A stretch of 64,000 nucleotides of DNA from a virus. The position numbers and the translations under genes were made by a program. Positions 1 to 64,000 of this stretch are shown piece after piece (positions within the stretch are counted from its first letter, which is position 1; every line of letters starts with the position of its first letter). The stretch lies in the UHGV virus genome UHGV-0021337; one strand, 5' to 3'. The notes beneath the pieces were generated by a model that worked only from the letters and a program-made list of their open reading frames with translations, did no database searches and was not told where the DNA came from.

Positions 1-1
1 G

Positions 2-253
2 TTGTTTAACTTAAAGAAAAGCATAGAACTAATTGATAATATGCACTATGATTATGCAAAATTAGATTATTTTTTGAAAAAACTTCCAATGAGAGACACT
101 AATATTTTATTACAGTCTATCACTAAATTAAATGATGGGATAGGAGTTAACACTTCATTCACTGAAAAGTGTGATAATCCTGCGTGTGAGTTAGAATATC
201 AGACATCCTTTCGCATCACACAAGAATTTTTTAGACCCACAATACAATTCTGA
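2..253 (+). CDS. tail assembly chaperone, G-like frame (5' partial; open from window start)
   Basis: Open from window edge to TGA 251-253; lies just upstream of the tape measure gene; overlaps a +1-frame ORF (195-452). Confidence 0.4.
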   Translation: MFNLKKSIELIDNMHYDYAKLDYFLKKLPMRDTNILLQSITKLNDGIGVNTSFTEKCDNPACELEYQTSFRITQEFFRPTIQF

Positions 254-452
254 TGGAACACTATATGCTCCTGTCAGATTTAAGCAGATAACATTAGAAC
301 GTTTTTACATAACAAAAAACTCTAACATAAGTTTTTATGACACTGGGAAAATGACCCCTGAAGAAAGAAAACTTGTACTAGGTTGGATTAAAGACCAACT
401 TGATGCTCAACAAAAAGCAATAGAAGAAGCAAAACAAAAGTCTCGTAAGTAG
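195..452 (+). CDS. +1-frame extension of tail assembly chaperone (GT-like frameshift product)
   Basis: Frame 3 open 195-452 with no start codon until a 34-codon ATG at 351; ends 10 nt before TMP start; overlaps frame-2 ORF across the U-rich GAATTTTTTAGA (224-235); the -1 frame is closed by TAG 232-234. Confidence 0.35.
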   Translation, partial: NIRHPFASHKNFLDPQYNSDGTLYAPVRFKQITLERFYITKNSNISFYDTGKMTPEERKLVLGWIKDQLDAQQKAIEEAKQKSRK

Positions 453-461
453 AGGAATTAG

Positions 462-2423
462 ATGGCAAAAACACTCATTGGGAAAGTTAGTGGATTAGGC
501 TCAACCGACCCCGCTTCTGCAAAACGTGTAGCAGAGCAAGTAAATGCATATAACAAAAAACTTCGCTTAGAGACTGAAAAAGCTGTTCAAGCTCTTCGTC
601 AGAAATATGATACTAAATTAGCTAATGCAGATGATAAGACTCGTATAAAACTCGAGAAAAAACGTGAAAACGAGATAATAAAACGTCGACAAGCTGCAGA
701 AGATGAGCTTGCTGCATATCAACTTCTTCTTTCTTATCAGAATCAAGAAGATGTTAAAAAGCGTAGAAGAGACATGGATAAAGAGCTAGCGAAGTATCAA
801 GCAGCTGATTTTTCAAAGGGTCTCAGTGCAAATGTTGATGCTCAGCTAAAAAATATCGGATATAATGCTGCAGAAGTTGGAAAACAAGCATTTAATGCTA
901 TTGCAGGAAGTGTTGAAAAATATTTAGATGTTTATGTTAAATACTATTCTGCAATAAATACACGGCTTCAAAATACCGGACTTACATATAATAAAATAAA
1001 TGACTTATTCAAAGGTCAGTCTGCAGCTAACCCGTACTTAAAATACGAAAGCTTACTAGAAAATTTGAACACACTTGTTGAGCTTGGTATTGCAGATAAC
1101 GTAACACAAAGAGCGTTCTTTGGGTCTATATCAGGCAAAATCGCTACAACGTTCAAAGTAGCTGAAGCTTCTATGCTCGAAATAATTCGTATACAGCAAA
1201 AAGATACAACTGCTGCTCGTTTAGGTATGGAAGCAAATTTAACACGTTTGTTCAATGCTTACTTTCACGACACTTCATACTTAAATCAAGTATATGACAC
1301 AGTTCAATCTGCGTTAATTGATACAAGCGCAATGTTTCCTTCAACAGAAGCGTCAGTCGAGTTTGAATATATAATTCAAAAATGGTTAGGTTCTCTTGGT
1401 TCAGTGGGGGTCAAAGAATCTACGCTAACTTCAATTGCACAAGGGATAAATGCACTCGCAACAGGTGATGTTGATTATTTATCCAGTAACGCTGCAATGC
1501 AAAATTTGTTAGTTATGTCTGCTTCCAGAGTTGGAAAGAACTATGGAGAGTTACTTTCAAAAGGGCTTTCCTCGTCCGATGCTAATTTGTTAATGAAGGG
1601 TGTAATTGAGTATATTCAAACAATTCTTCAGTCAAATAACAATGTTGTTAAAAAACAGTATGCGTCGTTATTTGGTGTAACAATATCTGACTTAGCAGCA
1701 TTCTCGAACTTAACAAACGATACAATCAACAATCTATACAACACAGTTCTTTCTTACGACGGCACATTAAAAGAAGTTACTGAACAACTTAAGCAAGTAG
1801 GTTCTAGAACACACATCTCAGAAATGATTGATAATGTGCTAGAAAATACTTTGATGGGCATAGGAACAGGAGTTGCAAACAACTCAATTATGTATGCCAC
1901 ATACAAAGCTGCTGATATGTTAGAGAAGATTACTGGAGGTATTCAACTTCCAACTATTGGTGCGTTCGGGAACTTCGTCGACTTAAACATGTCACTTGAA
2001 GGTATGATAAAAGGCGGAATTCTGGGTATATCAGCCGTAGGAAGTCTTGTTAGTGCTGTTAGTAACATGATTACTGGAGGATTCCTTGACCCTGAAAAAT
2101 ACAGATTAGAATCATCGGGAGAAGGATTTACAACCTGGAGTAAGCCTGGGGAACTAATTCAAACAACCTCTGCAACAACTGTTGTGTCGAATGTTAGCGA
2201 AACAGGTATGTCTCAAAGTTTAGTTCAACAACAAAAACAAACAGGCGAATCAGTAACAGGAACGCAACAAGAAACTGATATTGAAAAAGAATACTATCAA
2301 CCATATAAAACTTCTTTAGAAAGTATAATTGATTTATTGAAAGGAACATTATCCGTCAGCGTAACAAATGCTGTTCAAATCAGTAACATTTCACAGCCAG
2401 GAAGCCCTGGATTAGGACAATAG
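462..2423 (+). CDS. tail tape measure protein
   Basis: 653 aa; coiled-coil K/E/R-rich N-terminus; Gly-rich hydrophobic segments (GIGTGVANN...GGILGISAVGSLVSAV); sits after the chaperone and before baseplate genes; RBS GAGGAA. Confidence 0.6.
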   Translation: MAKTLIGKVSGLGSTDPASAKRVAEQVNAYNKKLRLETEKAVQALRQKYDTKLANADDKTRIKLEKKRENEIIKRRQAAEDELAAYQLLLSYQNQEDVKKRRRDMDKELAKYQAADFSKGLSANVDAQLKNIGYNAAEVGKQAFNAIAGSVEKYLDVYVKYYSAINTRLQNTGLTYNKINDLFKGQSAANPYLKYESLLENLNTLVELGIADNVTQRAFFGSISGKIATTFKVAEASMLEIIRIQQKDTTAARLGMEANLTRLFNAYFHDTSYLNQVYDTVQSALIDTSAMFPSTEASVEFEYIIQKWLGSLGSVGVKESTLTSIAQGINALATGDVDYLSSNAAMQNLLVMSASRVGKNYGELLSKGLSSSDANLLMKGVIEYIQTILQSNNNVVKKQYASLFGVTISDLAAFSNLTNDTINNLYNTVLSYDGTLKEVTEQLKQVGSRTHISEMIDNVLENTLMGIGTGVANNSIMYATYKAADMLEKITGGIQLPTIGAFGNFVDLNMSLEGMIKGGILGISAVGSLVSAVSNMITGGFLDPEKYRLESSGEGFTTWSKPGELIQTTSATTVVSNVSETGMSQSLVQQQKQTGESVTGTQQETDIEKEYYQPYKTSLESIIDLLKGTLSVSVTNAVQISNISQPGSPGLGQ

Positions 2424-2424
2424 T

Positions 2425-3609
2425 ATGCAAGCTTTTGACACTAATACATTAGAATATCAATATATCCAAGCATTGTTGTACGATACATATATACCTACAA
2501 TACCTGTATTTTCTTCTGCTCCAAATTCGGACACACTTAGAAGTTTGTATAGTAGTAATGTTAGGTCAATAATAGTTTCAAATTCAATTTTAAGAATAAC
2601 TGAAGAAATACCAAACAAACAATACGCTTTAACTACATTGCATCCTTATACATTTGGAAAATTTTATAAAGGATTTACAACAAACTTTATAAATAAGCAA
2701 AATTACTATAACACCGCATTACACGAGGCGTTAGGAAACTATCTTAGATTTTATAACGATTACTACAACATTGACTTGTTGCCTCTGTATAATTGTTTCT
2801 CAAACAGATATGTTGATAGTTTTTCGTTGCCTATAAGTTATAATGATTCACTCAACACGTTTGAAGGAGCTGCAGCAAAAGCTGCTACAAGAACACTTGC
2901 AGTGCCTGTTAAAAACAATAAAAGTTATCAGATAGCTATTGAAAGTTCTGGCACCGCACTAAATGCTCAACTTGCGTATTTCAATGGTTCAAAATTAGTA
3001 AGTTGTAACTCTACATCTGTTTTGCCTTCATACGTTATAGCATCGTCCTTCGATAACCCCGATGTTATAGATGTTAATATTGAAGGACTTGACTATACAT
3101 TTGAAAAGTACTTATATCTATTCATAGAGATACCTACTGAAAATACCTCTTCTATTGTTATTCTAGAACGGTACTCTAAAAATGATTTGTGTTTGAATCC
3201 AACATTGCTTAGGACAAACCTCTACTCTCAAAGAGCATTTAGTGATAAACTTATGCAGTATTTAACAAGTAATGCTATAACTCCTGTTTTTAATACACAA
3301 ACAAGTATTGCAGCATTACAGGATATTATGAGTTCTAAACAATTTGGAGAGATATATAAGGACCCTGAAGGGCATCCCAGAATTTTGTCAAACTTTAATC
3401 GAGGAACTTTTAACACCGGTTATGATAGTATGCATTCCTTCATTTACAATACGTTTAGAACTGTAAACATTACTTATCCTGGTAGCGTTGATCCTGAACC
3501 GATTCGAGATTTCATGGGATATATTGATAGCGATGTTGAGCAGTTAATACTCGACGCAAAGTCAATGCCACTTTGCAAAAGTAAGATAATTAGCACTACA
3601 GGATATTAA
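2425..3609 (+). CDS. tail/baseplate structural protein (distal tail protein-like position)
   Basis: 394 aa, directly downstream of TMP and translationally coupled (TAGTATG). Confidence 0.35.
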   Translation: MQAFDTNTLEYQYIQALLYDTYIPTIPVFSSAPNSDTLRSLYSSNVRSIIVSNSILRITEEIPNKQYALTTLHPYTFGKFYKGFTTNFINKQNYYNTALHEALGNYLRFYNDYYNIDLLPLYNCFSNRYVDSFSLPISYNDSLNTFEGAAAKAATRTLAVPVKNNKSYQIAIESSGTALNAQLAYFNGSKLVSCNSTSVLPSYVIASSFDNPDVIDVNIEGLDYTFEKYLYLFIEIPTENTSSIVILERYSKNDLCLNPTLLRTNLYSQRAFSDKLMQYLTSNAITPVFNTQTSIAALQDIMSSKQFGEIYKDPEGHPRILSNFNRGTFNTGYDSMHSFIYNTFRTVNITYPGSVDPEPIRDFMGYIDSDVEQLILDAKSMPLCKSKIISTTGY

Positions 3610-3611
3610 AC

Positions 3612-4208
3612 ATGGCAACTAAACAATTTGATTTAATTCAAAATTACATATACATATATCAATTAGATAAGTACTGTATCATTCCTTCTTATCCAGAGCA
3701 GTTAACTGACACGCTTGGGTCAACTTTTGCACAAACAAACGCATTAGCAAGAACAGCTCCTATATATTCGTATTCTTATTCAGGACCTAGAACAGTTCAG
3801 ATAACTCTCCAGTTGCATAGAGATATGCTAAATGATGTTAACAGAACAAACTTGGATTTTTCTGACAAAGTAATTGCACTTGATGATGATTATGTTGATA
3901 CACTTATCAAATATCTTCAAGCAATGGCATTACCTTCTTATAAAGCACAGGAAGTCTCTTCAAAGACTGTAAATCCTCCACTGGTCGCTATCAGGTTTGG
4001 CAATACATTATTTGTAAAGGGAATTGTTAGTGGTGATGTTCAAGTTACGTGGTCAGGGGGCTTAACACGAAATAATAAGTACCAAGAAGCTAATGTCACA
4101 TTCAGAGTTTTAGAAACCGACCCTCAAGACGCAGATTCAATTGCAAAGTGGGGTAGTTTCCGAGGACTTGAAACAGCTTTAACAAAAGGATTGCATAGGA
4201 AAGCGTAA
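3612..4208 (+). CDS. tail/baseplate structural protein
   Basis: 198 aa ORF inside the structural operon. Confidence 0.3.
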   Translation: MATKQFDLIQNYIYIYQLDKYCIIPSYPEQLTDTLGSTFAQTNALARTAPIYSYSYSGPRTVQITLQLHRDMLNDVNRTNLDFSDKVIALDDDYVDTLIKYLQAMALPSYKAQEVSSKTVNPPLVAIRFGNTLFVKGIVSGDVQVTWSGGLTRNNKYQEANVTFRVLETDPQDADSIAKWGSFRGLETALTKGLHRKA

Positions 4209-4525
4209 TGGAAACAGCTATTGATAAAACATATAAAAAGTATGATTATGTATCTAGATATGAAGCATTTCCATACTACTACAACAAACTCGACGAAAGG
4301 TATTTCTACGGAATTACTTCGTGGTTGGACACAACTGCTGGATATGCTCTTTACACAGTTCGACCTGGTGATACTTATGACAGTATTGCTCTTGATTATT
4401 ATGGAAGCCCTACTTTCTACTGGGCGATTTGTGACTTCAATAGAATTCTTGATTCTTTTTCAATTCCAGAAGTAGGCACAAAATTGAAACTTCCTGCGCT
4501 TAACGGACTGTCATTTGAGGAGTAA
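4208..4525 (+). CDS. LysM-domain baseplate protein
   Basis: C-terminal LysM consensus YTVRPGDTYDSIALDYYGSPTFYWAICDFNRILDSFSIPEVGTKLKLP; ATGA/TAATG coupling. Confidence 0.7.
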   Translation: METAIDKTYKKYDYVSRYEAFPYYYNKLDERYFYGITSWLDTTAGYALYTVRPGDTYDSIALDYYGSPTFYWAICDFNRILDSFSIPEVGTKLKLPALNGLSFEE

Positions 4526-4527
4526 TT

Positions 4528-5790
4528 GTGGCTGAATTATTATCTACAACTTCAAGAGTACAAGTACCTTACATTGTTGTTACAATAGGGAACTATACAT
4601 TTGGTTTATATGCTAAAACAAAAACAACAGTAGAAGTCGACAGAAAGTACTATACAGCAATTAAAACAACATATCCAAATTATATGAAATCTCTTGTTGT
4701 TAAGAAAGTCAACGGTACGCTTAATTCATATACTTTGACTATGGAGTATGGTATAACTCAAGCTGACGATCCAAATATGTTTGAAAAGGTTTTTGGGTCT
4801 GTATCAAAGTCAAGAAAGATCACGTTTACTTATGGAGACTGTGCAACTCCGTCGTATATGTACCGAAATGAAGAAGCACTTATAACAAATATAACATCTT
4901 CTTTAGACACAGCTAATGCAAAAATTACATACACGATACAAGCCGTCAGCTCGGCATTGAAAGCATCGGCCGGACTATTTAATTTTCCGTCTTACGCTAG
5001 TCGTAAACCTAGTGACGTTATTATCGAATTATTAAAGAATAAACAGTATGGATTGCAAGAAATATTCTATGGTATGCACGATGTATCAAGAGTGCTAAGT
5101 AAAGGCGTTATACTGCGTGATGATAAAGCAGTTTCTATTCCTGCACGTAGCAGTATAACACCTTGGGATTACATAGGATACCTTGTTACATGTATGGTGT
5201 GCAACACAGACTCTACAACAGGGATGAAAAATACTCGTTATACTCTTACAGTTCATGATGATGTTTCCGAGTTTTTGGACGGACCTTATTTTCAAATAAA
5301 CAGACTTACAACATCGCTTCAAAAATTGACATCAGTCGATTACTACACAATAAATGTTGGGTATCCTGATAAAGATTTTGTCTCGAGTTTTTCTGTAACT
5401 GACGACCAGTCATACGCACTTCTATATAACTATTCTGGTTCTATACAACAATCAAATTATGTGTATAGAATCGGTGATGATGGCAACGCAACTGAAATAT
5501 TTTCTCCTACATTGACAAATTCAAAATCTCTGTATAAAACAACTGAAGCTGATAGAACTTGGTGGACAGATTTAACACAGTTTCCAATCAAAGCAACTAT
5601 GACGATTCGAGGGCTTCTTAGAGCTATACTACTTATGTCTTACATAAAAGTAAATGTATACTATTATGGTAAAAAACACATCTCAAGTGGTGTATATGTA
5701 GTTACGCAGCAAGAAGACACTATAAATCAGCAAGGGTATTTTACAACACTTTCGTTACTAAGAGTTGGAGGAGACACTGATGGTAACTAG
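4528..5790 (+). CDS. baseplate/tail structural protein (hub-like position)
   Basis: 420 aa ORF between the LysM protein and the gpV-like spike. Confidence 0.3.
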   Translation: MAELLSTTSRVQVPYIVVTIGNYTFGLYAKTKTTVEVDRKYYTAIKTTYPNYMKSLVVKKVNGTLNSYTLTMEYGITQADDPNMFEKVFGSVSKSRKITFTYGDCATPSYMYRNEEALITNITSSLDTANAKITYTIQAVSSALKASAGLFNFPSYASRKPSDVIIELLKNKQYGLQEIFYGMHDVSRVLSKGVILRDDKAVSIPARSSITPWDYIGYLVTCMVCNTDSTTGMKNTRYTLTVHDDVSEFLDGPYFQINRLTTSLQKLTSVDYYTINVGYPDKDFVSSFSVTDDQSYALLYNYSGSIQQSNYVYRIGDDGNATEIFSPTLTNSKSLYKTTEADRTWWTDLTQFPIKATMTIRGLLRAILLMSYIKVNVYYYGKKHISSGVYVVTQQEDTINQQGYFTTLSLLRVGGDTDGN

Positions 5791-6193
5791 AGCATTTATT
5801 GAAGAAGTCGACTATGCTAACGCTAAACTTCGTGTTCGAATACCAACTTTGAATGGTGTTGAAGAAAGTACTACATCTACTCCTACTGACCAGTTGGAAT
5901 GGGCTTCCATCATTCAAATTCCTGGGGTGGACATAACATATGAAGTTGGAGATGTAGTTGTTGTAAGTTTCGAAGATAATGACTTGAGCTCACCTATTGT
6001 TTTAGGTTTTTTGAAGCTTGTTGAGAATAGTACAAAAAATCTACAAAATAGATTATTTCTAACAGCTGCAAATCTAACTGTTACAAATAACGTTACTTTA
6101 CCAACAAACATAGTTTTTAATAGCCCCACAACTGGAACACAAGCATTATCTTTTGAAGATTTGTGGGATTCTATACATAAGGAGACAAAATGA
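5780..6193 (+). CDS. baseplate spike/hub protein, P2 gpV-like OB fold
   Basis: VGDVVVVSFEDNDLSSPIVLGFL motif typical of gpV/gp5 N-domain; ATG 5780 follows GGAGGAG (track start 5765 is TTG). Confidence 0.45.
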   Translation: MVTRAFIEEVDYANAKLRVRIPTLNGVEESTTSTPTDQLEWASIIQIPGVDITYEVGDVVVVSFEDNDLSSPIVLGFLKLVENSTKNLQNRLFLTAANLTVTNNVTLPTNIVFNSPTTGTQALSFEDLWDSIHKETK

Positions 6194-6561
6194 ACGCAGT
6201 TCAGTTTCCAAATATGATATCTAATAATCAAACAAACATTGTGTACGATTACAACGCAACGTTACAAAATTTAACTGCATTGATATTATCTTCTAAGAAG
6301 ACGTTGTTCGGTGACCCTTATTTCGGAACAAACATAAAAAAACTTATATATGATAGAAATAGTGCTGTGCTAAGAGACATCGTTATTGATGACATTTTCA
6401 CAGCAATAACAATGTTTATGCCTCAAATAAGAGTTGAACGTAGAAATATAACAGTAGAGTCGTCAGGCTCTTCTTTGTATATAAATATAAAAGCTCAAAA
6501 TTTGTTAGATTACAGTTTTGACGATTACACAATAAATATGTTAAACATAGAGGAGTTATAA
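6190..6561 (+). CDS. baseplate wedge protein, gp25/GPW-like
   Basis: 123 aa; placed between the gpV-like and J-like genes as in P2/T4 baseplate clusters; ATGA coupling. Confidence 0.5.
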   Translation: MNAVQFPNMISNNQTNIVYDYNATLQNLTALILSSKKTLFGDPYFGTNIKKLIYDRNSAVLRDIVIDDIFTAITMFMPQIRVERRNITVESSGSSLYINIKAQNLLDYSFDDYTINMLNIEEL

Positions 6562-9500
6562 TGACCTCGAACGAAAAATCTCTTGCAAACATATCATTTA
6601 TAAATAAAGATTTTGAGTCTTTATGGACCGAGTTACTTGCATTAGTACCTAAATTAACACGTAAGTGGGATCCGAGTCAAGCGAACGAATCAGACCCACT
6701 TGCAGTATTACTTAAACTTATTGCAATAGCTCAAGATAAAGCAAACTACAACATCGATAAAAACATACTTGAGCTATATCCATTGTCTTTGACACAACAA
6801 TCTTCTGCATTTAATGTGTATGATGCTCTTGGGTACACTGTTGGGTGGTATAGAAGCGGCTCAGGACAAGTTTTATTGAAATATGTCGGCTCACTTGAAG
6901 CACCTCAAGGAGTTACAGTACCAAGATTTAGTCAAGTTAGTAATAACGATAGCTCTTTAGTTTATACTATAGTTAGTGACGATATTACATTTGCGGATAA
7001 GTCAGCTGCAGAAGATAGCAGAATTATTTCTACATTAGTTGACATACTACAAGGACGTTGTACCGACTTCTTAATAAACGGAGAATCAATCATTACTAGC
7101 AATAACCTCGACGCGAATAACCGACTTTATTTCATTGAGCCAAATATTGCTCAAAACGGCGTGTTTATTAAGTCAGCTGATAATACGACTTCTTGGAAAA
7201 AGGATGATGATTGGAAGAAAGTTTCAAACCTGTCTCAAGTTGCAAGTAACACAAAATGCTATCAATTTGGTGTAGACCCTAGAACTAGTTCTTGCTATAT
7301 TCAGTTTCCTGATGATATTGGGTCTTTGATTGGCGCTGGGTTGAAGATAAAGTATATTGTATCTGACGGGGAAAGTGGTAATGCACTTAGCAGAACCATA
7401 ACACAATTTTACAATAACTTGAAATTATCTTACATAAATAATGAAGGAAATGTTGACCAAGCAACTGCAAATGATATATTTTCCGTGTCTAATTCAAACG
7501 CTATTCTTGATGGTAAAAATCCAGACAACTTAGATACAACATATGATGATTATAAAAGAACTACAAATATTGTTAACACACTTGTTACATTACTAGACTA
7601 CAAGGAATATCTAAGAGACTATATACAGGATAATAGGAATATTGTTTCGAATGTTCAGGTTGCCGATAGAACTAACGATTTGTATTCTTCATATGCAGTT
7701 AAAACACTAGATGAAAATCATCAGTTCTCAACAGAGACACATTCTGCAACAGGTAATGAATTATCCGCATACGACCTCAGACTTTATCCACTTGCAAGTT
7801 CTTCAGATACTACTACAAAGTTAGGATATGACAATTCTTTCCAGTATCTCGATAACAACGAAGAACTGGTTACTGCATTAGATACTGCAAAAACTATAAA
7901 TCACAACTTTCAAGACCTGGGTTACCCGATAATACTTACTTACGACCTAGCGGGGCAAATATATCTCGATTCCAGAGTCACTGCTCAAGAAGCTCGTGAA
8001 ATACGCGCTAATGTTTTATCTGCACTATATCAATCATTTAGCGCATATAACGTGGATTTTGGTGCAGAACCGGACTACAAGAAATTAGTTGATACAATTA
8101 CAAATGCTGACAAGAGAATTCAATATGTAGCTTTACAACCTATTAGTGATTATACACAAACATCAAAAGATAACGACCCTATCGAACAAATTGATGTTAT
8201 TGAAAGGTCTGTATTAGCTGGAAAGACCCCGTGGGCAGTACTTCGCGATAAAGATAATACGACAACTATCTCAGACGCTTACAAAGATACAGTCAATATT
8301 GCTATGGGACAAGACGCTAAAGCTAACATCGTACTGAATAATAAAGTTGCATCATATCTACAAGCAGGTGTTGTGTTAACAGCAGTACAGGGAACAACTA
8401 CAACATTAGAAGTTGGCCCAAATGAACACATTAGTTTTTTAACACCTCAATATAAAGAGGACATAACTTACACTAACTACTTATACTACAAAGTGCAGTT
8501 AAGTAACGAAATTCCTGCTAACACTCCATATATATTGCAACCAGGAGAGGAAATAACATTTTACGAAACAACACAGGATTACGACGCTAACAATATTTAT
8601 GCTAAAATCTCTGCCGGAACTATTGTCAAATCAAACATATCTCTTGAAACAGATACATCTAATTATCTTACACTTAATGCAAAGAATACAATTTCTACAT
8701 TGAGTCCTGTCGAAGCATCTGATTGGGAACCTGGCGACTCTTTCTACTGCAGCTCAGAAAGTGTGTATAATCGAGTAATGGTTCCTCAAACATATTTTAT
8801 ACTACAATCTGGTGAGTATATTATATATTTGAAAGCATCAGGTGACTTCATAGTTTATGGCGAAGGAACCGCTGTTGCAACAAGCAATACACTAGACCCT
8901 AATGATTTTACTGAGTATCGTTCTGCTTCTAGTACTAACTTAGCATACTATCAAGAATCAGGTGATATATCCTCCTTGATGTCGTATTTCATACTTATCC
9001 AATACGAAAAAGACAAACTAATCTTTGGCGCAAATACAATACTTACATTCGGAGAAGGATACAAATTTATTTTTGGAAAGTCAAGTGACGAACCTCTTGA
9101 TAATTTCTGGGATACGAAATTCACGTCAAAAACGTTACAAACTATGTCGCCAGAATATGGATTCTATCGTATTACTTCTGCTGACTTACAAGGAACTACA
9201 TCAAGAAACAATGTCTACTATTCGAAAGATGGTAACAACTGGACTGCTCTTCCAACCGTTCTTTCATCTCAGACGTCAGGAGCTACGGGATGGAGATTTA
9301 TTGTGTACTTGTCTCTTGCAGTTTCTCCAAAATCTGAACAAACATTCTATACGTTCTGGTCTAAAGATTCTACACAAGCGGACGGAACATATAAACAAGA
9401 CAACACGTATGTTAAACACGTACAGTTACTAGGATACAAAAACCTTGCTAAAACATTAGTGTCAACATATGATAATACAACAAACATTCCTACTAGCACT

Positions 9501-10082
9501 TACACATTATCCGCAAGTAAGACCTTACTCAGTAGTGCTACTAGCATACCTGTCGACGAAGAAGTTGAATTGTATTCATTTATAATAGCTAATGATAAAG
9601 CTTATAACATACGTGACTCTTTTGTGTCAGTAGACGGATTAGGAACATTAAAAACTCCAAATATACGGAATGTGTACTACATATTGCCTGCAATCAAACG
9701 TGGTTCTTCCTCAGTCTCTTACTATTTATATAAACCAGGTAAAACGATAGTTACTACAAATATTGATAAAATATCTAGTTTAGTGGCAATATCCACACGC
9801 GATGGTAGTAATTTAACTCACTATTACGACGGAGCTGCAAATAAATATCAAACATTAGACACACTCTTTTCAACTGCAGGCGCTGATTTTGTTGAGCTCC
9901 AGTTAAACGCACGGTATGATGAATTGTTCTCTCCTGCATATATACCGTCCGAAACAGAAGAGATATTAAACCCTGCTCTTTTTACAACATTTTTCAATAA
10001 AAATCACGTGTTCAATAGATATGTAATATCAAAGATAGGAAATACAGATTCCCTTATTATAAGTTCCTTGTCAGTACAGTGA
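6561..10082 (+). CDS. large baseplate protein (baseplate J/gp6-like, possibly fused to a fibre/receptor-binding region)
   Basis: 1173 aa, immediately after the gp25-like gene; Ser/Thr/Asn-rich C-terminal half. Confidence 0.45.
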   Translation: MTSNEKSLANISFINKDFESLWTELLALVPKLTRKWDPSQANESDPLAVLLKLIAIAQDKANYNIDKNILELYPLSLTQQSSAFNVYDALGYTVGWYRSGSGQVLLKYVGSLEAPQGVTVPRFSQVSNNDSSLVYTIVSDDITFADKSAAEDSRIISTLVDILQGRCTDFLINGESIITSNNLDANNRLYFIEPNIAQNGVFIKSADNTTSWKKDDDWKKVSNLSQVASNTKCYQFGVDPRTSSCYIQFPDDIGSLIGAGLKIKYIVSDGESGNALSRTITQFYNNLKLSYINNEGNVDQATANDIFSVSNSNAILDGKNPDNLDTTYDDYKRTTNIVNTLVTLLDYKEYLRDYIQDNRNIVSNVQVADRTNDLYSSYAVKTLDENHQFSTETHSATGNELSAYDLRLYPLASSSDTTTKLGYDNSFQYLDNNEELVTALDTAKTINHNFQDLGYPIILTYDLAGQIYLDSRVTAQEAREIRANVLSALYQSFSAYNVDFGAEPDYKKLVDTITNADKRIQYVALQPISDYTQTSKDNDPIEQIDVIERSVLAGKTPWAVLRDKDNTTTISDAYKDTVNIAMGQDAKANIVLNNKVASYLQAGVVLTAVQGTTTTLEVGPNEHISFLTPQYKEDITYTNYLYYKVQLSNEIPANTPYILQPGEEITFYETTQDYDANNIYAKISAGTIVKSNISLETDTSNYLTLNAKNTISTLSPVEASDWEPGDSFYCSSESVYNRVMVPQTYFILQSGEYIIYLKASGDFIVYGEGTAVATSNTLDPNDFTEYRSASSTNLAYYQESGDISSLMSYFILIQYEKDKLIFGANTILTFGEGYKFIFGKSSDEPLDNFWDTKFTSKTLQTMSPEYGFYRITSADLQGTTSRNNVYYSKDGNNWTALPTVLSSQTSGATGWRFIVYLSLAVSPKSEQTFYTFWSKDSTQADGTYKQDNTYVKHVQLLGYKNLAKTLVSTYDNTTNIPTSTYTLSASKTLLSSATSIPVDEEVELYSFIIANDKAYNIRDSFVSVDGLGTLKTPNIRNVYYILPAIKRGSSSVSYYLYKPGKTIVTTNIDKISSLVAISTRDGSNLTHYYDGAANKYQTLDTLFSTAGADFVELQLNARYDELFSPAYIPSETEEILNPALFTTFFNKNHVFNRYVISKIGNTDSLIISSLSVQ

Positions 10083-10089
10083 GGTATAT

Positions 10090-10602
10090 ATGTTTACTAC
10101 AACACAAAATGTTCCTGCAATATATGTAGAAAAGTCTAGAGATTTTCAACTTCTTTGTAACATTGTTGACGTTTTTGTTAATTCAGTTACAGGAAACGCT
10201 AATAAAATGCAACTACAAAATTCAGCACAATTCTGTGATGAACGTATGTTGCCATTACTTGCTACATATGTTGGATTCTTCACACAAGAATATCTACCTG
10301 CAGCTGTGCAAAGGAACATTATCTCCGTTTTTCCATTTATCATAAAGAATAAAGGAAATAAACAAAGTATAGATGTAGCTGCAAAAGCTGCTTTACGAGT
10401 TTATCCTCTTATAAATAGTATTACTACTAACATCAAGAACGACACTTACACTGTGTTCATACTCTGCAATTGTCAGAACTGGTTTGATATTGATGAACGG
10501 TATATTCGAGAAGTTATGAAATACACGTTGCCTACAGGTTATCTGCTTGCACTTATTCAAAAAGTTGGAGCGGAAGAGCGGGTACGCTACATAACATTGT
10601 AA
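10090..10602 (+). CDS. baseplate/tail fibre-associated protein (gpI-like position)
   Basis: 170 aa ORF following the J-like gene. Confidence 0.3.
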   Translation: MFTTTQNVPAIYVEKSRDFQLLCNIVDVFVNSVTGNANKMQLQNSAQFCDERMLPLLATYVGFFTQEYLPAAVQRNIISVFPFIIKNKGNKQSIDVAAKAALRVYPLINSITTNIKNDTYTVFILCNCQNWFDIDERYIREVMKYTLPTGYLLALIQKVGAEERVRYITL

Positions 10603-10632
10603 ATAAACTCAGAAACATATTGTATAACATGT

Positions 10633-11043
10633 ATGAATCTATTAGATAGCACCGTACATAATGACACTGTTGTGTGCAGGTTTATGCGAAATACGTACAA
10701 AGAGGATGAATTTTCAAGAGTTGTCAATGACCTGCTACAAGTACCAAGCTTTGTAATCAAGCTAACATCTTTTGAGATACATTTTAATTATTGTAGCAAA
10801 TATTTTGTACTACCGTTATCTTTATTTGATAAGTTTAGTTCTGTGTATGTTAGTCAAGCTTATAGCCGCGATGACATGGCAGCAAACAAGAACGATGTAG
10901 AAACACTAGTTATTGCACAAAAACATAAACCTAAATCGTTGCATCTACTAGAAAAAGTTAACAATAAATGGTGTGTACCATTACATAGTCAAATACGAAT
11001 TACAAAGTCAAAAGATATCGTATTAGATGACGGCGAATTATAA
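10633..11043 (+). CDS. hypothetical protein
   Basis: 136 aa ORF; TTGTATAACA leader motif upstream; followed by a terminator. Confidence 0.3.
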   Translation: MNLLDSTVHNDTVVCRFMRNTYKEDEFSRVVNDLLQVPSFVIKLTSFEIHFNYCSKYFVLPLSLFDKFSSVYVSQAYSRDDMAANKNDVETLVIAQKHKPKSLHLLEKVNNKWCVPLHSQIRITKSKDIVLDDGEL

Positions 11044-11070
11044 GAGCAGATTTACTGCTCTTATTTTTTT
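11042..11070 (+). terminator. rho-independent terminator closing the tail module
   Basis: AAGAGCAG-ATTTA-CTGCTCTT perfect 8-bp stem followed by ATTTTTTT. Confidence 0.55.
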
Positions 11071-11097
11071 GATTCTTTACACTTTGTATATTATAAT
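11069..11097 (+). promoter_or_regulatory. sigma-A-like promoter upstream of the methyltransferase gene
   Basis: TTGATT (-35), 17-nt spacer, TATAAT (-10) 11092-11097. Confidence 0.35.
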
Positions 11098-11103
11098 GTA
11101 AGT

Positions 11104-11847
11104 ATGAACGAAAACAACATTGAACTTTATTTAGGTAACTGGAAAGAACGATTTAAAACAATTCCCGACAAATCTATTGATTTGATTTATACCGACCCAC
11201 CGTATGATATAGGCATATTTAGACCAGGTTCAGGTGGCAGCGTTAACAACATAATGAAGTTAGATAAGACGTTGTTGCCTATAAATCAAATAACCGAAAC
11301 AAAATACAATCTAACAGAATTCTGCGACGAAGCAGTTCGAGTTATGAAAGATATCAATATTTATATATGGTGTAACAAGCCTCAGATAATTCATTACTTC
11401 AATTACTTTGTTAACGAGTTAGGATGCAAGTATGATATTCTATTCTGGAATAAAACAAATGCTCTACCGACATATTCAAATAAATACTTAACGGATTGTG
11501 AGTATCTATTAGTTTTTCGTAAAGGGAAAGCAGCGTTACATCCAGAATGTTATGAAGATGCAAAAACTGTTTTTCAAAGTCCTATAAATCGAGAAAACAA
11601 GATTTATAAACACCCTAACATAAAACCTCTTGAATTAGTTCTACGTGGTATTAAAAATTCATCAAAGGAAGGCGATATAGTTCTAGACCCATTCATGGGA
11701 AGTGGAACCACTGGCGTTGCATGTAAACAAACCGGCAGGAAATTCATTGGATGTGAGATAAATCCAGAATTCTTTGAAACAGCACAGCAACGAATACTTG
11801 GAACTGAGTATCAAGTTACGTCTACCAAAGGAGGTTTGTGGGATTGA
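11104..11847 (+). CDS. DNA methyltransferase, beta-class (N6-adenine or N4-cytosine)
   Basis: Motif IV IYTDPPYDIG precedes motif I FMGSGTTGVAC (beta order); no restriction enzyme nearby. Confidence 0.7.
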   Translation: MNENNIELYLGNWKERFKTIPDKSIDLIYTDPPYDIGIFRPGSGGSVNNIMKLDKTLLPINQITETKYNLTEFCDEAVRVMKDINIYIWCNKPQIIHYFNYFVNELGCKYDILFWNKTNALPTYSNKYLTDCEYLLVFRKGKAALHPECYEDAKTVFQSPINRENKIYKHPNIKPLELVLRGIKNSSKEGDIVLDPFMGSGTTGVACKQTGRKFIGCEINPEFFETAQQRILGTEYQVTSTKGGLWD

Positions 11848-12908
11848 AGATTGTTTTTTATAGCGATGTACATTTTAGTACTTACTCAAGTATTTTTCGC
11901 AAACGTGGAAAAACATATTCTGCAAGACTTGAGAGTTGCATAAACAGCGTCGGATGGGCAGAAGACTACGCAGAGCGGATAGGAGCCGATTTAATTGTAA
12001 TAGGTGGAGACTTTTTTGATAAAAGTGATTTAAGCGCCGAAGAATTAACTGCGTTGAAAGAGGTCTATTTCAGTCAAAAAATAAACCACACTGTACTTGT
12101 AGGAAATCATGAGATGAAAACTAGAAACAGGTCTCTTACAAGCGCACATCTATTTCAAACCCTACACGGTACGTTTGATGTTTTTGATACTCCTGTTGTC
12201 TGGAAAGGTCTTGAAATTAACAAAAATTTTAACTATGTTTTTCTACCTTATATAAATGAAGAAGAAAGGCACGCATTTGTTGAGTATCTTCCAAACAATG
12301 ATTTACCTTCAATTGTATTCAGTCACAACGACATTGCAGGAATCCAACTAGGTCAGTTTACCTCAAAAGAAGGATTTGAAATAAAAGATGTTGAACAATC
12401 TTCTGCATTATTCATAAACGGACATCTTCATAACGGAACTTTCCTAAATCAAAAGCATACTATTTGTAACGTAGGTAATCTAACAGGAAAAGATTTCGGA
12501 GAAAACGGATTTCAGTTTAAGCATCAACTTGCAGTAATTGACACTGATACAATGAGCGTTGAGTTAGTAGATAATCCTTATGCAGCATATTTCTATAAAT
12601 TTGAATTTCATAAAAGTATATCCGAAAGTGAAATACAGAATATTTGTAGTTCTCTTGCTCCTATTTCGTGTATTACATGTAAAGTAGAAATCGACGATGT
12701 ACAAGTAGTAAAATCCGCACTAGACAATTTACCTTGGGTAGTGGACTATCGCCTGATTGCGACTAAAGCACAAGGCGAGCAACCCGAAAGTGACAATGTT
12801 GTTGACACATTTGCATCAATTGACCACATAGCAGCATTCAAGACTTATATTAAGTCACAAATCGGTAACTCTGAGTTATTAGAAAAGGAGTTACAAGAAT
12901 TAGTATGA
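11838..12908 (+). CDS. sbcD: SbcD/Mre11-like nuclease
   Basis: Calcineurin-like motifs FYSDVHF, VIGGDFFD, LVGNHE; paired with the downstream SbcC homologue. Confidence 0.75.
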   Translation: MGLKIVFYSDVHFSTYSSIFRKRGKTYSARLESCINSVGWAEDYAERIGADLIVIGGDFFDKSDLSAEELTALKEVYFSQKINHTVLVGNHEMKTRNRSLTSAHLFQTLHGTFDVFDTPVVWKGLEINKNFNYVFLPYINEEERHAFVEYLPNNDLPSIVFSHNDIAGIQLGQFTSKEGFEIKDVEQSSALFINGHLHNGTFLNQKHTICNVGNLTGKDFGENGFQFKHQLAVIDTDTMSVELVDNPYAAYFYKFEFHKSISESEIQNICSSLAPISCITCKVEIDDVQVVKSALDNLPWVVDYRLIATKAQGEQPESDNVVDTFASIDHIAAFKTYIKSQIGNSELLEKELQELV

Positions 12909-14773
12909 AATTACAATTTACACGTATACAGATACACAATTTTATGTCATTTAGTGACGCCGACATTAGCTTATCCGACCGAGGCTACGTTTTAGTCCGA
13001 GGTGAAAACAATAACCCTGTAGATAATGCACAAAGCAACGGTGCAGGAAAAACAACGATATTTCACGCATTATCTTGGTGTTTAACGGGACTAACGCTTT
13101 CTGGGATTAAAAGCAATGTAGCAAACATAAAGCTCGACGATGGATGCTGGGTAAGAGTTGAATTCAGGAATGAAGGACATATATATAGTATTCTTAGGTC
13201 AAAAGATTCATCCGAGTATAAGACTGATTTGAAAATTTTTATCGATAACGAAGATAAATCAGGCAAGGGAATACGTGATTCCGAAAAACTACTTGAACAA
13301 TACTTGCCAGACTTAACTTATCAGCTTCTAGGGTCAGTCATTCTTCTTGGTCAAGGGCTACCTCAACGTTTTACAAACAACACACCTTCGGGTCGTAAGG
13401 AAGTTTTAGAGAAACTATCTAAATCTGACTTTATGATTGAAGACTTAAAGTCAAAATTAACATCACGTAAATCCACATTACAGAATGATTTACGACAAGT
13501 TGAAGATGCTATACTAACAAAAACTGCAACTATAACCACAAAAGAACAATTCAAGCAACAGTTAGAAGCTTCAAATGCTACACTTGATTCTTCCGTAATA
13601 GCGGCAGAAGTAGAAGCAGTACAAAAAAGCCAAAAAGAATTGTCTGAAAAGATTTCTTATTATGACGAACAATTTTCAGAATGTGGTGTTAAAGACCAAG
13701 AGCTGCTTAATCAAAAAGATGCTGCGTATTCTGATTACTTGTCTGAGTTGCTAGGGCTACAACATCGTTATGACCCTCAAATTGACGCTGCTCAAAAAGA
13801 ATTTCAATCCGCTCAGATTTTATACGCTACACAGAGTGCAGAGTTAACACGACTCAAATCAATAAAAGATGTTTGCCCTACTTGTGGTCAACATATACCT
13901 GGTGTTAGCCGTCCTGACACTTCCGAGCTAGAAGTTATTGTTAACAATCTGTCGCGAGAAGTTCAACAGATTTCTGACAAATTATCTACGCTAAAAGACG
14001 CTCTCAATAAAGAAAAATCAAGCATTACCTCTAGTTATGATACCAAAGCTCGTGAGTTAACTATGTTACGCTCTCAGCTCCAGTTTAAGTGCACTGACAT
14101 TAGAGGAACTCGAGAATTACTTCAATCTCAGTACTCCATTGGAGCAACACGTTTAACATCCTTGCAAGGACAACTAGCATCTTTGAACGAAACAAAGATT
14201 AAAAATGAAACAACAATACGCACTATAGCTCAAGAAATTGAAGATCTACATTCTGAAATCTTGTATAACAATACGAAAAAAGAAGAGTTAACAACACGAT
14301 TGAGTTTAGTTACAAAAATGTTAACTATTGCAACAAGAGATTTCCGAGGATTCCTACTAACTAATGTTATTGACTACATTGACTCTTGTGCAAAAAACTA
14401 TTGTCAACAGATATTTGAAACTGATAAACTTAATTTTTACCTCGATAGTAACAATTTAGACATAACGTATGACGGTAAACTATATGAAGGATTATCAACA
14501 GGTGAAAAACAAAAAGTCGACGTAATAATACAACTATCGTTGCGTGATATGCTCTGCAAGTATATGAATTTCAATTGCAACATTCTTGCTCTTGATGAGG
14601 TGTTTGATGGCCTTGATAGCGTGGGGTGCGAAAGAATTGTTAATTTAATAAACAACATAACTGACATTGAGAGCATCTTTATCATAACGCATCATTGTAA
14701 CGATATTGAGTTAAGTTATGATGATGAAATCGTTGTTGTTAAAAATAAAGATGGAATAAGTGAGATTAAATAG
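12905..14773 (+). CDS. sbcC: SbcC/Rad50-like ATPase
   Basis: Walker A NGAGKTT; CxxC zinc-hook VCPTCGQ inside a coiled coil; signature LSTGEKQKV; Walker B ILALDEVFDGLD. Confidence 0.8.
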   Translation: MKLQFTRIQIHNFMSFSDADISLSDRGYVLVRGENNNPVDNAQSNGAGKTTIFHALSWCLTGLTLSGIKSNVANIKLDDGCWVRVEFRNEGHIYSILRSKDSSEYKTDLKIFIDNEDKSGKGIRDSEKLLEQYLPDLTYQLLGSVILLGQGLPQRFTNNTPSGRKEVLEKLSKSDFMIEDLKSKLTSRKSTLQNDLRQVEDAILTKTATITTKEQFKQQLEASNATLDSSVIAAEVEAVQKSQKELSEKISYYDEQFSECGVKDQELLNQKDAAYSDYLSELLGLQHRYDPQIDAAQKEFQSAQILYATQSAELTRLKSIKDVCPTCGQHIPGVSRPDTSELEVIVNNLSREVQQISDKLSTLKDALNKEKSSITSSYDTKARELTMLRSQLQFKCTDIRGTRELLQSQYSIGATRLTSLQGQLASLNETKIKNETTIRTIAQEIEDLHSEILYNNTKKEELTTRLSLVTKMLTIATRDFRGFLLTNVIDYIDSCAKNYCQQIFETDKLNFYLDSNNLDITYDGKLYEGLSTGEKQKVDVIIQLSLRDMLCKYMNFNCNILALDEVFDGLDSVGCERIVNLINNITDIESIFIITHHCNDIELSYDDEIVVVKNKDGISEIK

Positions 14774-15624
14774 TGCAAACATTTTTTAAGCCAAAAGACA
14801 AACGTTGGGTTGACTTAGCAATTTGGTGCGACCAAAATGCTTACAAGACAGATTGTGACAATAATACTTTATATCAATATCTATATCTTTTGTTTTGGAT
14901 GTTGTCACATAAGTGGAACTACTTCCACAAAGAATCTGACTATGACGAATTTTGTCTTCTTGGTGCTCAAACAGTTTATATGCGATTGAAAAATCCTAAA
15001 CAATTTGACGGAAGTGGTAAGCTACAACCAGTTAAGTCAGTATTGAATTACATAAAGAATGTTATATACCCCATATCTGTAACATTTCAAATGCAATCCT
15101 TTGCCCAAGGATTTACAATTGAAGATGATTACAATGCGGCATTACGAGCTCAACATATGCTTAATGAAAAAGCTCGTCACTATAGCGATGACACAATGCG
15201 CATGGAATTTGAGCATTGTTTATCTTGTATAACAAATACGATAAAAACATTAGTAAAAGAACTTCCATATCGTAATGACAAACTAACAACTCACAATATT
15301 TATATAAGTTGTTTACTTACAATACTAAACTATTTGAAACTCGACAAAATTAAACTTGCCCGTCTTAATTATCGAGATAATAAAGGTATGAACAACGAAT
15401 GGGTAATAAATGAGTTGTATAGAGACACACGATATCAGAAAGCACTCTTATTCCATCTACCAGACTCTATGAGCAACTATGTGTCTGTTATTGTTAATAG
15501 AGCACTTGCTCTTATGTCAGCTGATTTGATTGGTGTTATTGGAAGTTATCAACCCTCTGATGCTATTGTAAAGGCAATCATTGCTTCTCCGTTAGAGGAT
15601 TATGTGGAGCCAAATAATGACTAA
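14773..15624 (+). CDS. hypothetical protein
   Basis: 283 aa ORF with ATGA coupling. Confidence 0.35.
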   Translation: MQTFFKPKDKRWVDLAIWCDQNAYKTDCDNNTLYQYLYLLFWMLSHKWNYFHKESDYDEFCLLGAQTVYMRLKNPKQFDGSGKLQPVKSVLNYIKNVIYPISVTFQMQSFAQGFTIEDDYNAALRAQHMLNEKARHYSDDTMRMEFEHCLSCITNTIKTLVKELPYRNDKLTTHNIYISCLLTILNYLKLDKIKLARLNYRDNKGMNNEWVINELYRDTRYQKALLFHLPDSMSNYVSVIVNRALALMSADLIGVIGSYQPSDAIVKAIIASPLEDYVEPNND

Positions 15625-16012
15625 CAACCAGATTAAAAACTTGAAAGATACCGACTGTTATAGTTTAATCTTATTTTGTTTATATAAGCTTTTAGATGTA
15701 CCAGAATATTCTTCTTTAAGCGAACTAGTATATGTTTTAGATAAACAAAATTTACTCAATTTATGTGAGTATTTTGGGGGGCAAACAATTACAATACCCA
15801 CTATTGAAGAATTAGAGACATTAACATATTCATTACTTCTTTATCAATACGTGAATGTCGAAAAGAAAGACTACACAGAAGCTCTTGAACTTATAGGACA
15901 CGAATCAAAAGATTTGCGAAGAGTAAAAAAATTCTACACAAAACTTTGCGAAGTTCTTGAAAAGTATAGTTTTCTGCCTCGAGATCCTGCACATAAATCG
16001 GTGGCTCTATGA
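15602..16012 (+). CDS. hypothetical protein (an alternative start at ATG 15617 has better RBS spacing)
   Basis: 136 aa ORF. Confidence 0.35.
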   Translation: MWSQIMTNNQIKNLKDTDCYSLILFCLYKLLDVPEYSSLSELVYVLDKQNLLNLCEYFGGQTITIPTIEELETLTYSLLLYQYVNVEKKDYTEALELIGHESKDLRRVKKFYTKLCEVLEKYSFLPRDPAHKSVAL

Positions 16013-16206
16013 CACAGGCAGGCATATACAAAATGCTCGAAGAGCTTAGCGAGCATAAGAGAGACAGACGATACTTGACTCAAATATTCATTCAAGACCG
16101 ACTTAATAAATCTATAGAAACTTACTATGACGATTTAACGCGTTCATATAATTCATTAAAACATAAAAATGAATTACACGTTTTAAGAAAATTAAACAAG
16201 GCATAA
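16009..16206 (+). CDS. hypothetical small protein
   Basis: 65 aa ORF coupled to its neighbours. Confidence 0.3.
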   Translation: MTQAGIYKMLEELSEHKRDRRYLTQIFIQDRLNKSIETYYDDLTRSYNSLKHKNELHVLRKLNKA

Positions 16207-16211
16207 ATATC

Positions 16212-16538
16212 ATGACAAATGTTGTTGAAGATTTGAATACAATTACATCGATACCTCGAGCAAATATTTCAAAACTATTTCAAAGAGTGGAGTGGCTTAT
16301 TTGCAATGCCATATATGAGGCATATATATCGGGAAATGACCTCGCGGAAATAAACTTAGGATTCGGCAAAATTTCTGTGCTGATAACAGGAAATGAGCTT
16401 AAGTATAGATTCCAGCCCTCAAGAAAAACAGAAGCTATGTTACGTGAGATATTTGAAAAGGGTTATGACCCTATCGCAGCGGAAGCAGAAAAAGCTGTCG
16501 TGGGCACAACTTTGAAAGCATATAAGGATTTATTGTGA
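16212..16538 (+). CDS. possible HU/TF1-like DNA-binding protein
   Basis: About 100 aa; AEINLGFGKISVL resembles the HU beta-arm motif (xLxGFGxF). Confidence 0.3.
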   Translation: MTNVVEDLNTITSIPRANISKLFQRVEWLICNAIYEAYISGNDLAEINLGFGKISVLITGNELKYRFQPSRKTEAMLREIFEKGYDPIAAEAEKAVVGTTLKAYKDLL

Positions 16539-17077
16539 GCGAAGAAACTCGTGTAGCGTTGTCTGATGCTACAACAAAACTAGATAATGAGTCTAATGAT
16601 ATCGTCAATGAACTTGTAGAAACCAAAGACCCGCAACAAATTCAGGACCTTACTGCATTATTTAATATAACAAATACTAAAAAGAATGCTTTACGAATAA
16701 TGCGGTTAGGGGAATTATGGGACGCGTCTTCGTCTGAGTTGTTAAAACGTGTTTCAGAGCATCCGGATATGCATTCTAATGAAGACTTGGTTAAATACTT
16801 ATCTATTGCAGAGAGCGGAATGGACCGAGCTGCTAAGACGCTCGGCAATGTGGATGTAACACCGATAATCCAAATAAACCAACAAAACAACACTGTAAAT
16901 ATAAACAATGACAATGAATTAAGCCGTGATGACCGCTTGAAAGTTATGGATGTTGTAAATAGCATCCTTAAAAAAGTTAAAACAGAAGAATTATTTGATA
17001 AAGATAACGATATAACAGATAATTCTACTGTATTAAATAACAATAATGAATTAGGAGATGACGATGCCAGTGTCTGA
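16535..17077 (+). CDS. acidic hypothetical protein
   Basis: 180 aa; Asn/Asp-rich low-complexity C-terminus. Confidence 0.3.
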   Translation: MSEETRVALSDATTKLDNESNDIVNELVETKDPQQIQDLTALFNITNTKKNALRIMRLGELWDASSSELLKRVSEHPDMHSNEDLVKYLSIAESGMDRAAKTLGNVDVTPIIQINQQNNTVNINNDNELSRDDRLKVMDVVNSILKKVKTEELFDKDNDITDNSTVLNNNNELGDDDASV

Positions 17078-17261
17078 TGATACAATAAAAGCAACAAAAG
17101 CAGACCTCGAAGCTGAACTTACTCAGTTACGAAATGAAAACAACAACTTAAATAAGCAACTAGAGGAAACACGTAGAGAAGTACAAAACCTAAATGCTCG
17201 TTATAACAAGCTTTTTGGACTTTTCGCAAATAACATAGATTACTACCTCGGTAATAAATAA
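17058..17261 (+). CDS. small coiled-coil protein
   Basis: 67 aa with a heptad-like region LEAELTQLRNENNNLNKQLEETRREVQNL. Confidence 0.3.
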   Translation: MTMPVSDDTIKATKADLEAELTQLRNENNNLNKQLEETRREVQNLNARYNKLFGLFANNIDYYLGNK

Positions 17262-17270
17262 AGGTGACTA

Positions 17271-18461
17271 ATGGTTAACGACACACTTGCACAGGAACTT
17301 ATCAATGTAGACATTCATAATTTTGAAGATTATGTAGGATTTCTAGTAGACTCAAAATTTGACGGAACAGCCGATATTAGCTATCAGGATATTTCGGACC
17401 TAGTTTATGATAAACTTGGAATCAAGTATGGTAAAGACTGGTATCGAATTCACGCACATGAATTCTTAAAATCAGATGATGTATGTGTAGATGCAGAAGA
17501 AAACAACACTGATATTTATGACGCTATTCAAGATTTGAAAAAAGAACGTGTCAAACTATCAGATGAACGAATTCAAAATAACGCATACATACGTAGACTT
17601 GCTCGTGAAGATACTCTAAAAGAAATTGCCAGAGATGCAGTAGCAGCAATGAACGATAAATTCATCCTTCCGTGCCTTGCTAAGAACCTCTCTAATTCTA
17701 ACACTGAAGGAATTTTATGTCTGAGCGATTGGCACTATGGGTTTGATTTCGTAAATGCATTCAATACATATAACCCCGAAGTTGCAGTCGAAAGAGTTGC
17801 TAAACTTAGAGATAAGGTAATAGATTACATACAGAAAGAGCACATATCTAAACTTCACGTCCTCAACTTAGGTGACTTAATTGCAGGAAGAATACATCTT
17901 ACAATAAGACTAGAAAGTAGGTTTGATGTAATAACACAGATAATTCAAGTTTCTGAAATTCTTGCCGAATTGCTACACTCTTTCACACCTTATTGTGAAG
18001 TTGATTACTATTCCGCAATAGACAATCACTCGAGACTTGAACCCAAAAAATCAGATTCTTTAGATCTTGAATCTCTCGCACGTATAACTGATTGGTATAT
18101 AAAAGACCGTCTGTACGGACAGATAACTGTTCACGAAAATAAATTCGGTAAAGATATAATAACACTTGAATGCTTAGGGCATAAAATAATGGGTGTACAT
18201 GGAGACAAAGATAATCACGTTACAATGATTGATAAATTGTCGATGATGACCCGTGATTCTTATGACTTAGTACTCGCGGCCCATCTTCACCATTACTCGA
18301 GCGACGAGAAAAATATGTGTGTTTCAATTGGTAACGGAACACTTATGGGTGTTGACTCGTACGCCGAAAGTTTACGTTTAACTAGTACTCCTTCGCAAAA
18401 TTTAATTGTTGTAACTCCTGAAAATGTTACAGAAAGTATTCATAGAATCATATTAGATTAA
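17271..18461 (+). CDS. calcineurin-like metallophosphoesterase (nuclease- or phosphatase-like)
   Basis: Motifs LSDWHYGFD, LGDLIAG, DNHSR, GVHGDKD, AHLHH. Confidence 0.55.
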   Translation: MVNDTLAQELINVDIHNFEDYVGFLVDSKFDGTADISYQDISDLVYDKLGIKYGKDWYRIHAHEFLKSDDVCVDAEENNTDIYDAIQDLKKERVKLSDERIQNNAYIRRLAREDTLKEIARDAVAAMNDKFILPCLAKNLSNSNTEGILCLSDWHYGFDFVNAFNTYNPEVAVERVAKLRDKVIDYIQKEHISKLHVLNLGDLIAGRIHLTIRLESRFDVITQIIQVSEILAELLHSFTPYCEVDYYSAIDNHSRLEPKKSDSLDLESLARITDWYIKDRLYGQITVHENKFGKDIITLECLGHKIMGVHGDKDNHVTMIDKLSMMTRDSYDLVLAAHLHHYSSDEKNMCVSIGNGTLMGVDSYAESLRLTSTPSQNLIVVTPENVTESIHRIILD

Positions 18462-18522
18462 CTTGAAATCTTAAAGTCCAACACATAAGTCAAATAAGTA
18501 AGGGTGTTGGTAAGGAGAATAT

Positions 18523-18960
18523 ATGAAAATTTATGGTAACGATGGTAATGCTTATGCAACCGTCAAAGAAGCAAAAGAAGCAGATGAACGTTTTGAATTA
18601 GCACAAAAAGAAGCAGCTATCAAAAAAGAACAATCTGAAAAATGTGTTGTTAACGAAAAGAAAGAACTTTCAAATAAAATTCAAGTGGCTGAGCAGAAAT
18701 ATCAAGACGCTCTTGCTAACTACACGCAACTTAAGAAAGATGCTGAAGATTTAATACGGGAAGCCAACAAGAAAGCATACAACATTCTTCTTGAAGGCGC
18801 AAAAGAAGTAGAAAAGTATTCTAATGAACGTATGAATTTGATAAAAGAATTCAACGATAAATATGACAGGCCCTTCACACAATTTTACACAGGTAAAGAT
18901 GCAGAAGAGCAATACAATAAGGTTATTAAGCAGTTTGCAGAAATATTCAAACTATTCTAA
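18523..18960 (+). CDS. coiled-coil hypothetical protein
   Basis: 145 aa, K/E-rich; strong RBS AAGGAGAA. Confidence 0.35.
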   Translation: MKIYGNDGNAYATVKEAKEADERFELAQKEAAIKKEQSEKCVVNEKKELSNKIQVAEQKYQDALANYTQLKKDAEDLIREANKKAYNILLEGAKEVEKYSNERMNLIKEFNDKYDRPFTQFYTGKDAEEQYNKVIKQFAEIFKLF

Positions 18961-18977
18961 TTAAATCTATTTATGCT

Positions 18978-19013
18978 AATAACTGCAATTATTTTGTTGC
19001 AGTTATTTTTTTT
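18978..19013 (+). terminator. rho-independent terminator
   Basis: AATAACTGCAA / TTGCAGTTATT 11-bp stem plus T8. Confidence 0.6.
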
Positions 19014-19024
19014 GTATATAATAT

Positions 19025-19372
19025 ATGAAACAATTTGAAACATTACATTTGACAGACTTCGCTATTCAATTTTTATATGATGAAGCAGCACCGATAGTAG
19101 CTCACGATTTTGTAGGGTACATTACAAAATATTCAACTCACAGTAAGGTCGGCATTGGAGTAACAATATCAGGAGACATACTGGTATTTTCAATGACCTC
19201 TAAACCTTTGTCTGCTCGAAAAATTACACGTATATTGAATAAACTGATTAAAAAGCAATTTCTTGAAGTATCAATTGAGCCCTTTCCTGAGTTTTCTGAA
19301 AAATTTAATCTGCAATTTGATTTGTCGAAAGCATTTATATTAGACGGCCCATATTTTAGGAGAGCGTCGTGA
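19025..19372 (+). CDS. hypothetical protein
   Basis: 115 aa ORF. Confidence 0.3.
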   Translation: MKQFETLHLTDFAIQFLYDEAAPIVAHDFVGYITKYSTHSKVGIGVTISGDILVFSMTSKPLSARKITRILNKLIKKQFLEVSIEPFPEFSEKFNLQFDLSKAFILDGPYFRRAS

Positions 19373-20085
19373 AAAAGTATTTTTGTTTCGGAGACGTACA
19401 CAGTTTTTATACTGAACTCAAAGCTTCATTAGAAACTGCAGGATATGATAAAAATAACAAAGACCATATAATTGTAAGTTGTGGTGACCTTCTAGACAGA
19501 GGCAATGAGTCAATAGAATGTCTAAACTTTGTTAATTCTCTTCCTAAAAATAGGAAAATCTTGATTAGAGGTAATCACGAAGACTTACTAGAAGAGTGTA
19601 TAGATAGAAAAGAGTTCTTATCACATGATTTGCATAACGGGACTCTAAAAACCATCTTTCAACTGTGTGGTAAAGATGACTCTGAATTTTGGTTTAATGA
19701 TAACTATAAAATTGTATTTGACCTTATAAAACAATGCAAGCCCTTGTATAAATACTTGAATAGTTTACAAGATTACGCAGAAGTTGGTCCATACTTATTT
19801 GTTCATGGATGGTTTCCTTTATGTTTAGATTGGACACCCGAAGCTTGGAATAAAGCAAGGTGGTTGAATGGTATGGCTCAATGGCAAACAGGCCAACGCT
19901 ATCCTGAAAAAACAGTTGTTTGTGGACATTGGCATACTAGTTGGGGAAATAGCAAACTTCATAACATCGGAGTTGAATGGGGACAAGATGCATCGTTTGA
20001 ACCTTTTGTTGATGAAGGCATAATTGCCCTAGATGGTTGCGTTGCATATTCTAAAACAATAAATGTAGTTGTATTGGAGATATAA
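19369..20085 (+). CDS. PPP-family Ser/Thr protein phosphatase or ApaH-like metallophosphatase
   Basis: GDVHS, GDLLDRG, RGNHE signature motifs. Confidence 0.6.
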   Translation: MKKYFCFGDVHSFYTELKASLETAGYDKNNKDHIIVSCGDLLDRGNESIECLNFVNSLPKNRKILIRGNHEDLLEECIDRKEFLSHDLHNGTLKTIFQLCGKDDSEFWFNDNYKIVFDLIKQCKPLYKYLNSLQDYAEVGPYLFVHGWFPLCLDWTPEAWNKARWLNGMAQWQTGQRYPEKTVVCGHWHTSWGNSKLHNIGVEWGQDASFEPFVDEGIIALDGCVAYSKTINVVVLEI

Positions 20086-20474
20086 TGAATAACGATATAG
20101 TTAATTTTCTATACCAGAATGGTTGTGTTCAAGATGCTAGCGGACATATCACAACAGCTTGTGGTGATTATGTTACATATGCTAAACTTGATTCTGAACC
20201 AATCGCGAATTTTATATATAAACATAAGTTAACTGATTTACAATCAATTTCTACAGCACGCGGAGAAGGTTGCGGAGGAGCAGTCGGTATCGGGTTCAAT
20301 GCTGACGAGCAAAAATGGTATGGATTCACACATCGCGGATTTGGTTCGTTTGGAATTGGATTCAAAGTAAAACCTCAATATGCAATTGCTTCTTCTTTAC
20401 CTGAAGGATTTGAATGCAAAACTCTTGAAGATTGTAAACAAGCCGCTATTGCAATGAGTGAGTATCTTGATTAG
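20085..20474 (+). CDS. hypothetical protein
   Basis: 129 aa ORF. Confidence 0.3.
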   Translation: MNNDIVNFLYQNGCVQDASGHITTACGDYVTYAKLDSEPIANFIYKHKLTDLQSISTARGEGCGGAVGIGFNADEQKWYGFTHRGFGSFGIGFKVKPQYAIASSLPEGFECKTLEDCKQAAIAMSEYLD

Positions 20475-20482
20475 AGGAAAAT

Positions 20483-20797
20483 ATGGCAGTTAAAGATTTA
20501 GAAAAATACTATGAGAAACTAACAAAACAACATATAGAGTTGAATGAAGAATATCTAGACTATGCAAGAAACAATGTGTTAACAGAAGCTGATGAAAAGG
20601 AACATCAAGTCGAAGATACAAACTGGAAACGTGTTACTTATCTAATGTATCTTCTACATAAACCTACAAAGAAATGCAAGCATAAAAAATATGAATTGAT
20701 GAATAAAAAATTGCTGGCGACTGTTGGAAAAGAAAATACTGCAGAAGCCGTATTAAAAGAAAATAAAGACGCTATATCGAGAGTAACCCATGATTGA
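20483..20797 (+). CDS. hypothetical protein
   Basis: 104 aa ORF. Confidence 0.3.
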   Translation: MAVKDLEKYYEKLTKQHIELNEEYLDYARNNVLTEADEKEHQVEDTNWKRVTYLMYLLHKPTKKCKHKKYELMNKKLLATVGKENTAEAVLKENKDAISRVTHD

Positions 20798-21065
20798 AGA
20801 TGTTGCAAAGATACTAAAAATTGATAACTTTAACAGTAATGCTAGTGGCGATTCCATAACATACACGCTTGACACAGACAACGATTTTGGTTCAGTTTAT
20901 ACTGTATTAGAATCAAACGATGATTTTCAAGAATCACAAGATAACTATATGTTGAATCCTACGATAGCCAACCTTGAATATGTATATAATAATGATTATA
21001 GAATTGAGTTGAAAGGAAATTTTGACTCGAACACATATTCAGTAACAATTACGGAGAAACAATGA
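20790..21065 (+). CDS. hypothetical protein
   Basis: 91 aa ORF. Confidence 0.3.
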   Translation: MIEDVAKILKIDNFNSNASGDSITYTLDTDNDFGSVYTVLESNDDFQESQDNYMLNPTIANLEYVYNNDYRIELKGNFDSNTYSVTITEKQ

Positions 21066-21718
21066 ATATAATAACAGACATCGAAAAACTGTCAAACAGA
21101 TGTGATGAAGTTCTTGATTTAAGAAAAGAGAATAAAATAGTTCAACAAATAATCTTAGCTCTTAAGTCTAAGATTAGAGAAGATAAACTTGTAGGTCTAG
21201 CCGCTAACCAGCTCGGGTTCGATAAAAGAATAGTTGTTGTCGCATTTGGAGACGATTTAAGGACTTTCATAAATCCTATAATATCAAATGCAGAAGGATT
21301 AACTGTGTCAATTGAAACCTGTCCAAGTTTACCTGACAAGAAATTTTTGCGTTTACGAAACCAGAAAGTTTCCGTAACATATACAGACCCTCTCGGTAAA
21401 ATACTGACTGCAAAAGATTTGATTGGTAAAGCTGCGTTTGTAATGCAAGAACTCATAGAACACTTAGATGGAGTAGTTCTTTCGGATATAGGTATGGAAC
21501 TAGAAAAAGATTTTGACGAAGCGCCTATCGAAGAAAAAGAAGAGCTAATAAAAGCATATTGTGACACAATGGATGTAAAATTACGTGATGTTAAGAAAGA
21601 AATCGAAGACACTCCAGAACTAAAGAAAATTTCCGATGCTGCTAATTTAATAAATAAAATTCAAACAGGCAATGTTAAAGTAGAGCTTGTTGACAAGAGT
21701 ATAAAGAAAGCCAAATAA
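21062..21718 (+). CDS. def: peptide deformylase-like protein with a diverged metal/catalytic motif
   Basis: PDF motif 1 GLAANQLG and motif 2 ETCPS are present; motif 3 reads QELIEHLDG instead of QHEIDHLNG; acidic/Lys-rich C-terminal tail. Confidence 0.45.
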   Translation: MNIITDIEKLSNRCDEVLDLRKENKIVQQIILALKSKIREDKLVGLAANQLGFDKRIVVVAFGDDLRTFINPIISNAEGLTVSIETCPSLPDKKFLRLRNQKVSVTYTDPLGKILTAKDLIGKAAFVMQELIEHLDGVVLSDIGMELEKDFDEAPIEEKEELIKAYCDTMDVKLRDVKKEIEDTPELKKISDAANLINKIQTGNVKVELVDKSIKKAK

Positions 21719-21742
21719 TTTTTATATAAACCTTAGTATCTA

Positions 21743-21777
21743 ACTCCTTACTGATTGTATATATGATGTAAGGAGTT
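21743..21777 (+). promoter_or_regulatory. hairpin whose 3' arm contains the Shine-Dalgarno sequence of the downstream gene
   Basis: AACTCCTTAC ... GTAAGGAGTT, 10-bp stem; AAGGAG lies in the 3' arm 6 nt before ATG 21783. Confidence 0.3.
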
Positions 21778-21782
21778 TTATT

Positions 21783-22109
21783 ATGATTGAAGATAAAGAA
21801 GTTCAAACATTGAAGTGCCCTAAATGTGGATATGAATACTTGCCAGGAGAAATTTTTATACCAAACAATTTTGTAGGTAAGCCAACAGATATTTCTAGAA
21901 CATTTGATGGCAAGATTAAATACTTTGATGGTCTTGATATGGACCCTGATGAAACATACGTGTGTGACCATTGTGGGACACCTCTGAAAATACACGCAGA
22001 AGTTTCTTTCAAGGTGTCTGTTGATAGTAAAAGAGATTTTTCTAGCGACTATACATCGTCATTGAAACAAAAGAAAGCTGTTCTTTGGGAAGGCCCTGAC
22101 AGTGATTAG
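21783..22109 (+). CDS. zinc-ribbon protein
   Basis: CPKCGYEY ... CDHCGTP, two CxxC pairs. Confidence 0.35.
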   Translation: MIEDKEVQTLKCPKCGYEYLPGEIFIPNNFVGKPTDISRTFDGKIKYFDGLDMDPDETYVCDHCGTPLKIHAEVSFKVSVDSKRDFSSDYTSSLKQKKAVLWEGPDSD

Positions 22110-23772
22110 TATAGAAGAAAAACAACCTAAGAAATGTCCAGGACTGACATCGTTGTTTGTTTCTTTTGATTATCGACCTCAGATTGTTGAAACATTGAAA
22201 CAAGTTGACGGTGCACAGTATGACAGTAAAAATAAAACTTGGGAAGTACCTCTTCTGGGATTACAACAATTACTTGATGCGTTTGCTAATATAGATGATG
22301 TTCAAGTTAAACTGTTGAAATCAAAAGCAAAAGAACAACATACATATAGACTTAAGAAATACAAAACTGAAGCATTTAAGCATCAAAAAGAAGCAATTCA
22401 ATTTGGACTAAACAACGAACGATTCTTACTAAATGATGCTCCCGGGTTAGGCAAAACTGCAACCATAATACATCTTGCTGAAGAGCTTAAATCCAGAGAA
22501 AACTTAAAACATTGTTTAGTTGTTTGTGGAATAAATGCTCTAAAGTCAAACTGGGCAAAAGAAATTGCTAAGCATTGTGACCTTGATTCTATAATAGTTG
22601 GGCAGAAAATTACTAAAACAGGTAAAACTGTTGTAACTTCTGTAAAAGAACGCTTGGAGCAATTTAAGCAAAAGATTACCGAATTTTTTGTCATCATAAA
22701 CATTGAGTCGTTGAGAGAAGATGCTATTGTAAAGGCAATAAATAATGGCCCTAATAAGTTTGACATGATCGTCATAGATGAATGCCATAAAGTAAAAAAT
22801 CCGCAAGCTCAACAGTCAAAAAACTTTCTTAAATTAACAAAAGCAGAACATCGTATAGGATTAACAGGAACTGTAATGGTCAATAGTCCTCTCGATTGTT
22901 ATATGCCATTAAAGTGGATTGGAGCTGAACATTCAGCATTTACTAACTTCAGATATTTCTATTGTATATATGATGACAAATTTCATAACATACTGATGGG
23001 GTATAAGAATACCAAGTTGCTTAAAAACCAACTAGACAATTACTCTTTAAGACGAACAAAAGACTTACTTGAGTTACCTCCTAAAACTATTATAAAAGAG
23101 ATAGTAGAAATGGAACCTACACAAGTAATATTCTATGACCAAGTTAAAAAAGGAATAAAGGACCAAGTAGATAAAGTTAAGTTAACAACAGCAAACGTTT
23201 TAGCATTATCTGCAAGATTGAGGCAAGCAACTGTTTGTCCTTCTATTTTAACAACAGAAAACATTCCTTCTGCAAAACTTGACCGTTGCGTCGATTTAGT
23301 TGAGGAAATAGTAGAAAGTGGAAGTAAGGTAGTTATCTTTTCAGTTTTCAAAGAACCATTAAATGTTCTACAAAAATTGTTAGCTAAGTATAATCCACTT
23401 ATTGGAACTGGTGATCTGCCTGACGATGTCGTTTCTAAAAACATCGATAAATTTCAAAATGACTCAAAATATAAAGTATTTCTTGGTACACATAGTAAGA
23501 TGGGGACAGGTGTTACACTTACAGCAGCATCTTATGCCATAATGCTCGACCAGTTGTGGACTCCTGCTGATAACTTACAGTCAGAAGATAGGATATACCG
23601 TATAGGAACAACAAAGGGTGTTTTCATCTACTATTTGATAACAAAAGACACAATTGATGAACACGTGGATAAAGTTGTAAACGATAAATCCATAGTTGTT
23701 GATTACATTGTTGACGGACAAGTTCCTGCAAAAGCAGTCGACAGACTACGTGAGTTGATTACGGATTTATGA
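22102..23772 (+). CDS. SNF2/DEAD-like helicase
   Basis: Motif I DAPGLGKT, motif II DECH, C-terminal helicase domain. Confidence 0.75.
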   Translation: MISIEEKQPKKCPGLTSLFVSFDYRPQIVETLKQVDGAQYDSKNKTWEVPLLGLQQLLDAFANIDDVQVKLLKSKAKEQHTYRLKKYKTEAFKHQKEAIQFGLNNERFLLNDAPGLGKTATIIHLAEELKSRENLKHCLVVCGINALKSNWAKEIAKHCDLDSIIVGQKITKTGKTVVTSVKERLEQFKQKITEFFVIINIESLREDAIVKAINNGPNKFDMIVIDECHKVKNPQAQQSKNFLKLTKAEHRIGLTGTVMVNSPLDCYMPLKWIGAEHSAFTNFRYFYCIYDDKFHNILMGYKNTKLLKNQLDNYSLRRTKDLLELPPKTIIKEIVEMEPTQVIFYDQVKKGIKDQVDKVKLTTANVLALSARLRQATVCPSILTTENIPSAKLDRCVDLVEEIVESGSKVVIFSVFKEPLNVLQKLLAKYNPLIGTGDLPDDVVSKNIDKFQNDSKYKVFLGTHSKMGTGVTLTAASYAIMLDQLWTPADNLQSEDRIYRIGTTKGVFIYYLITKDTIDEHVDKVVNDKSIVVDYIVDGQVPAKAVDRLRELITDL

Positions 23773-23842
23773 AGTTGATTGTTATTTACTTCTACAATAT
23801 AATCATTGTATCAACGTTGCACACAATGATTTGTAAACTAAA

Positions 23843-23878
23843 GAGAATCGAGTGTCAAGCACTTGATTCTTTTATTGT
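23843..23878 (+). terminator. rho-independent terminator
   Basis: GAGAATCGAGTG / CACTTGATTCTT 12-bp stem (two G-U pairs), loop TCAAG, then TTTATT. Confidence 0.55.
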
Positions 23879-23884
23879 ATTACC

Positions 23885-23908
23885 ATATAATATAACTGTA
23901 AATTGAAT
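23885..23908 (+). promoter_or_regulatory. copy of a recurring phage promoter-like motif
   Basis: ATATAATATAACTGTAAATTGAAT; near-identical copies at 54171, 59664 and 63106. Confidence 0.4.
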
Positions 23909-23924
23909 TATCTGAGGAGATTGA

Positions 23925-24764
23925 ATGTTAGATGACTTGCGAAGAAGTTTAGAGTCTCATGCGGACGCTACAATACCTGGTTGGAGACAGCTTTCTAAAA
24001 TAGAGCTATGTAATAAGTATATAGACATTGATGGTGATAAAGATGCTTATCTTGAGTGTAGGAATAATCCACAAAAGTCAGCTTATTTTGCAGCAATAAT
24101 AGCGAAGTATTGGAATTCTATCAATAGGTGTTATAGTAAGGTTTATAAAACTGCGTCTGTACAAGATTGTTACGATATGGTTGTAGACGGGATTATGTGT
24201 GCGTTAAAACTTGCACCTTGGAGAAACCCAAATAACAAGCTATATAACGACCCTAAAGGTCCAGATAAAGCGATAAATGTATCTATTTCGTCTGCAATTC
24301 TTGTGTACTACCAGTTTTCAAATACTTTGAAACGAAGGGCAAACGTTGCGGCAATCAGTGTCGAATATCTACAAGATGAATTTGGAGATACAGCATTCAA
24401 AGAGGCAAATGAATTAGATGAAGAAAAAGACATTGTTGTTGAAACATTAGTTCGACAGAATTTTCAAAAACAGAACTATATCGCATCTTTTGTTATTGAT
24501 GGTGCAGCGTATGGTGACTGTTTGAAATTTACAAAAGAACATAGTGGGTATATAACGTCTCAGTTTAGTAAACGATTACTTCTAAGACATTTGAGAGCGT
24601 TAGATTCAGACTATGTTTCTATTTTTTCAAAAAGATATAGCTTAGATAAAACAAAAGTACAGGAAGCAGCAGATATTTGTTTATCTACTTCATCTTCCAG
24701 AATTGACACAGTTATTAGAAAAACATTTGAGTCATTACGTCATAGTAATTATTTTGAGGTGTAG
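23925..24764 (+). CDS. hypothetical protein
   Basis: 279 aa ORF with RBS GAGGAG. Confidence 0.35.
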   Translation: MLDDLRRSLESHADATIPGWRQLSKIELCNKYIDIDGDKDAYLECRNNPQKSAYFAAIIAKYWNSINRCYSKVYKTASVQDCYDMVVDGIMCALKLAPWRNPNNKLYNDPKGPDKAINVSISSAILVYYQFSNTLKRRANVAAISVEYLQDEFGDTAFKEANELDEEKDIVVETLVRQNFQKQNYIASFVIDGAAYGDCLKFTKEHSGYITSQFSKRLLLRHLRALDSDYVSIFSKRYSLDKTKVQEAADICLSTSSSRIDTVIRKTFESLRHSNYFEV

Positions 24765-25493
24765 ATGTTAGTGGATTTATTATCAACAGATTGTCAAGTT
24801 AGTTATAATTGTAATCTAGCACAGGTTATAGGACTACATGCGTCGATTTATGTTACAGAGCTAATAAACATAAGTCGTAAAGCAGCACAGAAAAAGAAGT
24901 TGTTTGATGATAGGTATTTTGTTGTTGATAGAAAATATATAACAGCTAGAACAACTTTAGCTCCTGCAGAACAGAAATCAATTGAAAAAGGTCTTGAAGA
25001 GTTAAACATTGTTTCGTTTGGAAAAGTTCCGGATTCTGTTTACATTGATTTGACAACATTATCTGGCGTTATGATTGGTGATGCAGATATTCAGGAAAAA
25101 GCAAAGAAAGCTGCACAAAATCTTGCAACAAAGTCAAAACCTATGACAGCAAAACAGCGTTGTGCTATTGATATGAAAAAGTATATCTATACTACAAATT
25201 CTGAGTTATATTCTGCGTATAGTGAGTGGATTGATGCTGTTTGTGATAAACTCGGATGGATGTCTCAAAAAGCCGTAACAGTTGGACAACAAACAGTCGA
25301 TAATTACGCTAAAGGCGATTTAGACGTAGCGTTGAAGATAATTGAACTTGCAACAGCAGCTGGGTATCGAGATGTTAATTGGGCAATAAGTGCATTTGAA
25401 AAAGATTATAAGTCAAGATTTGAAGCAGAACGAAAAGAGGCGAGTAAGCCAACATTGCGGATTCGAAAAGAAGTTGGTAACGAGGTGTTCTAA
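24765..25493 (+). CDS. hypothetical protein
   Basis: 242 aa ORF coupled to the loader gene. Confidence 0.35.
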   Translation: MLVDLLSTDCQVSYNCNLAQVIGLHASIYVTELINISRKAAQKKKLFDDRYFVVDRKYITARTTLAPAEQKSIEKGLEELNIVSFGKVPDSVYIDLTTLSGVMIGDADIQEKAKKAAQNLATKSKPMTAKQRCAIDMKKYIYTTNSELYSAYSEWIDAVCDKLGWMSQKAVTVGQQTVDNYAKGDLDVALKIIELATAAGYRDVNWAISAFEKDYKSRFEAERKEASKPTLRIRKEVGNEVF

Positions 25494-26170
25494 TGATTGA
25501 AGTAAATGATTGCTGGATGAAAGGGCGTTGTCCTAAATTTAATCGTTGCCCCGAATTTTGCATGAAGTTATTTAAGCTATCCGAATTGTACGATAAAGCT
25601 CTAATTTCGTTAAAACAACGACAGCATATTAACCTTAGAGTTGATGCAGATGGAACTGACAGTGACAAGTTTGTTCAGCTCAAAGATATTGCAAACGATA
25701 TAGATAAGTTTGTAGATAACGGAAAAACGTTGTATATTCATTCAAGAAATACAGGAAATGGAAAAACTTCGTGGGCCTTACGTTTTGTTGAGAATTACTT
25801 TGAAAGTATTTGGTGGAAATCTGATTTAACGTGTAAAGCACTATACATTAGTGTTCCACGGTACATATTAGCTCTGAAAGCGAGTATAAGCAAACCTGAT
25901 GAATATATCAACTATATTCACGAAAATATCTTCAAAGCAGATTTAGTAATTCTCGATGAAATAGGAATTAAAGCAGCGACAACGTTCGAAATGGAACATT
26001 TGTTAGACTTTGTAAATCATAGAATTGAGTTAGGTAAGTCAACAATTTACACTTCGAATTTGACAGACAACGAATTACAAGAACGTTTAGGAGATAGGTT
26101 GTATAGTCGTATTGCAAATAGTACGTATAACGTTGAATTTTTAGGTCAGGATAAGAGGTATTTGAAATGA
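25493..26170 (+). CDS. DnaC/DnaI-like helicase loader (IstB-like AAA+)
   Basis: Walker A RNTGNGKTS, Walker B LVILDEIG; N-terminal Cys cluster; coupled to the DnaB-like gene. Confidence 0.65.
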   Translation: MIEVNDCWMKGRCPKFNRCPEFCMKLFKLSELYDKALISLKQRQHINLRVDADGTDSDKFVQLKDIANDIDKFVDNGKTLYIHSRNTGNGKTSWALRFVENYFESIWWKSDLTCKALYISVPRYILALKASISKPDEYINYIHENIFKADLVILDEIGIKAATTFEMEHLLDFVNHRIELGKSTIYTSNLTDNELQERLGDRLYSRIANSTYNVEFLGQDKRYLK

Positions 26171-27447
26171 TTCAGTTACAAGTTTTAAATCGTGTTCTAA
26201 GTAATCATGATGCATCAATGTTATTAACAAATAACTTGAATCAAGAGTTCTTTAGCGATTACATTTCTGAATATAACTTTATTCAAGAGCACTTACGAAA
26301 ATACGGAACGGTCCCGGACGAAGTAACATTTCTTGCTAAGTTTCCTGACTTTGATGTTATAAATGTAACAGAGACAGACAGTTATCTTGTTGATGCATTG
26401 TTTGAAGATAGAAATAAACGAATGCTTGCAAGAGTATTTAATCGTGTTCGTGAACTCCTTAATGCAGGAAAAGTTGACGAAGCGATGAAAACATATATGG
26501 CAGCGTCAAATGATGTTGTTAAAGCAACACATCTTGATTGTGTAGACATTTTAACAGACACTTCAAGATATGACGCATATGTTGAACGAACAGAATATTA
26601 TAACAAGTATTACGTTAAAACAGGCATAAAAGAACTAGATGATGTTATTGGTGGTTGGGATAGGAAAGAAGAACTTGCAACAATAGCTGCACGAACAAAC
26701 GTTGGTAAGTCTTGGATACTTTTGAAAGTAGCAATTGCAGCAGCACAACAAGGGTTAAATGTTGGTATATATTCAGGCGAGATGACAGAAAATAAAGTTG
26801 GATATAGAATTGACACTCTAGTTTCACATATTTCAAACGGTAAGTTAATTCACGGCGACAGCTCAATTGAAAATGATTATAAAAGATATCTTGAAGGATT
26901 AAAAGATAAGATTCCCGGCTCTATAAAAGTTTTAACTCCTGCAATGATAGGGTGTACTCCTGGTGTTACAGCATTAAGGGCGTTTATTGAAAAGGAAAAA
27001 CTGGATATGTTATGCATTGACCAACATTCTTTGTTAGAAGATGACAGAGGTGCTAGAGACCCTGTCCAAAAAGCAGCAGATATATCCAAAGATTTGAAAA
27101 CACTACAAGTATTAAAACAGATACCTATTATTGCAGTTTCGCAATTAAATAGAACAGCAGTAAATTCAGAGACTGGGCTTGATCCCTCGCACATTGCACA
27201 ATCGGACAGAATTGCTCAAGATAGTACGATAATCATAGGGCTCGAGAAGAAAGAAAATGTTATGACATTAACACTGTTGAAATCAAGAGATAGTTTAGTT
27301 GGTGCAAGATTAAAATACGCTCTTGATTTAGATAAAGGTATGTTTATTTTTATTCCGAACGAAGATGACGCGACAAACGGACAGGGTTGTGAAGAACTTA
27401 AAAAACAATTTGAAGCAGTTGAAAGTACAGGGACGGACGTTTTTTAA
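26167..27447 (+). CDS. dnaB: DnaB-like replicative helicase
   Basis: RecA-fold C-domain with Walker A ARTNVGKSW and LCIDQHSLL (Walker B-like). Confidence 0.7.
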   Translation: MIQLQVLNRVLSNHDASMLLTNNLNQEFFSDYISEYNFIQEHLRKYGTVPDEVTFLAKFPDFDVINVTETDSYLVDALFEDRNKRMLARVFNRVRELLNAGKVDEAMKTYMAASNDVVKATHLDCVDILTDTSRYDAYVERTEYYNKYYVKTGIKELDDVIGGWDRKEELATIAARTNVGKSWILLKVAIAAAQQGLNVGIYSGEMTENKVGYRIDTLVSHISNGKLIHGDSSIENDYKRYLEGLKDKIPGSIKVLTPAMIGCTPGVTALRAFIEKEKLDMLCIDQHSLLEDDRGARDPVQKAADISKDLKTLQVLKQIPIIAVSQLNRTAVNSETGLDPSHIAQSDRIAQDSTIIIGLEKKENVMTLTLLKSRDSLVGARLKYALDLDKGMFIFIPNEDDATNGQGCEELKKQFEAVESTGTDVF

Positions 27448-28388
27448 TGGAGTTAGTAATCAACAACAAACTAATAGACACACCCATAACAACTATACTA
27501 GAGACATTAAGAGAAGAAAGTAACAGAGGTTTATTTGCTCAAATCCACAACAAAGGTGACAATATAATGACGAATTGTCCGTGTCACAAAAATGGACTAG
27601 AGAGAAAGCCTTCTTGTAGTATTTATAACTCCACAAGTGGTAGCACTCAATACGGTTGGGTCCACTGTTTTGCTTGCGGGTATAATGTTCCACTATATAA
27701 AATGGTCGGAGATGTTTTTGGCGAAGACGAGAATTTTGGTAAAGACTGGTTATTAAATCGGTTCGGAAATACATTAGTTGAAAACATAAAAATACTTGAT
27801 GAGATAAAGTTAGAAAAACCTAAACAAGAATTTTTAGATGATTCTGTTCTTAGACAGTACAACTACCACACTAATTATTGGGCTACCAGACAGATAAGCG
27901 ATGAGGTCATACAAAAATTTGAGCTCGGCTACGATATTCAGAACGATATGGTAGTTTTTCCTATGCGTAACGCACAAGGAAAATTGGTTATGTTAACAAA
28001 ACGTAGTACAAAAACAAAATTTTTTCAAATCGATGAAGATAAAGAAAAACCTGTTTATTTGTTGTACTATTGTATTAAAAATAATATAGATACAGTTGTT
28101 GTTTGTGAGTCTCAGATCAATGCATTAACATTGTGGAGCTGGGGTATTCCTGCTGTAGCGTTAGTGGGGACAGGCTCAGTTTCGCAGTATAAAGTTCTTA
28201 AACGCAGTGGAATAAGACATTACATTTTAGCATTTGACGGAGACAACGCAGGAGATAAAGGAACACAACGATTCATATCGAATATGCCAAAAGACATTTT
28301 GATAAGTATTAAACGAATACCTCGTGGTAAAGATGTTAACGATTTATCTAAAGAGCTTTTTGAATCTTTACCTGAAGATATCATATAA
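27447..28388 (+). CDS. DNA primase (zinc-binding plus Toprim)
   Basis: CPCHKNG...CFACG zinc motif; Toprim residues VCESQ ... FDGDNAG. Confidence 0.7.
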   Translation: MELVINNKLIDTPITTILETLREESNRGLFAQIHNKGDNIMTNCPCHKNGLERKPSCSIYNSTSGSTQYGWVHCFACGYNVPLYKMVGDVFGEDENFGKDWLLNRFGNTLVENIKILDEIKLEKPKQEFLDDSVLRQYNYHTNYWATRQISDEVIQKFELGYDIQNDMVVFPMRNAQGKLVMLTKRSTKTKFFQIDEDKEKPVYLLYYCIKNNIDTVVVCESQINALTLWSWGIPAVALVGTGSVSQYKVLKRSGIRHYILAFDGDNAGDKGTQRFISNMPKDILISIKRIPRGKDVNDLSKELFESLPEDII

Positions 28389-28428
28389 TAATTGTATAAA
28401 TAAACGTAATAAATTGGAGGATCCTTAG

Positions 28429-29391
28429 ATGGGAAGAATTTCCGAAGAAGAACTCAATGCTACTTCCAGTAGCAATACTAATCAGAACGACTCTCCTTAC
28501 TATTGGTATTTTGGTCTCGCAAAAGAAGGCGATAGTGCAATAGTAAGAATAATGGACAACTCTCGAGAGGATTTAGAGCCTCTTGCTACGCACCCTGTAA
28601 AGATTAAGGGTAAGTATCGCAGAGTAAGTTGTTTACGCGACACAAAAGAACCTCTTGAATTGTGTCCACTTTGTGCGGCTGAAGCTCCAAGAGAGAAAAA
28701 AGTTTATATTCATTTAATCGAATACATAACTGCAGCTGACGGGTCTGTAATTCCTACACCAAGAGTTTGGGAAAGACCTACTGGGTATATAAACGAATTA
28801 AACGAGTATATGGCAGACTATGCTCCTTTATCTGATAATGTATTTAAGATAAAAAGAACAGGTCAAGGTGCAGGAACCAGATATGCATTGATTCCGCTCA
28901 ATCCTGCAACTGTGAATATATCTAAATATCCAAAAGACGAATCATTCTTTGCAAACTATAAAGCGCTCGGTGTGAATGTTCAAGTAAGAGATGCCGAAAA
29001 CATCATAAAGGGTATGTCAGATGGAACACTTACGTTTGAAGTGAAACAAGCGGAAGCTCAAGCTACTCCGGATGCAACAACGTTAACACCTAACGCTGTG
29101 CCTGAAGCTCCTGTCCAGCAAACTGTAGAAACTCCTGTGTCGAGTGTTGTTCCCCCCGTTATAACACCTTCAGCAACAGTAGCTACTCATAACCAAGACA
29201 ATATATCTATCGCTCCTGTAACACCTGTTGCTCCGCCTGTTGCGCCTGTTGTACCACCCGTTACGCCGGTAGCTCCTGCTACAAATAATAATCCTTGGGC
29301 GCAACCTGCTCCAAGAAGGACATATACTCCCTCTACTCCTGTAAATAATTCAGCTCCTGCATCTGGTTTTAGACCTATTCGTAATGTATAA
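28429..29391 (+). CDS. ssDNA-binding protein, T4 gp32-like, with a Pro/Val/Ala-rich C-terminal tail
   Basis: Core resembles the gp32 Zn/OB region (AIVRIMDNS..., KGKYRRVSCLRDTKEPLELCPLCAA, KKVYIHLIEY); position matches the replication module. Confidence 0.45.
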   Translation: MGRISEEELNATSSSNTNQNDSPYYWYFGLAKEGDSAIVRIMDNSREDLEPLATHPVKIKGKYRRVSCLRDTKEPLELCPLCAAEAPREKKVYIHLIEYITAADGSVIPTPRVWERPTGYINELNEYMADYAPLSDNVFKIKRTGQGAGTRYALIPLNPATVNISKYPKDESFFANYKALGVNVQVRDAENIIKGMSDGTLTFEVKQAEAQATPDATTLTPNAVPEAPVQQTVETPVSSVVPPVITPSATVATHNQDNISIAPVTPVAPPVAPVVPPVTPVAPATNNNPWAQPAPRRTYTPSTPVNNSAPASGFRPIRNV

Positions 29392-29445
29392 CACTTGCAC
29401 TAATAGTTTAACGAATAAGTGTTAAGTTTATAAAACAAGTGTTAG
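29391..29445 (+). promoter_or_regulatory. inverted and direct repeat cluster in the polA leader
   Basis: ACACTTG (29391) is the reverse complement of CAAGTGT (29436); AAGTGTTAAG (29417) and CAAGTGTTAG (29436) are direct repeats; RBS GGAGG 29448. Confidence 0.25.
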
Positions 29446-29456
29446 ATGGAGGATAG

Positions 29457-31955
29457 ATGGCAGGATCATTGTGGGGCGAGAGTTTCGAGATTCCTGAAAC
29501 TCCAAAAGTTGTTAAAAAAGTACTTGAGAAAGTAAATCATCCGAAAGATACAAAAGTTTCAGTTACAAAGACTATTAAATCTAACAAAGTTTCCGACAGA
29601 GATAAGTTGGTTTTAATTCGTGAAAATGTCAACAGAATTTTAGGCAAGTATGGTGATGATACTCAGTTAATAAAAACAAGAGAAGAGTTAACAAAGTACA
29701 TTGACTTTGCAATAAATTGTAGTGAGATAGCAATCGATACAGAAACAGATAATAGTTTGGACCCGATAACGTGTAAGTTAATGGGTGCGTGTATCTATTC
29801 TCCTGGACTTAAAAATGTTTATATTCCTGTAAATCACGTAGATATAAATACTCGTGAACGATTTGATTGGCAGCTTACAGAGGCAGATATCAAAGAAGAA
29901 TTTGACCGTTTAACAGCTGCCAAAACAAAAGTCATAACGCACCATGGAAAGTTCGATTATGAAGTTCTAAAAATGACTACAGGTTATGTAATGTCTGTTT
30001 ATTGGGATACTCTTGTTGGTGAAAAAATACTTGATGAAAACAAGCATGAATACGGCTTGAAACATCTTTATAGAGATAAATTTGACCCCGAACAAGAAAA
30101 GTATGACATAGAAGAATTGTTTGAAGGTGTCGAGTATGCAATAGTGGAGCCTGAGTTGTTTGCGTTATATGCAGCAACAGATGCTTACATGACTTACAAG
30201 TTATATAAATGGCAATTAGAACAATTTGACATTCCTGACCATAGCAGAATTAAGAATTTATTTCTTAGCATTGAAATGCCTGTCTTACAAGTTTCCGCAG
30301 AAATGGAACTTGCAGGTATATGCTTAGATCAAGAATATGCAAAGAGGTTAAGTGCTAAGTACGCAAAGAAGCTTGAAGATATTGACGAAAAAACAGAAAC
30401 GGAAGTTGCTAAATACGAAGACATCATATCTCAGTGGCGATTAACTACAGACGCAAACGAACATCCTATCAAGAACGGTAAGATGCAGAGGTCAAAAAGT
30501 GAACAATTAAAGTTTCCTGTAAACCTTGATAGTCCAACACAGCTCGCTATCTTATTGTATGATGTTCTTAAATGTGGTGTTGTAAATAAGAAAAAGCCCA
30601 GAGGAACTGGAGAAGAAGAACTTACAGCTATTTATGCAAAGTACAAGATAGAACTTTGTAACATAATACTAGAGAGAAGAGGTCTTCTTAAGTTGATTAC
30701 AACATATATAGATAAACTTCCACAGTGTGTAAATCCAGCAGACGGAAAACTCCACGCTAAGTTTAATCAGCTCGGCGCGGGCACAGGCAGGTTTAGTTCT
30801 AGTGACCCAAATCTTCAAAACATTCCGTCTCACGAAAAATCAATAAGAATGTTATTCGAAGCAAGTCCAGGGTGTTGCCTTTGTGGTGCGGATTTCTCGG
30901 CCCAAGAACCTCGTCTTTTAACACAGTTCAGCCAGGATTCTAAGATGCTTAACGCATACAAAGAAGGAAAAGACTTGTATGCAATAATAGCTCAACAAGC
31001 CTTTCATAATGGATACTGGGATAACATGGAGCATTACGAAGATGGTTCTCCTAATCCAGAAGGCAAGAAAAGACGTGGTATCGCAAAAACTTTGCTCTTA
31101 GGAATAATGTACGGAAGAGGTTGTGCATCTATTGCAGACCAAATAGGGTGTAGTATTCCCGAAGCTCAAAAAATCATTGATACATTCTTCGAAAGTTTTC
31201 CTAAAGTAAGGGATTGGGTGACTAAAACAGAACAAGATGCTAAAAAACTAGGTTATGTTGAAGACTATTGGGGACGTAGAAGACGACTTCCTGATATTAT
31301 GAAGCCTAAGTATACAATAACTGCTAAGGGTGAAGACACATCTATTTCAAAAGATTTCAACCCGTTGTTAGGTGCATTAGGTCTCGTTAAAAATACACAG
31401 GGCACATTGACTGAAAAATGGCAGAATGCATTGTCAAAAATGAAAGGTCGTAAAGAGTACGAGCAGATAAAATTGAACGCTGCAAAAGAAGGTGTGACGA
31501 TAATCGATAATGGTGCATTTATAGCACAAGCAGAAAGGCAGTGTGTAAATGCACGTATTCAAGGTTCTGCTGCAACGTTAACTAAACTAGCAATGATTGA
31601 AGTATTCCACGATGAAGAACTTAGAACTCTTGGATTTAAACTTTTACTTGCAGTTCACGACGAGTTGATTGGAGAATGCCCGATTGAAAACGTGAAAAAA
31701 GCAGCTGAACGTTTGTCTTATGTTATGGTTAATGCTGGAGTTAAGAATAACGTCGATACACCTATGAAGTGTGATGCAGAAATAGAGGACCATTGGTATT
31801 TCAACGAATATAAAACATTGATTAGGAAGGAATACGCAAAATATATTAGTGCAGGAGATAGCAAAGAAGTTGCGTGGAGCAAACTTTGTGAGGAGCATTG
31901 TGAATCAACTCCTGAGCAGTTAAAAATAATTCTTGAAAGCGAGGAGGTAGCGTGA
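29457..31955 (+). CDS. polA: DNA polymerase I, family A, with 3'-5' exonuclease domain
   Basis: Motif A GADFSAQEPRLL, motif B RRGIAKTLLLGIMYG, motif C LLAVHDEL; N-terminal exonuclease signatures. Confidence 0.85.
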   Translation: MAGSLWGESFEIPETPKVVKKVLEKVNHPKDTKVSVTKTIKSNKVSDRDKLVLIRENVNRILGKYGDDTQLIKTREELTKYIDFAINCSEIAIDTETDNSLDPITCKLMGACIYSPGLKNVYIPVNHVDINTRERFDWQLTEADIKEEFDRLTAAKTKVITHHGKFDYEVLKMTTGYVMSVYWDTLVGEKILDENKHEYGLKHLYRDKFDPEQEKYDIEELFEGVEYAIVEPELFALYAATDAYMTYKLYKWQLEQFDIPDHSRIKNLFLSIEMPVLQVSAEMELAGICLDQEYAKRLSAKYAKKLEDIDEKTETEVAKYEDIISQWRLTTDANEHPIKNGKMQRSKSEQLKFPVNLDSPTQLAILLYDVLKCGVVNKKKPRGTGEEELTAIYAKYKIELCNIILERRGLLKLITTYIDKLPQCVNPADGKLHAKFNQLGAGTGRFSSSDPNLQNIPSHEKSIRMLFEASPGCCLCGADFSAQEPRLLTQFSQDSKMLNAYKEGKDLYAIIAQQAFHNGYWDNMEHYEDGSPNPEGKKRRGIAKTLLLGIMYGRGCASIADQIGCSIPEAQKIIDTFFESFPKVRDWVTKTEQDAKKLGYVEDYWGRRRRLPDIMKPKYTITAKGEDTSISKDFNPLLGALGLVKNTQGTLTEKWQNALSKMKGRKEYEQIKLNAAKEGVTIIDNGAFIAQAERQCVNARIQGSAATLTKLAMIEVFHDEELRTLGFKLLLAVHDELIGECPIENVKKAAERLSYVMVNAGVKNNVDTPMKCDAEIEDHWYFNEYKTLIRKEYAKYISAGDSKEVAWSKLCEEHCESTPEQLKIILESEEVA

Positions 31956-32218
31956 CTTTTACATTAGATGGCGTAGAGGCAATAGGACTAGTAGCTACAG
32001 TCATTCTTGTTGCTTCTATGTGTTTCAATACTAAAACTTTTATCGGAACATTACTTATGCGAGTTTTGAATCTTGTATGTAGTGTTGTGTGGATTATATA
32101 TGCCTGTGCTCATACGCCAGGACTTTTATCAACTTTGGTTTCAAACATTTTGTTAACAATTATCAATTTGTATTTTCTTATCATTGCCGTAAAAAATAAA
32201 GATAACTTTGGTAAGTAA
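31952..32218 (+). CDS. small 3-TM membrane protein, SemiSWEET/PQ-loop-like fold candidate
   Basis: 88 aa, three hydrophobic helices; layout resembles SemiSWEETs (TM3 LVSNILLTIINLYFLIIAVKNK) but lacks the PQ dipeptide. Confidence 0.3.
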   Translation: MTFTLDGVEAIGLVATVILVASMCFNTKTFIGTLLMRVLNLVCSVVWIIYACAHTPGLLSTLVSNILLTIINLYFLIIAVKNKDNFGK

Positions 32219-32242
32219 ACAAAATAGTTTGTATACATATAT

Positions 32243-32302
32243 AGAGGGATGTTCAGTTGTCTACTCCCGCCCTCTTAAAAATAAATTAAAACGGAGACTA
32301 TT
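32243..32302 (+). ncRNA. preQ1 riboswitch-like element in the transporter leader
   Basis: AGAGGG-21 nt-CCCTCT hairpin followed by the A-rich tail TAAAAATAAATTAAAAC and SD GGAG; the loop CTCC can pair with GGAG; compare B. subtilis preQ1-I AGAGG...CCCUCUAUAAAAAACUAAGG; sits just upstream of a COG1738 gene. Confidence 0.5.
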
Positions 32303-33022
32303 ATGAAGAAATTATTAAACGAATACAAAATTTTATTACGAAATGTACCTAGTCTAATTGTTGGCTTGTTTATTGTTGCAGTTGTTAGCTGTAATATACT
32401 TGCAAATAAAACAATTGTAAGTGTTGGAGATTGGTTCGCACTAGATGGAGGAATTGTTGTTAGTTGGCTTATATTCTTGTGTATGGATATGGTAACTAAA
32501 CGATTCGGACCAAAAGCAGCAACGCGTTTAACTTTAGTTGCAGCAGGTGTTAATTTACTTGTGTGTGGTTTATTCTACATTGTTAGCGTTATACCTTCTT
32601 CAGCTGATGACTATACAGCACTAAATGGAATTTTAGGCGGTACTTGGTTTATTCTGATGGATAGTACAATAGCATTTATTGTCTCAGGAATAATCAACAA
32701 TTTTGTAAACGCTGGTATAGGTAAAGCGTTCAGGAAAAATCCAGACGGAAAACTTGCATATGTTTCAAGAACTTATGTATCTACGTTTATTGGACAATTT
32801 ATTGACAACTTAATTTTTGCAGTTTTAACCTTTATGGTATTCAGCCCTATTTTCTGGGACGGATTTAGTTGGACATTCTTACAGTGTGTAACGTGTTCTT
32901 TAACAGGAGCAATTGCTGAATTATTGATGGAAATCATCTTCTCGCCTCTTGGATATAAAATTTGCAATAAATGGAAAGCAGAAGGCGTTGGCAATGAATA
33001 TCTTGAATTGGTAAAAGCCTAG
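32303..33022 (+). CDS. yhhQ: YhhQ/COG1738 (DUF165) queuosine-precursor (preQ0/preQ1) transporter
   Basis: 239 aa polytopic membrane protein; motifs CMDMVTKRFG and QFIDNLIFAVLTF align with E. coli YhhQ. Confidence 0.65.
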   Translation: MKKLLNEYKILLRNVPSLIVGLFIVAVVSCNILANKTIVSVGDWFALDGGIVVSWLIFLCMDMVTKRFGPKAATRLTLVAAGVNLLVCGLFYIVSVIPSSADDYTALNGILGGTWFILMDSTIAFIVSGIINNFVNAGIGKAFRKNPDGKLAYVSRTYVSTFIGQFIDNLIFAVLTFMVFSPIFWDGFSWTFLQCVTCSLTGAIAELLMEIIFSPLGYKICNKWKAEGVGNEYLELVKA

Positions 33023-33033
33023 TTCATACAGAG

Positions 33034-33070
33034 ACGACACGAAATACGGCATCGTGTCGTTTTCTTTTTG
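33034..33070 (+). terminator. rho-independent terminator after the transporter gene
   Basis: ACGACACGA / TCGTGTCGT 9-bp stem followed by TTTCTTTTT. Confidence 0.6.
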
Positions 33071-33199
33071 ATTTATTCTTTGATTACCTTTATAATAAAT
33101 GTATAAGTTAGGAGAAAGCTAACTTGAACATTGAAGAAATTAAAAAATCTAATCAAACAACCTGAAAAGGTGAATTTATGAGTAGAGTTGGAGGTAGAT

Positions 33200-33460
33200 A
33201 TGAACTGGAAAAAAGAATTTATCAAATTATTAGAATCGAGAGCCTTTGCGACTAATTCAGAAATCGATGATTACGCTGACGAACACAATTTGCCAGTAGC
33301 CGACGTTTGGCAGTGTTTCTCGGAATATATGGAAGATTGTTTAATTAAACAGTCAATCGGAACACCTTGCGAAGGTTGCAAATACGTTGTTCAAACAAAA
33401 GGCTCGATACCTTGTTATGAGTGTTGTCGAAATAAGGCTGATTTTTACAAAAAGATATAA
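33200..33460 (+). CDS. hypothetical small Cys-containing protein
   Basis: ATG 33200 lies behind GGAGG; the track start 33188 is TTG. Confidence 0.3.
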   Translation: MNWKKEFIKLLESRAFATNSEIDDYADEHNLPVADVWQCFSEYMEDCLIKQSIGTPCEGCKYVVQTKGSIPCYECCRNKADFYKKI

Positions 33461-33489
33461 CAGAAGACACGTTTCATTAGGGGGTAATT

Positions 33490-33651
33490 ATGCGTAAAGA
33501 ACACGACGGGAAGATTTACTTCCCACATTATGAAGAAATTTTGCTCGAGGATGCTTTGACCGCGATGGTTAAAATTATGCAGGAAACTGGACATTTGTAT
33601 TACGTTGAATGGAACGGAAAGTTCTATTACAGCGACGAGGTAAAAATATGA
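33490..33651 (+). CDS. hypothetical small protein (53 aa)
   Basis: RBS GGGGGT 4 nt upstream; ATGA-coupled to the next ORF; not in the supplied track (under 60 aa). Confidence 0.25.
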   Translation: MRKEHDGKIYFPHYEEILLEDALTAMVKIMQETGHLYYVEWNGKFYYSDEVKI

Positions 33652-33851
33652 GATTCAACGGACAAAATATGATATACACTGCAGACGACGAATTTCCCAA
33701 CTGTAGCGTGTGTGAAAAACAAGACTTCTGTTATTTATGCATGGAGTGCGGTCCAAGCTTTGCGTGGCAACACTACGAAAGATCTGAAGACAATGCTGAG
33801 CTGAATCGTCTGTACAAGGAGCTTGAGAGGTACAAGAAACAATATGATTAA
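33648..33851 (+). CDS. small zinc-finger protein
   Basis: CSVCEK ... CMECG; the coupled start at 33648 is preferred over the track start 33609. Confidence 0.3.
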   Translation: MRFNGQNMIYTADDEFPNCSVCEKQDFCYLCMECGPSFAWQHYERSEDNAELNRLYKELERYKKQYD

Positions 33852-34029
33852 ATACTACACCGAGCGTGAGCTTGATTACAACGAAATTGAAACTCCATCC
33901 TCATATCCAAAAGAAGTAGTCCTAGACAAAATCAAAAATCTAGATAAACGAGATATAAAGTTTAAGCCTGTACTCGATCCTCAGTGTGTTATAACTACAA
34001 CTTGGACTATAAGTAATGACGATAACTAA
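33844..34029 (+). CDS. hypothetical small protein
   Basis: ATGA coupling; the track start 33823 lies inside the upstream gene. Confidence 0.3.
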   Translation: MIKYYTERELDYNEIETPSSYPKEVVLDKIKNLDKRDIKFKPVLDPQCVITTTWTISNDDN

Positions 34030-34081
34030 TTGATTGTTTATATAAATTATATTATAATAAGCATATAAGAGAGGTGTATAT

Positions 34082-34306
34082 ATGAATAACGAGAAACACG
34101 AAGTAACAAAAGAAGAAGTTGGAGAACAGATCTGGGAACTTTTCAAAGGTGACTCTAAAAAACATAGAACGCATAACTATGAAAAAACATATGATGGAAT
34201 TAGTCAATGTTTCACGTTACGTAATAGTAAACGATATTTAATAACACAGAATTCAAAAGATAACAACGATATAAAAGTCGAAAGATATATAAAAAATCAT
34301 CACTAA
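34082..34306 (+). CDS. hypothetical small protein
   Basis: 74 aa ORF with RBS AGAGAGGTG. Confidence 0.3.
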   Translation: MNNEKHEVTKEEVGEQIWELFKGDSKKHRTHNYEKTYDGISQCFTLRNSKRYLITQNSKDNNDIKVERYIKNHH

Positions 34307-34320
34307 GGTTTAAGTTAATT

Positions 34321-34524
34321 ATGAACTGTCCTAGATATATAAAAGACAAAATTCTTTTACGAGCAAAATACGCTATGAAATTTATGAAATTAGATTGCGA
34401 TATATGCAATTGGATGCAGGCTAATAATATAGATAGTGAATACTCTCTTCCCGGATATGTAGAAAGTCTGTGTGGTGGTTACAGTGCAGCTGAAGAAACA
34501 CTTCAAGACATTGAAAATTCATAA
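34321..34524 (+). CDS. hypothetical small Cys-containing protein
   Basis: 67 aa ORF. Confidence 0.3.
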   Translation: MNCPRYIKDKILLRAKYAMKFMKLDCDICNWMQANNIDSEYSLPGYVESLCGGYSAAEETLQDIENS

Positions 34525-34579
34525 AATTCGTGTTAATTAGACATAAGTTATTGTATAACAAATACAAACAGGAGGTATT

Positions 34580-35530
34580 ATGCCATATTATTTTTCTGGA
34601 GCATATAATCAGGCCTTGAAAATACGGTTAAATGTTGACCAACTATTCTCAGTGTATCATGAGAAAAAATTGATTGAAAAAACAATCTTATATAAAAGAG
34701 AACATCCTGAATATACCGCAAAAATTTTCTTAGACAGTGGAGCTTTCACGCATTTCCAGAATATGAAGAAAAAGGGAATCACGCTTACTGACAACGACAT
34801 AAAGGACTACACAGATAAATATCTTTCTTTCTTAAATGAATGGGGCGAAGACTTGGAGTGCTTTGTTGGCGTCGATAGTGTACCAAATCCAGAACACGTT
34901 GACCCAACGTTTGTTCATAAAACTTGGGCAAATTATTTGTATATGTGGGAAAGGTTAAAACCGAGTATTCGTCATAAATTGATTCCTGTTTTCCACTTTG
35001 GGGAAGATTTCAATGAATTGAAGAAGTGGCTTGAATATAGACATCCAGATGGAAGTAAAGTTGAGTATCTTGGTCTTGCAATTTCGTTGGAAGGAAATCG
35101 AAAAGTAAGAATTGCTTGGGGACAAGAAGCCGAAAGAATAATCAAAGCATCTTCTAATCCAAATGTTAAGACTCACGCGTTTGGTGTTGGGGTTAAGAGC
35201 GTTATGGAAAATATAAACGTAACTTCGACGGATGCCACGAGTTGGTTGAAGCGTGCAGCATATGGAATGATTTCGGTAGACGATAAGACTGTATATATAA
35301 GTGACTTGCAAGAACAGAAGTCCGACGGCAGACATCTTAAAGATAAGTCACTAGCTTATCAAGAAGAAGTATTTAAGAAAATAAAAGAAAAAGGCTTTAC
35401 GCTTGAGCAGTTAGCTACAGACAATTACGCGAGAGCGGAATTTAACATTTTGGATACGTTAGAATGGTATAATAAATTAGAAGCATCAAAACGTATCGAA
35501 AAGGGCGCAAAGGTTGATTTAGGTTGGTAA
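34580..35530 (+). CDS. dpdA: DpdA-like DNA-guanine transglycosylase (TGT superfamily)
   Basis: TGT substrate-pocket motif KIFLDSGAFTHFQ (compare LDSGGFQ); HAFGVGV; TSTDATSWLKRAAYG matches the catalytic Asp region FDCVxPTRxARxG; no Zn-binding Cys cluster, as in DpdA. Confidence 0.55.
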   Translation: MPYYFSGAYNQALKIRLNVDQLFSVYHEKKLIEKTILYKREHPEYTAKIFLDSGAFTHFQNMKKKGITLTDNDIKDYTDKYLSFLNEWGEDLECFVGVDSVPNPEHVDPTFVHKTWANYLYMWERLKPSIRHKLIPVFHFGEDFNELKKWLEYRHPDGSKVEYLGLAISLEGNRKVRIAWGQEAERIIKASSNPNVKTHAFGVGVKSVMENINVTSTDATSWLKRAAYGMISVDDKTVYISDLQEQKSDGRHLKDKSLAYQEEVFKKIKEKGFTLEQLATDNYARAEFNILDTLEWYNKLEASKRIEKGAKVDLGW

Positions 35531-37428
35531 TCTCAGACGAGATGAAACAAGATGTTGTTGAGTTCTATAAAACAAACTCAACAACAATTACTTGTGAACA
35601 ATTTCATATAACTTGGGACAGGCTTAAAAAGATACTGGCTGAATATGATGTAGCTCCACACGATGCAAAAATTAATAGAGAACTGACATCGTTATACAGA
35701 TTCGGAGTTACTAATGCAGGAAAATCTGTAGAGTTACAGGAAAAAGCAAAACAAACAACAGCGTCAAGATATGGTAGTTCAAATTACAGGAATCACGACA
35801 AAGCTCGTCAGACCCGTATAAACAAAGATGGCTCATTAGAAGCATCATATAGAAAAGCTCAGAAAAGACAAGAAGAAACGAACTTGGCTAAGTATGGAGT
35901 TAAAAGTTATTTTCAAACTGAATTATTTCAAGAACAGTCTAAGGATACTTGCTTAGAACGTTACGGCAAAGAGTTCTATCGTCAAACTCAAGAATATCAG
36001 GACCGCGTTAAAGAAACATCTTTACAAAAATATGGAGTAGAACACTATACTCAATCTGACCAGTATAAAACAAAAGTAAGAGATACTTGCCAAGAAAGAT
36101 ACGGCAACGATTCGTGGTTTGGCTCGGAAGCTGGTAAGAATGCTATCAAAGACAGTTGTTTACAGAGGTATGGTGTTTCTAACGCTATGCAGTCGTATGA
36201 AGTGATAACGCGAGCAAAAGAAAAGCTTGTTCAGAAATATGGTGTTGACAACGTTATGAAATCTTCAGATATCAGAAGTAAGCAAGCACAGTCGAGTCGT
36301 TGTTCTAATTTTGAGCAAGAAGTTCAGCATTGGTTGTCAAATAGAAACGTTGCTTTTACTACTCACTATGTTATTAAACAAGGAGGTTTGATTCACGAGT
36401 TTGATATTGCTTTATACGAAGGTAATCAGCTCGTTTGTCTAGTAGATTGTGACGGGACTTACTATCATGGATACAACGACGATATAAATGGTAGATCTGT
36501 AAACCCATACATAGATGAATATAGAATGCTGCTTGTTCCTAAAGATGTTTTATTTCTTGTGTTACTTCCAGACACTTGGCAAGAGCAGCTTGAAGAATAC
36601 TTTAATAACAAACAAAGTTACGAGCAAGTCATATTCACCTGGTGTAAATCTATAGACTTTCCATATCCTAACATAGACAATGTTGAGGCTTCCTATAAGT
36701 CACTGGTAAAGGCAGATGTGAGTAAATTTTCGATGAACGCTCGATATGGAATGCGAGTTATCGACGCTTTTCATAAATCTATCTGGAAAGCAAATAGAAA
36801 AGGTTTCTTGAGCCCTTATGCTGCTTGGCGTGATGAAGAATTGCTACGCAGATGTATCAATAATCGTATAATTTATAAAGGTACTAACTTAGACCCTTCC
36901 AAGGTTCTATACGGTTTTAGTGCTGCAAAGATTGCTCCTAAAGTGTCGATATTTAATCCTTATCTGGCTAAGTATTTGATAAATAAGTACTTGAACGAAT
37001 TTACAACTGTTTTTGACCCTTGCTCTGGATATAGCGGCAGACTTTTAGGCGCAACATCATTGGGTAAACATTATGTAGGACAAGATATAAATGCTACAAC
37101 AGTTGAAGAATGTTTACAAATACGTGATAAGCTCAATCTCGACGCTGAATTATCTGTTGTTGATTCTTTGAGTACTACAGGAAGTTATGAGGCTTTATTT
37201 ACCTGTCCTCCTTATAGTGACAAAGAAAACTGGAACCAAGAAATTTTGAATCTAACATGCGATGAATGGATTACTCGATTTATAGAAAACTATAAATGTA
37301 AAAGATATTTATTCATTGTAGACAAAACAGAAAAGTATAAAGATTATATTGTTGAAGAAATAGAGAATAAATCACATTTTAGTGAGAATATTGAATATGT
37401 TATATTGATAAATAGAGGTAATATATGA
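35524..37428 (+). CDS. multidomain protein: about seven 23-aa [KR]YG repeats, a PD-(D/E)xK (Vsr/DUF559-like) nuclease-like domain, and a Dam-like (D12-class) methyltransferase with CPPY in place of DPPY
   Basis: Repeats aa 70-250 (AKYGV..., ERYGK..., QKYGV..., ERYGN..., QRYGV..., QKYGV...); EFDIAL...LVDCDGTYYH; motif I VFDPCSGYSGRLLG and motif IV FTCPPY; overlaps the dpdA stop by 4 nt. Confidence 0.5.
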   Translation: MVISDEMKQDVVEFYKTNSTTITCEQFHITWDRLKKILAEYDVAPHDAKINRELTSLYRFGVTNAGKSVELQEKAKQTTASRYGSSNYRNHDKARQTRINKDGSLEASYRKAQKRQEETNLAKYGVKSYFQTELFQEQSKDTCLERYGKEFYRQTQEYQDRVKETSLQKYGVEHYTQSDQYKTKVRDTCQERYGNDSWFGSEAGKNAIKDSCLQRYGVSNAMQSYEVITRAKEKLVQKYGVDNVMKSSDIRSKQAQSSRCSNFEQEVQHWLSNRNVAFTTHYVIKQGGLIHEFDIALYEGNQLVCLVDCDGTYYHGYNDDINGRSVNPYIDEYRMLLVPKDVLFLVLLPDTWQEQLEEYFNNKQSYEQVIFTWCKSIDFPYPNIDNVEASYKSLVKADVSKFSMNARYGMRVIDAFHKSIWKANRKGFLSPYAAWRDEELLRRCINNRIIYKGTNLDPSKVLYGFSAAKIAPKVSIFNPYLAKYLINKYLNEFTTVFDPCSGYSGRLLGATSLGKHYVGQDINATTVEECLQIRDKLNLDAELSVVDSLSTTGSYEALFTCPPYSDKENWNQEILNLTCDEWITRFIENYKCKRYLFIVDKTEKYKDYIVEEIENKSHFSENIEYVILINRGNI

Positions 37429-37721
37429 AAAGTTATTATCATTATTATGATGTATGTTTTACAAAAGATGCTGCTGTTTTTGATAGAGAATTTACAACTG
37501 ATGACTGTGAAGTAATTGAAGGTTTAGATGATGTTACATCAAATGAATTACAACTAATCATTAAAGTGATTGAATACGTTAGACCCGATATTGAAAGAAT
37601 ACGTGTATTATATAATGTATATGAACATGACGATGATGCTGAAGATGATATATGTTTAACATGCGATAGCATATTAGATGTTGTTAGAGATAATGAAGGT
37701 AAATTTGTTTTAAATTGCTGA
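37425..37721 (+). CDS. small highly acidic protein (possible DNA mimic)
   Basis: 98 aa, Asp/Glu-rich (HDDDAEDDI). Confidence 0.35.
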   Translation: MKSYYHYYDVCFTKDAAVFDREFTTDDCEVIEGLDDVTSNELQLIIKVIEYVRPDIERIRVLYNVYEHDDDAEDDICLTCDSILDVVRDNEGKFVLNC

Positions 37722-37745
37722 TATAATGAATTTATTACATTTTAG

Positions 37746-37774
37746 TTGATAAATATTTGTTTTTATGTTACAAT
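37746..37774 (+). promoter_or_regulatory. sigma-A-like promoter
   Basis: TTGATA, 17-nt spacer, TACAAT, 20 nt upstream of ATG 37795. Confidence 0.4.
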
Positions 37775-37794
37775 AAAATAAAAAGAGGTTTATT

Positions 37795-38196
37795 ATGTTA
37801 ACTAAAAATAATTGGCAAAACGCTTTTGATATGTTAAATGATTATGCTAATATTGATGATAGATTTTACGGTGGTGTATGTTCTTATAAATTTTTAAGTT
37901 TTGAAGGTGTTAAAAAGTTAGTTGAAAATAAGTATTTAAATTTAACTGAGAGACAAAACTATTCACCTATGGTTAAAAATTGGATTAAATTTATAGAGAC
38001 TAATAATTTACAAGACAAAATATTTTTTCATGGTTATATTGTAGAGAAAGGTAGATTTGATAGACGTATTTCTATAGAAGGTATACAAGCTAACGCCAAT
38101 ATTAAATTTTCAGAGGATGAATTAAAATCCATTGTAGATTTTTGTTATGGCGCAGATACACTTAGAATCTCTCCATTATATGTTTGGTGGGATTAA
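37795..38196 (+). CDS. hypothetical protein
   Basis: 133 aa ORF with RBS AAGAGG. Confidence 0.35.
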   Translation: MLTKNNWQNAFDMLNDYANIDDRFYGGVCSYKFLSFEGVKKLVENKYLNLTERQNYSPMVKNWIKFIETNNLQDKIFFHGYIVEKGRFDRRISIEGIQANANIKFSEDELKSIVDFCYGADTLRISPLYVWWD

Positions 38197-38287
38197 ATTA
38201 AACTATAATCATTATGTCTAATAACGATTGTAATGAATCTGATGACTTCTAGATAGCTGCTAAATTAAAAATATAGGAGATATAGTT

Positions 38288-38455
38288 ATGCCTAAATTAA
38301 ATATAAATGAAGGTTTTGATGAATTATATAATCATAAGTGTGCAGATGTTTTACGTGCTGAATTAGATGGAAATTATGATGATAATGTGCATGAAGATAA
38401 TTTATTACAAGATGTTTTATTTCATTTTGAAAACAGAGTAGATAAAAATAAATAA
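38288..38455 (+). CDS. hypothetical small acidic protein (55 aa)
   Basis: RBS GGAGATA upstream; not in the supplied track (under 60 aa). Confidence 0.3.
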   Translation: MPKLNINEGFDELYNHKCADVLRAELDGNYDDNVHEDNLLQDVLFHFENRVDKNK

Positions 38456-38538
38456 AACTTCGATGTTGTGTTATAATATAAGAAAGTAAGAAAATAAACT
38501 GAGAGTAAATATTTTGGAGACTTAAATAGGAGCAATTT

Positions 38539-38688
38539 ATGAGATATAGTAATTTTCACCGTCATTCCATGTACAGCAATTTGCCCGCCGGGATTATAAT
38601 GATTTGTTTAGGGATGTGTGAGCTCTTTCAAGGGCTATCATCGGAAGTACGCAAAAGAACAATAAGTCAGTATCACGTATTTAGTTGA
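38539..38688 (+). CDS. hypothetical small hydrophobic protein (49 aa)
   Basis: RBS TAGGAG; local GC content higher than surroundings. Confidence 0.2.
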   Translation: MRYSNFHRHSMYSNLPAGIIMICLGMCELFQGLSSEVRKRTISQYHVFS

Positions 38689-38713
38689 TTCTTCCTCGAT
38701 AATCCCTTATAAT
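38685..38713 (+). promoter_or_regulatory. strong sigma-A-like promoter
   Basis: TTGATT, 17-nt spacer, TATAAT, upstream of ATG 38741. Confidence 0.45.
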
Positions 38714-38740
38714 AAATGTAATAAATAAGAGGTAGATAGT

Positions 38741-39064
38741 ATGAAATTTTCAGATATGGATGCAAGACAACAAAAAGCTTTTCGCAACATTAAATACGCA
38801 GCAGATGATTTGTTAGGTGGTTTAGAAAACACGTTACTCGATTATGATGAACAAGATCAAGAATATATCGACGCCGAAAAATTACTCTCGAATCACTCCG
38901 AACTTGTTAATCAACTTTATAAGAAGGCTACTACAGAACTTTACGGGCCAGGTTTTTGTGGTTTTGGAAAAGAGGCTCAGATGATTATTCGGGATATAAA
39001 TTTCTGCGGCAAAGTGTGGTTGATGGAACGTTGTGAAAAACGAATAACAAAAGAAGGCTATTGA
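38741..39064 (+). CDS. hypothetical protein
   Basis: 107 aa ORF with RBS AAGAGG. Confidence 0.35.
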   Translation: MKFSDMDARQQKAFRNIKYAADDLLGGLENTLLDYDEQDQEYIDAEKLLSNHSELVNQLYKKATTELYGPGFCGFGKEAQMIIRDINFCGKVWLMERCEKRITKEGY

Positions 39065-39109
39065 TTGTAGCATAAACATTGTATAACATAAACATAACAG
39101 GAGGTATAA

Positions 39110-39832
39110 ATGGCAACAGCATTAGTTACAGGAACAAGCTCGGGAGTGGGTAAAGCAACAGCTCTTAAACTTCTAGCTATGGGAATAGATGTTATAGGTC
39201 TTGATTGGAAAGATAGTACAATTCATAGACCTCATTATTTTCACTTCAAATGTGATGTAAGCAAGTATGAAGAACTTCCTTCGCTTGACAGTTTAGGAGG
39301 CATTGAGTACATTGTTAACAATGCAGGAATAGTAACACCTAAAGCAGACGCTATCGCAGTTAATCAGATTGGATATATAAATGTATTGCAAAAATATGCG
39401 GATAACAATCCGAAGTTAAAAAGCATTGTAATTATTGGTTCATCTGCCTCGGTCAAGGGCTACGACAATCGAGAATATTGCACTTCGCAAGGTGCAAGAG
39501 ATGCATTAACCAAGTGGGCCGCTAACAACTATGGTAACGACCCTAGACACGTTTTAGTCAACGAACTTCGTCTCGATGGTATTGTAGCAGCAGACCCGGA
39601 AAAGGGTATTGAAGGTACTACTTTGGAACCTGAGCTTTATGCAGCAGATGGATTGATGGACCAAATAGCTAATCTGAGCATTTTAAAAAGGTTGGCTACT
39701 GTCGAAGAGATTGCAGAATGGATTTATTTTATTCTTGTAGTTAACACAATTGTAACTGGGCAGATAATAGATGTTGACGGAGAACTCATGGGAGCTTTCA
39801 AATTTGTTCCTTACAAAGGGTGGAATGACTAG
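39110..39832 (+). CDS. short-chain dehydrogenase/reductase (SDR) family protein
   Basis: Rossmann TGTSSGVGKA, NNAG motif; active-site region reads SS...YCTSQ (YxxxQ instead of YxxxK). Confidence 0.6.
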   Translation: MATALVTGTSSGVGKATALKLLAMGIDVIGLDWKDSTIHRPHYFHFKCDVSKYEELPSLDSLGGIEYIVNNAGIVTPKADAIAVNQIGYINVLQKYADNNPKLKSIVIIGSSASVKGYDNREYCTSQGARDALTKWAANNYGNDPRHVLVNELRLDGIVAADPEKGIEGTTLEPELYAADGLMDQIANLSILKRLATVEEIAEWIYFILVVNTIVTGQIIDVDGELMGAFKFVPYKGWND

Positions 39833-39833
39833 T

Positions 39834-40715
39834 ATGAAGATAATGTGCTTAACACCTTGTCTGATGTTAGATAATACCAGAGCAATAAACGCTAAGTCAA
39901 TACAAAATAACATAGATGTTCTTAAACTCGATGAATATGTAATCTATGACCAGATGTTTGCACCTAGCGATTTTAACTCGAAATGTACATATATAGGTCA
40001 CGCAGATAAACGAATGGGCTGGGCAGTACCAAGAAATGCTTTACTTAAGTATTTTTATGATTCTGACTTTGACTATGCGTTTTTTATTGATGCAAATTCT
40101 GTTCCGTCTAAACCTACGCTAAATGATTTACTGAGCATAATAAGAAGTCTTAGAGCAGGTGAGTTATCTTTCTGCGACGCTATTTTTAGCACATTAGGTA
40201 TGTGGGTAAGTCAAGAGCGTATAATGTGCAAATCCTTACCTGACCACCTCGAAAATGTTCATCTAGTACCCGCTCGTTGTGATAAAAGTTACAACTGGAT
40301 GCACGGATTATTTGTAAAGAATTTCAAGAAGTATTATGGCCAGGAATTCTATATGGATGAAAGATGTCATGTATTAGAAGGAACTCCAGAAGATGTATTC
40401 TTTGCTCGTCTATTAAGGAAGTATGCAAATTGTTGGGTTGCTCCTACAGTGGTAATCAACAAACCTTCTTCTAATGCTTCTTGTACAATGGCAAATGGTA
40501 AAGGTACTTATGATTATCCGCCTGTATTGTTTGATAAAGAAGATGAATACATTTCTGAACTCTCTCAGAAAAACGGATATCATCACTGTAATAGAAGTGT
40601 ACGACCTAGCGAAGTTGTTATACCTCGCGTTTCGGAGTATAAAGATTTAGTTACTCCGTATAAATCAAGACAAAAGAAAGTACAAGAAACTTCAAGAAAA
40701 CAAGTACTTTTTTAA
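39834..40715 (+). CDS. hypothetical protein, possibly glycosyltransferase-like
   Basis: Start MKIMCLTP directly after the SDR stop; FFIDANS is DXD-like; track start 39771 overlaps the SDR gene. Confidence 0.35.
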   Translation: MKIMCLTPCLMLDNTRAINAKSIQNNIDVLKLDEYVIYDQMFAPSDFNSKCTYIGHADKRMGWAVPRNALLKYFYDSDFDYAFFIDANSVPSKPTLNDLLSIIRSLRAGELSFCDAIFSTLGMWVSQERIMCKSLPDHLENVHLVPARCDKSYNWMHGLFVKNFKKYYGQEFYMDERCHVLEGTPEDVFFARLLRKYANCWVAPTVVINKPSSNASCTMANGKGTYDYPPVLFDKEDEYISELSQKNGYHHCNRSVRPSEVVIPRVSEYKDLVTPYKSRQKKVQETSRKQVLF

Positions 40716-40778
40716 CATATTCTTTAGTAATCACGAAAATGCTTTTGTATATAATTTCAAATGGAGGACAATTGAATA

Positions 40779-41900
40779 ATGATTATTAGAACTGAAAAAT
40801 TACAGCCTGCTTGTAGTAAGTTACTTCCTGCAGTAGACTCAACCGCTATTGCAGAAATAACCGATGTACTCGAGTTAAAAACTGTATGTAAGATGCTCTA
40901 TATAAATGTTACGAATAGAGAGTATTTTGCACAAGTTAAAATTGAACTTGACGATGTTGTTGATTTCCACGCAACTGTTAGTGCAAACCTGTTTTTAAGA
41001 CTTGTTGCTCAGATTACGACCGAAACCGTTGAGCTCAACATTTCAGACACAACTTTGAAAATGAAAGGTAATGGGTCTTATGACATTCCGTTGATATTTG
41101 ACAACGACAAGTTGATGGACCTTCCAGCAATCGAAATCAAAAATCCGACTGCAGAACTCTCTGTAGACAGTGACATTCTTCAAAGCATCATGAACTACAA
41201 CTCTAAAGAACTTATGAAGGATTTGATTCTTCAACCTGTTCAGAAAATGTATTACATTGACCAAGAAGGTTGTATTACATTCACGACTGGAGCGTGTGTA
41301 AATAACTTCCATCTTGACCAGCCGATAAAAGTACTTCTTAATCAGCGTCTTGTTAAACTTTTCAAGTTGTTTAACAATGGCAAAGTTAAAGTAACTCTCG
41401 GTCATGATCCGTTATCAGAAACGATAATTCAGACAAAGATTAGATTTGAATCAGATATGGTTTGTTTAACTGCAATACTTTCGTGTGATGACGATATGGT
41501 CAATAGAGTTCCGGCAGTAGCTATCAGAGGAAGAGCTAATAAAAAATATCCGTACAATATTACTATTAGTAAAGCTGAATTGAATGAAACGATAAACAGA
41601 CTTCTTCTTTTCTCGAGCACAAGTACTCTTAATAGAATTAAAGCAGATAGTAAATTTGTATTTGAAAATTCTTGTGTTAGAGTTTACGACGTTACTCAAG
41701 CAAATGTAGAAAAAGTTTACTATAAAACTGGTGTACTTCCCGAAGGTGAACAGTATGTAGCAACGTTTGACTTAAACGATTTAAAACACGCACTAGATAG
41801 CAGCGATGATGACTTCGTTACATTTGGTTTCGGAGACCACGCAGCTCTTGTAATTATTTCTAAATCAGTTAGACACGTTGTTCCGGAAGTAGCTGCTTAA
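40779..41900 (+). CDS. DNA polymerase sliding clamp (beta-clamp-like)
   Basis: 373 aa, the size of DnaN; sits in the replication-accessory region. Confidence 0.4.
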   Translation: MIIRTEKLQPACSKLLPAVDSTAIAEITDVLELKTVCKMLYINVTNREYFAQVKIELDDVVDFHATVSANLFLRLVAQITTETVELNISDTTLKMKGNGSYDIPLIFDNDKLMDLPAIEIKNPTAELSVDSDILQSIMNYNSKELMKDLILQPVQKMYYIDQEGCITFTTGACVNNFHLDQPIKVLLNQRLVKLFKLFNNGKVKVTLGHDPLSETIIQTKIRFESDMVCLTAILSCDDDMVNRVPAVAIRGRANKKYPYNITISKAELNETINRLLLFSSTSTLNRIKADSKFVFENSCVRVYDVTQANVEKVYYKTGVLPEGEQYVATFDLNDLKHALDSSDDDFVTFGFGDHAALVIISKSVRHVVPEVAA

Positions 41901-42382
41901 TGGTAAATCGTGGTAAGCAGTGGGAAAAACGGTTTGAAGAAGATTGGCGGCGCTGTTATCCAAACGGCGTCGTCATACGTATACCTGACCAACAAAGTGG
42001 ATTAAGAGGCAGTAAAAATCTTTGCGATTTTATATGTTTTGACGGTGAGCATCTATACTTAAACGAGTGTAAGACTATCACAGGTAATACGTTCCCAATC
42101 GGAGGATTTACCCAGTTAGAAGCCTTGTTGCCCTATTGTAACTACCATAATATTCGGGCAGGGGTCGTAATATGGTATAACCAGCACAATCGTGTAGTTT
42201 ATGTTCCTGCAAAAGCATTTAAGAAAGCTATTGATGACGGGTTAAAATCAATCAATATAAACAAGACTGATTTTGCGAAATACAGGATTGTTGAAATTCC
42301 TTCGATAACAAAAAGAGTTTTTCCAACGTGCGATTATAAAATACTACAAACTTTAGGAGATGATTATGGAGAATGTAGTTAA
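41900..42382 (+). CDS. PD-(D/E)xK nuclease (Holliday-junction resolvase-like)
   Basis: CDFICFDGEHLYLNECKT (D...ExK). Confidence 0.35.
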   Translation: MVNRGKQWEKRFEEDWRRCYPNGVVIRIPDQQSGLRGSKNLCDFICFDGEHLYLNECKTITGNTFPIGGFTQLEALLPYCNYHNIRAGVVIWYNQHNRVVYVPAKAFKKAIDDGLKSININKTDFAKYRIVEIPSITKRVFPTCDYKILQTLGDDYGECS

Positions 42383-42920
42383 TCAAGATGATAAATTGAT
42401 AGCAACATTAAACGAAACAGACGTTGCTACAGAACAACTTACACAGATTGCTGACCAGATAGTTCAGTCATATTCTTACACATTAGATAATTTAATGCAA
42501 AGGATATATCAAGATATCGTTAGTAATAAAGACTCTTCAGACCAAACACTTGAAAAGTATTTTCTTGAATTATCTAGCACTTTGTATTTCATAGGCGAAC
42601 AGGTCGAGCACCTTGGCATAAGTAATGACTATGCAGAAGCAAATTTCAAAGAAAAGTTCAACCGTGCATATCTGAATTGTGCTGCAGAAAAAGACGAAAA
42701 AGGAAAGTCTCTTAGAACTGTCAACGAAAACAATGCATTAGCCGCTGAAAATTCAAAATATGAAAGTACTGTATCAAATTTACAGTCAAGAGCATTAGAC
42801 CTACTTAAGTATAAAGTTACTTCTGCTCAGACAATGGTTGGCACACTAAGTAAGATGATTTCGAAGAAGATGAGTGATGCATCGTTGACAATGACTTCAA
42901 GTAGAGGAACAGCTGAATGA
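42366..42920 (+). CDS. hypothetical protein
   Basis: ATG 42366 has proper spacing from GGAG; the track start 42360 lies too close to the SD. Confidence 0.3.
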   Translation: MENVVNQDDKLIATLNETDVATEQLTQIADQIVQSYSYTLDNLMQRIYQDIVSNKDSSDQTLEKYFLELSSTLYFIGEQVEHLGISNDYAEANFKEKFNRAYLNCAAEKDEKGKSLRTVNENNALAAENSKYESTVSNLQSRALDLLKYKVTSAQTMVGTLSKMISKKMSDASLTMTSSRGTAE

Positions 42921-43441
42921 TAAAATTTGAAAAAGTTTCGTGGAACGAGTATCTTAGTTCATATAAAGAATTCGTGGAAATAAATTGTCTTAACAAGGAT
43001 ATCGACGAAACCGTTTTGAAAATTGAGTATGACTATATGAAATTACCGAAGCGTAGTACTTCCGGTAGTGCTGGGTACGATTTCTTCGCTCCGTTCGCCA
43101 TAAGTGTGCTTACTCATGATATGCCTGCTGTAGCGTACCCTACAGGTATACGTTTTGTTACAGATAGAGATGATGTGTTTCTTGCTTGTGTACCCAGAAG
43201 TGGGTTAGGGTTCAAGTATAATTTAGCGTTAAAGAATACCCTAGGCATAATTGATGCAGATTATCAAAACTCTGACAACGAAGGGCATATAAAAGTTAAA
43301 CTTTCTGCACAAACTCCACTAACGATTGAACCTGGAAAAGCATTTATGCAAGGAATTATCTTGCCCTTCCTTAAAACTGATGATGATTATTGTATAAATA
43401 CTCGTAATGGTGGATTTGGTAGCACCGATAAACAAAATTGA
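42917..43441 (+). CDS. dut: dUTPase (dUTP pyrophosphatase)
   Basis: SGSAGYDF, RSGLGFKYN, GIIDADYQ motifs. Confidence 0.6.
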   Translation: MIKFEKVSWNEYLSSYKEFVEINCLNKDIDETVLKIEYDYMKLPKRSTSGSAGYDFFAPFAISVLTHDMPAVAYPTGIRFVTDRDDVFLACVPRSGLGFKYNLALKNTLGIIDADYQNSDNEGHIKVKLSAQTPLTIEPGKAFMQGIILPFLKTDDDYCINTRNGGFGSTDKQN

Positions 43442-43449
43442 GGTATTAA

Positions 43450-44595
43450 GTGGCAAAATTAAGTGAACTTGTAACAATTGTTTGTAAAGAGTATAAAGAT
43501 CAAAATCTAATTGTAAAAAGCACAGTCAATCCGAAGCATAGAAAATTAGCTTGTGGTGCATTTGGAATGGACTATCCTCTGTTTGGAGGATTACCTTATG
43601 GTAGAATCTGTACATATTCAGGCCAAAATCATTCTGGTAAAACCACAGCTGCGTGTGTTGAATTAGCTGCATACCAGAGAGCTAACCCGGATAAAATGTG
43701 TGTTTACGTAGATGTAGAACACTCTCTTGACTTAAAATTCCAAGCAAATATGACAGGGTTAGATTTAGACAAGTTGTATTACATGAACCCAACGCAGCTT
43801 TCTGGTGAACAAATACTTGATGTTATCGTTGACTTGCAGAAAGACGCTGATGACATTGGTATGATTGTTTTAGATTCTATTCCTGCACTTCTTCCTGCTG
43901 ATGTTTTAGAAAATGATATAAGTAAAGACGTGGGAATGAGAGGAACTATTGCAAAGCCTTTGCATAAATTCTTGATTGAAATGTCAGCATTGTTAAACAA
44001 ACGCGATAACATTCTTATTCTTATAAATCAGGTCCGTCAGGTCGGAACTACGTTTACTGGAGCTCCGATATATAAAGAACCAGGTGGAGATGCTCCGAGA
44101 TACTACTCTTCCGTTAGCGTTAGATTCGGCACAAGAACATTTACGCTTGGAGATAACGTGGATGCGTGTAAACCCGATGGTGAAGGAGCTGACGGGTTCA
44201 GGCTTAGATTTAAGATTGTTAAAAATAAGGTTTCCCCTTGCAATAGAGGTGGCGGATTTATTACATTCAGATATTCTACAGGGCTTGATTGGATTCACGA
44301 CTTACTCGAAATTGCAGTTCAGTTTGACTTCATTCAGCGTTTGAATAACATTACATATCAGTTGATTGATTTAGAGACTGGTGAGGTTTTGAAGGATGAA
44401 AATGGAAAAGAGCTTAAAGGTAAGAAAGCAGACCTTGTAGATTATATAAAAACAAATATCGACTTCCAAGTTAAGTATTTGAATATGCTAACTAAATACA
44501 TCTCTGCAGACGATACTTCTTACGGCTCTTTGCTTGACGAAAGAACTTCTAAAGAGATTGACCAAGAAGATGCTTCAGTTGATAGCGGTAAATAA
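43450..44595 (+). CDS. RecA/UvsX-like recombinase
   Basis: 381 aa; Walker A GQNHSGKTT; RecA-fold core. Confidence 0.6.
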   Translation: MAKLSELVTIVCKEYKDQNLIVKSTVNPKHRKLACGAFGMDYPLFGGLPYGRICTYSGQNHSGKTTAACVELAAYQRANPDKMCVYVDVEHSLDLKFQANMTGLDLDKLYYMNPTQLSGEQILDVIVDLQKDADDIGMIVLDSIPALLPADVLENDISKDVGMRGTIAKPLHKFLIEMSALLNKRDNILILINQVRQVGTTFTGAPIYKEPGGDAPRYYSSVSVRFGTRTFTLGDNVDACKPDGEGADGFRLRFKIVKNKVSPCNRGGGFITFRYSTGLDWIHDLLEIAVQFDFIQRLNNITYQLIDLETGEVLKDENGKELKGKKADLVDYIKTNIDFQVKYLNMLTKYISADDTSYGSLLDERTSKEIDQEDASVDSGK

Positions 44596-44597
44596 CA

Positions 44598-44975
44598 ATG
44601 GCATTTGGACTGGTTACAAGAGAAAAGAACGGTCAAAAGAAACCTACTCGATATTACAGTAGTAAACAAGAAAAAGCTGTAGCAGAGGCAACAGGTGGTA
44701 AACAAACTTCTAACTCCGGAGCAACAAACTTTGGAGGAAAGGGGGATGTTCTACTTCCTGGTCACAGCTTTCTTATTGAGTGTAAAACAAAAACAACTCC
44801 ATCTGACTCTATATCGATTAGAAAAGAATGGATTGAAAAGAATGCTCAAGAAGCTGTATTTGAAGGCAAGGCATATAGTGCTATTGCATTTAATTTTGGG
44901 CCAGGAGAGCGAAGTTACTACATAATCGATGAATTTTTATTTCAAGACTTACTAGAATATAAGAAAAATAACTAA
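44598..44975 (+). CDS. small PD-(D/E)xK / VRR-NUC-like nuclease
   Basis: GDVLLPGHSFLIECKT (D...ExK). Confidence 0.3.
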   Translation: MAFGLVTREKNGQKKPTRYYSSKQEKAVAEATGGKQTSNSGATNFGGKGDVLLPGHSFLIECKTKTTPSDSISIRKEWIEKNAQEAVFEGKAYSAIAFNFGPGERSYYIIDEFLFQDLLEYKKNN

Positions 44976-44983
44976 AGAATTTT

Positions 44984-45014
44984 AGAGCTAGCCCTTGTGA
45001 CTAGCTCTTTTTTA
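44984..45014 (+). terminator. rho-independent terminator
   Basis: AGAGCTAG / CTAGCTCT 8-bp stem followed by TTTTTT. Confidence 0.6.
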
Positions 45015-45028
45015 TAGTATAACAATAT

Positions 45029-46162
45029 ATGAAAGATACGATTAAATGGTCACACAGTAAACTTGCAACAATTTTAAGCTGCCCGATGTCTTATTACTTG
45101 AATTACATACAAGGTATTCAACCTAAGAAAACAAAGCCTGCTTTTGAAATAGGAAGTGCAGTCCATTGGGGTATAGAACACAATACATACGACTTGAGGG
45201 AATACTACATTGAAGAAGAAGCACTTGGAGAAGAATTTACTCAAGAGCAGCTTCTTGCACAAGCAATGGATTACTTTTATTTATCTTTTAAAGACAGCAT
45301 CTATGGAATGATTCTATGTGACAATAAAACTGGTGAAAGATACAATTTATTAGAAGAAAAGCACGAAGGTTTTATGAATGCAAAGTTAGACTCTTATATA
45401 GATGAATTAGAGCCGCACAATTTCTTGGGAATTGTCGATTTGCTTTTTAGAACAGACAAAGGATTCATCATAATTGACTTCAAGACTTCTAGCGCAGAAC
45501 CAGACTGGAGCACATATTTAGAACAGCTTTATAGGTACATATATCTTGTTAAATCTCGTTATCCAGATGTTCCTATTTTGAAAATAGGTATTGTAAATAT
45601 TCGTAAAGCTCAGATATACAAAAGAAAGGATACGCCAAGTCAAGACTATTTTAACATTCTGTGCGAAGAATACTTTAAGCATCCGGAACAGTATTTAGAC
45701 TATCATGAGTTTCCTACCGAAACAATAAACGAAAAGTTTATGGAAGAATATATAAAGAATTTATCTCGAATGGTAGATACTGCATATACTATTGATAAAA
45801 ACGCTGCTTGGTATATAAACTTTGCAGAGGCTGAGGGAAAATATGGAAAATCAGATTACTATGATATTTTCTATAAAACAAAAAATGCGTATAAGAAATA
45901 CAAAATAAAAGATAAAGTCTGGTCTGAAGAGAAACAAGCCCTTGTAAAGTTTAGAGAGTGTATTCCACTAGATATGGAAGTTATCGACAATAGAAAAATT
46001 GTAAATCATTATAACGATTATGTTAAACTAGAAAAAGAACATCCTGATAATTTTATAGAGTGGATTAAAGAAAATTACATCATTGACGACAGTCTAATTC
46101 GACTATATGAATTGACAAAATTAAAAATAAAAGAAAAGAAACTAGAGGAAGAACGAATATGA
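45029..46162 (+). CDS. PD-(D/E)xK exonuclease (RecB/Cas4-like fold, no Fe-S cysteines)
   Basis: GIVDLLFRTDKGFIIIDFKTS (D...D/ExK). Confidence 0.45.
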   Translation: MKDTIKWSHSKLATILSCPMSYYLNYIQGIQPKKTKPAFEIGSAVHWGIEHNTYDLREYYIEEEALGEEFTQEQLLAQAMDYFYLSFKDSIYGMILCDNKTGERYNLLEEKHEGFMNAKLDSYIDELEPHNFLGIVDLLFRTDKGFIIIDFKTSSAEPDWSTYLEQLYRYIYLVKSRYPDVPILKIGIVNIRKAQIYKRKDTPSQDYFNILCEEYFKHPEQYLDYHEFPTETINEKFMEEYIKNLSRMVDTAYTIDKNAAWYINFAEAEGKYGKSDYYDIFYKTKNAYKKYKIKDKVWSEEKQALVKFRECIPLDMEVIDNRKIVNHYNDYVKLEKEHPDNFIEWIKENYIIDDSLIRLYELTKLKIKEKKLEEERI

Positions 46163-46473
46163 TAAGTAAAGAACTATATGACACTTCCACAAGATACGCT
46201 TCTGATGGGTATAGTTTTAAAGCAAACAACACTGAAACTCTTCTAAGAATGATTAAACTTGAAAGAAAGCATAGAGACGTTCTTGATGTAGTTGAAGATA
46301 AGCTAATGGAAATTAGAGATACAGACTCAGAATCTATTCATTTTGATTGTCCTAAGACGGATTATGAAGAAGTCAAAGAAATGCTGAAGTGGTATAGATT
46401 TGGTTATTATGATAAAAACATTAAAATAATAAGTAAAGATACTTTTACTTATGATGTAGAATTATTTGTGTGA
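46159..46473 (+). CDS. hypothetical protein
   Basis: 104 aa ORF with ATGA coupling. Confidence 0.3.
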   Translation: MISKELYDTSTRYASDGYSFKANNTETLLRMIKLERKHRDVLDVVEDKLMEIRDTDSESIHFDCPKTDYEEVKEMLKWYRFGYYDKNIKIISKDTFTYDVELFV

Positions 46474-46482
46474 GGAAATAAG

Positions 46483-46740
46483 ATGTTAAATAAATCAACA
46501 ACTATTAAACTAATAACTCAAATTCGAGCTCTTGATAAGTTAGAGCAAAATATATCTAAGTTATTTGATTGCAGTATAAGTCAAGTAATGTCGAACATAA
46601 TCGATGAATTATCGGCTGCACTTGAAATTGGATTTGATGTTAACTGGACCGACGAGTTATATGATAAGATATATAACAAAGATATTTCGGAGTATGACTT
46701 GTATGATACTCTATGTCAGTTAGAAGAAGACGATATATGA
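46483..46740 (+). CDS. hypothetical protein
   Basis: 85 aa ORF. Confidence 0.3.
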   Translation: MLNKSTTIKLITQIRALDKLEQNISKLFDCSISQVMSNIIDELSAALEIGFDVNWTDELYDKIYNKDISEYDLYDTLCQLEEDDI

Positions 46741-46952
46741 AAAACTATAAAGTTGTGTCTGTGATACTGCCTGTACTTAAAAATAAAGAATTAGCGTTAG
46801 AACAGGTATTAACCTACTTGGAAGAAAAACTATCAGAAGGTTTCAAAGTTGAACAAATACTCGTGTATACAGATAAAGAAATACAGTTGTTGTGTTCAGA
46901 AACCGGATCATATCATATAGAAGATGATATCTTTTTTAATCATTTAATTTAA
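46737..46952 (+). CDS. hypothetical protein
   Basis: ATGA-coupled start at 46737; the track start 46713 lies inside the upstream gene. Confidence 0.3.
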   Translation: MKNYKVVSVILPVLKNKELALEQVLTYLEEKLSEGFKVEQILVYTDKEIQLLCSETGSYHIEDDIFFNHLI

Positions 46953-47013
46953 TTGATTCATTTGTTAAAATATCTTACAATATAGACATAAAATAAATTG
47001 GAGGTGTTCTTAG

Positions 47014-47352
47014 ATGAGAACCAAATTAACGGATTTTGAAGTAGACAAAAAGGTAAGACTTGCTTATACGCAGTATGACAGAAAAAGAAAGCTTTCTGAC
47101 AGGAATGTTGAAACGATTAAACGTAATCTTATGAAAGGCAAAAAGACTATTGCTCAACTTGCAAAGAAATACAAGGTTACGGAACATACGATTCGTTATA
47201 ACATAGATCCTGAATATCGTCAGAATGCCATCAATATTCGTAGCGGTAAACATTACGGCGAAGGTCATATAACTGTCGAGAACAGAATTGCGTATAAAAG
47301 AAAACTTCTTAGAAACAGAACTTATCTCAGAAAAGTAGGAGTTAGAGGTTAA
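47014..47352 (+). CDS. HTH DNA-binding protein (sigma region-4-like)
   Basis: TIAQLAKKYKVTEHTIRYNI helix-turn-helix; basic C-terminus. Confidence 0.35.
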   Translation: MRTKLTDFEVDKKVRLAYTQYDRKRKLSDRNVETIKRNLMKGKKTIAQLAKKYKVTEHTIRYNIDPEYRQNAINIRSGKHYGEGHITVENRIAYKRKLLRNRTYLRKVGVRG

Positions 47353-47987
47353 TGTTAACTACCGAACAGATTGAACAAAATAAACAAACATTTATAAGTA
47401 TACTTCGTTCTATAAACAGAGAAGGAGCAAACATCGAAGGAATGATCTATAAACTTGAACATTCCGACTTCTTTGACGCTCCGGCAAGCGTGCAGTATCA
47501 CAACTCCTTCAAGGGAGGACTTTGTCAACACTCTTTGAATGTACGTAATGCTTTATTTCAGTTTGTAGCGTCTGCATACCCAGAAGGCAGCCCCTGGAGT
47601 GAGGACACACTTAACATCGTTTCGTTGTGTCACGATTTAGCAAAAATGAATTTTTACGAGTCCTATCTTAAGAATGTAAAAGTTTATTGCGAAAACGGTT
47701 CTAAACGTGATAACATGGGTAAATTTGAGTGGACGTCTGAAGAACAATTTAAGATGCGTGATGCAAGCGAAAGGTTTATGCTTGGCTCTCACGGACAGAA
47801 TTCTGAATACATTACAGGAACCTTTATTCCTCTGGCGTTCGAAGAAAGCGTTGCAATAGTAAATCATATGGGTTGGGAGCCTACTGCAAACATGGACCTT
47901 ACTGGAATTTACAATAAATACGCTCTCGCAGTTATGCTTCACTTGGCAGATATGTATAGTACTTATGTCCTAGAAAAGATGTACTAA
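47352..47987 (+). CDS. HD-domain phosphohydrolase
   Basis: H...HD...D pattern (QHSLNV ... CHDLAK ... LHLAD). Confidence 0.45.
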   Translation: MLTTEQIEQNKQTFISILRSINREGANIEGMIYKLEHSDFFDAPASVQYHNSFKGGLCQHSLNVRNALFQFVASAYPEGSPWSEDTLNIVSLCHDLAKMNFYESYLKNVKVYCENGSKRDNMGKFEWTSEEQFKMRDASERFMLGSHGQNSEYITGTFIPLAFEESVAIVNHMGWEPTANMDLTGIYNKYALAVMLHLADMYSTYVLEKMY

Positions 47988-48367
47988 TGAATGAAATCAT
48001 AAAAGAACAGTTGTCAAAGTGTAAAATAGCACAAGTTCCTTCTTTTGACGACAACACAACAATTCTTGTATTAAATAAGCGTGAACCCGAAAAAGATCCG
48101 GAATTAAATCATTACTATATAATTGAATTAGAAGATTATATAGTTAACGAACCGGCAGGGTTCACGCTTAGTTCGAATTGGAATAAAGGCACAAAACCTA
48201 AATATTCGTACTACAGAGTTGAAGTTATTCAGTTAATGGGCAAGATGATTAAAGTTCGTGGAATCGGTTATAATCCAGTTGATGATGTAGATTATCCTGA
48301 ACCTTGGGCAGGTTGGTTACCTAGAAGTGGGTTTCATATAAGGAGAGAGCTGAATGTACGAGTTTGA
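47987..48367 (+). CDS. hypothetical protein
   Basis: 126 aa ORF. Confidence 0.3.
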   Translation: MNEIIKEQLSKCKIAQVPSFDDNTTILVLNKREPEKDPELNHYYIIELEDYIVNEPAGFTLSSNWNKGTKPKYSYYRVEVIQLMGKMIKVRGIGYNPVDDVDYPEPWAGWLPRSGFHIRRELNVRV

Positions 48368-48770
48368 ATTCAGAAAGCTTAATCAAATTCAAATAGAAGA
48401 AGAACTAGCTAAAATTGGGGAAACACCAGAAACACTTCTTGAGATGTCTCAAGTAGGTATTGTGGATAATACCATATATATAAAGATATATAGTAAAGAA
48501 GGACCTGTTCCACATTTTCATTTTTATGAGACACAAAGTCATCGCGCAGGGTGTATTAAAATTTTAGAAGCAGCTTATTTTGCTCATGGTAATTACTTAG
48601 ATGATTTAAAACGTGACGAGCGAAAAGAACTTGTTAAGTGGTTGAACGCGTGGAATGATGACTTTGATAAAACTAATTGGGAAGTTATTTGTAGACTTTG
48701 GAATATGAATAATCCCTTGTATAAATTGAAAAACACAAATCCGCCTATACCGGATTACATGAAATTATAA
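48354..48770 (+). CDS. hypothetical protein
   Basis: 138 aa ORF. Confidence 0.3.
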   Translation: MYEFEFRKLNQIQIEEELAKIGETPETLLEMSQVGIVDNTIYIKIYSKEGPVPHFHFYETQSHRAGCIKILEAAYFAHGNYLDDLKRDERKELVKWLNAWNDDFDKTNWEVICRLWNMNNPLYKLKNTNPPIPDYMKL

Positions 48771-48781
48771 GAGAGAGGGTT

Positions 48782-49801
48782 ATGGCAGAGAGCTTAGCAA
48801 CAAAATATAGGCCCAGAGAATTTGAAAATGTTTGTTCTCAGACAAGTGTAATTCAAATACTTCAGAAAATGCTTGATAAAAATGAAATCAAGAATTGTTA
48901 TCTTTTTGCAGGTGCTAGCGGGTGCGGTAAAACGACTTTAGCAAGAATCTTTGCTAACAAAATAAATGGCGGAGTTGGTAGTCCGATTGAAATTGACGGA
49001 GCTTCGAATTCTGGTGTAGAAAATGTTAGACAGATAATAAAAGCAGCACAAGAAAGGTCATTACAAGGAAAGTATAAAGTATATATTATCGACGAATGTC
49101 ACGCACTTAGTAATGCTGCGTGGCAAGCATTTTTGAAATGTATTGAAGAACCTCCGAAGTACACAATCTTTATGTTTTGTACGACAGATCCGCAGAAAAT
49201 TCCTCAAACAATTCTAAACAGAGTTTGTAGATTCAACATAAGTAAGATTCCAACCGAACAACTTCGAGATAGACTTATGTATGTTTGTCAACAAGAAGGG
49301 TTTACAAATTACGAACAAGCGTGCGATTACATTGCAAAGATATCTAATGGGGGAGCTAGAGATAGTTTAGCAAATCTTGAAAAAGCAGCTGCGTATAATA
49401 CGGACCTCAGCATTGAAAATGTTCTTGCAGCATTAGGTAACTATTCATATAGCACGTTTTTTGATTTGATAAATGGTTTTATAGACGGTGACCAAGCACG
49501 AATTCTTGAAATCGTGGCTCAGTATTACGAAGCAGGCAATGATTTGAAATTGTTTATAGACCAACTTTTATCATTTACAATAGATGTTACAAAGTATTCG
49601 ATATTTAAATCATTTACTATGATAAAGATACCTTCGAATATGCAAGCAGATTTAGACAACGTTGTAAATATTCAGAATGCAAGTCAGTACTTTACATATG
49701 TAATTGACAGACTTCTTGATACAAAAAATATGATAAAGAACGATAGTCAAATTCGTTCATCAATTGAAGTGATGTTTTTAAGGATAGCAAGAGGACAATG
49801 A
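48782..49801 (+). CDS. clamp loader ATPase subunit (DnaX gamma/tau-like, AAA+)
   Basis: Walker A GASGCGKTT, box II IIDECHALS, sensor-1 region TTDPQKIPQTILNRVCRF. Confidence 0.7.
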   Translation: MAESLATKYRPREFENVCSQTSVIQILQKMLDKNEIKNCYLFAGASGCGKTTLARIFANKINGGVGSPIEIDGASNSGVENVRQIIKAAQERSLQGKYKVYIIDECHALSNAAWQAFLKCIEEPPKYTIFMFCTTDPQKIPQTILNRVCRFNISKIPTEQLRDRLMYVCQQEGFTNYEQACDYIAKISNGGARDSLANLEKAAAYNTDLSIENVLAALGNYSYSTFFDLINGFIDGDQARILEIVAQYYEAGNDLKLFIDQLLSFTIDVTKYSIFKSFTMIKIPSNMQADLDNVVNIQNASQYFTYVIDRLLDTKNMIKNDSQIRSSIEVMFLRIARGQ

Positions 49802-50598
49802 ATATAGTAGGACAAGATAAAATTCTAAATTCAATAAAAGAATTAAATCTTGACACTTTTCCTAGGTCTGTGATGCTTGTAGGTCCAGAAGGGTCAGGAA
49901 AACATTCTATTGCGTGTTTTATAGCTCGTCATCTTGGTATTACAATGGAAGATATATCTGACAAACTAACACTGGAAACAATAGACGATATTTCAACACG
50001 CGTAGAACCAAGCGTGTATTTAATTGACACAAAAAAGATAACTGTTAAAGAGCAAAACACAATTCTTAAGTTTGTTGAAGAACCACTTAAGAATGCTTAC
50101 ATAATCATAATAACAGAAAGTAAGAATAGACTTCTGGACACTGTCTTGAACAGGTGTTTAGTTTGGACATTGTCAAATTATTCAAAATCTACGTTAGAGG
50201 TATTCCTGAATAGTGTTACACAAGATAATGAGTTGATTCTTGAAATTGCTACTACTCCAGGTCAAGTTATAAAATATCGAGACGCTCAGCTTAAGGAATA
50301 TGTTGAATTAGCAAGAAAAATTATAAATTGTATTGATATAGCTTCTGTTCCTAACACTTTAACCTTAGTAGATAAGTTACAGTATAAAGACGAAAAAGAT
50401 AAGCTTACTGCAGATATTTTCTTTTCAGTGCTGTTGCACGAATCTTGGAAAGCAGTTAAAGAATCGACAAAGCCTTATGCAGACAGACTTTATATTTTGA
50501 CAGATCAACTTAAGAATGATTTGTTAATTGCAAATGTTGATAAAAAGACACTTTTTGAAAACTATTTGGTACGACTTTGGTCTGAGGTGAGAATATGA
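49798..50598 (+). CDS. clamp loader delta-prime-like subunit
   Basis: P-loop-like GPEGSGKHS; coupled between the ATPase and delta-like genes. Confidence 0.45.
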   Translation: MNIVGQDKILNSIKELNLDTFPRSVMLVGPEGSGKHSIACFIARHLGITMEDISDKLTLETIDDISTRVEPSVYLIDTKKITVKEQNTILKFVEEPLKNAYIIIITESKNRLLDTVLNRCLVWTLSNYSKSTLEVFLNSVTQDNELILEIATTPGQVIKYRDAQLKEYVELARKIINCIDIASVPNTLTLVDKLQYKDEKDKLTADIFFSVLLHESWKAVKESTKPYADRLYILTDQLKNDLLIANVDKKTLFENYLVRLWSEVRI

Positions 50599-51497
50599 AT
50601 ATAGAAGATTTCAAAAAAGATGTTCTACAACATACAGTTAAGCCAGGAATCATAATCTTTGAAAATTCGGACAATAGTTTTGTAGCAAATCAATACATAG
50701 AGGAAATTGCAAAACAACGACATATGTCAGTTGAGCAGATTGACGATATATCAGAAATTTCAGGAAGAAGTAATGATATATTCGGTATGACTTCATTAGA
50801 CTCTGTTTTGCATATTTGTAGAGTAAAAGAATTTGATGCATTTGCATATGATATAAGTTTAATTGACCGAGACGATATCGTAATTGTTTGCGATAAAGCA
50901 CTAGGTGCTCCGCGTTGGGATGATAAAATTGTTAAAATACCCAGACTTGAACAGTGGCAGATAAAAGATTATTTATATTCTAAAGTCGAGGGTGTTGATA
51001 GAAAACAGCTAGATTGGTTACAAGAACTTTGTGGTAATGATATATATCGTATAAACGAAGAAATAGACAAGATTGTTTTGTTTGATAAAAAAGAGCAAAA
51101 TAAGATGTTTTCAAAATTTATTGATGATAATGTGTTTAGTGATTTAAGCACTTATAATATCTTCAATATGTCTAATGCAATACTAAGTAAAGATTTAATA
51201 ACATTGCAAAAAATTTGGTCTGAAATTGATAGAATTGACGTATCTGCATTAGGCCTAGTAAAGATACTGCAGAACAGTTTTAGACTTATTCTGATTGTAA
51301 AGGGAAGCTCTAACTGCCCAGATAATATATCACCTAAACAGTTTTGGATACTTCGCAAACAATCTCAGATGTACACAAACAAACAACTACTCAGTGGTTT
51401 AGAATTATTAACCTCCATTGACTTACGTCTAAAAACAGGCTTGATAGAAGCTTCTATTATACTAGATTTTGTTATTTTACATATTTTGTCTTTATAG
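50595..51497 (+). CDS. clamp loader delta (HolA-like) subunit
   Basis: 300 aa; its C-terminus is paralogous to the relic at 52753-52920. Confidence 0.4.
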   Translation: MNIEDFKKDVLQHTVKPGIIIFENSDNSFVANQYIEEIAKQRHMSVEQIDDISEISGRSNDIFGMTSLDSVLHICRVKEFDAFAYDISLIDRDDIVIVCDKALGAPRWDDKIVKIPRLEQWQIKDYLYSKVEGVDRKQLDWLQELCGNDIYRINEEIDKIVLFDKKEQNKMFSKFIDDNVFSDLSTYNIFNMSNAILSKDLITLQKIWSEIDRIDVSALGLVKILQNSFRLILIVKGSSNCPDNISPKQFWILRKQSQMYTNKQLLSGLELLTSIDLRLKTGLIEASIILDFVILHILSL

Positions 51498-51536
51498 CTC
51501 TACTAAATTATTTAGTAAGACTATAAGGATACCCAG

Positions 51537-52700
51537 ATGCTTCTTGAAAAATTGATTAACTTGAAATTAGTAGTAGACAACGAACATGCTAGAAAATATT
51601 GTAATTTGATTGAACTAAATCTAAACAACTCACATAAACCTTTTGAAACTCAACGCCATCCTCAGTATTGGTTTACACAGAATAGTAAAACTGTAATTGA
51701 TAACGACAACATTGTTAATTTGACTCATCGAGATCACTTACTAGCACATTATTATCTATCTTTATGTGCGTATGACGAATACGGCAGGAACTGCAATAGT
51801 TACGCAGCATATCTAATGCTTCAGCGTACGGGGTCAACTAAGCCTGGTGATATAACGGCAAAAGAGCTAGATCAATATAGCGAATTGTACGCTCAGTATA
51901 CTGCAGCGGCTTCCAAACGAATGTCTAACTCAGTTTTCATGAATAAAGACGGTAAAAATACTACTGTTTTAAGGTCAAACATTTCCTCAATGGAGGCTGA
52001 AGGTTGGGTGTTAGGAAGATACTGGTCTGAAGACGAAAAACTACGATTTTCAGAAGCTGTGAAGAACGGTATGAAAAATGTGACGTACGATCATGCACAG
52101 GTATCTGAGAGGGCAAGACGCTCGGCGGCAACAATTAGATCGAACCCAACATTGCAAAAAGAGATATCAAAGAAAATCAGTGAAAAGTTGAGAGGCAGAA
52201 CACTGTCTGATACTACCGTGTCTTTACTGCGTGAAAAAGCAAAGCAGCTCAGATGGGTAACAAACGGTATTGAAACGTTACGAGTCACAGTCGATGAATT
52301 AGAGGCATATTTGTCACAAGGGTATCGACAAGGTCGCTCAAACCAACCTAATTCTTTTGCCTCAATGTCAGAAGAAACAAAAGCTGAGAGAGCTAAAAAG
52401 ATAAGTGCATCATTGAAGGGAAGAGAATTTACAGCTGAGCACAGAAGAAAGTTGGGAGAAGCTACCCGTAAACTAAAGGGAACACGTATGCATATAAAGC
52501 GGCAAATGAACGATTCATCTTGGGAGTACAAGTTCATACGAATATCAGAGTTTGACTGCTACTCTTCTCAAGGTTGGGTGCCGGGCAGTGCTCCGCGACC
52601 AGGCGCCAGAGGTAGAAAATGCTCTGAGGAACAAATCAAAAAACAAAAAGCTACAATTGCTGCTAGAAGACAGGTAGGATTGAGCTCAAAACAACATTAG
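51537..52700 (+). mobile_element. free-standing HNH homing endonuclease with NUMOD3 DNA-binding repeats
   Basis: NIVNLTHRDHLLAH (HNH-like C-half); repeated SEETKAERAKKISASLKGR-type NUMOD3 units; inserted between clamp-loader genes and flanked by duplicated holA 3' ends. Confidence 0.65.
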
Positions 52701-52752
52701 AAATATCATAAAAATTCAACTAAATAGTTGTCCTACAGCTGAAAATACTGGA

Positions 52753-52920
52753 ATGAGTTCAAAACAATTCTACGCAGTATCGAGGAGTTGTGGTAGATAT
52801 ACAAAAGAACGTTTATTAGAAATTTTTACAATGCTAACAGACGTTGATAAACAACTTAAAAGTGGAACATTGCCTGCTGATTTAATCCTTGATTATATCG
52901 TATTAAATATGCTCAAGTAA
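52753..52920 (+). pseudogene. displaced, diverged duplicate of the holA-like gene 3' end (55 codons)
   Basis: SKQFYAVSRSCGRYTKERLLEIFTMLTDVDKQLKSGTLPADLILDYIVLNMLK aligns with the C-terminus of ORF 50595-51497 (PKQFWILRKQSQMYTNKQLLSGLELLTSIDLRLKTGLIEASIILDFVILHILSL). Confidence 0.45.
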
Positions 52921-52952
52921 AATAATAAATACATAACATAATCGCCTGTTTT

Positions 52953-52986
52953 AACCGGGTAGCACACGGTTGAGCGGGTATTTTTA
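52953..52986 (+). terminator. possible terminator hairpin
   Basis: AACCG-9 nt-CGGTT then GAGCGGGTATTTTTAT. Confidence 0.25.
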
Positions 52987-52999
52987 TAAGGAGAATTAT

Positions 53000-53221
53000 A
53001 TGAATGATGCTGTGAATCATCCTTCGCATTACACTTTTGGAAAGTACGAAACTATACAAGTTATTGAGGATTGGAAACTTCCTTATCATCTTGGAAATGC
53101 AGTTAAATACATATCTAGAGCTGGACGTAAAGACCCTACAAAAACTATTGAAGATTTGAAGAAGGCTCGCTGGTATTTGAATAGATATATTAAGTTATTA
53201 CAAAAAGAGGCAAAGAATTGA
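53000..53221 (+). CDS. conserved small phage protein (SHY...GNAVKYISR motif; resembles a DUF3310-type family)
   Basis: ATG 53000 follows AAGGAG; 73 aa; coupled to thyX. Confidence 0.4.
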   Translation: MNDAVNHPSHYTFGKYETIQVIEDWKLPYHLGNAVKYISRAGRKDPTKTIEDLKKARWYLNRYIKLLQKEAKN

Positions 53222-53886
53222 ACGTAGAACTTATTTCATACACTAAAGACCCAGTTAACATGATAGAGACCGCAGCGTCTACTTGTTATGACTCTGAACC
53301 TACTAATGGTAAGATAATGAATCATTGTTATAAATCTGGTCATCATTCAGTATTAGAGTTTGCAGAATTTACATTTAAGATAACAGGTGTAAGTAGAGCT
53401 TTAACACACCAACTTGTTAGACATAGATGTGCAAGTTATGCACAAAGAAGCCAACGTTATTGTAAAGAAGATGGATTTAAGTATGTTATTCCACAATCAA
53501 TAAGAAATAATCCTGATTTGTTGTACTCATATGAAATGTTAATGAATCAAATTAAACTTATGTATAACAATTTGATACTGAGTAACATACCTAATGAAGA
53601 TGCTCGCTACATTCTTCCTAATGCGTGCGAAACTGAAATATGCGTTAAGATGAATTTAAGAGAGTTAATTCATTTCTGTAACGAACGGTTGTGTACCTGC
53701 GCGCAATGGGAAATCCGTCAACTTGCACGTAAGATAAAAGAATGTGTTGAAAGCGTTAGCCCAGAATGTGCAAAGTATCTTGTACCTAAATGTGAAGCTC
53801 ACAGTCCGTATAACTTCTGCACCGAAACAAAGAAGAGAAGTTGTGGGAAACATAAAGTAATATCAGAGGTTATTCAAAATGTATGA
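53218..53886 (+). CDS. thyX: flavin-dependent thymidylate synthase ThyX
   Basis: ThyX signature VRHRCASYAQRSQRY (RHRxxxxxxxSxR). Confidence 0.75.
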   Translation: MNVELISYTKDPVNMIETAASTCYDSEPTNGKIMNHCYKSGHHSVLEFAEFTFKITGVSRALTHQLVRHRCASYAQRSQRYCKEDGFKYVIPQSIRNNPDLLYSYEMLMNQIKLMYNNLILSNIPNEDARYILPNACETEICVKMNLRELIHFCNERLCTCAQWEIRQLARKIKECVESVSPECAKYLVPKCEAHSPYNFCTETKKRSCGKHKVISEVIQNV

Positions 53887-54163
53887 TATAACATATTGGC
53901 AAGTAAAACGATTGTCTGACTGCTATGTCGATATTCCTAAGAACCGAATAACAAAAGACACACGATTTAATCTCGGGGTCTACACAGTGTTTGGAAACCA
54001 TTTCAGTCAACTTAATGATATGACTCAATTTCTATCGAGTGTAAAAACAGACCAAGTATTTGCAAGTGAGTTGGAAGCGTTCAAAACTGCGTTAGACTTG
54101 AATCAAAGAATGATTGAACAGTATACTGATATAGTAACTAATTCATTTGATTCCTTTGACTAA
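53879..54163 (+). CDS. hypothetical protein
   Basis: 94 aa ORF. Confidence 0.3.
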   Translation: MYDITYWQVKRLSDCYVDIPKNRITKDTRFNLGVYTVFGNHFSQLNDMTQFLSSVKTDQVFASELEAFKTALDLNQRMIEQYTDIVTNSFDSFD

Positions 54164-54170
54164 CTTTAAT

Positions 54171-54192
54171 ATAATATAGTTGTAAATTAAAT
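54171..54192 (+). promoter_or_regulatory. copy of the recurring 22-nt promoter-like motif
   Basis: ATAATATAGTTGTAAATTAAAT is identical to 63106-63127; lies upstream of the S21 gene. Confidence 0.4.
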
Positions 54193-54256
54193 TTACATAA
54201 AATACTACTTATTGTTATCTCTATAACAAAATAAAATAAAAGGTGGTGATGAATGA

Positions 54257-54556
54257 ATGGCAAAAGTAGTAGCAAAAGAATTCAGAAATGATAAAGGATA
54301 CAAGTCGGTCGAATCACTTGACAGCTTGTTAAGACGCTTTAAGCGTAAAGTTGCAAACGAAGGTATTATTCAGTCCTTAAAGGAACAGGAATACTACGTC
54401 AGTCACGGACAGCAACGCAGACTTGAAAAAGAAGCCGCTGTTAGACGTATTCAACGTAACAATGCTAAACAGCAACTTAAAGAAGACGTTTTAGCTGGAA
54501 AAGTCCATTTAAGTAAAACTCAAACGAAAAAGCTTGGACTTGGAGGTAAACGATGA
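54257..54556 (+). CDS. rpsU: ribosomal protein S21 homologue with a basic C-terminal extension
   Basis: LDSLLRRFKRKVANEGIIQSLKEQEYYVSHGQQRRLEKEAAVRR matches the bS21 core (LRRFKR ... EfYEKP ... R.K). Confidence 0.55.
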   Translation: MAKVVAKEFRNDKGYKSVESLDSLLRRFKRKVANEGIIQSLKEQEYYVSHGQQRRLEKEAAVRRIQRNNAKQQLKEDVLAGKVHLSKTQTKKLGLGGKR

Positions 54557-54888
54557 AAGAAAGATCCATGTTGGATGTTATGAAAGAGTACACGGCGGAG
54601 GTTAACACTTGTACGCGTTATAAACTCCCTGGAGCATTAGATAATGATTGCGTTATAACTCGTGTACTTTTCAATAAACCTGCTACGATTGTATTTTGGA
54701 ACGATGGTACTAAAACTATTACAAAATGTAACGAAGACGATACTTATAGTAAGGAAGCAGGACTTGCAATATGCTGTCTTAAAAAAGCATTTGGTAAAAA
54801 GGCAAACGAATGTTTGAGAGCCTTTATCGAAGTAGGCAAGAATGATGTTAATATGAATGACATTCGTAAATTACTTAAAAATAAATAA
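54553..54888 (+). CDS. hypothetical protein
   Basis: 111 aa ORF with ATGA coupling. Confidence 0.3.
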   Translation: MKERSMLDVMKEYTAEVNTCTRYKLPGALDNDCVITRVLFNKPATIVFWNDGTKTITKCNEDDTYSKEAGLAICCLKKAFGKKANECLRAFIEVGKNDVNMNDIRKLLKNK

Positions 54889-54920
54889 GCTCACATTTTA
54901 GACACTTAAAATATTCATAA

Positions 54921-54950
54921 AAAAGCATCAATTTCGGTTGATGCTTTTTT
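54921..54950 (+). terminator. rho-independent terminator
   Basis: AAAAGCATCAA / TTGATGCTTTT 11-bp stem followed by TTTTTT. Confidence 0.6.
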
Positions 54951-54966
54951 ATGTATACCTTATAAT
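54938..54966 (+). promoter_or_regulatory. possible promoter overlapping the terminator's 3' arm
   Basis: TTGATG, 17-nt spacer, TATAAT 54961-54966. Confidence 0.3.
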
Positions 54967-54989
54967 AAGAGTGTAAGGAGGAAGTTACT

Positions 54990-55094
54990 ATGTTTTGGCT
55001 TGGGTTAAGTATCGGATTAGTTGTAGGAGCTCATCTTGGAGTGTTTATAATTTGTGCGTGTGTACTTGCAAAAGATAACAGAGAGGACGAATAA
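54990..55094 (+). CDS. possible 34-aa hydrophobic peptide
   Basis: MFWLGLSIGLVVGAHLGVFIICACVLAKDNREDE; RBS AAGGAGGAAG; TAAATG coupling to the next gene. Confidence 0.2.
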   Translation: MFWLGLSIGLVVGAHLGVFIICACVLAKDNREDE

Positions 55095-55472
55095 ATGGTA
55101 ATTGCAGTTGATTTTGATGGAACTATTGTTGAAAATATGTATCCTGAAATAGGTGCTCCAAAATATGACGTAGTATACGCTCTTAAAGATTTTCGAGCAG
55201 CTGGAAATAAACTTATACTCTGGACCTGCAGAGACGGGATTGATTTAGAAAGAGCGGTTAACTATTGCGAAAAAATACTCGGTCTACACTTTGATTATAT
55301 CAATACAGACACCGATGAAGCACTGAAAAAATATCCTGGTCGAGGTAGAAAAGTAGGAGCAGATTTATACATTGATGATAAAGCGTTATCTCCTGATCAG
55401 TTCGTTTGCTTGGCCACTGCTGCAATTCAAGATTTGAAAAAAGAAATTAACAAACGTATGTTAATTAGTTAA
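55095..55472 (+). CDS. HAD-family phosphatase (minimal; polynucleotide 3'-phosphatase-like DxDGT)
   Basis: Motif I AVDFDGTIV, motif II LWTCR, motif IV YIDDK. Confidence 0.5.
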   Translation: MVIAVDFDGTIVENMYPEIGAPKYDVVYALKDFRAAGNKLILWTCRDGIDLERAVNYCEKILGLHFDYINTDTDEALKKYPGRGRKVGADLYIDDKALSPDQFVCLATAAIQDLKKEINKRMLIS

Positions 55473-55501
55473 CTTAGCTTGTATAATCAATTGGAGGAAA
55501 T

Positions 55502-55714
55502 ATGAATTCGACATTTGAAATAACATATGTAAATGAAAGTGGTTGTCCTTGTACAGCTATTATTCACGATCAAGATTACTATTACTGGTCACATAACAGA
55601 GACTTGACTGGAAAATTCTACAAAGTAAGAAGAACTATTGTGGGAAAATTCTTAGATAAGCTTAAAAGTTGTACCAACATTGTAATAAAGGAGGTTTGCA
55701 CGAATGCTAAATAA
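55502..55714 (+). CDS. hypothetical small protein
   Basis: 70 aa ORF with RBS GGAGGAAATATG. Confidence 0.3.
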   Translation: MNSTFEITYVNESGCPCTAIIHDQDYYYWSHNRDLTGKFYKVRRTIVGKFLDKLKSCTNIVIKEVCTNAK

Positions 55715-56921
55715 ACGTGGTGAACGCGAACTTGCGTATATAGCTCAAGTGACTGACATTGTTCCTATTGAAGGAGCAGACAAAGTAGAACTTGCTTATG
55801 TAAATGGATGGACTGTAATGGTCCGTAAAGGTCAGTTCAAAGTAGGTGATCCTTGCGTGTACTTTGAAATAGACTCCAAAGTCCCTGAAACTGAACAGTT
55901 TGAATTTCTGAGCAAATATAAGTACAAAATTAAGACTCAAAGATTTATAAAAGGTAAAGTTCTTAGTCAAGGTCTTATAATGACCTTAGAAGAATTAGGG
56001 CTGCAAGACTGCAAGGTTGGCGACTTTGTAACTGAACGACTCGGAGTAACTTACTACGAACCGGAAGATAACACTCGTAAAGCAGACAACAAGAAACTTG
56101 CACAGATAAAACTTGAAAGGTTTATAGAACGTTGGACACGTAAGCATAGAATACTTTCAAAGATAAAGTTTATTGTAAAACTTCGCAAAAAGATTTGGTT
56201 GAGAACGTATTTCAAGAATCAGAAAAAGAAAAAGACCGATTGGCCTTACTGGGTTGTTAAAACTGACGAAGAAAGGTGTCAGAATCTACCAAAGCTTTTC
56301 ATGGATAATGACAAAGAATATATGGGTACAGAAAAGATAGACGGAACTTCAACAACGTTTACAATGTATCAGGCTCGAAAGAAAAAGCGTAGAGCAATAG
56401 TTTGTTCAAGAAATGTAGTATTCAACACTCCTGAAAAAGAAGAAAGAAATTACTACAAGGATACAGACGGTAATGTTTATCTGGAGATGTACGAAAAATA
56501 TAACATAGAAAAAGTACTTAACTATGTACTAGATGAACACCCAGAATATGAATTTATAACTATCCAAGGCGAAAGTTACGGTGGAACGATTCAAAAACGA
56601 AATTACGGTCCGGAACACAGACTTGCAATATTCAACTACATATATAAAGAAAATGGTCAAGCTCCTGTTCGGCTTAATCCTGTTGAAATGAATGAGCAAA
56701 TTGATTGTCTAAATCAACGTTTGAATACTGCTTTAGAAACTGTCCCACTTCTTTACATCGGATTTAAGCTTCCTGATACTTGCGAAGAACTTCTTAAAAT
56801 TGCGGAAGGGCCTTCAAGAATTGATGGAAAACCTCGTGAAGGAATTGTTTTTAGAGACAACAACGGACAGGAAAGTTTTAAGGCTGTCTCAAATTCCTTC
56901 TTAGAAGCTTATCACAACTAG
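55704..56921 (+). CDS. ATP-dependent RNA ligase-like nucleotidyltransferase (an ATP-dependent DNA ligase is not excluded)
   Basis: Lysine motif I TEKIDGTST (KxDG); downstream ITIQGESYGG; N-terminal OB-like extension. Confidence 0.5.
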   Translation: MLNKRGERELAYIAQVTDIVPIEGADKVELAYVNGWTVMVRKGQFKVGDPCVYFEIDSKVPETEQFEFLSKYKYKIKTQRFIKGKVLSQGLIMTLEELGLQDCKVGDFVTERLGVTYYEPEDNTRKADNKKLAQIKLERFIERWTRKHRILSKIKFIVKLRKKIWLRTYFKNQKKKKTDWPYWVVKTDEERCQNLPKLFMDNDKEYMGTEKIDGTSTTFTMYQARKKKRRAIVCSRNVVFNTPEKEERNYYKDTDGNVYLEMYEKYNIEKVLNYVLDEHPEYEFITIQGESYGGTIQKRNYGPEHRLAIFNYIYKENGQAPVRLNPVEMNEQIDCLNQRLNTALETVPLLYIGFKLPDTCEELLKIAEGPSRIDGKPREGIVFRDNNGQESFKAVSNSFLEAYHN

Positions 56922-56948
56922 AACAAATAAATTAAATGGAGTAATAAA

Positions 56949-57362
56949 ATGATACAAGCAAGAGTAAATGTTTTTGAAACAAACTCAAGTTCTACACACA
57001 ACTGTACAATTATGTCAGACAAAGATTATCAAGCTTTTATAAACGGTGACGTATACATAAACAAAGGTTGGGCAGCTAGTACATCTAAGTATATGGACAA
57101 CGATTATGTAACAAGAGAACAAATAATTGACATCTATGAAAATGCAGAATATGAAGAAGATCGTGAATATGTTGAAGGTCTTAAGCTGCGTGTTAATAAC
57201 GACGACGGCAGTTTCGATGAATATCTTTATGAAAATGATCTCACAAGTCAGTTTGTACCTTATTCTTACTGGGGTAACGATTTAGAAACAGATGAAACTA
57301 CATTTGCAACGGAACACGGAGATTTAATTCATGTTTTGTGCGAATATGGTTATGATGGTTAA
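56949..57362 (+). CDS. hypothetical acidic protein
   Basis: 137 aa ORF. Confidence 0.3.
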   Translation: MIQARVNVFETNSSSTHNCTIMSDKDYQAFINGDVYINKGWAASTSKYMDNDYVTREQIIDIYENAEYEEDREYVEGLKLRVNNDDGSFDEYLYENDLTSQFVPYSYWGNDLETDETTFATEHGDLIHVLCEYGYDG

Positions 57363-57459
57363 TCTATAACAAACAATGTAAAGAGTCGGCTAGAAATAGT
57401 TGACTCTTTCTTTATACTCCATTATAATATAAGTATAAGATAAGTTAGAGGTGCACAAT

Positions 57460-57759
57460 ATGAATAAACAAGAATTTCTCGACAGAATAAAAAGTACTAA
57501 TATACCTACGTTTGAACAATATGAAGAAATACAGTATGTTTATACTTGGTGCCCATTTATAAACGAAGTGACTGGTAAAGACCAAATTGCAAAGTTATGG
57601 GATATTGGTGGAATAAGACTTATAAGAGATATGAAGGCGACTGCAGAAAAGGCTCAAGCTCTTGAACATCAAATTGCTATTGCAGACGCTAAAGTTCAAA
57701 AGTTACGTAATGCACTGATGGACTTAGCAATAGGGGGAAATGGAGAAGTAGATGAATAA
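57460..57759 (+). CDS. hypothetical protein
   Basis: ATG 57460 follows AGAGGTG; the track start 57451 is GTG. Confidence 0.3.
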   Translation: MNKQEFLDRIKSTNIPTFEQYEEIQYVYTWCPFINEVTGKDQIAKLWDIGGIRLIRDMKATAEKAQALEHQIAIADAKVQKLRNALMDLAIGGNGEVDE

Positions 57760-58690
57760 TTGGGTATCATATAAAAACGGAAATTATCAAGTTCAGCTAA
57801 ACCTGAAGAATGGTACTAAGATACGACTTATAGAAGGCAATAAACCTGTTGCAGATACGATAGAGTCAATGGACTTGAAGATAACTAATATGTGCGATGT
57901 GGGTTGCCCTATGTGTCACGAAAATAGCTTGCCCACTGGAGCACACGCTGATTTATTTGCTCCTTCCTTCTTAGATACTTTGCACCCTTACACCGAGTTA
58001 GCAATAGGTGGTGGGAATCCTCTTGCTCATCCTGACCTCTATAAATTTCTGTGCTTATGTAAAGAGCGTAAATTTGTTCCTTCTATGACTGTTAATCAAA
58101 AACATTTTATGGAACAGTTTGAGTTCTTAAAACAACTTAGAGACGAGGGTCTTATATATGGCTTGGGAGTATCCTTAATAGATGCAAACGCAGAATTCAT
58201 AGATATGTGTAAAGAGTATGGTCCTAATCTTGTTATACATGTGATAAATGGTATTGTGTCTACGGCTGAGCTATTCAAGCTTGCACATAAACAGTTGAAA
58301 GTGTTGATACTGGGGTATAAAGTTTTTCGTCGTGGAGGAAAACTTTATTGTAAGGATAAAGTAAAAATTGAAGAGGCAAAGAAAACACTTAAATCCCTCT
58401 TACCCGTAATGCTTAAGACAAAGTGGTTTGATGTTGTAAGTTTTGATAATCTTGCACTTAAACAACTCGATGTTAAATCAATTTTATCAGAAAAAGAGTG
58501 GCAGCAGTTTTACATGGGAGATGACGGTTTAGAAGGCGAACAAACTTCTGCAACGATGTTTGTGGACTTAGTAGAAAGAGAGTTCGCTAAAAACTCTTGC
58601 TCAAAAGAACGTTATCCACTTATGAATACAGTAGAAGATATGTATAACTATTTGCGAGGTAAATATGAAGATATCATACAAACTGTTTAA
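57752..58690 (+). CDS. radical SAM enzyme of unknown specificity
   Basis: CxxxCxxC cluster ITNMCDVGCPMCHEN; downstream AIGGGNPLAHPD (GGEP-like). Confidence 0.5.
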   Translation: MNNWVSYKNGNYQVQLNLKNGTKIRLIEGNKPVADTIESMDLKITNMCDVGCPMCHENSLPTGAHADLFAPSFLDTLHPYTELAIGGGNPLAHPDLYKFLCLCKERKFVPSMTVNQKHFMEQFEFLKQLRDEGLIYGLGVSLIDANAEFIDMCKEYGPNLVIHVINGIVSTAELFKLAHKQLKVLILGYKVFRRGGKLYCKDKVKIEEAKKTLKSLLPVMLKTKWFDVVSFDNLALKQLDVKSILSEKEWQQFYMGDDGLEGEQTSATMFVDLVEREFAKNSCSKERYPLMNTVEDMYNYLRGKYEDIIQTV

Positions 58691-59024
58691 GGAAGCAATA
58701 GAATTCATAGACAAACGTGAGCAGCAATATATGCAGCTCGATGAAATGATAAAGGAGATTGAACCAGATTCATGGATTTTTCCTGACTCGGGTTATAATC
58801 TAATGTTACAAAAATTACTTGTAGATGCTACAAATGATGAGTATGGGTACATTAGTTACTTTATGTGGGAACTTGATTTTGGAAGAAAGTGGGAACCGGG
58901 AACAATAACAAATCCCGACGGAACAGATGTGCCTCTTGGAACTATTGAAGATTTATGGAACTTGCTCAAAGACAACTCGAACCATAAAACTACAAATGAG
59001 GAGTTAGGAATTCTTGGATACTAA
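58665..59024 (+). CDS. hypothetical protein
   Basis: 119 aa ORF. Confidence 0.3.
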   Translation: MKISYKLFKEAIEFIDKREQQYMQLDEMIKEIEPDSWIFPDSGYNLMLQKLLVDATNDEYGYISYFMWELDFGRKWEPGTITNPDGTDVPLGTIEDLWNLLKDNSNHKTTNEELGILGY

Positions 59025-59472
59025 GTATTGTTATCTAAATTGTTCAAACCGCAAATATTCTAGCACAGACCGCAGACATTATCTTTGTTGTAATTCTTGT
59101 GATAAGCAAGGTTGTTATGCCAGATGTATGGAAGACGCTACTAAATGCAAGTATTGTGCAGATGTTAAATGGGTGGATGAAACAATTGACCATAATCTAA
59201 ATCCTTGGCACACGATTAACAACACTGCACCTATAAAACCTATGAAAAAACAAGAAGAGTCATACGTAGATATATTGAATAAGCGTAAACAACAAACCAG
59301 TGCAACACCTATTGCACAAGGGCAAACACCTAAAGCTCAAGAAGTTTTAACAATTCCACATAATAAGAAAGAGCTTGCACAGATGCTCGGTGTTAGTTAT
59401 GATAAAGTTGCTTATAGAATTGAAGTAAAACATAAAACATATGAAGAAGTCTATAAGGAGTTAAAGAAATGA
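59014..59472 (+). CDS. Cys-rich zinc-binding protein
   Basis: CYLNCSN ... CCNSCDKQGCYARCMEDATKCKYC. Confidence 0.35.
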   Translation: MDTKYCYLNCSNRKYSSTDRRHYLCCNSCDKQGCYARCMEDATKCKYCADVKWVDETIDHNLNPWHTINNTAPIKPMKKQEESYVDILNKRKQQTSATPIAQGQTPKAQEVLTIPHNKKELAQMLGVSYDKVAYRIEVKHKTYEEVYKELKK

Positions 59473-59645
59473 TGTATACGTTGATGATACAACAATCGGT
59501 GTACAATCACGGATACTCTGACGGTATTCAAGACGTTTTGAAAGACATTGAAAAGTTGTGTCAATCGAATACACCCACAATTCAGATTGAAGACTTACGT
59601 AAACTTTGTGATAAATTTACTCCTAGATTAACTAAAAATACTTGA
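59469..59645 (+). CDS. hypothetical small protein (58 aa)
   Basis: ATGA-coupled; not in the supplied track. Confidence 0.25.
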   Translation: MMYTLMIQQSVYNHGYSDGIQDVLKDIEKLCQSNTPTIQIEDLRKLCDKFTPRLTKNT

Positions 59646-59663
59646 TTCATACATAAACATATA

Positions 59664-59683
59664 CTATAATATATAGTGTTAAC
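59664..59683 (+). promoter_or_regulatory. variant copy of the recurring promoter-like motif
   Basis: CTATAATATATAGTGTTAAC, 13 nt upstream of ATG 59696. Confidence 0.3.
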
Positions 59684-59695
59684 AAAGGTAGATAA

Positions 59696-60049
59696 ATGTA
59701 CACGATTCCTTTTGCTCCTGTTTCTGTAAACAGTAATGAGTTAAACATTGAAAACATCGGCGATTTTGCGGTGTGTGGCACAAATGAAGTTGGGCAAGAA
59801 TACTATATGATTGTACAAACAGAGCTGGGTCTAACAAGGATTCTGACTTATGGTCCAGCAATACATGAAATACCGCTTATTCCTTGTAAATCAAAAATGT
59901 CGTTTGTAACTATCTTATATGATTCGAAGAAAATCACAGGTGCAGTTTCGCAATTTCTACTGATTAACGGCTGCATTGAAGCAGAGGTAAAAGATAAAGA
60001 CGAAATTCTAAAATTTGTACTTTCTTCAATTGGAGGTTTAATAAGATGA
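59696..60049 (+). CDS. hypothetical protein
   Basis: 117 aa ORF. Confidence 0.3.
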   Translation: MYTIPFAPVSVNSNELNIENIGDFAVCGTNEVGQEYYMIVQTELGLTRILTYGPAIHEIPLIPCKSKMSFVTILYDSKKITGAVSQFLLINGCIEAEVKDKDEILKFVLSSIGGLIR

Positions 60050-60240
60050 AAGAAAGACTTGCAGACAGATATGGTAAATTGATTGGATATAGAGAAGAGA
60101 TGCATAACGGTGAAGTTTGGTACCAAGACGCTGTGGGCAGACTCAAAGCTCGTTATATAAAAGAAACTAATAGCACGTTTGACGACAAAGGTCGTTTCCA
60201 AGGATTTGGAGACCTCGGCGCTTCTTTTATATATAGATAA
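60046..60240 (+). CDS. hypothetical small protein
   Basis: 64 aa ORF with ATGA coupling. Confidence 0.3.
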   Translation: MKERLADRYGKLIGYREEMHNGEVWYQDAVGRLKARYIKETNSTFDDKGRFQGFGDLGASFIYR

Positions 60241-60341
60241 TTTTGCTACTATACAGGATGTAAGTTATCTTTTTCTCCTTTTGAACTTACAGCAAGTCTT
60301 GTATATGAATATAGATAGAGGAGGGTAAAACTTCCTCTTAC

Positions 60342-60410
60342 CGAGAAGCAGTGGCGTGACCTGACAGCTAAATGAGTTAATCAGTTGATAGTTCGAATCT
60401 ATCCTTCTCG
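60342..60410 (+). tRNA. tRNA-like element with aberrant D/anticodon region
   Basis: Perfect 7-bp acceptor CGAGAAG/CTTCTCG and canonical T-arm GATAG-TTCGAAT-CTATC, but no canonical D or anticodon arm and no encoded CCA. Confidence 0.25.
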
Positions 60411-60500
60411 ACAATTAAATTTATGTTCTTCATAACTGGTGCTTGCTTAGAACACAAGTTAAATGGATTACCAGCCTAGTATCTTAGACAGGAGAAAGTT

Positions 60501-60590
60501 ATGATGGACAATATGCAACTTGAGATGCTCGCTTATGCGCTTATTCTTACGCACGGTTCGTGGAAAGATATGTTTAAGTTGGGCAAATAA
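60501..60590 (+). CDS. possible 29-aa peptide
   Basis: Strong RBS ACAGGAGAAAGTT before ATG; MMDNMQLEMLAYALILTHGSWKDMFKLGK. Confidence 0.25.
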   Translation: MMDNMQLEMLAYALILTHGSWKDMFKLGK

Positions 60591-60669
60591 TCTCATAACT
60601 GACATTTGTACTTGAGGTGAGTACAACTATTAGTTATAAAATCCACAGCGTATGCTGTTTTATATAGAT

Positions 60670-60760
60670 GGAAGCTTGGGGGAGCGGTTAAACTCAACGC
60701 TCTTGAAAAGCGTCGAAGGTGAGTAGCCTTCCGTCCGTTCGAATCGGACAGCTTCCGCCA
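60670..60760 (+). tRNA. tRNA-Ser (anticodon UGA), class II with long variable arm, CCA encoded
   Basis: Acceptor GGAAGCT/AGCTTCC; anticodon arm ACGCT-CTTGAAA-AGCGT; long variable arm CGAAGGTGAGTAGCCTTCCG; T-arm GTCCG-TTCGAAT-CGGAC; 3' GCCA. Confidence 0.7.
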
Positions 60761-60846
60761 TTTAGGAGTCGTAGAAATGCGACTCTTTCTTTTTGATTGT
60801 TTGTATAAAATACTATACAATATATGTAAATTAAAGAGGTACGAAT

Positions 60847-62772
60847 ATGACTGAATTTGAAATGTGGAATGAAATAAGTAAATACTCTCAATCCTACTAT
60901 GAAGGGCATCCTGAAATCAGCGATGCTGAATTTGACAAGCTGTACGATAGTTTTAAGCAGGAGTTTCCAGATTCAAAATACTTAAAACTTCCTGCAAAAG
61001 GATTTAATCCTGCAGCGACAAATTTACAAAAATTTAAGCATAAATACAGCACTGTTGGCAGTATTGAAAAAATTCATTCTGTTGACGAGTGGGAAAAAGG
61101 TCTTTGCACAGCATATGACTTGTCTACTAAACTGGATGGAAGTTCTCTTGTTGTTTACTATAAAGATGGTATTGTTGAAAGAGCACTTTCTAGGGGTAAT
61201 GGTATTGAAGGTCTTGACATAACAAGCAAATTAAAGTATATAGCTCCGGAAGCTTATAATGGAATAAAGTACTCTAGAGAAGGTCTACCTTTTACAGGAG
61301 CGATTAGGGGCGAAGTTGTTATGTCAAATGATAATTTTGAAGAATATAAACGTACTCATCCTGAAGCACGAATGGCTCGAAACGTTTCAACAGGCATGAT
61401 GATGCGTAAAGACGCTTCTGCTGACGATCTTAAATACTGCGATTATGTAGTTTATAAAATACTGGCTGATGAGAATATACCAGACCACCACAATGTCGCG
61501 TCGGTTTCTATCGAGGATATGAGAGATACACTTTATGATTGGGGCTTTAGAGTTGTCGAGTCTGTCGAAGTTGTTGGTTCACAAATCACCGATGAATTCT
61601 TAAAAGAACTGTATGAAAACGATAAATTTAACAAATATCCGACTGACGGTATTGTTATTGAAAAATTCTTACAAACAGTTGATTATGATACAGGAATATA
61701 CCAGTTTGAAGAATTAGCATATAAATTTGCTGCAGAAACAAAAGAATGCAAAGTTATTGATGTAAAGTGGAATTTTTCGCCTAAAGGTAAACTTGTTCCT
61801 GTTATCCAAATAGAACCTACGATGATGTCAGGAGCATTAGTAAATAATGTTTCAGGATTTAACTATAAATTCATAATGGATAATAACATTGGGCCAGGAG
61901 CAGTAATAACTGTACGCAGAAGTGGTGAAGTAATACCAGATGTTCAAGAAGTGCTAGTTCCATCAACTGAAGTTAGTTCTCCTTATATATGTCCTGAATG
62001 TGGTGAACTACTTGAATTAACTAAAACAGGTGTAGACCTTATTTGTTCAAATCCTGATTGTACAGGAAGAAAGTTTTATAACAGATACACCTTTATCGAA
62101 AAGATGGCGGAAGATATAAAAGGCTTTGGAGAAGTGCTTATACAACAACTTGTTGAGGCAATGACGGAATGTTCTCCTATTCCTGAAGCTTACACAGAAG
62201 CGAGCCTGTTCTTTGATATACAACACGCAGAAGACAGTTTCTTTCATAGCGTATTTACGCCATCAAATGCAGAAAAATGTGTCAAGCTAAAACAACTATT
62301 TCAAAAACCATTAAGTAAAGAAAAATTCTTACGAGCAATGAACATTGACCTGCTGGGAGAAGTTGCTGCAAAGCAGATTTCAAGTAACACAGAGTTGTTT
62401 AACGCACTGTTCACTTGTGATAAGGCGCAACTACCCGCTCAACTTAGTGCTTTAGGTGTTGCTCCGGTGTTAGCAAATAACATAATAAAGAATATATATC
62501 GTATAAGAAAATTCAATGCTCTTAGGATTACGTGGGAAGAAAAGAACGTTAAAAATATAAGTAGATTTGTTGCTGTTACAGGAAGTTTATCAATTCCGAG
62601 AAAAGAGTTTGAAGCAAAACTTGCACAAAAGGGCTATGGAATTACAGAAAACATGAACAAAGCGGAATGCTTGATTACGAACGACCCTAATAGTGGGAGT
62701 TCTAAGAACAAGAAGGCAAAAGAACTCGGTATCCACGTAATTACTGAAAACGATTTTTGGAGTAACATATGA
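60847..62772 (+). CDS. ligA: NAD-dependent DNA ligase (LigA)
   Basis: Adenylation lysine motif KLDGSS; Cys4 zinc finger CPECG...CSNPDC; C-terminal BRCT-like region; 641 aa. Confidence 0.8.
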   Translation: MTEFEMWNEISKYSQSYYEGHPEISDAEFDKLYDSFKQEFPDSKYLKLPAKGFNPAATNLQKFKHKYSTVGSIEKIHSVDEWEKGLCTAYDLSTKLDGSSLVVYYKDGIVERALSRGNGIEGLDITSKLKYIAPEAYNGIKYSREGLPFTGAIRGEVVMSNDNFEEYKRTHPEARMARNVSTGMMMRKDASADDLKYCDYVVYKILADENIPDHHNVASVSIEDMRDTLYDWGFRVVESVEVVGSQITDEFLKELYENDKFNKYPTDGIVIEKFLQTVDYDTGIYQFEELAYKFAAETKECKVIDVKWNFSPKGKLVPVIQIEPTMMSGALVNNVSGFNYKFIMDNNIGPGAVITVRRSGEVIPDVQEVLVPSTEVSSPYICPECGELLELTKTGVDLICSNPDCTGRKFYNRYTFIEKMAEDIKGFGEVLIQQLVEAMTECSPIPEAYTEASLFFDIQHAEDSFFHSVFTPSNAEKCVKLKQLFQKPLSKEKFLRAMNIDLLGEVAAKQISSNTELFNALFTCDKAQLPAQLSALGVAPVLANNIIKNIYRIRKFNALRITWEEKNVKNISRFVAVTGSLSIPRKEFEAKLAQKGYGITENMNKAECLITNDPNSGSSKNKKAKELGIHVITENDFWSNI

Positions 62773-62984
62773 GATACTACAACGTAACCATTAAACATAG
62801 AAAGTTTCCTGATGACGGAACATTAGAGTTGAAGTGTTTAGGTAATTCTGTGTTTGACGTAAACAAAGCTGTCTGTGAGCAAATACAGCTTTCGGGAAAT
62901 ACAACAGACGATTATCTTATAAGAATAAAGGAGTTGATCGGTGAAAAAGATTTCGATAAAAATTCCGAGTCCTGTAAGAGTTAA
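62769..62984 (+). CDS. hypothetical small protein
   Basis: 71 aa ORF with ATGA coupling. Confidence 0.3.
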   Translation: MRYYNVTIKHRKFPDDGTLELKCLGNSVFDVNKAVCEQIQLSGNTTDDYLIRIKELIGEKDFDKNSESCKS

Positions 62985-63105
62985 AGAGACAGAAGAAGAG
63001 CGGAAGGAACGACTTAAATACTGGAGATGCACTACAACTAGAGTTAAAGAAAGTAAAAAAGTTTATAATCGTAAAAAATTACAAAATCCACTTGATTCTA
63101 TTTAT
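62941..63105 (+). CDS. possible small, very basic protein (GTG start; overlaps the previous ORF out of frame)
   Basis: AAAGGAG 7 nt upstream of GTG 62941; KKISIKIPSPVRVKETEEERKERLKYWRCTTTRVKESKKVYNRKKLQNPLDSIY. Confidence 0.2.
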
Positions 63106-63127
63106 TGATTACCTTATAATATAGTTG
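63106..63127 (+). promoter_or_regulatory. copy of the recurring 22-nt promoter-like motif
   Basis: ATAATATAGTTGTAAATTAAAT, identical to 54171-54192. Confidence 0.4.
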
Positions 63128-63153
63128 TAAATTAAATAAAGAGGGTAAACGAT

Positions 63154-63420
63154 ATGGAACGTAGAGACTATGAACTTAGCACAGATATAGCAAATTTTGC
63201 TAGTGCAACATATGTGACAACTAAAGATATCAATATAGCAGTTGAAAAAGCTGCTACGAAGTTTCATATAACAAATGAGCAAGTTATAAAGGTCCTTCCT
63301 TTAGAGTTGTATATTAAGGTTCTTATAGTTAATAAAGCGATTCCTGATATCGAAAACTATAAAGTCCTTCGCGATATCTTTAGCGATGAATGGTTGGACG
63401 CAGTTGGAAATATCGATTAA
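63154..63420 (+). CDS. hypothetical protein
   Basis: 88 aa ORF with RBS AAGAGGGT. Confidence 0.3.
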   Translation: MERRDYELSTDIANFASATYVTTKDINIAVEKAATKFHITNEQVIKVLPLELYIKVLIVNKAIPDIENYKVLRDIFSDEWLDAVGNID

Positions 63421-63479
63421 ACGCTTGATTCTTATACAAAAATATAATATAATAATTGTATAATAAATATAAAGGTGAT

Positions 63480-64000
63480 ACGAAGCCAGATACAGCAGCG
63501 TTTTGTTAGAGCGTGTGGCTGGTCAGGGATAAGCGACGTACACGTGGAAGTCCTTAGAAGCAGTATTAGTGGAAAGAATTAAACAGCCTTTAACATCGAG
63601 AATGTGGTGTAGTAGGAACACGCCTGCTTTGGGAGCAGGAGTCGCAGTGCAAATCTGACATTTTCGACCAACATGGGGATAAGAAAGGTTTCGATTGCAG
63701 TTAAATCCAAAGTGAACCTGCAAGACTCGAGTTCAATTCTCAATATCTTCTCCAAACCAGCTCTTTTGCTGGAACATCTGTACAGAGGTAAGCAGTAACA
63801 CGTCCTAAATTACTGCACTCCAAATTGCTGAGAGTATAAAACAAGGCAAGCGTTGGCAGGCTACGCTACTTGCCCAAAGCCGCTGCTAATTGACGGCACG
63901 GAGAGGTGATTATGCTAGTCCTCTCAAAATGATTGAATAGCTCAATTTGGTAGAGCTTAAAGACTTAGGAAAGAAACTTCTTGATATCCGAAGCCTCAGG
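63480..64000 (+). ncRNA. GC-enriched, ORF-free structured RNA region (tRNA-like pieces within a larger ornate structure); runs off the window edge
   Basis: No ORF over 30 codons; GC content jumps relative to flanks; many perfect hairpins (GCAGTAA/TTACTGC, GGCAAG/CTTGCC, GAGAGG/CCTCTC, TTGCAG/CTGCAA); tRNA-like acceptor/T-arm/CCA segments. Confidence 0.3.
63597..63670 (+). tRNA. tRNA-Pro(UGG)-like gene with a degenerate T-arm (possible non-canonical or pseudo-tRNA)
   Basis: Acceptor CGAGAAT/ATTTTCG (one G-U), discriminator A, encoded CCA; D-arm GTGT-AGTAGGA-ACAC; anticodon arm CCTGC-TTTGGGA-GCAGG (U33, G37); the T-stem has only 3 bp and the loop reads TGCAAAT. Confidence 0.35.

Follow-up and report, generated by a model that had tools for sequence, protein, structure and literature searches.

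Gene content and arrangement of the module

How would a phage obtain a modified base for its DNA if it encodes the enzyme that inserts the base and none of the genes that make it? This question is raised by the virus genome UHGV-0021337, of which we analysed a stretch of 64,000 nt (the window); the whole genome, at ~145-165 kb, is more than twice as long. It belongs to a large gut phage that, judged by gene similarity alone, most likely infects a Firmicute; its structural module is T4-like. In the replication-gene block, directly after the DNA polymerase gene, the following features were identified (basis in parentheses).

31952-32218, + strand: small membrane protein, 88 aa, SemiSWEET-like (hydrophobic sequence, sub-threshold SWEET-clan matches)
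32243-32302, + strand: conserved structured 5' leader of yhhQ (conservation, joint alignment)
32303-33022, + strand: homolog of the queuosine-precursor transporter YhhQ/QPTR (COG1738, Vut_1) (PF02592)
~33033-33070, + strand: intrinsic terminator 3' of yhhQ, GACGACACGA...TCGTGTCGTTTTCTTTTT (sequence, scan)
33188-34524, + strand: six small ORFs of 53-90 aa, variable filler (ORF list)
34580-35530, + strand: predicted DpdA-type DNA (7-deaza)guanine transglycosylase (phrog_887, fold, motifs)
35524-37428, + strand: accessory fusion, 634 aa (PF24308, PHROGs, structure model)
~35671-36303, + strand: DUF7487 DNA-binding repeats of the fusion (PF24308, 155 bits)
~36307-36560, + strand: Vsr/DUF559-like nuclease motif of the fusion (motif only)
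36580-37428, + strand: C-terminal Rossmann amino-methyltransferase domain of the fusion (structure model, motifs)
39110-39832, + strand: SDR-family protein, third core gene (adh_short, E 3e-14)

The predicted core of the module, common to a family of gut phages (contigs of ~75-165 kb), is YhhQ, DpdA and SDR. The arrangement given in the preliminary description is kept in many related gut-phage contigs, and the order PolA, Vut_1, variable genes, DpdA and SDR was observed in L004-9, L010, L015, L120 and L296-302; the conserved SDR gene had been overlooked when the window was first read. Selection is implied by the retention of all three genes among phages whose proteins are now only ~50-65% identical. 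The ORFs between yhhQ and dpdA, previously counted as seven, number six; they gave no Pfam matches and one weak PHROG match (E 0.0042). Relatives do not share them and have other genes at this place: ORFs of 77 and 172 aa, a GDSL lipase, Nuc_deoxyrib_tr or endonuclease genes with DUF7487.

Transporter, transglycosylase and the missing synthesis genes

The ORF at 32303-33022 aligned with Vut_1 (COG1738) at E 1.5e-26 (PF02592, 94 bits against a Pfam cut-off of 27.2), and the terminator stands directly behind it, which confirms the earlier assignment of a YhhQ transporter with its own terminator. A promoter-like site (TTGATT-17-TATAAT, 33068-33096) was located by scanning after the terminator. 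The TIGR00697 score of the protein was 46.8 bits, slightly under the NCBIfam equivalog cut-off of 50.95, and its identity to YhhQ from MAGs of Clostridia and Bacilli of the gut and rumen was 57-69%. We therefore speak of a putative queuosine-precursor importer, the substrate being assigned by family; substrates vary within the YhhQ family, queuine being the one carried by the Chlamydia protein (PMC11130926). The 88-aa protein upstream had been described as a SemiSWEET-like protein with three TM segments. It is indeed small and hydrophobic, but the SWEET-clan matches stayed under the Pfam cut-offs (MtN3_slv in four of six homologs, best E 0.0056; Imp-YgjV in three of six, best E 1.5e-4), and the three segments were read by eye from the hydrophobic sequence, with no TM predictor. 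Its homologs adjoin yhhQ or dpdA in L002/4/38, L008, L019 and L014-16, and judged by this neighbourhood the protein is a recurring partner in the cluster.

The ORF at 34580-35530 matched the phage DpdA family phrog_887 (E 2.5e-38), and tblastn with the dpdA query matched 150 phage records annotated as DpdA or 'queuine tRNA-ribosyltransferase'; the best matches among isolates were the DpdA proteins of Dp-1/MS1 (32% identity). With the AF2 model (pLDDT 87.9), Foldseek returned the TGT 2ash as the top PDB match (E 1.4e-5) and also bacterial DpdA 7ui4 (E 7e-3). The 'FLDSGAF' motif is present and invariant, as are D52 (in DSGAF), D99, H199 and D218 (in STDATSW); the protein is conserved, with the putative catalytic Asp residues invariant in 256 homologs, and neither a Zn-site pattern nor a conserved Cys/His cluster was found in it. 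These observations agree with the first reading of a zinc-free, DpdA-like protein with a TGT fold and pocket motif, and sequence and model together predict a phage DpdA-type transglycosylase. Neither the PADLOC bacterial DpdA model nor the Pfam TGT model matched it.

No QueC, QueD, QueE, FolE or QueF gene was detected in the window, in 10 kb on each flank or in the 61.5-122.5 kb region of a close relative of 128.9 kb, the best match having an E value of 0.24 and at most 8 bits. The pairing of a transporter and DpdA without preQ0 synthesis was thus upheld and the absence extended to nearly the whole genome, the remaining ~67 kb of the window's own genome being covered only via this relative.

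The leader of yhhQ

The 60 nt preceding yhhQ are invariant across diverged relatives, even where the flanks are unrelated. A core of 31 nt shows no differences between 12 loci, one of them L008, in which YhhQ is only 51% identical and the flanks are unrelated; in the window this core occurs once, immediately 5' of yhhQ. In the proposed structure, P1 pairs 32243-32248 with 32270-32275, and its upper part has two mismatches (A32249.G32269 and U32250.C32268) and is closed by G32251-C32267. The loop of 15 nt (UUCAGUUGUCUACUC, 32252-32266) and the 3' strand of P1 are followed by an A-rich tail (32276-32292) ending in AAAAC and by the SD GGAG (32293-32296). Among copies of the leader, the closing pair also occurs as A-U and as U-A. 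In a joint alignment with the leaders of L301 and L120 and type B leaders, 83.9% of the cells pair, compared to 62% in shuffles, and five pairs covary.

The transporter had been described as riboswitch-controlled. The leader itself is real and strongly conserved, but it fails all three Rfam preQ1 models (RF00522, RF01054 and RF02680), scoring under ~12 bits on RF00522 against a gathering score of 39, and matches nothing in Rfam even at E<=10 on 86 nt. The covariance model R1, built from related yhhQ leaders, matches the family members L120, L011 and L301 and gave the window leader just 8.5 bits, which was counted as failing. Folding energy was no better than that of shuffled sequence (z=0.47), and complementarity of the loop to the SD (anti-SD, P2) did not exceed that of shuffled loops (p=0.996). 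Together with the mismatches in upper P1, these results speak for an ordinary conserved hairpin for translation control or mRNA stability, or a protein-binding site, rather than a metabolite sensor, an explanation that we find possible but somewhat doubtful. It does not readily explain why the full 60 nt are conserved amid unrelated flanks, nor why the leader aligns in register with leaders at the same position that score as preQ1-I-like; in the proposed register the UU behind P1, the C ahead of the P1 3' strand and the AAAAC tail are also kept (read from the sequence with knowledge from PMC11625349). The yhhQ leader family aligned in this way grades into canonical preQ1-I riboswitches, the chain to the preQ1-I-like leaders running only through the alignment with L301. 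Riboswitch control of yhhQ is plausible on these grounds.

The SDR gene and the accessory fusion

In relatives the SDR gene directly follows dpdA, and in L296 and L299 it overlaps the dpdA stop, which is consistent with translational coupling. The phage SDR clade carries YxxxQ, not YxxxK, and having lost the catalytic Lys the protein may not be a working dehydrogenase. Since glycosyltransferase-like, CofD and nucleotidyltransferase genes come next in relatives, the SDR could belong to another pathway. In Firmicute genomes, an SDR homolog starts <200 nt after yhhQ in 76 of 80 loci; these operons sit behind preQ1-I-like leaders, one of which (L083) has a terminator and reached 31.1 bits on RF00522. 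No description of a two-gene yhhQ-SDR operon was found in the searchable literature.

In the window, the dpdA stop is overlapped by 7 nt by the 634-aa ORF first described as a fused nuclease/methyltransferase. The overlap, the DUF7487 repeats and the methyltransferase with its CPPY motif were recovered, but the nuclease is a Vsr/DUF559-like motif only, its domain giving no Pfam match; the PHROGs matched by the fusion are annotated 'homing endonuclease'. The methyltransferase model (pLDDT 92.9) had Trm11, METTL5, METTL16 and RsmD-like proteins as top PDB matches. Motif I reads FDPCSGYSGR and motif IV TCPPY, the family form TC(P/S/T)PY being invariant, Cys included, and PADLOC returned weak Type II MTase matches. 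Only the window and L004-7 carry the gene; it is absent from L010, L008 and L296-301 and missing from the closest relative (129-kb contig) and most family members. Stand-alone homologs adjoin capsid genes in unrelated phages, and no TGT or DpdA gene was called within 7 kb of them. This distribution points to an accessory insertion, probably a mobile gene that landed at the dpdA/SDR junction, outside the module core. The methyltransferase had been suggested to form an mdPreQ1-like base; this role was not supported, as the fusion is absent in most relatives, its stand-alone homologs had no dpdA called nearby and the known dPreQ1 methylase DpdM comes from another family. The self-immunity or targeting module that had been offered as the alternative fits better, and the protein would most likely serve as a DNA methyltransferase that is orphan or self-protecting and has no part in deazaguanine chemistry.

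Possible roles of the module

An importer is combined here with an enzyme that exchanges DNA bases and with a reductase-like protein, but not with base-synthesis genes, which suggests that the phage probably scavenges a queuosine-type precursor to modify its own DNA. Salvage-fed 7-deazaguanine DNA modification is the best reading of the module, and we rate the chances that it is correct as about even. During infection, the phage-encoded importer would take up a queuosine-family base (preQ1, preQ0 or a related gut metabolite), its synthesis probably tuned by the leader, which is built like a translational preQ1-I riboswitch and may sense such a ligand. The SDR-like protein may convert or handle the imported compound, as the conserved bacterial yhhQ-SDR pairing suggests, and DpdA, by analogy with its characterised homologs, would swap guanines in the phage DNA for 7-deazaguanine, which would be expected to shield the DNA against restriction. 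The points against salvage-fed modification are the behaviour of phages Orion and 7-11, the failure of the leader on the models, its chance-level complementarity between loop and SD, the sub-equivalog score of YhhQ, the lost Lys of the SDR and the genes that follow the SDR in relatives; moreover, sequence alone reveals no modification chemistry.

The transporter and SDR could instead be a host-takeover (auxiliary metabolic) pair derived from the host yhhQ-SDR operon that boosts tRNA queuosine and hence translation while the phage infects, DpdA using host preQ0/preQ1 or being unrelated to the import. The similarity of YhhQ to host-type genes and the operon pairing in bacteria are in line with this, the phage has genes with a role in translation (for a tRNA, peptide deformylase and the ribosomal protein S21), and Hutinet et al. 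(2019) proposed tRNA queuosine boosting for phages with Q genes (PMC6884629). We nevertheless consider it unlikely: YhhQ and SDR flank dpdA in every relative, which, with the dpdA/SDR coupling, argues for one pathway, and the bacterial loci lack DpdA, so the phage has specifically joined the three genes. There is a similarly small chance that the module makes little or no DNA modification, or that DpdA has drifted to another substrate or role. Among DpdA-only phages, Orion was unmodified and 7-11 had only traces of dPreQ0 (PMC6884629), and the lost SDR Lys and the lack of a PADLOC bacterial DpdA or Pfam TGT match point the same way, whereas the strong conservation of DpdA with its invariant Asp residues and the selection implied for the core do not. 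Finally, the imported compound and the inserted base may be something other than preQ0 and preQ1, the SDR, glycosyltransferase-like, CofD and nucleotidyltransferase proteins of relatives building a different or more heavily modified base on DNA; queuine might be inserted directly, for example, or a sugar- or phospho-linked adduct might be formed. In L008, L120, L299 and L301, dpdA is followed without interruption by genes for the SDR, a glycosyltransferase-like protein of ~297 aa, CofD and NTP_transf_3, and in L296-298 Vut_1 and dpdA have a gene of the nucleoside 2-deoxyribosyltransferase family between them; the differing substrates of the YhhQ family and the departure of the leader from canonical preQ1 aptamers would also suit this explanation. 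However, CofD and the nucleotidyltransferase are missing from the window phage, the leaders of related yhhQ genes resemble preQ1-I, and generic SDR or glycosyltransferase matches reveal no chemistry, and we hold it to be improbable as well.

Comparison with known systems

Like bacterial yhhQ genes under preQ1-I control (e.g., E. coli type III; RF00522), the phage gene has a short leader directly upstream, in which a P1 helix and a pyrimidine-rich loop (first bases UUC) are followed by an A-rich tail containing a conserved C, next to the SD (PMC11625349). The phage loop is longer (15 nt compared to 12 nt), upper P1 is mismatched, and P2 and ligand binding are putative only. Both families found in the phage are also encoded by the yhhQ-SDR operon of Clostridia and Bacilli from the gut and rumen (SDR 35-48% identical). 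This operon lacks DpdA; the catalytic YxxxK is intact in its SDR, while the phage SDR reads YxxxQ at this place and contains an insertion of 10 aa. In the DpdM system a methyltransferase-type gene also stands next to dpdA. However, DpdM belongs to DUF3109, is rich in Cys, binds metal and has a unique fold (PMC10516641), unlike the Rossmann-fold amino-methyltransferase of the window, which is near Trm11, METTL5 and Type II DNA MTases and whose family is not generally linked to dpdA.

The combination had been presented as undescribed, which overstated its novelty. Uptake-fed modification was already put forward as a hypothesis in 2019: Hutinet et al. listed 76 DpdA-only phages, suggested that such phages depend on preQ0 from the host or on uptake, and pointed out that some phages encode YhhQ, without correlation to any phage group (PMC6884629). 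Moreover, in the Streptococcus phages with the closest DpdA, a transporter lies directly upstream of dpdA (QueT in Dp-1, Vut_1 in MS1). Both are syntenic with the window, with the same replication genes next (DnaN, RecA, dUTPase, clamp loader), and Dp-1 DNA carries dPreQ1 (PMC6884629). They have the full pathway (queC-queD-queE-folE) besides the transporter, whereas in the window phage neither these genes nor queF were found over the regions searched, its transporter has its own structured leader and terminator, the SDR is coupled to dpdA in its family, and its genome is ~3x larger with a T4-like structural module. Salmonella phage 7-11 and Mycobacterium phage Orion likewise have DpdA and no preQ0 pathway; unlike in these DpdA-only phages, the genes for importer, DpdA and SDR are physically linked here in a single conserved module that has a riboswitch-like leader.

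Layout of the locus

All genes of the window are encoded on the + strand, and the features considered here are the following.

Features of the locus, in window coordinates
29457-31955, +, family-A DNA polymerase gene (PolA), directly 5' of the module features
31952-32218, +, 88-aa hydrophobic protein
between the 88-aa gene and yhhQ, non-coding leader of ~85 nt
32303-33022, +, 239-aa YhhQ ORF
~33033-33070, terminator (hairpin and T-run), followed by a promoter-like site
33188-34524, +, six small ORFs with no informative family matches
34580-35530, +, DpdA-type ORF of 316 aa
35524-37428, +, 634-aa fusion ORF (DUF7487 repeats, nuclease-like motif, methyltransferase), overlapping the preceding stop codon by 7 nt
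39110-39832, +, SDR gene (adh_short)

The gene anatomy given in the preliminary description was essentially present, except that the small ORFs number six and not seven. The 88-aa protein, earlier called SemiSWEET-like, is indeed small and hydrophobic, but the window protein matched neither PF03083 nor PF04193 of the SemiSWEET/MtN3 clan at the gathering score. The matches of its homologs to the SWEET clan, MtN3_slv in four of six (best E 0.0056) and Imp-YgjV in three of six (best E 1.5e-4), were consistent but all sub-threshold. Diverged relatives, too, have this membrane protein near yhhQ or dpdA.

The window represents less than half of the phage genome, as proteins identical to those at both of its ends were found on ENA contigs of 144,491 and 164,672 bp; upstream of the window lie T4-like gp13, gp19 and baseplate genes. 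A megablast search of the phage collection found no close isolate relatives, and the best PolA match among complete isolate genomes was only 39% identical. Elsewhere the phage encodes a peptide deformylase (21062-21718), ThyX (53218-53886), an RNA ligase (55704-56921), an NAD-dependent DNA ligase (60847-62772) and a tRNA (63598-63666). A ribosomal protein S21 homolog is located at 54257-54556 (PF01165, 53.6 bits), and a second copy lies ~9 kb past the window end on the 164-kb contig (L122, 19622-19846; L-numbers denote the phage or bacterial loci compared with the window). A classical N6/N4 DNA methyltransferase is present at 11104-11847 inside the tail/baseplate block (PF01555, 126 bits; PADLOC Type II MTase, E 1.6e-43), which brings the DNA-methyltransferase-like genes of the phage to at least two. 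Homing elements are abundant across the phage family: PolA is split into two in L008 (5212-7931), a GIY-YIG gene adjoins a PolA fragment in L301 (19-1806), an intein lies within a 736-aa structural-region protein of L121 (2478-4688), and RecA of L297 contains a LAGLIDADG insertion (8796-10969).

The predicted importer and the DpdA transglycosylase

The ORF at 32303-33022 had been described as a YhhQ/COG1738 protein. This identity held, since the ORF matched Pfam PF02592 (Vut_1) at 94.1 bits (gathering cut-off 27.2, E 1.5e-26), while the NCBIfam equivalog TIGR00697, 'queuosine precursor transporter', scored 46.8 bits, narrowly under its cut-off of 50.95. The ORF is a predicted transporter of the YhhQ/QPTR family, presumably importing a queuosine precursor.

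The ORF at 34580-35530 matched phrog_887 (E 2.5e-38), and a tblastn search with it matched 150 phage records, the best being DpdA of Dp-1 and MS1 at 32% identity, followed by DpdA of the 9g-like 'Queuovirinae' (E 4e-32 to 1e-14 for the Dp-1, MS1 and 9g-like genes). Its homologs in a big protein collection (n = 256) occur in forms of ~312-320 aa and ~395-405 aa, the longer of which carries an insertion of ~80 aa. The family alignment revealed the invariant motifs DSGAF (D52), GVDSVP (D99), PVFHxGED, THAFGVGV (H199) and STDATSW (D218). D52, D218 and H199 were invariant in 29 sequences, and their match to the catalytic residues of TGT and 9g DpdA is drawn from motif resemblance and not from superposition. 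No conserved Cys/His cluster was detected in this alignment, which indicates that the family has no TGT-type zinc site. Pfam (TGT included) and NCBIfam gave no matches for the ORF, and the PADLOC Dpd models gave nothing at E<=0.01.

Because sequence-level PDB searches with DpdA and with the 634-aa fusion found nothing, a fold search was needed. The AlphaFold model of DpdA (pLDDT 87.9, pTM 0.83) forms a TGT-like barrel, the top PDB match of which was the TGT of T. maritima (2ash; E 1.4e-5, TMq 0.59), with the bacterial DNA preQ0 insertase DpdA (7ui4; E 7e-3, TMq 0.52) among the further matches. The ORF does not qualify as a bacterial tRNA-guanine transglycosylase: Pfam returned no TGT domain, and the family alignment shows no zinc site of the CxCxxC...H kind. 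Thus, the earlier assignment withstood modelling, with a TGT-like fold, the DSGAF motif kept and the zinc site not found. We accept the ORF as a phage DpdA-family transglycosylase, and insertion of a base into DNA is its predicted activity.

Absence of precursor-synthesis genes

A Pfam scan of the larger ORFs between 19 and 63 kb found replication, recombination and nucleotide-metabolism genes, and none for QueC, QueD, QueE, FolE or QueF. As the window covers less than half of the genome, we also walked the stretch 61.5-122.5 kb on the contig of a close relative (IMG/VR 3300045988_170194, 128.9 kb), the YhhQ of which is 95% identical and the DpdA 86%. HMMs of QueC, QueD, QueE and FolE from MS1, Dp-1 and two metagenomic phages were used as queries together with the QueF-like and QueT proteins of Dp-1, and the search covered every ORF of the window, of both 10-kb flanks, of the relative's 61.5-122.5 kb and of five other relatives. 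Nothing better than E 0.24 or 8 bits was obtained. Therefore, the absence of a phage-encoded preQ0/preQ1 pathway, as claimed in the preliminary description, is well supported, the remaining genome of the window being represented by the relative's 61.5-122.5 kb. A radical-SAM protein at 57752-58690 (phrog_16999 'Fe-S oxidoreductase', E 2e-41; weak viperin-like (pVip) PADLOC match) was considered as a QueE or queuine-lyase analogue and rejected, since it lacks similarity to QueE and its radical-SAM match is generic.

SDR and the conserved core

The gene order PolA - Vut_1 - (variable genes) - DpdA - SDR was found in every relative examined (L004-L010, L015, L120 and L296-L302), all of them on gut metagenome contigs, human and other, 75-165 kb in length. 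The start of the SDR gene and the dpdA stop overlap in L296 and L299, and this dpdA/SDR junction is the site that holds the 634-aa gene in the window. The window SDR matches adh_short at 53.4 bits (cut-off 26.6) and has the TGxxxGxG NAD(P)-binding motif as VTGTSSGVGKA. The catalytic YxxxK is absent from the phage SDR clade, in which it reads EYC(T/S)SQG (EYCTSQG in the window), with Lys replaced by Gln. Bacterial SDRs linked to yhhQ keep YxxSK, whereas the phage clade has YxxSQ and a 10-residue insertion.

When 185,579 species genomes were scanned, YhhQ relatives 57-69% identical to the phage protein were found in 456 stretches, virtually all of them from MAGs of Clostridia and Bacilli of the gut or rumen. 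Of the 80 loci listed (L123-L202), 76 have an SDR homolog that starts less than 200 nt downstream of yhhQ, and two of the other four are truncated at the end of a contig. DpdA is encoded in none of these 80 loci, nor was a third conserved gene found in the bacterial yhhQ-SDR operon among them. The pair is also frequent in metagenome contigs (L040-L114), and many of the bacterial yhhQ-SDR leaders examined are preQ1-I-like. The phage SDR is 35-48% identical to the bacterial yhhQ-linked SDRs (E down to 1e-36), and its best PDB match, FabG, reached only E 9e-8. Two of the three core genes appear to derive from a widespread bacterial yhhQ-SDR operon, and the presence of this operon in 76 of the 80 Firmicute loci listed suggests a missing enzyme in queuosine salvage. 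In the literature searched we found neither a link between an SDR and YhhQ/QPTR nor a description of a yhhQ-SDR operon.

In relatives the SDR is followed by genes for a ~297-aa weakly glycosyltransferase-like protein, a CofD-family protein and an NTP_transf_3 nucleotidyltransferase (L008, 11976-15306; L120, 9552-12885; L299; L301, 7155-10506). The window retains only the glycosyltransferase-like gene of the three (39771-40715). These genes hint at a further modification pathway. One lineage carries a nucleoside 2-deoxyribosyltransferase-family gene (63 bits) between Vut_1 and dpdA (L296-L298, 4385-4888), the product of which might release a base from an imported nucleoside.

The 634-aa fusion protein

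Residues ~50-260 of the fusion consist of DUF7487 repeats (PF24308, 155 bits, cut-off 27, three stretches), and the protein matches phrog_12131 and phrog_3339, both annotated 'homing endonuclease'. At residues ~262-345 it contains the motif HEFD...LVDCDGTYYHGY, which is kept in N-terminally extended homologs and which we take to be a Vsr/DUF559-like nuclease motif; Pfam gave no match for residues 253-372. The C-terminal 282 residues are a member of a large phage protein family, most members of which stand alone and are ~270 aa long. In this family the methyltransferase motif I FDPCSGYSGR is conserved and motif IV reads TC(P/S/T)PY with an invariant Cys. This departs from the canonical motif IV (D/N/S)PP(Y/F/W) in that Cys replaces the first residue. 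Pfam N6_N4_Mtase scored 13.6 bits against the fusion, under the cut-off of 26.7, and PADLOC gave weak matches to Type II DNA methyltransferases. The model of the methyltransferase domain (pLDDT 92.9) shows a class I SAM fold, with Trm11 (m2G; E 4e-8), METTL5 and METTL16 (m6A) and YhhF/RsmD as the nearest structures.

It had been proposed, as one of two possibilities, that this methyltransferase modifies the base inserted by DpdA. The two observations behind the proposal were reproduced, namely the 7-nt overlap with the dpdA stop and the CPPY-type motif, seen here as TC(P/S/T)PY with its invariant Cys. Gene context speaks against the proposal itself. Among the loci compared, the window and L004-7 alone carry the fusion gene; the closest relative (129 kb), L008 and L296-L301 all lack it. 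In L120 a nuclease-methyltransferase version occupies the same position, and DUF7487 genes are scattered over that interval in relatives. Moreover, stand-alone copies of the methyltransferase adjoin Gp23-type capsid genes of unrelated phages, with no call of a TGT or DpdA gene up to 7 kb away. DpdM, the known dPreQ1 methylase, is a DUF3109 protein (PMC10516641). No match to DUF3109, with its CxxxCxxCC metal motif, was found in the fusion, the fold of which is that of a Rossmann methyltransferase. We therefore rejected a deazaguanine-specific enzyme on the grounds of gene context. Given the patchy presence of the gene, the capsid-side homologs without DpdA and the different family of DpdM, we read the fusion as a mobile insertion that combines a predicted endonuclease with a predicted orphan methyltransferase, and not as a part of the deazaguanine pathway; a role on the inserted base is the less likely reading.

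The yhhQ leader

The leader core GAGGGAUGUUCAGUUGUCUACUCCCGCCCUC...AAAAUAAAUUAAAACGGAGACUA was identical in the window and in the phage loci L002/L010/L037, L004-7, L038 and L008/9/13; L008 shares it in full despite a YhhQ of just 51% identity and unrelated flanks. Each genome has a single copy of the motif, always directly 5' of yhhQ, and the pair closing its outer helix varies between A-U and U-A among the copies. The leader is a genuine constrained RNA element. Against the preQ1-I model RF00522 (gathering score 39 bits) its 86 nt gave no match at E<=10, that is, it scored below ~12 bits, and RF01054 (preQ1-II) and RF02680 (preQ1-III) likewise gave no match at E<=10. Rfam searches of the whole window and of the 501-nt and 86-nt leader stretches returned no preQ1 family. 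The folding energy of the leader was ordinary (z = 0.47, single-strand folding).

The leaders of other yhhQ genes include a graded series with loops of 15-21 nt that start with UUC(G/A) and end with (A/U)UC, followed by an A-rich tail with AAAAC at its end and then by the SD. The yhhQ leaders of L083 and L019, which look like canonical preQ1-I aptamers with terminators, reached 31.1 and 22.8 bits with RF00522 and thus fell short of its gathering score (39 bits). In 15 'type B/F' leaders P1 was paired in 100% of cells, with four covarying positions. The covariance model built from these 15 leaders (R1) recovered the leaders of the related phages L120 (39.6 bits), L011 (34.7 bits), L301 (28.5 bits, E 2.7e-4) and L029 (21.6 bits), but not that of the window (8.5 bits, E 5). 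L301 belongs to the same phage family (DpdA ~68% identical), and by eye its leader falls between type B and the window type; MAFFT placed the window-type leader in register with L301, L120 and type B.

In the joint alignment of ten sequences (A8), 83.9% of P1 cells pair compared with 62% after shuffling, and five pairs have changed on both sides, which supports the P1 helix by covariation; the window-type rows have two mismatched P1 positions. In the proposed register P1 is formed by 32243-32248 and 32270-32275, two mismatches and the closing pair G32251-C32267 come next, and the loop of 15 nt is UUCAGUUGUCUACUC; the ligand-contact nucleotides would then be U32252 and U32253 behind the 5' strand of P1, C32266 ahead of its 3' strand, and AAAAC at 32288-32292 in the A-rich tail with its conserved C. 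A register with a 'GGGA/UCCC' inner helix was rejected because L301 and the joint alignment favour the outer P1 together with the G-C closing pair. As P2 of a putative H-type pseudoknot, the loop sequence CUCC (32264-32267) can pair with the SD GGAG (32293-32296), but this complementarity was no better than that of shuffled loops (p = 0.996), and anti-SD pairing was therefore dropped as evidence.

Most likely, the leader is a divergent relative of preQ1-I-type translational riboswitches and not a demonstrable member of the class, and ligand sensing is its putative function. Thus, from the earlier riboswitch claim the conserved leader with its P1 was retained, whereas the Rfam check yielded no preQ1 match. 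The best R1 match within the window, at 40633-40680 (17.1 bits, E 0.06), lies inside the glycosyltransferase-like ORF and is probably due to chance.

Several yhhQ leader types with P1 covariation and enlarged loops recur (L042-L129, L018/29/30/32/33 and L095-L110): type B UUCGGCCUCUAAAUC, type C ..CCUUGAUCAAC and type D UUUUGUA..GACACC. Rfam returned nothing for the B, C and D leaders checked, not even when 101 nt with a type D leader were searched at E<=10. These types may be unrecognised preQ1-I subtypes. Leaders that are preQ1-I-like with enlarged loops, including virus-encoded ones, were not found in the literature searched.

Interpretation and comparison with known systems

The best explanation of the locus is a salvage-fed 7-deazaguanine modification of the phage DNA, which we consider about evenly poised between right and wrong. 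The data show what the genes are, their synteny, the lack of a biosynthetic pathway and, for the leader, its conservation and P1; which compound is transported, what the SDR does, whether the leader senses a ligand and whether the DNA is modified at all are inferred. If it is true, anti-restriction armour would be tied to diet- or microbiota-derived queuosine precursors, which bears on gut phage ecology. A more specific reading is tentative, and we regard it as rather unlikely. It holds that a YhhQ importer and a dedicated SDR under a preQ1-type riboswitch constitute an undescribed salvage step of Firmicutes and phages, and that DpdA was combined with this pair in the phage. A gut-derived 7-deazaguanine (e.g., preQ1 made from imported queuine, preQ0 or another Q-family base) would then be present in the phage DNA, and the virus-encoded leader would represent a new subtype of preQ1-I or one with altered ligand specificity. 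Under such a salvage step, the extent of DNA protection would be set by the metabolites available in the gut.

The Streptococcus phages MS1 and Dp-1 carry queC-queD-queE-folE, a transporter (Vut_1 in MS1, QueT in Dp-1) and dpdA, followed by the same replication genes as in the window, and dPreQ1 amounts to 1.7% of G in the DNA of Dp-1 (PMC6884629). That study listed 76 phages with DpdA only, suggested that they use host preQ0 or imported precursors, and mentioned phage homologs of YhhQ; no modification was detected in Orion and only traces in phage 7-11 (PMC6884629). The salvage concept is therefore published but unproven, and the earlier statement that this combination is undescribed applies only in part: the idea of salvage dates from 2019, whereas the linked and conserved module appears to be new. 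What appears new is the conserved, physically linked set of importer, DpdA and SDR in a large gut-phage family. The riboswitch-like leader that the virus encodes ahead of its importer gene appears new as well, as does the yhhQ-SDR operon that is widespread in bacteria. If confirmed, the system would be the first worked example of phage DNA modified with a scavenged, not self-made, 7-deazaguanine, and the 2019 hypothesis on 'DpdA-only' phages would become directly testable.

Follow-up and report, generated by a model that had tools for sequence, protein, structure and literature searches.

Type I preQ1-I aptamers are marked by a UC in front of the 3' strand of P1, which contains the specificity cytosine, by a UU behind the 5' strand of P1, by C8-G9 in the loop and by a conserved tail C that is followed by UA (CUA) (PMC11625349, PMC8752633). 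[quoted passage not shown] Type II aptamers, e.g., those of Bacillus subtilis queC and Thermoanaerobacter tengcongensis, carry AC before the 3' strand of P1 and are devoid of the UU motif; the T. tengcongensis representative is a translational switch in which the first SD bases are buried in P2 (PMC11625349). In type III, known from Escherichia coli, UU follows P1, AC occupies the specificity position, and Watson-Crick pairs of the pseudoknot cover the SD; its consensus is the smallest and most stringent of all, and it is almost exclusive to Pseudomonadota.

In phages, riboswitches have been reported to be rare, and a survey from 2017 has listed only c-di-GMP-I and glutamine examples (PMC5473149), which are located in C. 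difficile prophages and in cyanophages, respectively. Clusters for 7-deazaguanine DNA modification that contain yhhQ and dpdA are known from phages. YhhQ has been described as a preQ0 transporter (Hutinet et al.), and in phage CAjan and Streptococcus phage MS1 a YhhQ-family transporter occurs together with DpdA and beside preQ0 synthesis genes. The MS1 record contains the que-Vut_1-dpdA cluster without an annotated riboswitch, the CAjan and Hutinet papers mention none, and our incomplete search of the literature has returned no paper that ties a preQ1 riboswitch to phage yhhQ/dpdA clusters.

The leader of the phage transporter gene

The DNA analysed here is a stretch of 64,000 nucleotides of the virus genome UHGV-0021337, referred to as the window throughout. 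It holds phage-like genes for an SNF2 helicase, DnaB, primase, SSB, Pol I, clamp and clamp loader, as well as a UvsX-like recombinase, ThyX, and RNA and DNA ligases. An initial annotation, made from the letters, had placed a preQ1 riboswitch-like leader in front of a transporter gene of this genome and had called such a sensor uncommon for a phage that it assumed to be virulent. The features of the locus are as follows.

31952-32218, + strand: hydrophobic 88-aa ORF, preceded by the DNA polymerase I gene and followed by the aptamer (at the corresponding site of the related locus L172, the gene call has 87 aa)
32243-32251, + strand: 5' strand of P1, AGAGGGAUG (sequence, family alignment A6, covariation of columns 1-9 with 27-35)
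32252-32266, + strand: 15-nt loop, UUCAGUUGUCUACUC (alignment A6, signature definitions of PMC11625349 and PMC8752633)
32267-32275, + strand: 3' strand of P1, CCGCCCUCU (sequence, alignment A6, covariation)
32276-32292, + strand: A-rich L3 tail, UAAAAAUAAAUUAAAAC (its AAAAC is invariant across the leader family)
32293-32299, + strand: GGAG of the Shine-Dalgarno sequence (32293-96) with the three bases that follow it, presumably the 3' strand of P2 (complementarity, position)
32303-33022, + strand: Vut_1/YhhQ-family (COG1738) 7-deazaguanine precursor transporter, 239 aa (PF02592, TIGR00697)
33034-33070, + strand: terminator-like hairpin and U-run closing the unit after the transporter (terminator scan; inner stem 33046-33060, then TTTCTTTTTG)
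34580-35530, + strand: DpdA-like (phage TGT-like) protein (PHROG 887 'queuine tRNA-ribosyltransferase', 2.5e-38)

Every element of the hairpin AGAGGG-N21-CCCTCT and its surroundings, as initially annotated, has been confirmed. The arms at 32243-32248 and 32270-32275 enclose the 21-nt spacer ATGTTCAGTTGTCTACTCCCG (32249-32269), and the 17-nt A-rich tail TAAAAATAAATTAAAAC (32276-32292), which ends in AAAAC, leads to GGAG at 32293-32296, to ACTATT and to the transporter ATG at 32303, the whole element occupying the 84-nt gap between the 88-aa ORF and the transporter gene. The assignment of the latter to COG1738 has held as well (PF02592, E 1.5e-26; TIGR00697 'queuosine precursor transporter', 46.8 bits, just below the cutoff of 50.95). 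The loop had been given as 21 nt, which is correct for the letters between the arms, but according to the family alignment P1 continues through two mismatches, and the 21 nt consequently resolve into these mismatches, a closing pair and a loop of 15 nt. P1 comprises nine positions, AGAGGG(AU)G with C(CG)CCCUCU, and its 5' strand runs from six lower pairs through the mismatched A32249 and U32250 to the closing G32251; the mismatches are A32249.G32269 and U32250.C32268, and the closing pair is G32251-C32267.

Compared to the type I aptamers (Carnobacterium antarcticum; RF00522), the element has the same small, putatively H-type layout with P1 and a loop of the form UUC...UC, an A-rich L3 that runs to a conserved C, an SD immediately next to it, and the association with COG1738/YhhQ. 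The type I signature positions are found at UU 32252-53, C 32254 and UC 32265-66, where C32266 aligns with the ligand-pairing cytosine, and C32292, the conserved end of L3, is the counterpart of C31. The loop, which also houses the 5' strand of the presumed P2, measures 15 nt against 12 nt in the compact type I aptamer of ∼34 nt, it starts with UUCA instead of UUCG (C8 is kept, G9 is replaced by A), and CGG stands after the tail in place of CUA (U32/A33 replaced by G/G); set against type I, P1 is extended to nine positions with an A.G and a U.C mismatch and L3 has a length of 17 nt. Type II would share the fold class and the logic of the window element, which has UC and UU where type II has AC and no UU motif. 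The queC leader of B. subtilis, to which the element had been likened initially, is therefore the poorer comparator, as it belongs to type II and the marks of type I match better. Type III shares the UU after P1, whereas UC in the window stands against its AC. The HLout-type architecture of preQ1-II and preQ1-III is too large for the element, whose layout is that of class I. By all sequence-level signs, the element would resemble preQ1-I type I, yet it departs from two consensus features and escapes the curated model.

The initial annotation had pointed to the Rfam models as a check, and this has turned out negative: in Rfam 15, cmscan of the whole window at the gathering score has left preQ1-I (RF00522), preQ1-II (RF01054) and preQ1-III (RF02680) unmatched, and so has a scan of 161 nt (32180-32340) at E<=10. 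The test is insensitive for this lineage, since canonical-looking relatives fail as well. At the two related loci L007:1398-1447 and L176:2896-2945, canonical-looking type I aptamers with a 12-nt loop and CUA are located 5' of orthologous transporters; that of L007 (loop UUCGAAACCAUC, tail AAAACUAGG) reaches 25.7 bits against RF00522, whose gathering score is 39 bits, and that of L176 is identical over these positions and likewise stays without a gathering-level match, so that both would escape routine annotation. A cmscan of 30-odd related loci has reported no riboswitch at threshold, the sole sub-threshold PreQ1 match being that of L007, and none of the relatives with a 15-nt loop has been reported by RF00522 at E<=10. 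Among 50,697 isolated-phage records, blastn with the 1.3-kb region and with the 66-nt leader has returned nothing relevant, only matches to the A-rich tail. The transporter itself recurs in an IMG/VR viral genome of 128.9 kb, with a protein that is 95% identical to that of the window.

The genes neighbouring the leader all lie on the + strand. In the 84-nt gap, no consensus promoter has been found between the 88-aa ORF and the aptamer, which may therefore lie within a polycistronic mRNA. The hairpin has also been considered as a terminator or promoter and has been rejected as either, as it has no U-run and the gap no consensus promoter. In the terminator-like hairpin after the transporter, a longer stem, ACGACACG/CGUGUCGU, can be read from the letters. 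The DpdA-like gene follows 1.5 kb 3' of the transporter; its product has no Pfam match and no PDB sequence match and owes its assignment to PHROG 887 only. This protein likely consumes the imported base for DNA modification, and the gene regulated in the window would then feed a putative phage DNA-modification pathway, unlike those controlled by the c-di-GMP-I and glutamine riboswitches, which are phage-borne metabolite RNAs as well, of another class and with another ligand. The combination of a YhhQ-family transporter with DpdA is shared with CAjan and MS1, whereas QueC, QueD, QueE, FolE and QueF are absent among the ∼43 window ORFs scanned, and a QueC-based scan, a weak negative, has failed to retrieve the sister contig. 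Consequently, the phage may rely on a base that is made by the host or imported, a scenario raised by Hutinet et al. for DpdA-only phages, some phages encoding YhhQ.

Several further features of the window have been recorded. A 634-aa ORF (35524-37428) directly behind the DpdA-like gene has DUF7487, repeats like those of homing endonucleases and, at its C-terminus, a methyltransferase-like region; it overlaps the DpdA stop codon by 7 nt. A tRNA-Ser(tga) at 60670-60760 is called by ARAGORN only and missed by Rfam, and a tRNA at 63598-63666 (47.5 bits) is called by Rfam only and missed by ARAGORN. The region 462-10082 contains four large ORFs, one of 1173 aa, without PHROG match at E<=0.001, which may encode structural or other novel phage proteins.

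Conservation and covariation of P1 and loop

By itself, the hairpin is within chance expectation. The folding energy of the 91-nt leader is no better than that of shuffles (z = +0.47), and the pattern GTTC-N10-TCC-N10-30-AAAAC has one match in the window against 0.20 expected, with one or more matches in 19 of 100 shuffles. That the leader exceeds chance is derived from comparison, i.e., from a clade-excluded covariance model, a 31-nt invariant block and the covariation of P1. The covariance model, R3, has been built from 30 Vut_1 leaders without those of the window, L001, L088 and L172, and on both strands of the 64-kb window (128 kb) it places 32243-32301 at the top of three matches with 20.2 bits and E 0.0011, followed by a runner-up with 9.4 bits and E 0.91, where the E-values are rough owing to a shortened calibration and the alignment of R3 was guided by R1, whose training included the window. 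With a model from GTDB bacterial loci only, mostly of the G-type described below, this site is the sole match, and a weak one (9.7 bits, E 0.62).

Across 77 distinct sequences, the nine columns of P1 are paired to 88.7%, compared to 65.5% in shuffles (none of 500 as good), and the covariation score of 0.413 contrasts with at most 0.12 for slid registers. Changes on both sides are seen in seven of the nine pairs, the closing G-C is invariant in 77/77, and RNAalifold independently recovers three central pairs of P1. Four related phages show an identity of 94-100% in P1 plus loop and of 69-89% in the flanking coding DNA, and a 31-nt block in non-coding DNA is invariant in four diverged phages. 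The contrast is apparent from the identities of the window to L088 and L172:

P1 plus loop: 33/33
Whole aptamer: 96-98%
Upstream ORF: 69-70%
Spacer: 71%
First 240 nt of the transporter gene: 78-79%

The sole stem difference within the window clade is a compensatory change in L001, in which the outermost A-U has become U-A, and the other changes of this clade all fall within the 5' portion of L3. The window shares a loop of 100% identity with L001, L088, L172 and L183. In L183 (6519-6577), a P1-plus-loop identical to that of the window precedes a Vut_1 paralogue of only 48% identity, and the aptamer thus appears to move as a module that is independent of the coding sequence. Taken together with the marks of type I, the family homology and the P1 covariation support the initial reading of a preQ1-I-like variant leader at the transporter SD.

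Related leaders in phage-like contigs and Firmicutes

The transporter has 4391 homologues at E<=1e-10. Relatives with 57-95% amino-acid identity have been taken from IMG/VR, GTDB genomes, metagenomes and assemblies, and a related leader has been found at ∼100 of the 167 loci that encode them (96 of 167 by a simple pattern scan). These leaders precede transporter orthologues of Firmicutes as well as those of further phage contigs. The scanned hairpins have in common a loop of the form UUC...UC, an A-rich tail to AAAAC and a purine-rich stretch thereafter. Several types can be distinguished. The G-type, CGACAG-UUCGYUUGUACCAUC-CUGUCG...AAAACCAGG, occurs in Clostridia and is located 115-310 nt 5' of the gene, followed by terminator-like hairpins. 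The T-type, GCGRAG-UUCGGCCUCUAAAUC-CUYCGC...AAAACCAAGGAG, sits directly at the SD in Bacilli MAGs. A type with a 16-nt loop is found in phage-like contigs, and the canonical type with a 12-nt loop in L007, L176 and L146a. The GC-rich long-stem type with a Y.C mismatch beneath the closing G-C comprises the window, L001, L088, L172, L183, L004 and L092.

In the model-based alignment, all leader types fall into one family. The difference between the 12-nt and the 15-nt loops appears there as a gap just after UUCGNN, so that the extra bases are an insertion relative to L007, L176 and L146a, and UUC and UC-C are nearly invariant across the 79 sequences of alignment A6. A MAFFT alignment of the bacterial leaders alone (A3) misaligned the G-type stem, and model-guided alignments have been used in its place. 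As to pattern searches in IMG/VR, a degenerate DNA pattern for the 16-nt-loop type has given 58 matches, of which the covariance model confirmed only two, and the DNA pattern of the T-type loop has given zero matches.

Among phage-like metagenomic contigs, L002, L004, L178, L183, L212 and L228 carry a single aptamer, and L168, L171 and L173 carry tandem aptamers. The tandem arrays (L168:1344-1572, L171:1340-1573, L173:340-573; also in L170, L174 and L175) belong to phage-like contigs that are syntenic with the window, where they separate the DNA polymerase gene from the gene of a 276-aa Vut_1 paralogue. In these arrays, a strong terminator hairpin with a U-run comes after the first aptamer, and the second, which has a 16-nt loop, is placed directly at the SD; further 3' lie genes for an amidase (PF01425), another Vut_1 and an SDR. 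Another tandem is seen in L146 (1294-1475), with a 12-nt-loop and a 15-nt-loop aptamer before one gene, and in L145 and L142 (1385-1484 in both) a GC-rich hairpin is inserted within the A-rich L3 of an otherwise T-type aptamer.

The association with queuosine or 7-deazaguanine genes, given in the window by the downstream Vut_1/YhhQ gene, extends across the family loci, in which aptamers of the relatives also precede QueF-QueC-QueD-QueE operons. AC-type or divergent aptamers stand before que operons in L167 and L244. On the 152-kb contig L167, the order at 3950-8789 is Vut_1, SDR, QueF, His_Phos, QueC, QueD, QueE, and the aptamer of the operon is of the AC-type (type II/III-like), AGCAG-UAUCCUAAC-CUGCU...AAAACAAAAAGGAG. 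A short-chain dehydrogenase gene (adh_short) directly follows Vut_1 in many phage and bacterial loci (L167, L168, L171, L173, L176, L178, L179); in L176 it lies behind riboswitch and terminator, in the window at 39110-39832, 6 kb downstream. This recurrence suggests a role of the enzyme in 7-deazaguanine or queuosine salvage. Some of the contigs contain in-frame stop codons: in L173 and L174 (576-1406 in both), the reading frame of the 276-aa Vut_1 paralogue holds a TGA where L183 has TGG (Trp), and in L212 and L228 codon 10 of the gene after the aptamer reads TAG in frame. Both may reflect alternative genetic codes in those phages.

Proposed mechanism, alternatives and meaning

On the grounds given above, we regard it as probable that the leader at 32243-32299 acts as a preQ1-I-like translational OFF riboswitch, which would be nearest to type I and differ from it by a loop longer by 3 nt and a longer, mismatched P1; the element of the window is accordingly addressed as a probable sensor of preQ1/preQ0 and an expanded-loop variant of preQ1-I. 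As the pseudoknot-free MFE fold leaves the SD GGAG unpaired and hence open, an OFF switch is the simplest model. Without ligand, only the P1 hairpin would form, GGAG would be free and the Vut_1/YhhQ transporter would be translated. At high preQ1 or preQ0, the base would pair with C32266 and stack on the closing G32251-C32267, the A-rich tail would then dock in the minor groove of P1, and the SD bases just after C32292 would be engaged by the loop in a short pseudoknot helix. Ribosome binding, and with it the import of the base, would fall, and this feedback would determine how much 7-deazaguanine base reaches the DpdA-like enzyme. Counting against this explanation are the two non-Watson-Crick pairs right below the closing pair, which is expected to floor the pocket, as well as the negative Rfam scans, the CGG and UUCA in place of CUA and UUCG, the unremarkable folding energy and P2 helices that stay at the level of shuffles.

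The SD starts directly after the conserved C32292, at the site that forms P2 and the ceiling of the pocket in type I aptamers, and by this analogy the SD bases would join P2. Three options of 4 bp each can be drawn in the window, AGUU (32255-58) with GACU (32296-99), GUCU (32259-62) with AGAC (32295-98), and CUCC (32264-67) with GGAG (32293-96), and these are mutually exclusive. The last is the pairing proposed in the initial annotation, and CTCC (32264-32267) is indeed complementary to GGAG, but it would take C32266 and does not rise above shuffles. As C32266 is the expected partner of the ligand, GUCU:AGAC or a largely non-canonical P2 would fit the family better. The register slides between subtypes: CUCU may pair with GGAG in the T-type, fully Watson-Crick as CUCU with AGAG in L121 and L139, and candidate helices are CCUUA with UAAGG in L092 and UCCU with AGGA in L004. 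Loop-SD helices of 3-5 bp are drawable in nearly every member of the family, and in no lineage do they exceed shuffled loops.

The same fold and mechanism could serve another or a narrower ligand, i.e., preQ0 only, queuine or another 7-deazaguanine derivative, possibly with a stoichiometry other than that of type I, which binds two stacked ligands. The expanded loop (15 vs 12), the exchange of G9 to A and of U32/A33 to G/G would retune the pocket, RF00522 detects no member of the 15-nt-loop group, and the relatives adjoin varied 7-deazaguanine genes (QueF, amidase, SDR). However, the element retains the cytosine that would pair with the guanine-like face of the ligand as well as the second conserved C, and aptamers with 12-nt and 15-nt loops occur in tandem before one gene (L146) as well as before orthologous genes, which argues for the same signal. 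We consider a different ligand unlikely.

Similarly unlikely is a structured leader that no longer senses a metabolite, be it a constitutive pseudoknot or hairpin or a riboswitch-derived site for a protein or sRNA, which would tune translation or the stability of the mRNA. Such a loss of sensing would be consistent with the two mismatches under the pocket floor, the missing CUA motif, a P2 that is not demonstrable above shuffles and the reported rarity of riboswitches in phages (PMC5473149). It is opposed by the invariance of the loop as well as the stem across diverged phages, in which the ligand-contact positions are kept, and by the Y.C mismatch, which is common to three independent phage-like lineages (the window clade, L004 and L092) and therefore looks tolerated or selected and not like decay. 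Finally, a chance inverted repeat, an intrinsic terminator or a DNA-level operator between the two genes, for which the fold z-score of +0.47 and the 0.2 matches expected per window for the signature pattern would speak, is highly improbable, as there is no U-run after the stem, the terminator scan is blank here, the genes all lie on the + strand, an operator would not be expected to have a conserved loop and an asymmetric A-rich tail, and conservation, covariation and the covariance-model evidence effectively refute it.

Returning to the preQ1-I-like OFF switch as the preferred reading, one may go further and postulate that the element represents an unrecognised expanded-loop subclass of preQ1-I, missed by Rfam. 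This subclass would frequently precede yhhQ in gut Firmicutes and turn up again in the phages of these hosts, in some cases as tandem switches that combine transcriptional with translational control. In phages, the pocket may be retuned to the base used for DNA hypermodification (preQ0 or another 7-deazaguanine), and the riboswitch would then meter anti-restriction DNA modification. We put forward this extended proposal as a speculative one with a low probability. As the 15-nt-loop aptamers of gut Firmicutes, a sizeable group, are undetected by the curated model, riboswitch censuses may undercount the class, and the 15-nt-loop group offers natural variants for the study of loop expansion in the smallest riboswitch fold. 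In the window, a putative preQ1-type aptamer is located on the phage's own transporter gene near a DpdA-like gene, and related aptamers are present in several other phage-like contigs. If functional, these elements would allow phages to sense the pool of the base that is inserted into their DNA against restriction, and to adjust its salvage.

Follow-up and report, generated by a model that had tools for sequence, protein, structure and literature searches.

What kind of enzyme is encoded at 34580–35530 of the virus genome UHGV-0021337, and do the genes near it act in the same pathway? In the stretch of viral DNA analysed here (64,000 nucleotides, referred to as the window) this ORF had been described in a first-pass annotation as a DpdA-like DNA transglycosylase that is co-regulated with an SDR gene and a glycosyltransferase-like gene through a conserved leader. 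The explanation that we consider likely is that the ORF encodes a DpdA1 protein in a salvage-fed deazaguanine DNA-modification cassette, and that the inserted base is probably elaborated further. This explanation builds on sequence homology, the predicted fold, residue conservation, linkage and nested occurrence of the genes among relatives, and leader statistics. From these we infer that DNA is the substrate, which base is inserted, and in what order and by what chemistry the SDR and the glycosyltransferase (GT) act.

The dpdA ORF runs uninterrupted on the + strand from an ATG at 34580 to a stop codon at 35528–35530 and encodes 316 amino acids. Homology, fold and alignments identify the product as a DpdA1-type DNA guanine/7-deazaguanine transglycosylase, as the annotation had proposed. 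The protein matches PHROG 887 with an E value of 2.5e-38. In tblastn searches it matched 150 phage records, the best of which were the DpdA proteins of phages Dp-1 and MS1 (32% identity, E 1e-30 to 1e-32). The TGT-superfamily signature peptides that had been quoted, KIFLDSGAFTHFQ, HAFGVGV and TSTDATSWLKRAAYG, are all present. C94 is the only cysteine, and a CxCxxC...H zinc site is therefore impossible. The absence of zinc cysteines is not peculiar to this protein, as the alignment shows that phage DpdA1 proteins normally lack them. The suggested structure prediction was carried out, and the AlphaFold2 model (pLDDT 88) has the (beta/alpha)8 barrel of the TGT superfamily. Resemblance to a tRNA TGT with an intact zinc site had been named as the finding that would speak against a DpdA; no zinc motif was found, and Pfam TGT (PF01702) gave no match to the window DpdA or ten relatives even at E<=1. 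No model in Pfam, NCBIfam or PADLOC matches the window DpdA, and sequence and profile searches of the PDB returned noise only. The family was not found among 185,579 species-representative genomes, and a megablast search with 34000–40800 gave no match among 50,697 phage records. The clade of the window DpdA is known only from metagenomes.

The residues D52, S53, H139, K197, G202, D218 and S221 are invariant among the window DpdA, Dp-1, Flasso, VogelGryff and short DpdA proteins (alignment A4). Among close members of the family there is little or no variation in D99, E171 and the motifs GLAIS-LE and HAFGVG; D99 is invariant in alignment A1, and Dp-1, Flasso and VogelGryff have an aspartate aligned to it. 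It is predicted that D52 is the general acid/base, that D99 takes part in base recognition and that D218 is the nucleophile, the three residues having been equated with D95, D130 and D256 of the Salmonella enzyme (PDB 7UI4) by motif order and not by superposition.

The closest characterised protein is the DpdA1 (gp7) of Streptococcus phages Dp-1 and MS1 (Hutinet et al. 2019, PMC6884629), the 32% identity spanning 94% of the protein. Like the window DpdA, Dp-1 DpdA has no zinc site and has a QxxLF-type C-terminus. The gene order is also the same: transporter, dpdA, and further on the DnaN clamp, RecU, dUTPase, RecA and the clamp loader. The DNA of Dp-1 contains dPreQ1 at about 1.7% of G, and deletion of dpdA in phage CAjan abolishes modification (PMC6884629). 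However, Dp-1 makes its own preQ1 with QueF, QueC, QueD, QueE and FolE encoded directly upstream, and no such genes are nearby in the window clade. The window clade has instead a YxxxQ SDR and a GT-A glycosyltransferase, joined in some members by a CofD-like protein and a nucleotidyltransferase; Dp-1 lacks all of these. The Queuovirinae DpdA proteins (9g, CAjan and VogelGryff), which insert preQ0 or G+, belong to the same DpdA1 family, share the invariant residues and have yhhQ and a clamp-subunit gene in the DpdA neighbourhood, as in the window. They differ in sharing only 27–28% identity with the window DpdA and in their genomic setting: the phages encode the whole preQ0 pathway, in some cases plus an amidotransferase, and neither an SDR nor a GT as partner.

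A comparison with both Salmonella and 9g-type DpdA had been suggested, and the likeness held for the phage enzymes and not for the bacterial one. The DpdA of Salmonella Montevideo (PDB 7UI4; PMC10164549) has a CXCX2CX22H zinc site and a large Ins8, and it requires the DpdB ATPase. The window DpdA has one cysteine and only 14% identity to this enzyme and is not a DpdA of the bacterial type. No DpdB-like gene is found near the window dpdA, and the PADLOC Dpd models gave no match.

Where does the base come from? A YhhQ/Vut_1-family membrane protein (Pfam Vut_1, E 1.5e-26) is encoded at 32303–33022 (+ strand), 1.6 kb upstream of dpdA. It scores 46.8 bits against NCBIfam TIGR00697, "queuosine precursor transporter", just below the cut-off of 50.95, and probably imports the 7-deazaguanine precursors preQ0 and preQ1. 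A yhhQ gene was found in all of the related modules examined whose flanking sequence is long enough. FolE, QueC, QueD, QueE and QueF are encoded neither in the 64-kb window nor in any locus carrying the SDR; among the loci compared, genes for preQ0/preQ1 synthesis occur only in those of the Dp-1 type, which lack the SDR. The presence of an importer together with the absence of the synthesis genes from the window thus suggests that the base is salvaged and not made, with the limit that related contigs are 118–205 kb long and such genes could sit elsewhere. A radical-SAM protein at 57752–58690 was considered as a QueE or a queuine lyase and set aside, as it has weak generic radical-SAM matches only and does not resemble the QueE of Dp-1 or Flasso.

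The 5' leader of yhhQ (32243–32302, + strand) is structured and is a candidate for a preQ1-I-like riboswitch, as judged from comparative folds. It consists of a P1 stem (AGAGGG/CCCTCT), a 21-nt loop with CTCC, an A-rich tail and a GGAG RBS. The leaders of the relatives have 11 distinct P1 sequences, all fully paired and with an invariant G-C closing pair, and they keep the A-rich tail and the Shine-Dalgarno site. By a hand tally of the 11 P1 variants, 44 of 44 inner base pairs (four in each stem) are canonical or G-U. These leaders thus combine a covarying P1 with a 3' tail rich in A and with a Shine-Dalgarno site that can be occluded, where the pairing of the loop with that site was judged by eye. 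Like the preQ1-I riboswitch (RF00522; PMC11625349), they form a small hairpin with an A-rich tail and a Shine-Dalgarno site able to pair with the loop, have a U after the 5' strand of P1 and, in most variants, UC or AC before the 3' strand, and lie upstream of a yhhQ-type transporter gene, a known target of preQ1 riboswitches. In contrast to that riboswitch, their loops are longer (10–21 nt) and all scores are below the gathering cut-off. Rfam at this cut-off gave nothing for the yhhQ leaders of the window and seven relatives, and the window leader has no Rfam match even at E<=10. The leaders of relatives score 14–19 bits against RF00522, for which the cut-off is 39, and for three of them (L033, L041 and L042) this PreQ1 model is the top, full-length, sub-threshold match. 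Queuine was also considered as the DpdA substrate and set aside: the likeness of the leaders to riboswitches speaks for preQ1-type ligands, and, judged from motifs, the presumed counterpart of Val233 of TGT is the bulky Ile168.

The SDR gene (39110–39832, + strand) encodes a classical NAD-type SDR by its matches to Pfam adh_short and adh_short_C2. The protein has the TGTSxGVG and NNAG motifs, S111 and Y123, but the lysine of the classical Ser-Tyr-Lys set is replaced by Gln127. This Y123-x-x-x-Q127 in place of the catalytic YxxxK is invariable in the family (alignment A2, all four phage lineages described below), and the position of Q127 was confirmed by alignment to the YxxxK of PDB 2zk7. By its sequence the protein is an SDR fold with an atypical active site. 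It was considered as a replacement for QueF and set aside, this being chemically unlikely and at most remotely possible. Searches of the 185,579 species-representative genomes returned generic SDRs of about 25% identity and no orthologue; in cultured phages the SDR and the GT have matches of at most 31% identity or none. The YxxxQ SDR was seen only on metagenomic phage-like contigs. The start of the partner gene at 39825–40715 (+ strand; 296 aa) had to be moved downstream from 39771 to its present place; the gene shares 8 nt with the end of the SDR gene, stop codon included. Its description as glycosyltransferase-like can be made more specific: the predicted fold is that of a GT-A (GT2-like) glycosyltransferase, Rossmann-like and with acidic nucleotide-sugar/metal motifs. 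The closest structural matches are wall-teichoic-acid glycosyltransferases, including TarP, a prophage-encoded enzyme of this kind, and a role of the GT at the cell surface is therefore possible.

Directly downstream of the module lies the gene of a phage DnaN-like sliding clamp (40779–41900, + strand), which matches PHROG 947, "DNA polymerase processivity factor", with an E value of 4e-11. Proximity of the clamp gene to dpdA is common to Dp-1, Flasso and VogelGryff. The C-terminal tails of DpdA1 proteins are QxxLF-like: that of Dp-1 is NRQRRLF, that of L017 KQLRLF and that of Flasso SQGKLF, and the window DpdA ends in KVDLGW. The GT proteins of the window clade end in RKVTLF, RKISLF, NKVSLF or KQVLF, the last being the C-terminus of the window GT. 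In the models the tails of DpdA and of the GT are both disordered, and both genes are located beside the phage clamp gene. One idea is that these tails, which resemble clamp-binding motifs, may allow the two enzymes to act on DNA at the replication fork.

The gene order in the window clade is PolA, YhhQ and, further on, DpdA, SDR, [GT], [CofD-like and nucleotidyltransferase], clamp and RecU, where brackets mark genes that are not always present. DpdA, YhhQ, the YxxxQ SDR and the GT-A glycosyltransferase recur jointly in four phage lineages. The three besides that of the window (L032, L033/L034 and L040/L041) differ in gene order, which is DpdA-YhhQ-SDR-GT in L033 and DpdA-SDR-GT-YhhQ in L032. 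The presence of the genes is nested: the SDR is never missing, a GT is seen only where there is an SDR, and the CofD-like/nucleotidyltransferase pair, which some relatives add, often together with an SGNH hydrolase, only where there is a GT. Even relatives with a DpdA of about 90% identity to that of the window follow this pattern. A functional link between DpdA, the SDR and the GT is thus strongly supported by gene neighbourhood.

In the window itself dpdA and the SDR gene are separated by small ORFs and a DUF7487/methyltransferase-like gene at 35524–37428 (+ strand; Pfam DUF7487, E 3.5e-45; PHROGs 12131 and 3339). In the product of this gene, DUF7487 repeats at the N-terminus, to which PHROGs gives the label "homing endonuclease", are followed by a C-terminal domain resembling Type II DNA methyltransferases, with the motifs FDPCSGYSG and TCPPY (PADLOC MTase_II, E about 1e-5). 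The gene is found only in the window and in L001–L004; L006, L038 and the more distant relatives all lack it. In L007–L015 the SDR gene directly follows dpdA with no promoter in between. The best explanation is that the SDR gene stood next to dpdA in an ancestral operon and that the DUF7487/methyltransferase-like gene and the small ORFs were inserted later. Both genes also lie downstream of canonical promoter-like sites of the type TTGATT-N17-TATAAT. A sigma-70-type site with 10 of 12 consensus matches (34030–34058, + strand) precedes two small ORFs and dpdA. A second, from the consensus scan (38685–38713, + strand), precedes a 107-aa ORF (38741–39064) and the SDR gene and is kept in L036, the closest relative of the SDR region. 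Further sites of this type are at 33068 and 37746, and two other genes, at 23925 and 63154, are also preceded by one.

The separate leaders of the two genes were the basis on which co-regulation had been proposed. The dpdA leader (34551–34579, + strand) consists of a box, TTGTATAACA, a 6-nt spacer and AACAGGAGGTAT with a perfect AGGAGGT RBS, and its near-duplicate precedes the SDR gene at 39079–39109 (+ strand). The near-identity of the two stands: ATTGTATAACAAATACA-AACAGGAGGTAT of dpdA (34550–34578) and ATTGTATAACATAAACATAACAGGAGGTAT of the SDR gene (39078–39107) can be aligned with a single gap and 28 identities over 30 positions. With a score of 20 this pair ranks first of 3655 pairs of 45-nt upstream regions, which have a mean of 6.0 (sd 1.4) and of which the next best reach 17 and 14; the match therefore exceeds chance. 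AACAGGAGGTAT occurs exactly only at these two leaders (0.32 expected allowing one mismatch), as does the composite TGTATAAYA-N10-30-GGAGG (0.02 expected). Some details of the earlier description had to be corrected. The spacer between the boxes is 6 nt in the dpdA leader and 7 nt in the SDR leader, not 8 nt, and the ATG does not follow directly but 1 nt (dpdA) or 2 nt (SDR) later. The leader is also not conserved, but specific to the window phage: the composite is absent from all 35 related loci compared, and L036 lacks about 26 nt of the SDR leader. It is a sequence duplicated inside the window genome. The first half is a -10-like box and the second half a strong Shine-Dalgarno site. Folding of the leader as a structured RNA was considered and rejected, as neither copy has a conserved fold.

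Does the shared leader have a regulatory meaning? It may be a pairing of a common -10-like box with a strong RBS that arose by chance or recombination, for example as the scar of mosaic exchange at a small-ORF insertion hot spot, a reading that we doubt and nevertheless take seriously. It is favoured by the lack of evolutionary conservation and of a conserved RNA fold just described. Boxes resembling TTGTATAACA, most with one mismatch, are also found upstream of the polA, clamp, nuclease and ligase genes; close relatives differ in the ORFs that lie on either side of dpdA, towards yhhQ and towards the SDR gene; and the consensus promoter scan calls neither leader, there being no clear -35 hexamer. 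On the other hand, the top upstream pair in the genome joins two genes that are adjacent in relatives, and both leaders have the perfect AGGAGGT, which is rare, occurring 6 times in the whole window and preceding 5 of about 90 genes. A TGTATAAY box is moreover kept upstream of dpdA in L001 and L006 (about 30 nt from the start) and in L038 (about 75 nt). In L001 and L006 such a box also lies ahead of the SDR gene, again at about 30 nt, and ahead of the clamp gene. The shared leader may have promoter activity, and it plausibly keeps the expression of dpdA and the SDR gene matched. Shared regulation of the two genes is supported mainly by comparative genomics. Of the earlier co-regulation claim, the functional link with the SDR and the GT is thus retained and the leader as a conserved promoter is not.

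By homology with tRNA TGT and Salmonella DpdA, Asp218 would attack a deoxyguanosine of the phage DNA at C1' and displace its guanine, with Asp52 acting as the general acid/base. Free preQ1 or preQ0, salvaged through the YhhQ-type importer under its preQ1-I-like translational leader, would then resolve the covalent DpdA-DNA intermediate and leave the modified base in DNA. The recurrence of the cassette in four phage lineages makes it most likely that the inserted base undergoes further elaboration. It would probably be glycosylated on DNA by the GT-A enzyme, and in relatives with the CofD-like phosphotransferase and nucleotidyltransferase it may gain a phosphodiester-linked group. From this putative chemistry the module probably yields a new glycosylated deazaguanine derivative. 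A functional analogy is found in T-even phages, whose DNA contains 5-hydroxymethylcytosine that is glucosylated by a phage enzyme, protecting it against host nucleases; there too a noncanonical phage DNA base is decorated by a phage glycosyltransferase. The T-even system differs in the base, in its entry through the dNTP pool and not by post-replicative exchange, and in the T4 glucosyltransferases being GT-B enzymes. A fuller proposal is that riboswitch-controlled uptake by YhhQ, processing by the SDR, insertion by DpdA, glycosylation by the GT and tethering to the clamp jointly produce an undescribed 7-deazaguanine in DNA. In it the product of the YxxxQ SDR would possibly be a 7-hydroxymethyl-type handle, and C-terminal beta-clamp-binding motifs would hold DpdA and the GT at the replication fork. 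With all its parts taken together, this proposal is tentative, and possible rather than probable.

Two other explanations of the locus have to be weighed against a DNA-modification cassette. The enzyme could be a phage tRNA-guanine transglycosylase that places salvaged preQ1 or queuine in host or phage tRNA and so tunes translation, with no action on DNA. This is very improbable, since the protein lacks the zinc subdomain and a match to Pfam TGT, and its nearest relatives are the DpdA1 proteins of phages in which DNA deazaguanines are chemically proven and dpdA-dependent (PMC6884629). The location of dpdA in a replication module beside the clamp gene, syntenic with Dp-1, also argues against it. 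Moreover, the two tRNAs detected are tRNA-Ser(TGA) and one with an anticodon loop that, by eye from the alignment, looks like UGG and not like that of a GUN queuosine substrate. Alternatively, DpdA might merely insert preQ0 or preQ1 while the SDR, the GT and the CofD-like/nucleotidyltransferase pair form an unrelated neighbouring module, for example one that modifies wall teichoic acid or capsule by CDP-ribitol-type chemistry and TarP-like glycosylation for superinfection exclusion. The structural matches of the GT are in keeping with such a role, but we consider it rather unlikely. The YxxxQ SDR and the GT accompany DpdA and YhhQ in all four lineages, shuffled and sometimes interleaved with them, and neither was found without DpdA in cultured phages or species-representative cellular genomes. 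The SDR also persists where the GT and nucleotidyltransferase are missing, and the tail of the GT resembles both that of DpdA and a clamp-binding motif.

The salvage-fed DNA-modification cassette can be set beside the eight 7-deazaguanine derivatives known in phage DNA (PMC10516641). In the literature searched none of these is glycosylated or tied to an SDR, a GT-A or a CofD-like enzyme, no sugar on a DNA 7-deazaguanine is reported, and nothing relevant was found that links DpdA to an SDR, CofD, a glycosyltransferase, the gut virome or a sliding clamp. The module was found only on metagenomic phage-like contigs; these belong to at least four phage lineages, and at least one of the lineages is from the human gut. 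If the explanation is true, it would be a case of phage DNA hypermodification fed purely by salvage, with the importer under riboswitch-like control, and the nested presence of the genes suggests an order for the modification steps. Binding of the DpdA and GT tails to the clamp, if it occurs, would account for the access of a "post-replicative" base exchanger to freshly synthesised DNA. The module offers a concrete, testable route to new DNA chemistry, with possible effects on restriction, on CRISPR targeting and on defence by DNA glycosylases.

The window is a segment of a phage genome with a GC content of ~35%, in which every gene lies on the + strand and a structural block is followed by a replication block. 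It also encodes a ribosomal protein S21 homologue (54257–54556, Pfam E 1.8e-14), a tRNA-Ser(TGA) identified by ARAGORN (60670–60760) and a second tRNA that was missed by ARAGORN and identified by Rfam (63598–63666, 47.5 bits). The dpdA gene (34580–35530, + strand) is an intact ORF of 316 aa that contains all the motifs quoted by the first-pass annotation. Its product has no match in Pfam, NCBIfam, the PADLOC models or a PDB sequence search. The DpdA-like identity proposed for it is nevertheless borne out by a match to PHROG 887 (E 2.5e-38) and by tblastn, which matched 150 phage records. The top matches are from Streptococcus phages Dp-1 and MS1 (32% identity) and Bacillus phage Flasso (33%), followed by Queuovirinae proteins annotated as '7-deazaguanosine inserting enzyme DpdA' (27–28%). 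The DNA of Dp-1 contains dPreQ1, and deletion of dpdA in phage CAjan abolished modification of the phage (PMC6884629). Metagenomic sequences supply 256 members of the family, which fall into length classes of ~315 aa and ~395 aa; the family was not found among 185,579 species-representative cellular genomes. The window enzyme adds a new member to this known family.

The AlphaFold2 model of DpdA, built from 22 homologues, is confident (pLDDT 88). Alignment of the window protein with those of Dp-1, Flasso, VogelGryff and two short DpdAs shows that D52, S53, H139, K197, G202, D218 and S221 are invariant. D99 is invariant within the close family and lies opposite an aspartate in Dp-1, Flasso and VogelGryff. 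In Salmonella DpdA, D95, D130 and D256 are the general acid/base, the base-recognition residue and the nucleophile, respectively (PMC10164549), and motif order, rather than superposition, suggests that D52, D99 and D218 are their counterparts. The zinc cysteines are absent as had been claimed, and the window protein has a single cysteine. However, this does not set the gene apart. Bacterial DpdA retains a CXCX2CX22H zinc site (PMC10164549), whereas none of the aligned phage DpdA1 proteins has one, and the missing cysteines are therefore a trait of the family and not a peculiarity of the window gene.

Related loci on metagenomic phage-like contigs (L numbers) share the gene order PolA, small ORF, YhhQ, then DpdA, SDR, a GT-like gene in some, CofD-like and NTP_transf_3 genes in some, clamp and RecU. 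Several relatives have a PolA gene that is interrupted or divided between two ORFs (L005:3212–5931, L006:5214–7964, L012:4109–6819); in the window, one ORF of 832 aa encodes PolA. In most relatives (L007–L015, L038, L042) the SDR gene directly follows dpdA; L007–L015 have no promoter between the two genes and a strong AGTTGAT-N17-TATAAT promoter 5' of dpdA. In the window and L001–L004 only, the two genes are separated by a 634-aa ORF (35524–37428, + strand) in which DUF7487 repeats ('homing endonuclease' in PHROGs) are fused to a Type II DNA-methyltransferase-like domain (FDPCSGYSG, TCPPY). A perfect 13-bp inverted repeat (35553–35586) lies within its first codons. Since this ORF is missing in L006 and L038, whose DpdAs are 86–90% identical to that of the window, dpdA and the SDR gene formed one operon ancestrally, which insertions split later.

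A nearly identical leader upstream of dpdA and of the SDR gene (39110–39832) had been taken to suggest co-regulation. The likeness itself stands: 28 of 30 positions are identical in the alignment of 34550–34578 with 39078–39107, which contains a single gap. When the 45-nt upstream regions of the window were compared in 3655 pairings, this pair came first with a score of 20, ahead of pairs at 17 and 14 (mean 6.0, sd 1.4). Exact copies of AACAGGAGGTAT occur in the window only at the two leader sites, as does the composite TGTATAAYA-N10-30-GGAGG, for which 0.02 occurrences are expected. These three tests show that the likeness is not due to chance. The spacer between the two boxes is 6 and 7 nt instead of the 8 nt described, and the ATG starts 1 nt (dpdA) and 2 nt (SDR gene) past the leader. 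The first half of the leader is a -10-like box whose exact form, TTGTATAACA, is also found directly 5' of the gene at 10633; one-mismatch versions precede polA, the nuclease gene at 45029 and the ligase gene, and a related box, TTGTATATAAT, precedes the clamp gene (40779–41900). A TGTATAAY box is retained 5' of dpdA in close relatives, ~75 nt from the start codon in L038 and ~30 nt in L001 and L006, where it also lies ~30 nt 5' of the SDR and clamp genes. A perfect AGGAGGT ribosome-binding site, found before only five window genes, makes up the second half.

As a conserved element the leader did not hold up. The composite is in none of the 35 related loci checked and ~26 nt of it are missing in L036, the closest relative of the SDR region, so it is a recent, lineage-specific homogenisation or duplication and not a conserved regulatory element. 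A consensus scan scored neither leader as a promoter; it placed canonical TTGATT-N17-TATAAT sites at 34030, two small ORFs 5' of dpdA, and at 38685, one small ORF 5' of the SDR gene. With a promoter class and a strong ribosome-binding site in common, dpdA and the SDR gene may plausibly show matched expression. A family of nearly alike canonical promoters (cTTGATTc-N-ccTTATAATA...GTAAAT) precedes several small ORFs (23855–23924, 63084–63153; also 33068, 34030, 37746 and 38685), and the upstream regions of the genes at 23925 and 63154 are the second most similar pair in the window.

The genes accompanying dpdA occur in a nested pattern. The SDR gene is found without GT in L001, L006 and L007, with GT (39825–40715 in the window) in the window, L036, L010, L011, L012 and L015, and with GT, CofD-like and nucleotidyltransferase genes in L005, L009, L013 and L038. 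No locus examined has GT without SDR, or the CofD-like/nucleotidyltransferase pair without GT. Distant GT homologues (36–43% identical) led to three further phage lineages: L032, on a 49-kb contig that also encodes ParB and a sigma factor; L033/L034, whose 40-kb contig encodes DNA Pol III alpha; and L040/L041, which has PolA and an SNF2 helicase (L040 contig, 49 kb). Each has DpdA (E 1e-7 to 1e-41 against profiles built here), YhhQ, the same SDR and GT in shuffled gene orders. An SGNH/GDSL hydrolase gene, absent from the window, often adjoins yhhQ in several lineages (L005:6940–7557, L007, L012, L016, L032:10574–11134, L041:9075–9710).

The SDR is a classical member of its family with TGxxxGxG and NNAG motifs, and the aspartate that ends strand beta-2 suggests a preference for NAD rather than NADP. 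In every lineage the typical Tyr-x-x-x-Lys is replaced by Tyr-x-x-x-Gln. It is better conserved than DpdA (mean column identity 77% versus 58%), and no close relative was found in the cultured phages or cellular genomes searched. The CofD-like protein (565–571 aa) and the NTP_transf_3 (IspD/MobA-like) nucleotidyltransferase follow GT in relatives only (L005:10879–13306, L038:7226–9660, L009, L013) and are absent from the window. They resemble CofD and CofC of F420 synthesis, which together form an NDP-activated group and carry out phospho-group transfer to a hydroxyl.

Homologues of FolE, QueC, QueD, QueE and QueF were found neither in the window nor in any SDR-bearing locus. They were found only in Dp-1-like loci, which lack the SDR. 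A 312-aa radical-SAM protein of the window (57752–58690) has weak, generic matches and no similarity to QueE of Dp-1 or Flasso. The cassette without synthesis genes has an importer with a riboswitch-like leader. In the window, the 60 nt (32243–32302) 5' of yhhQ (32303–33022) are nearly identical to those of L005, whose DpdA shares 67% identity with the window protein, and structured leaders also precede yhhQ in L042 (3386–3438), L041 (8248–8291), L033 (7507–7553) and L040 (9402–9446). Across loci the hairpin stem covaries: its 11 different sequences all pair fully, and the G-C closing pair never varies. The A-rich tail and the Shine-Dalgarno site lie 3' of the hairpin. These features agree with the published description of the preQ1-I class (PMC11625349). 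PreQ1 (RF00522) is the top Rfam family for L033, L041 and L042, with the whole model covered at scores below the cut-off (19.3, 18.7 and 14.1 bits versus 39); the window leader, with a 21-nt loop, has no Rfam match. The leader may be a phage-borne preQ1-I variant.

DpdA and GT have basic C-terminal tails (35500–35530 and 40690–40715 in the window) that are disordered in the predicted models and end in QxxLF, KVxLF or KVDLGW. DpdA1 endings include NRQRRLF (Dp-1), KQLRLF (L017), SQGKLF (Flasso), VMELF (VogelGryff), KKSLF (L005) and KVDLGW (window), and the loci with such tails include L017, L030, L031 and L035; GT endings in the window clade are RKVTLF, RKISLF, NKVSLF and KQVLF. The endings are similar to the bacterial beta-clamp-binding motif, QL[SD]LF. 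In the window phage, Dp-1, Flasso and VogelGryff, which are unrelated, dpdA adjoins the gene for the phage clamp. The SDR and the CofD-like protein have no such tails. Of two nucleotidyltransferase copies checked, one also has none, and the other, from L038, ends in AKELF. The literature searched contained no paper linking DpdA to the sliding clamp. These endings suggest the idea that DpdA and GT act on DNA at the clamp and the other enzymes on small molecules.

The cassette is read here as a salvage-fed 7-deazaguanine DNA modification. YhhQ would import preQ1 or preQ0, and DpdA would exchange guanine in phage DNA for the imported base by a TGT-type double displacement. The SDR and GT, joined in relatives by the CofD-like protein and the nucleotidyltransferase, would elaborate the base further. 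The main rival to this reading assigns the SDR and GT to an unrelated role at the cell surface, and the best fold matches, TarP and TarS, are in its favor. However, the linkage of SDR and GT across four lineages and the nested presence of the accessory genes argue against it and make it the less likely of the two. Which base is used, which sugar is added, and whether SDR action precedes or follows insertion are inferences. A speculative source of the hydroxyl for GT would be redox-neutral conversion of the preQ1 aminomethyl to a hydroxymethyl by an SDR that keeps NAD tightly bound.

The literature searched has no description of the recurrent cassette of DpdA, YhhQ, YxxxQ-SDR and GT-A, whether or not the CofD-like/nucleotidyltransferase pair is present. 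The end product of the cassette is most likely a glycosylated derivative; that it would place a new glycosylated deazaguanine in phage DNA is a possible, though not a probable, outcome.
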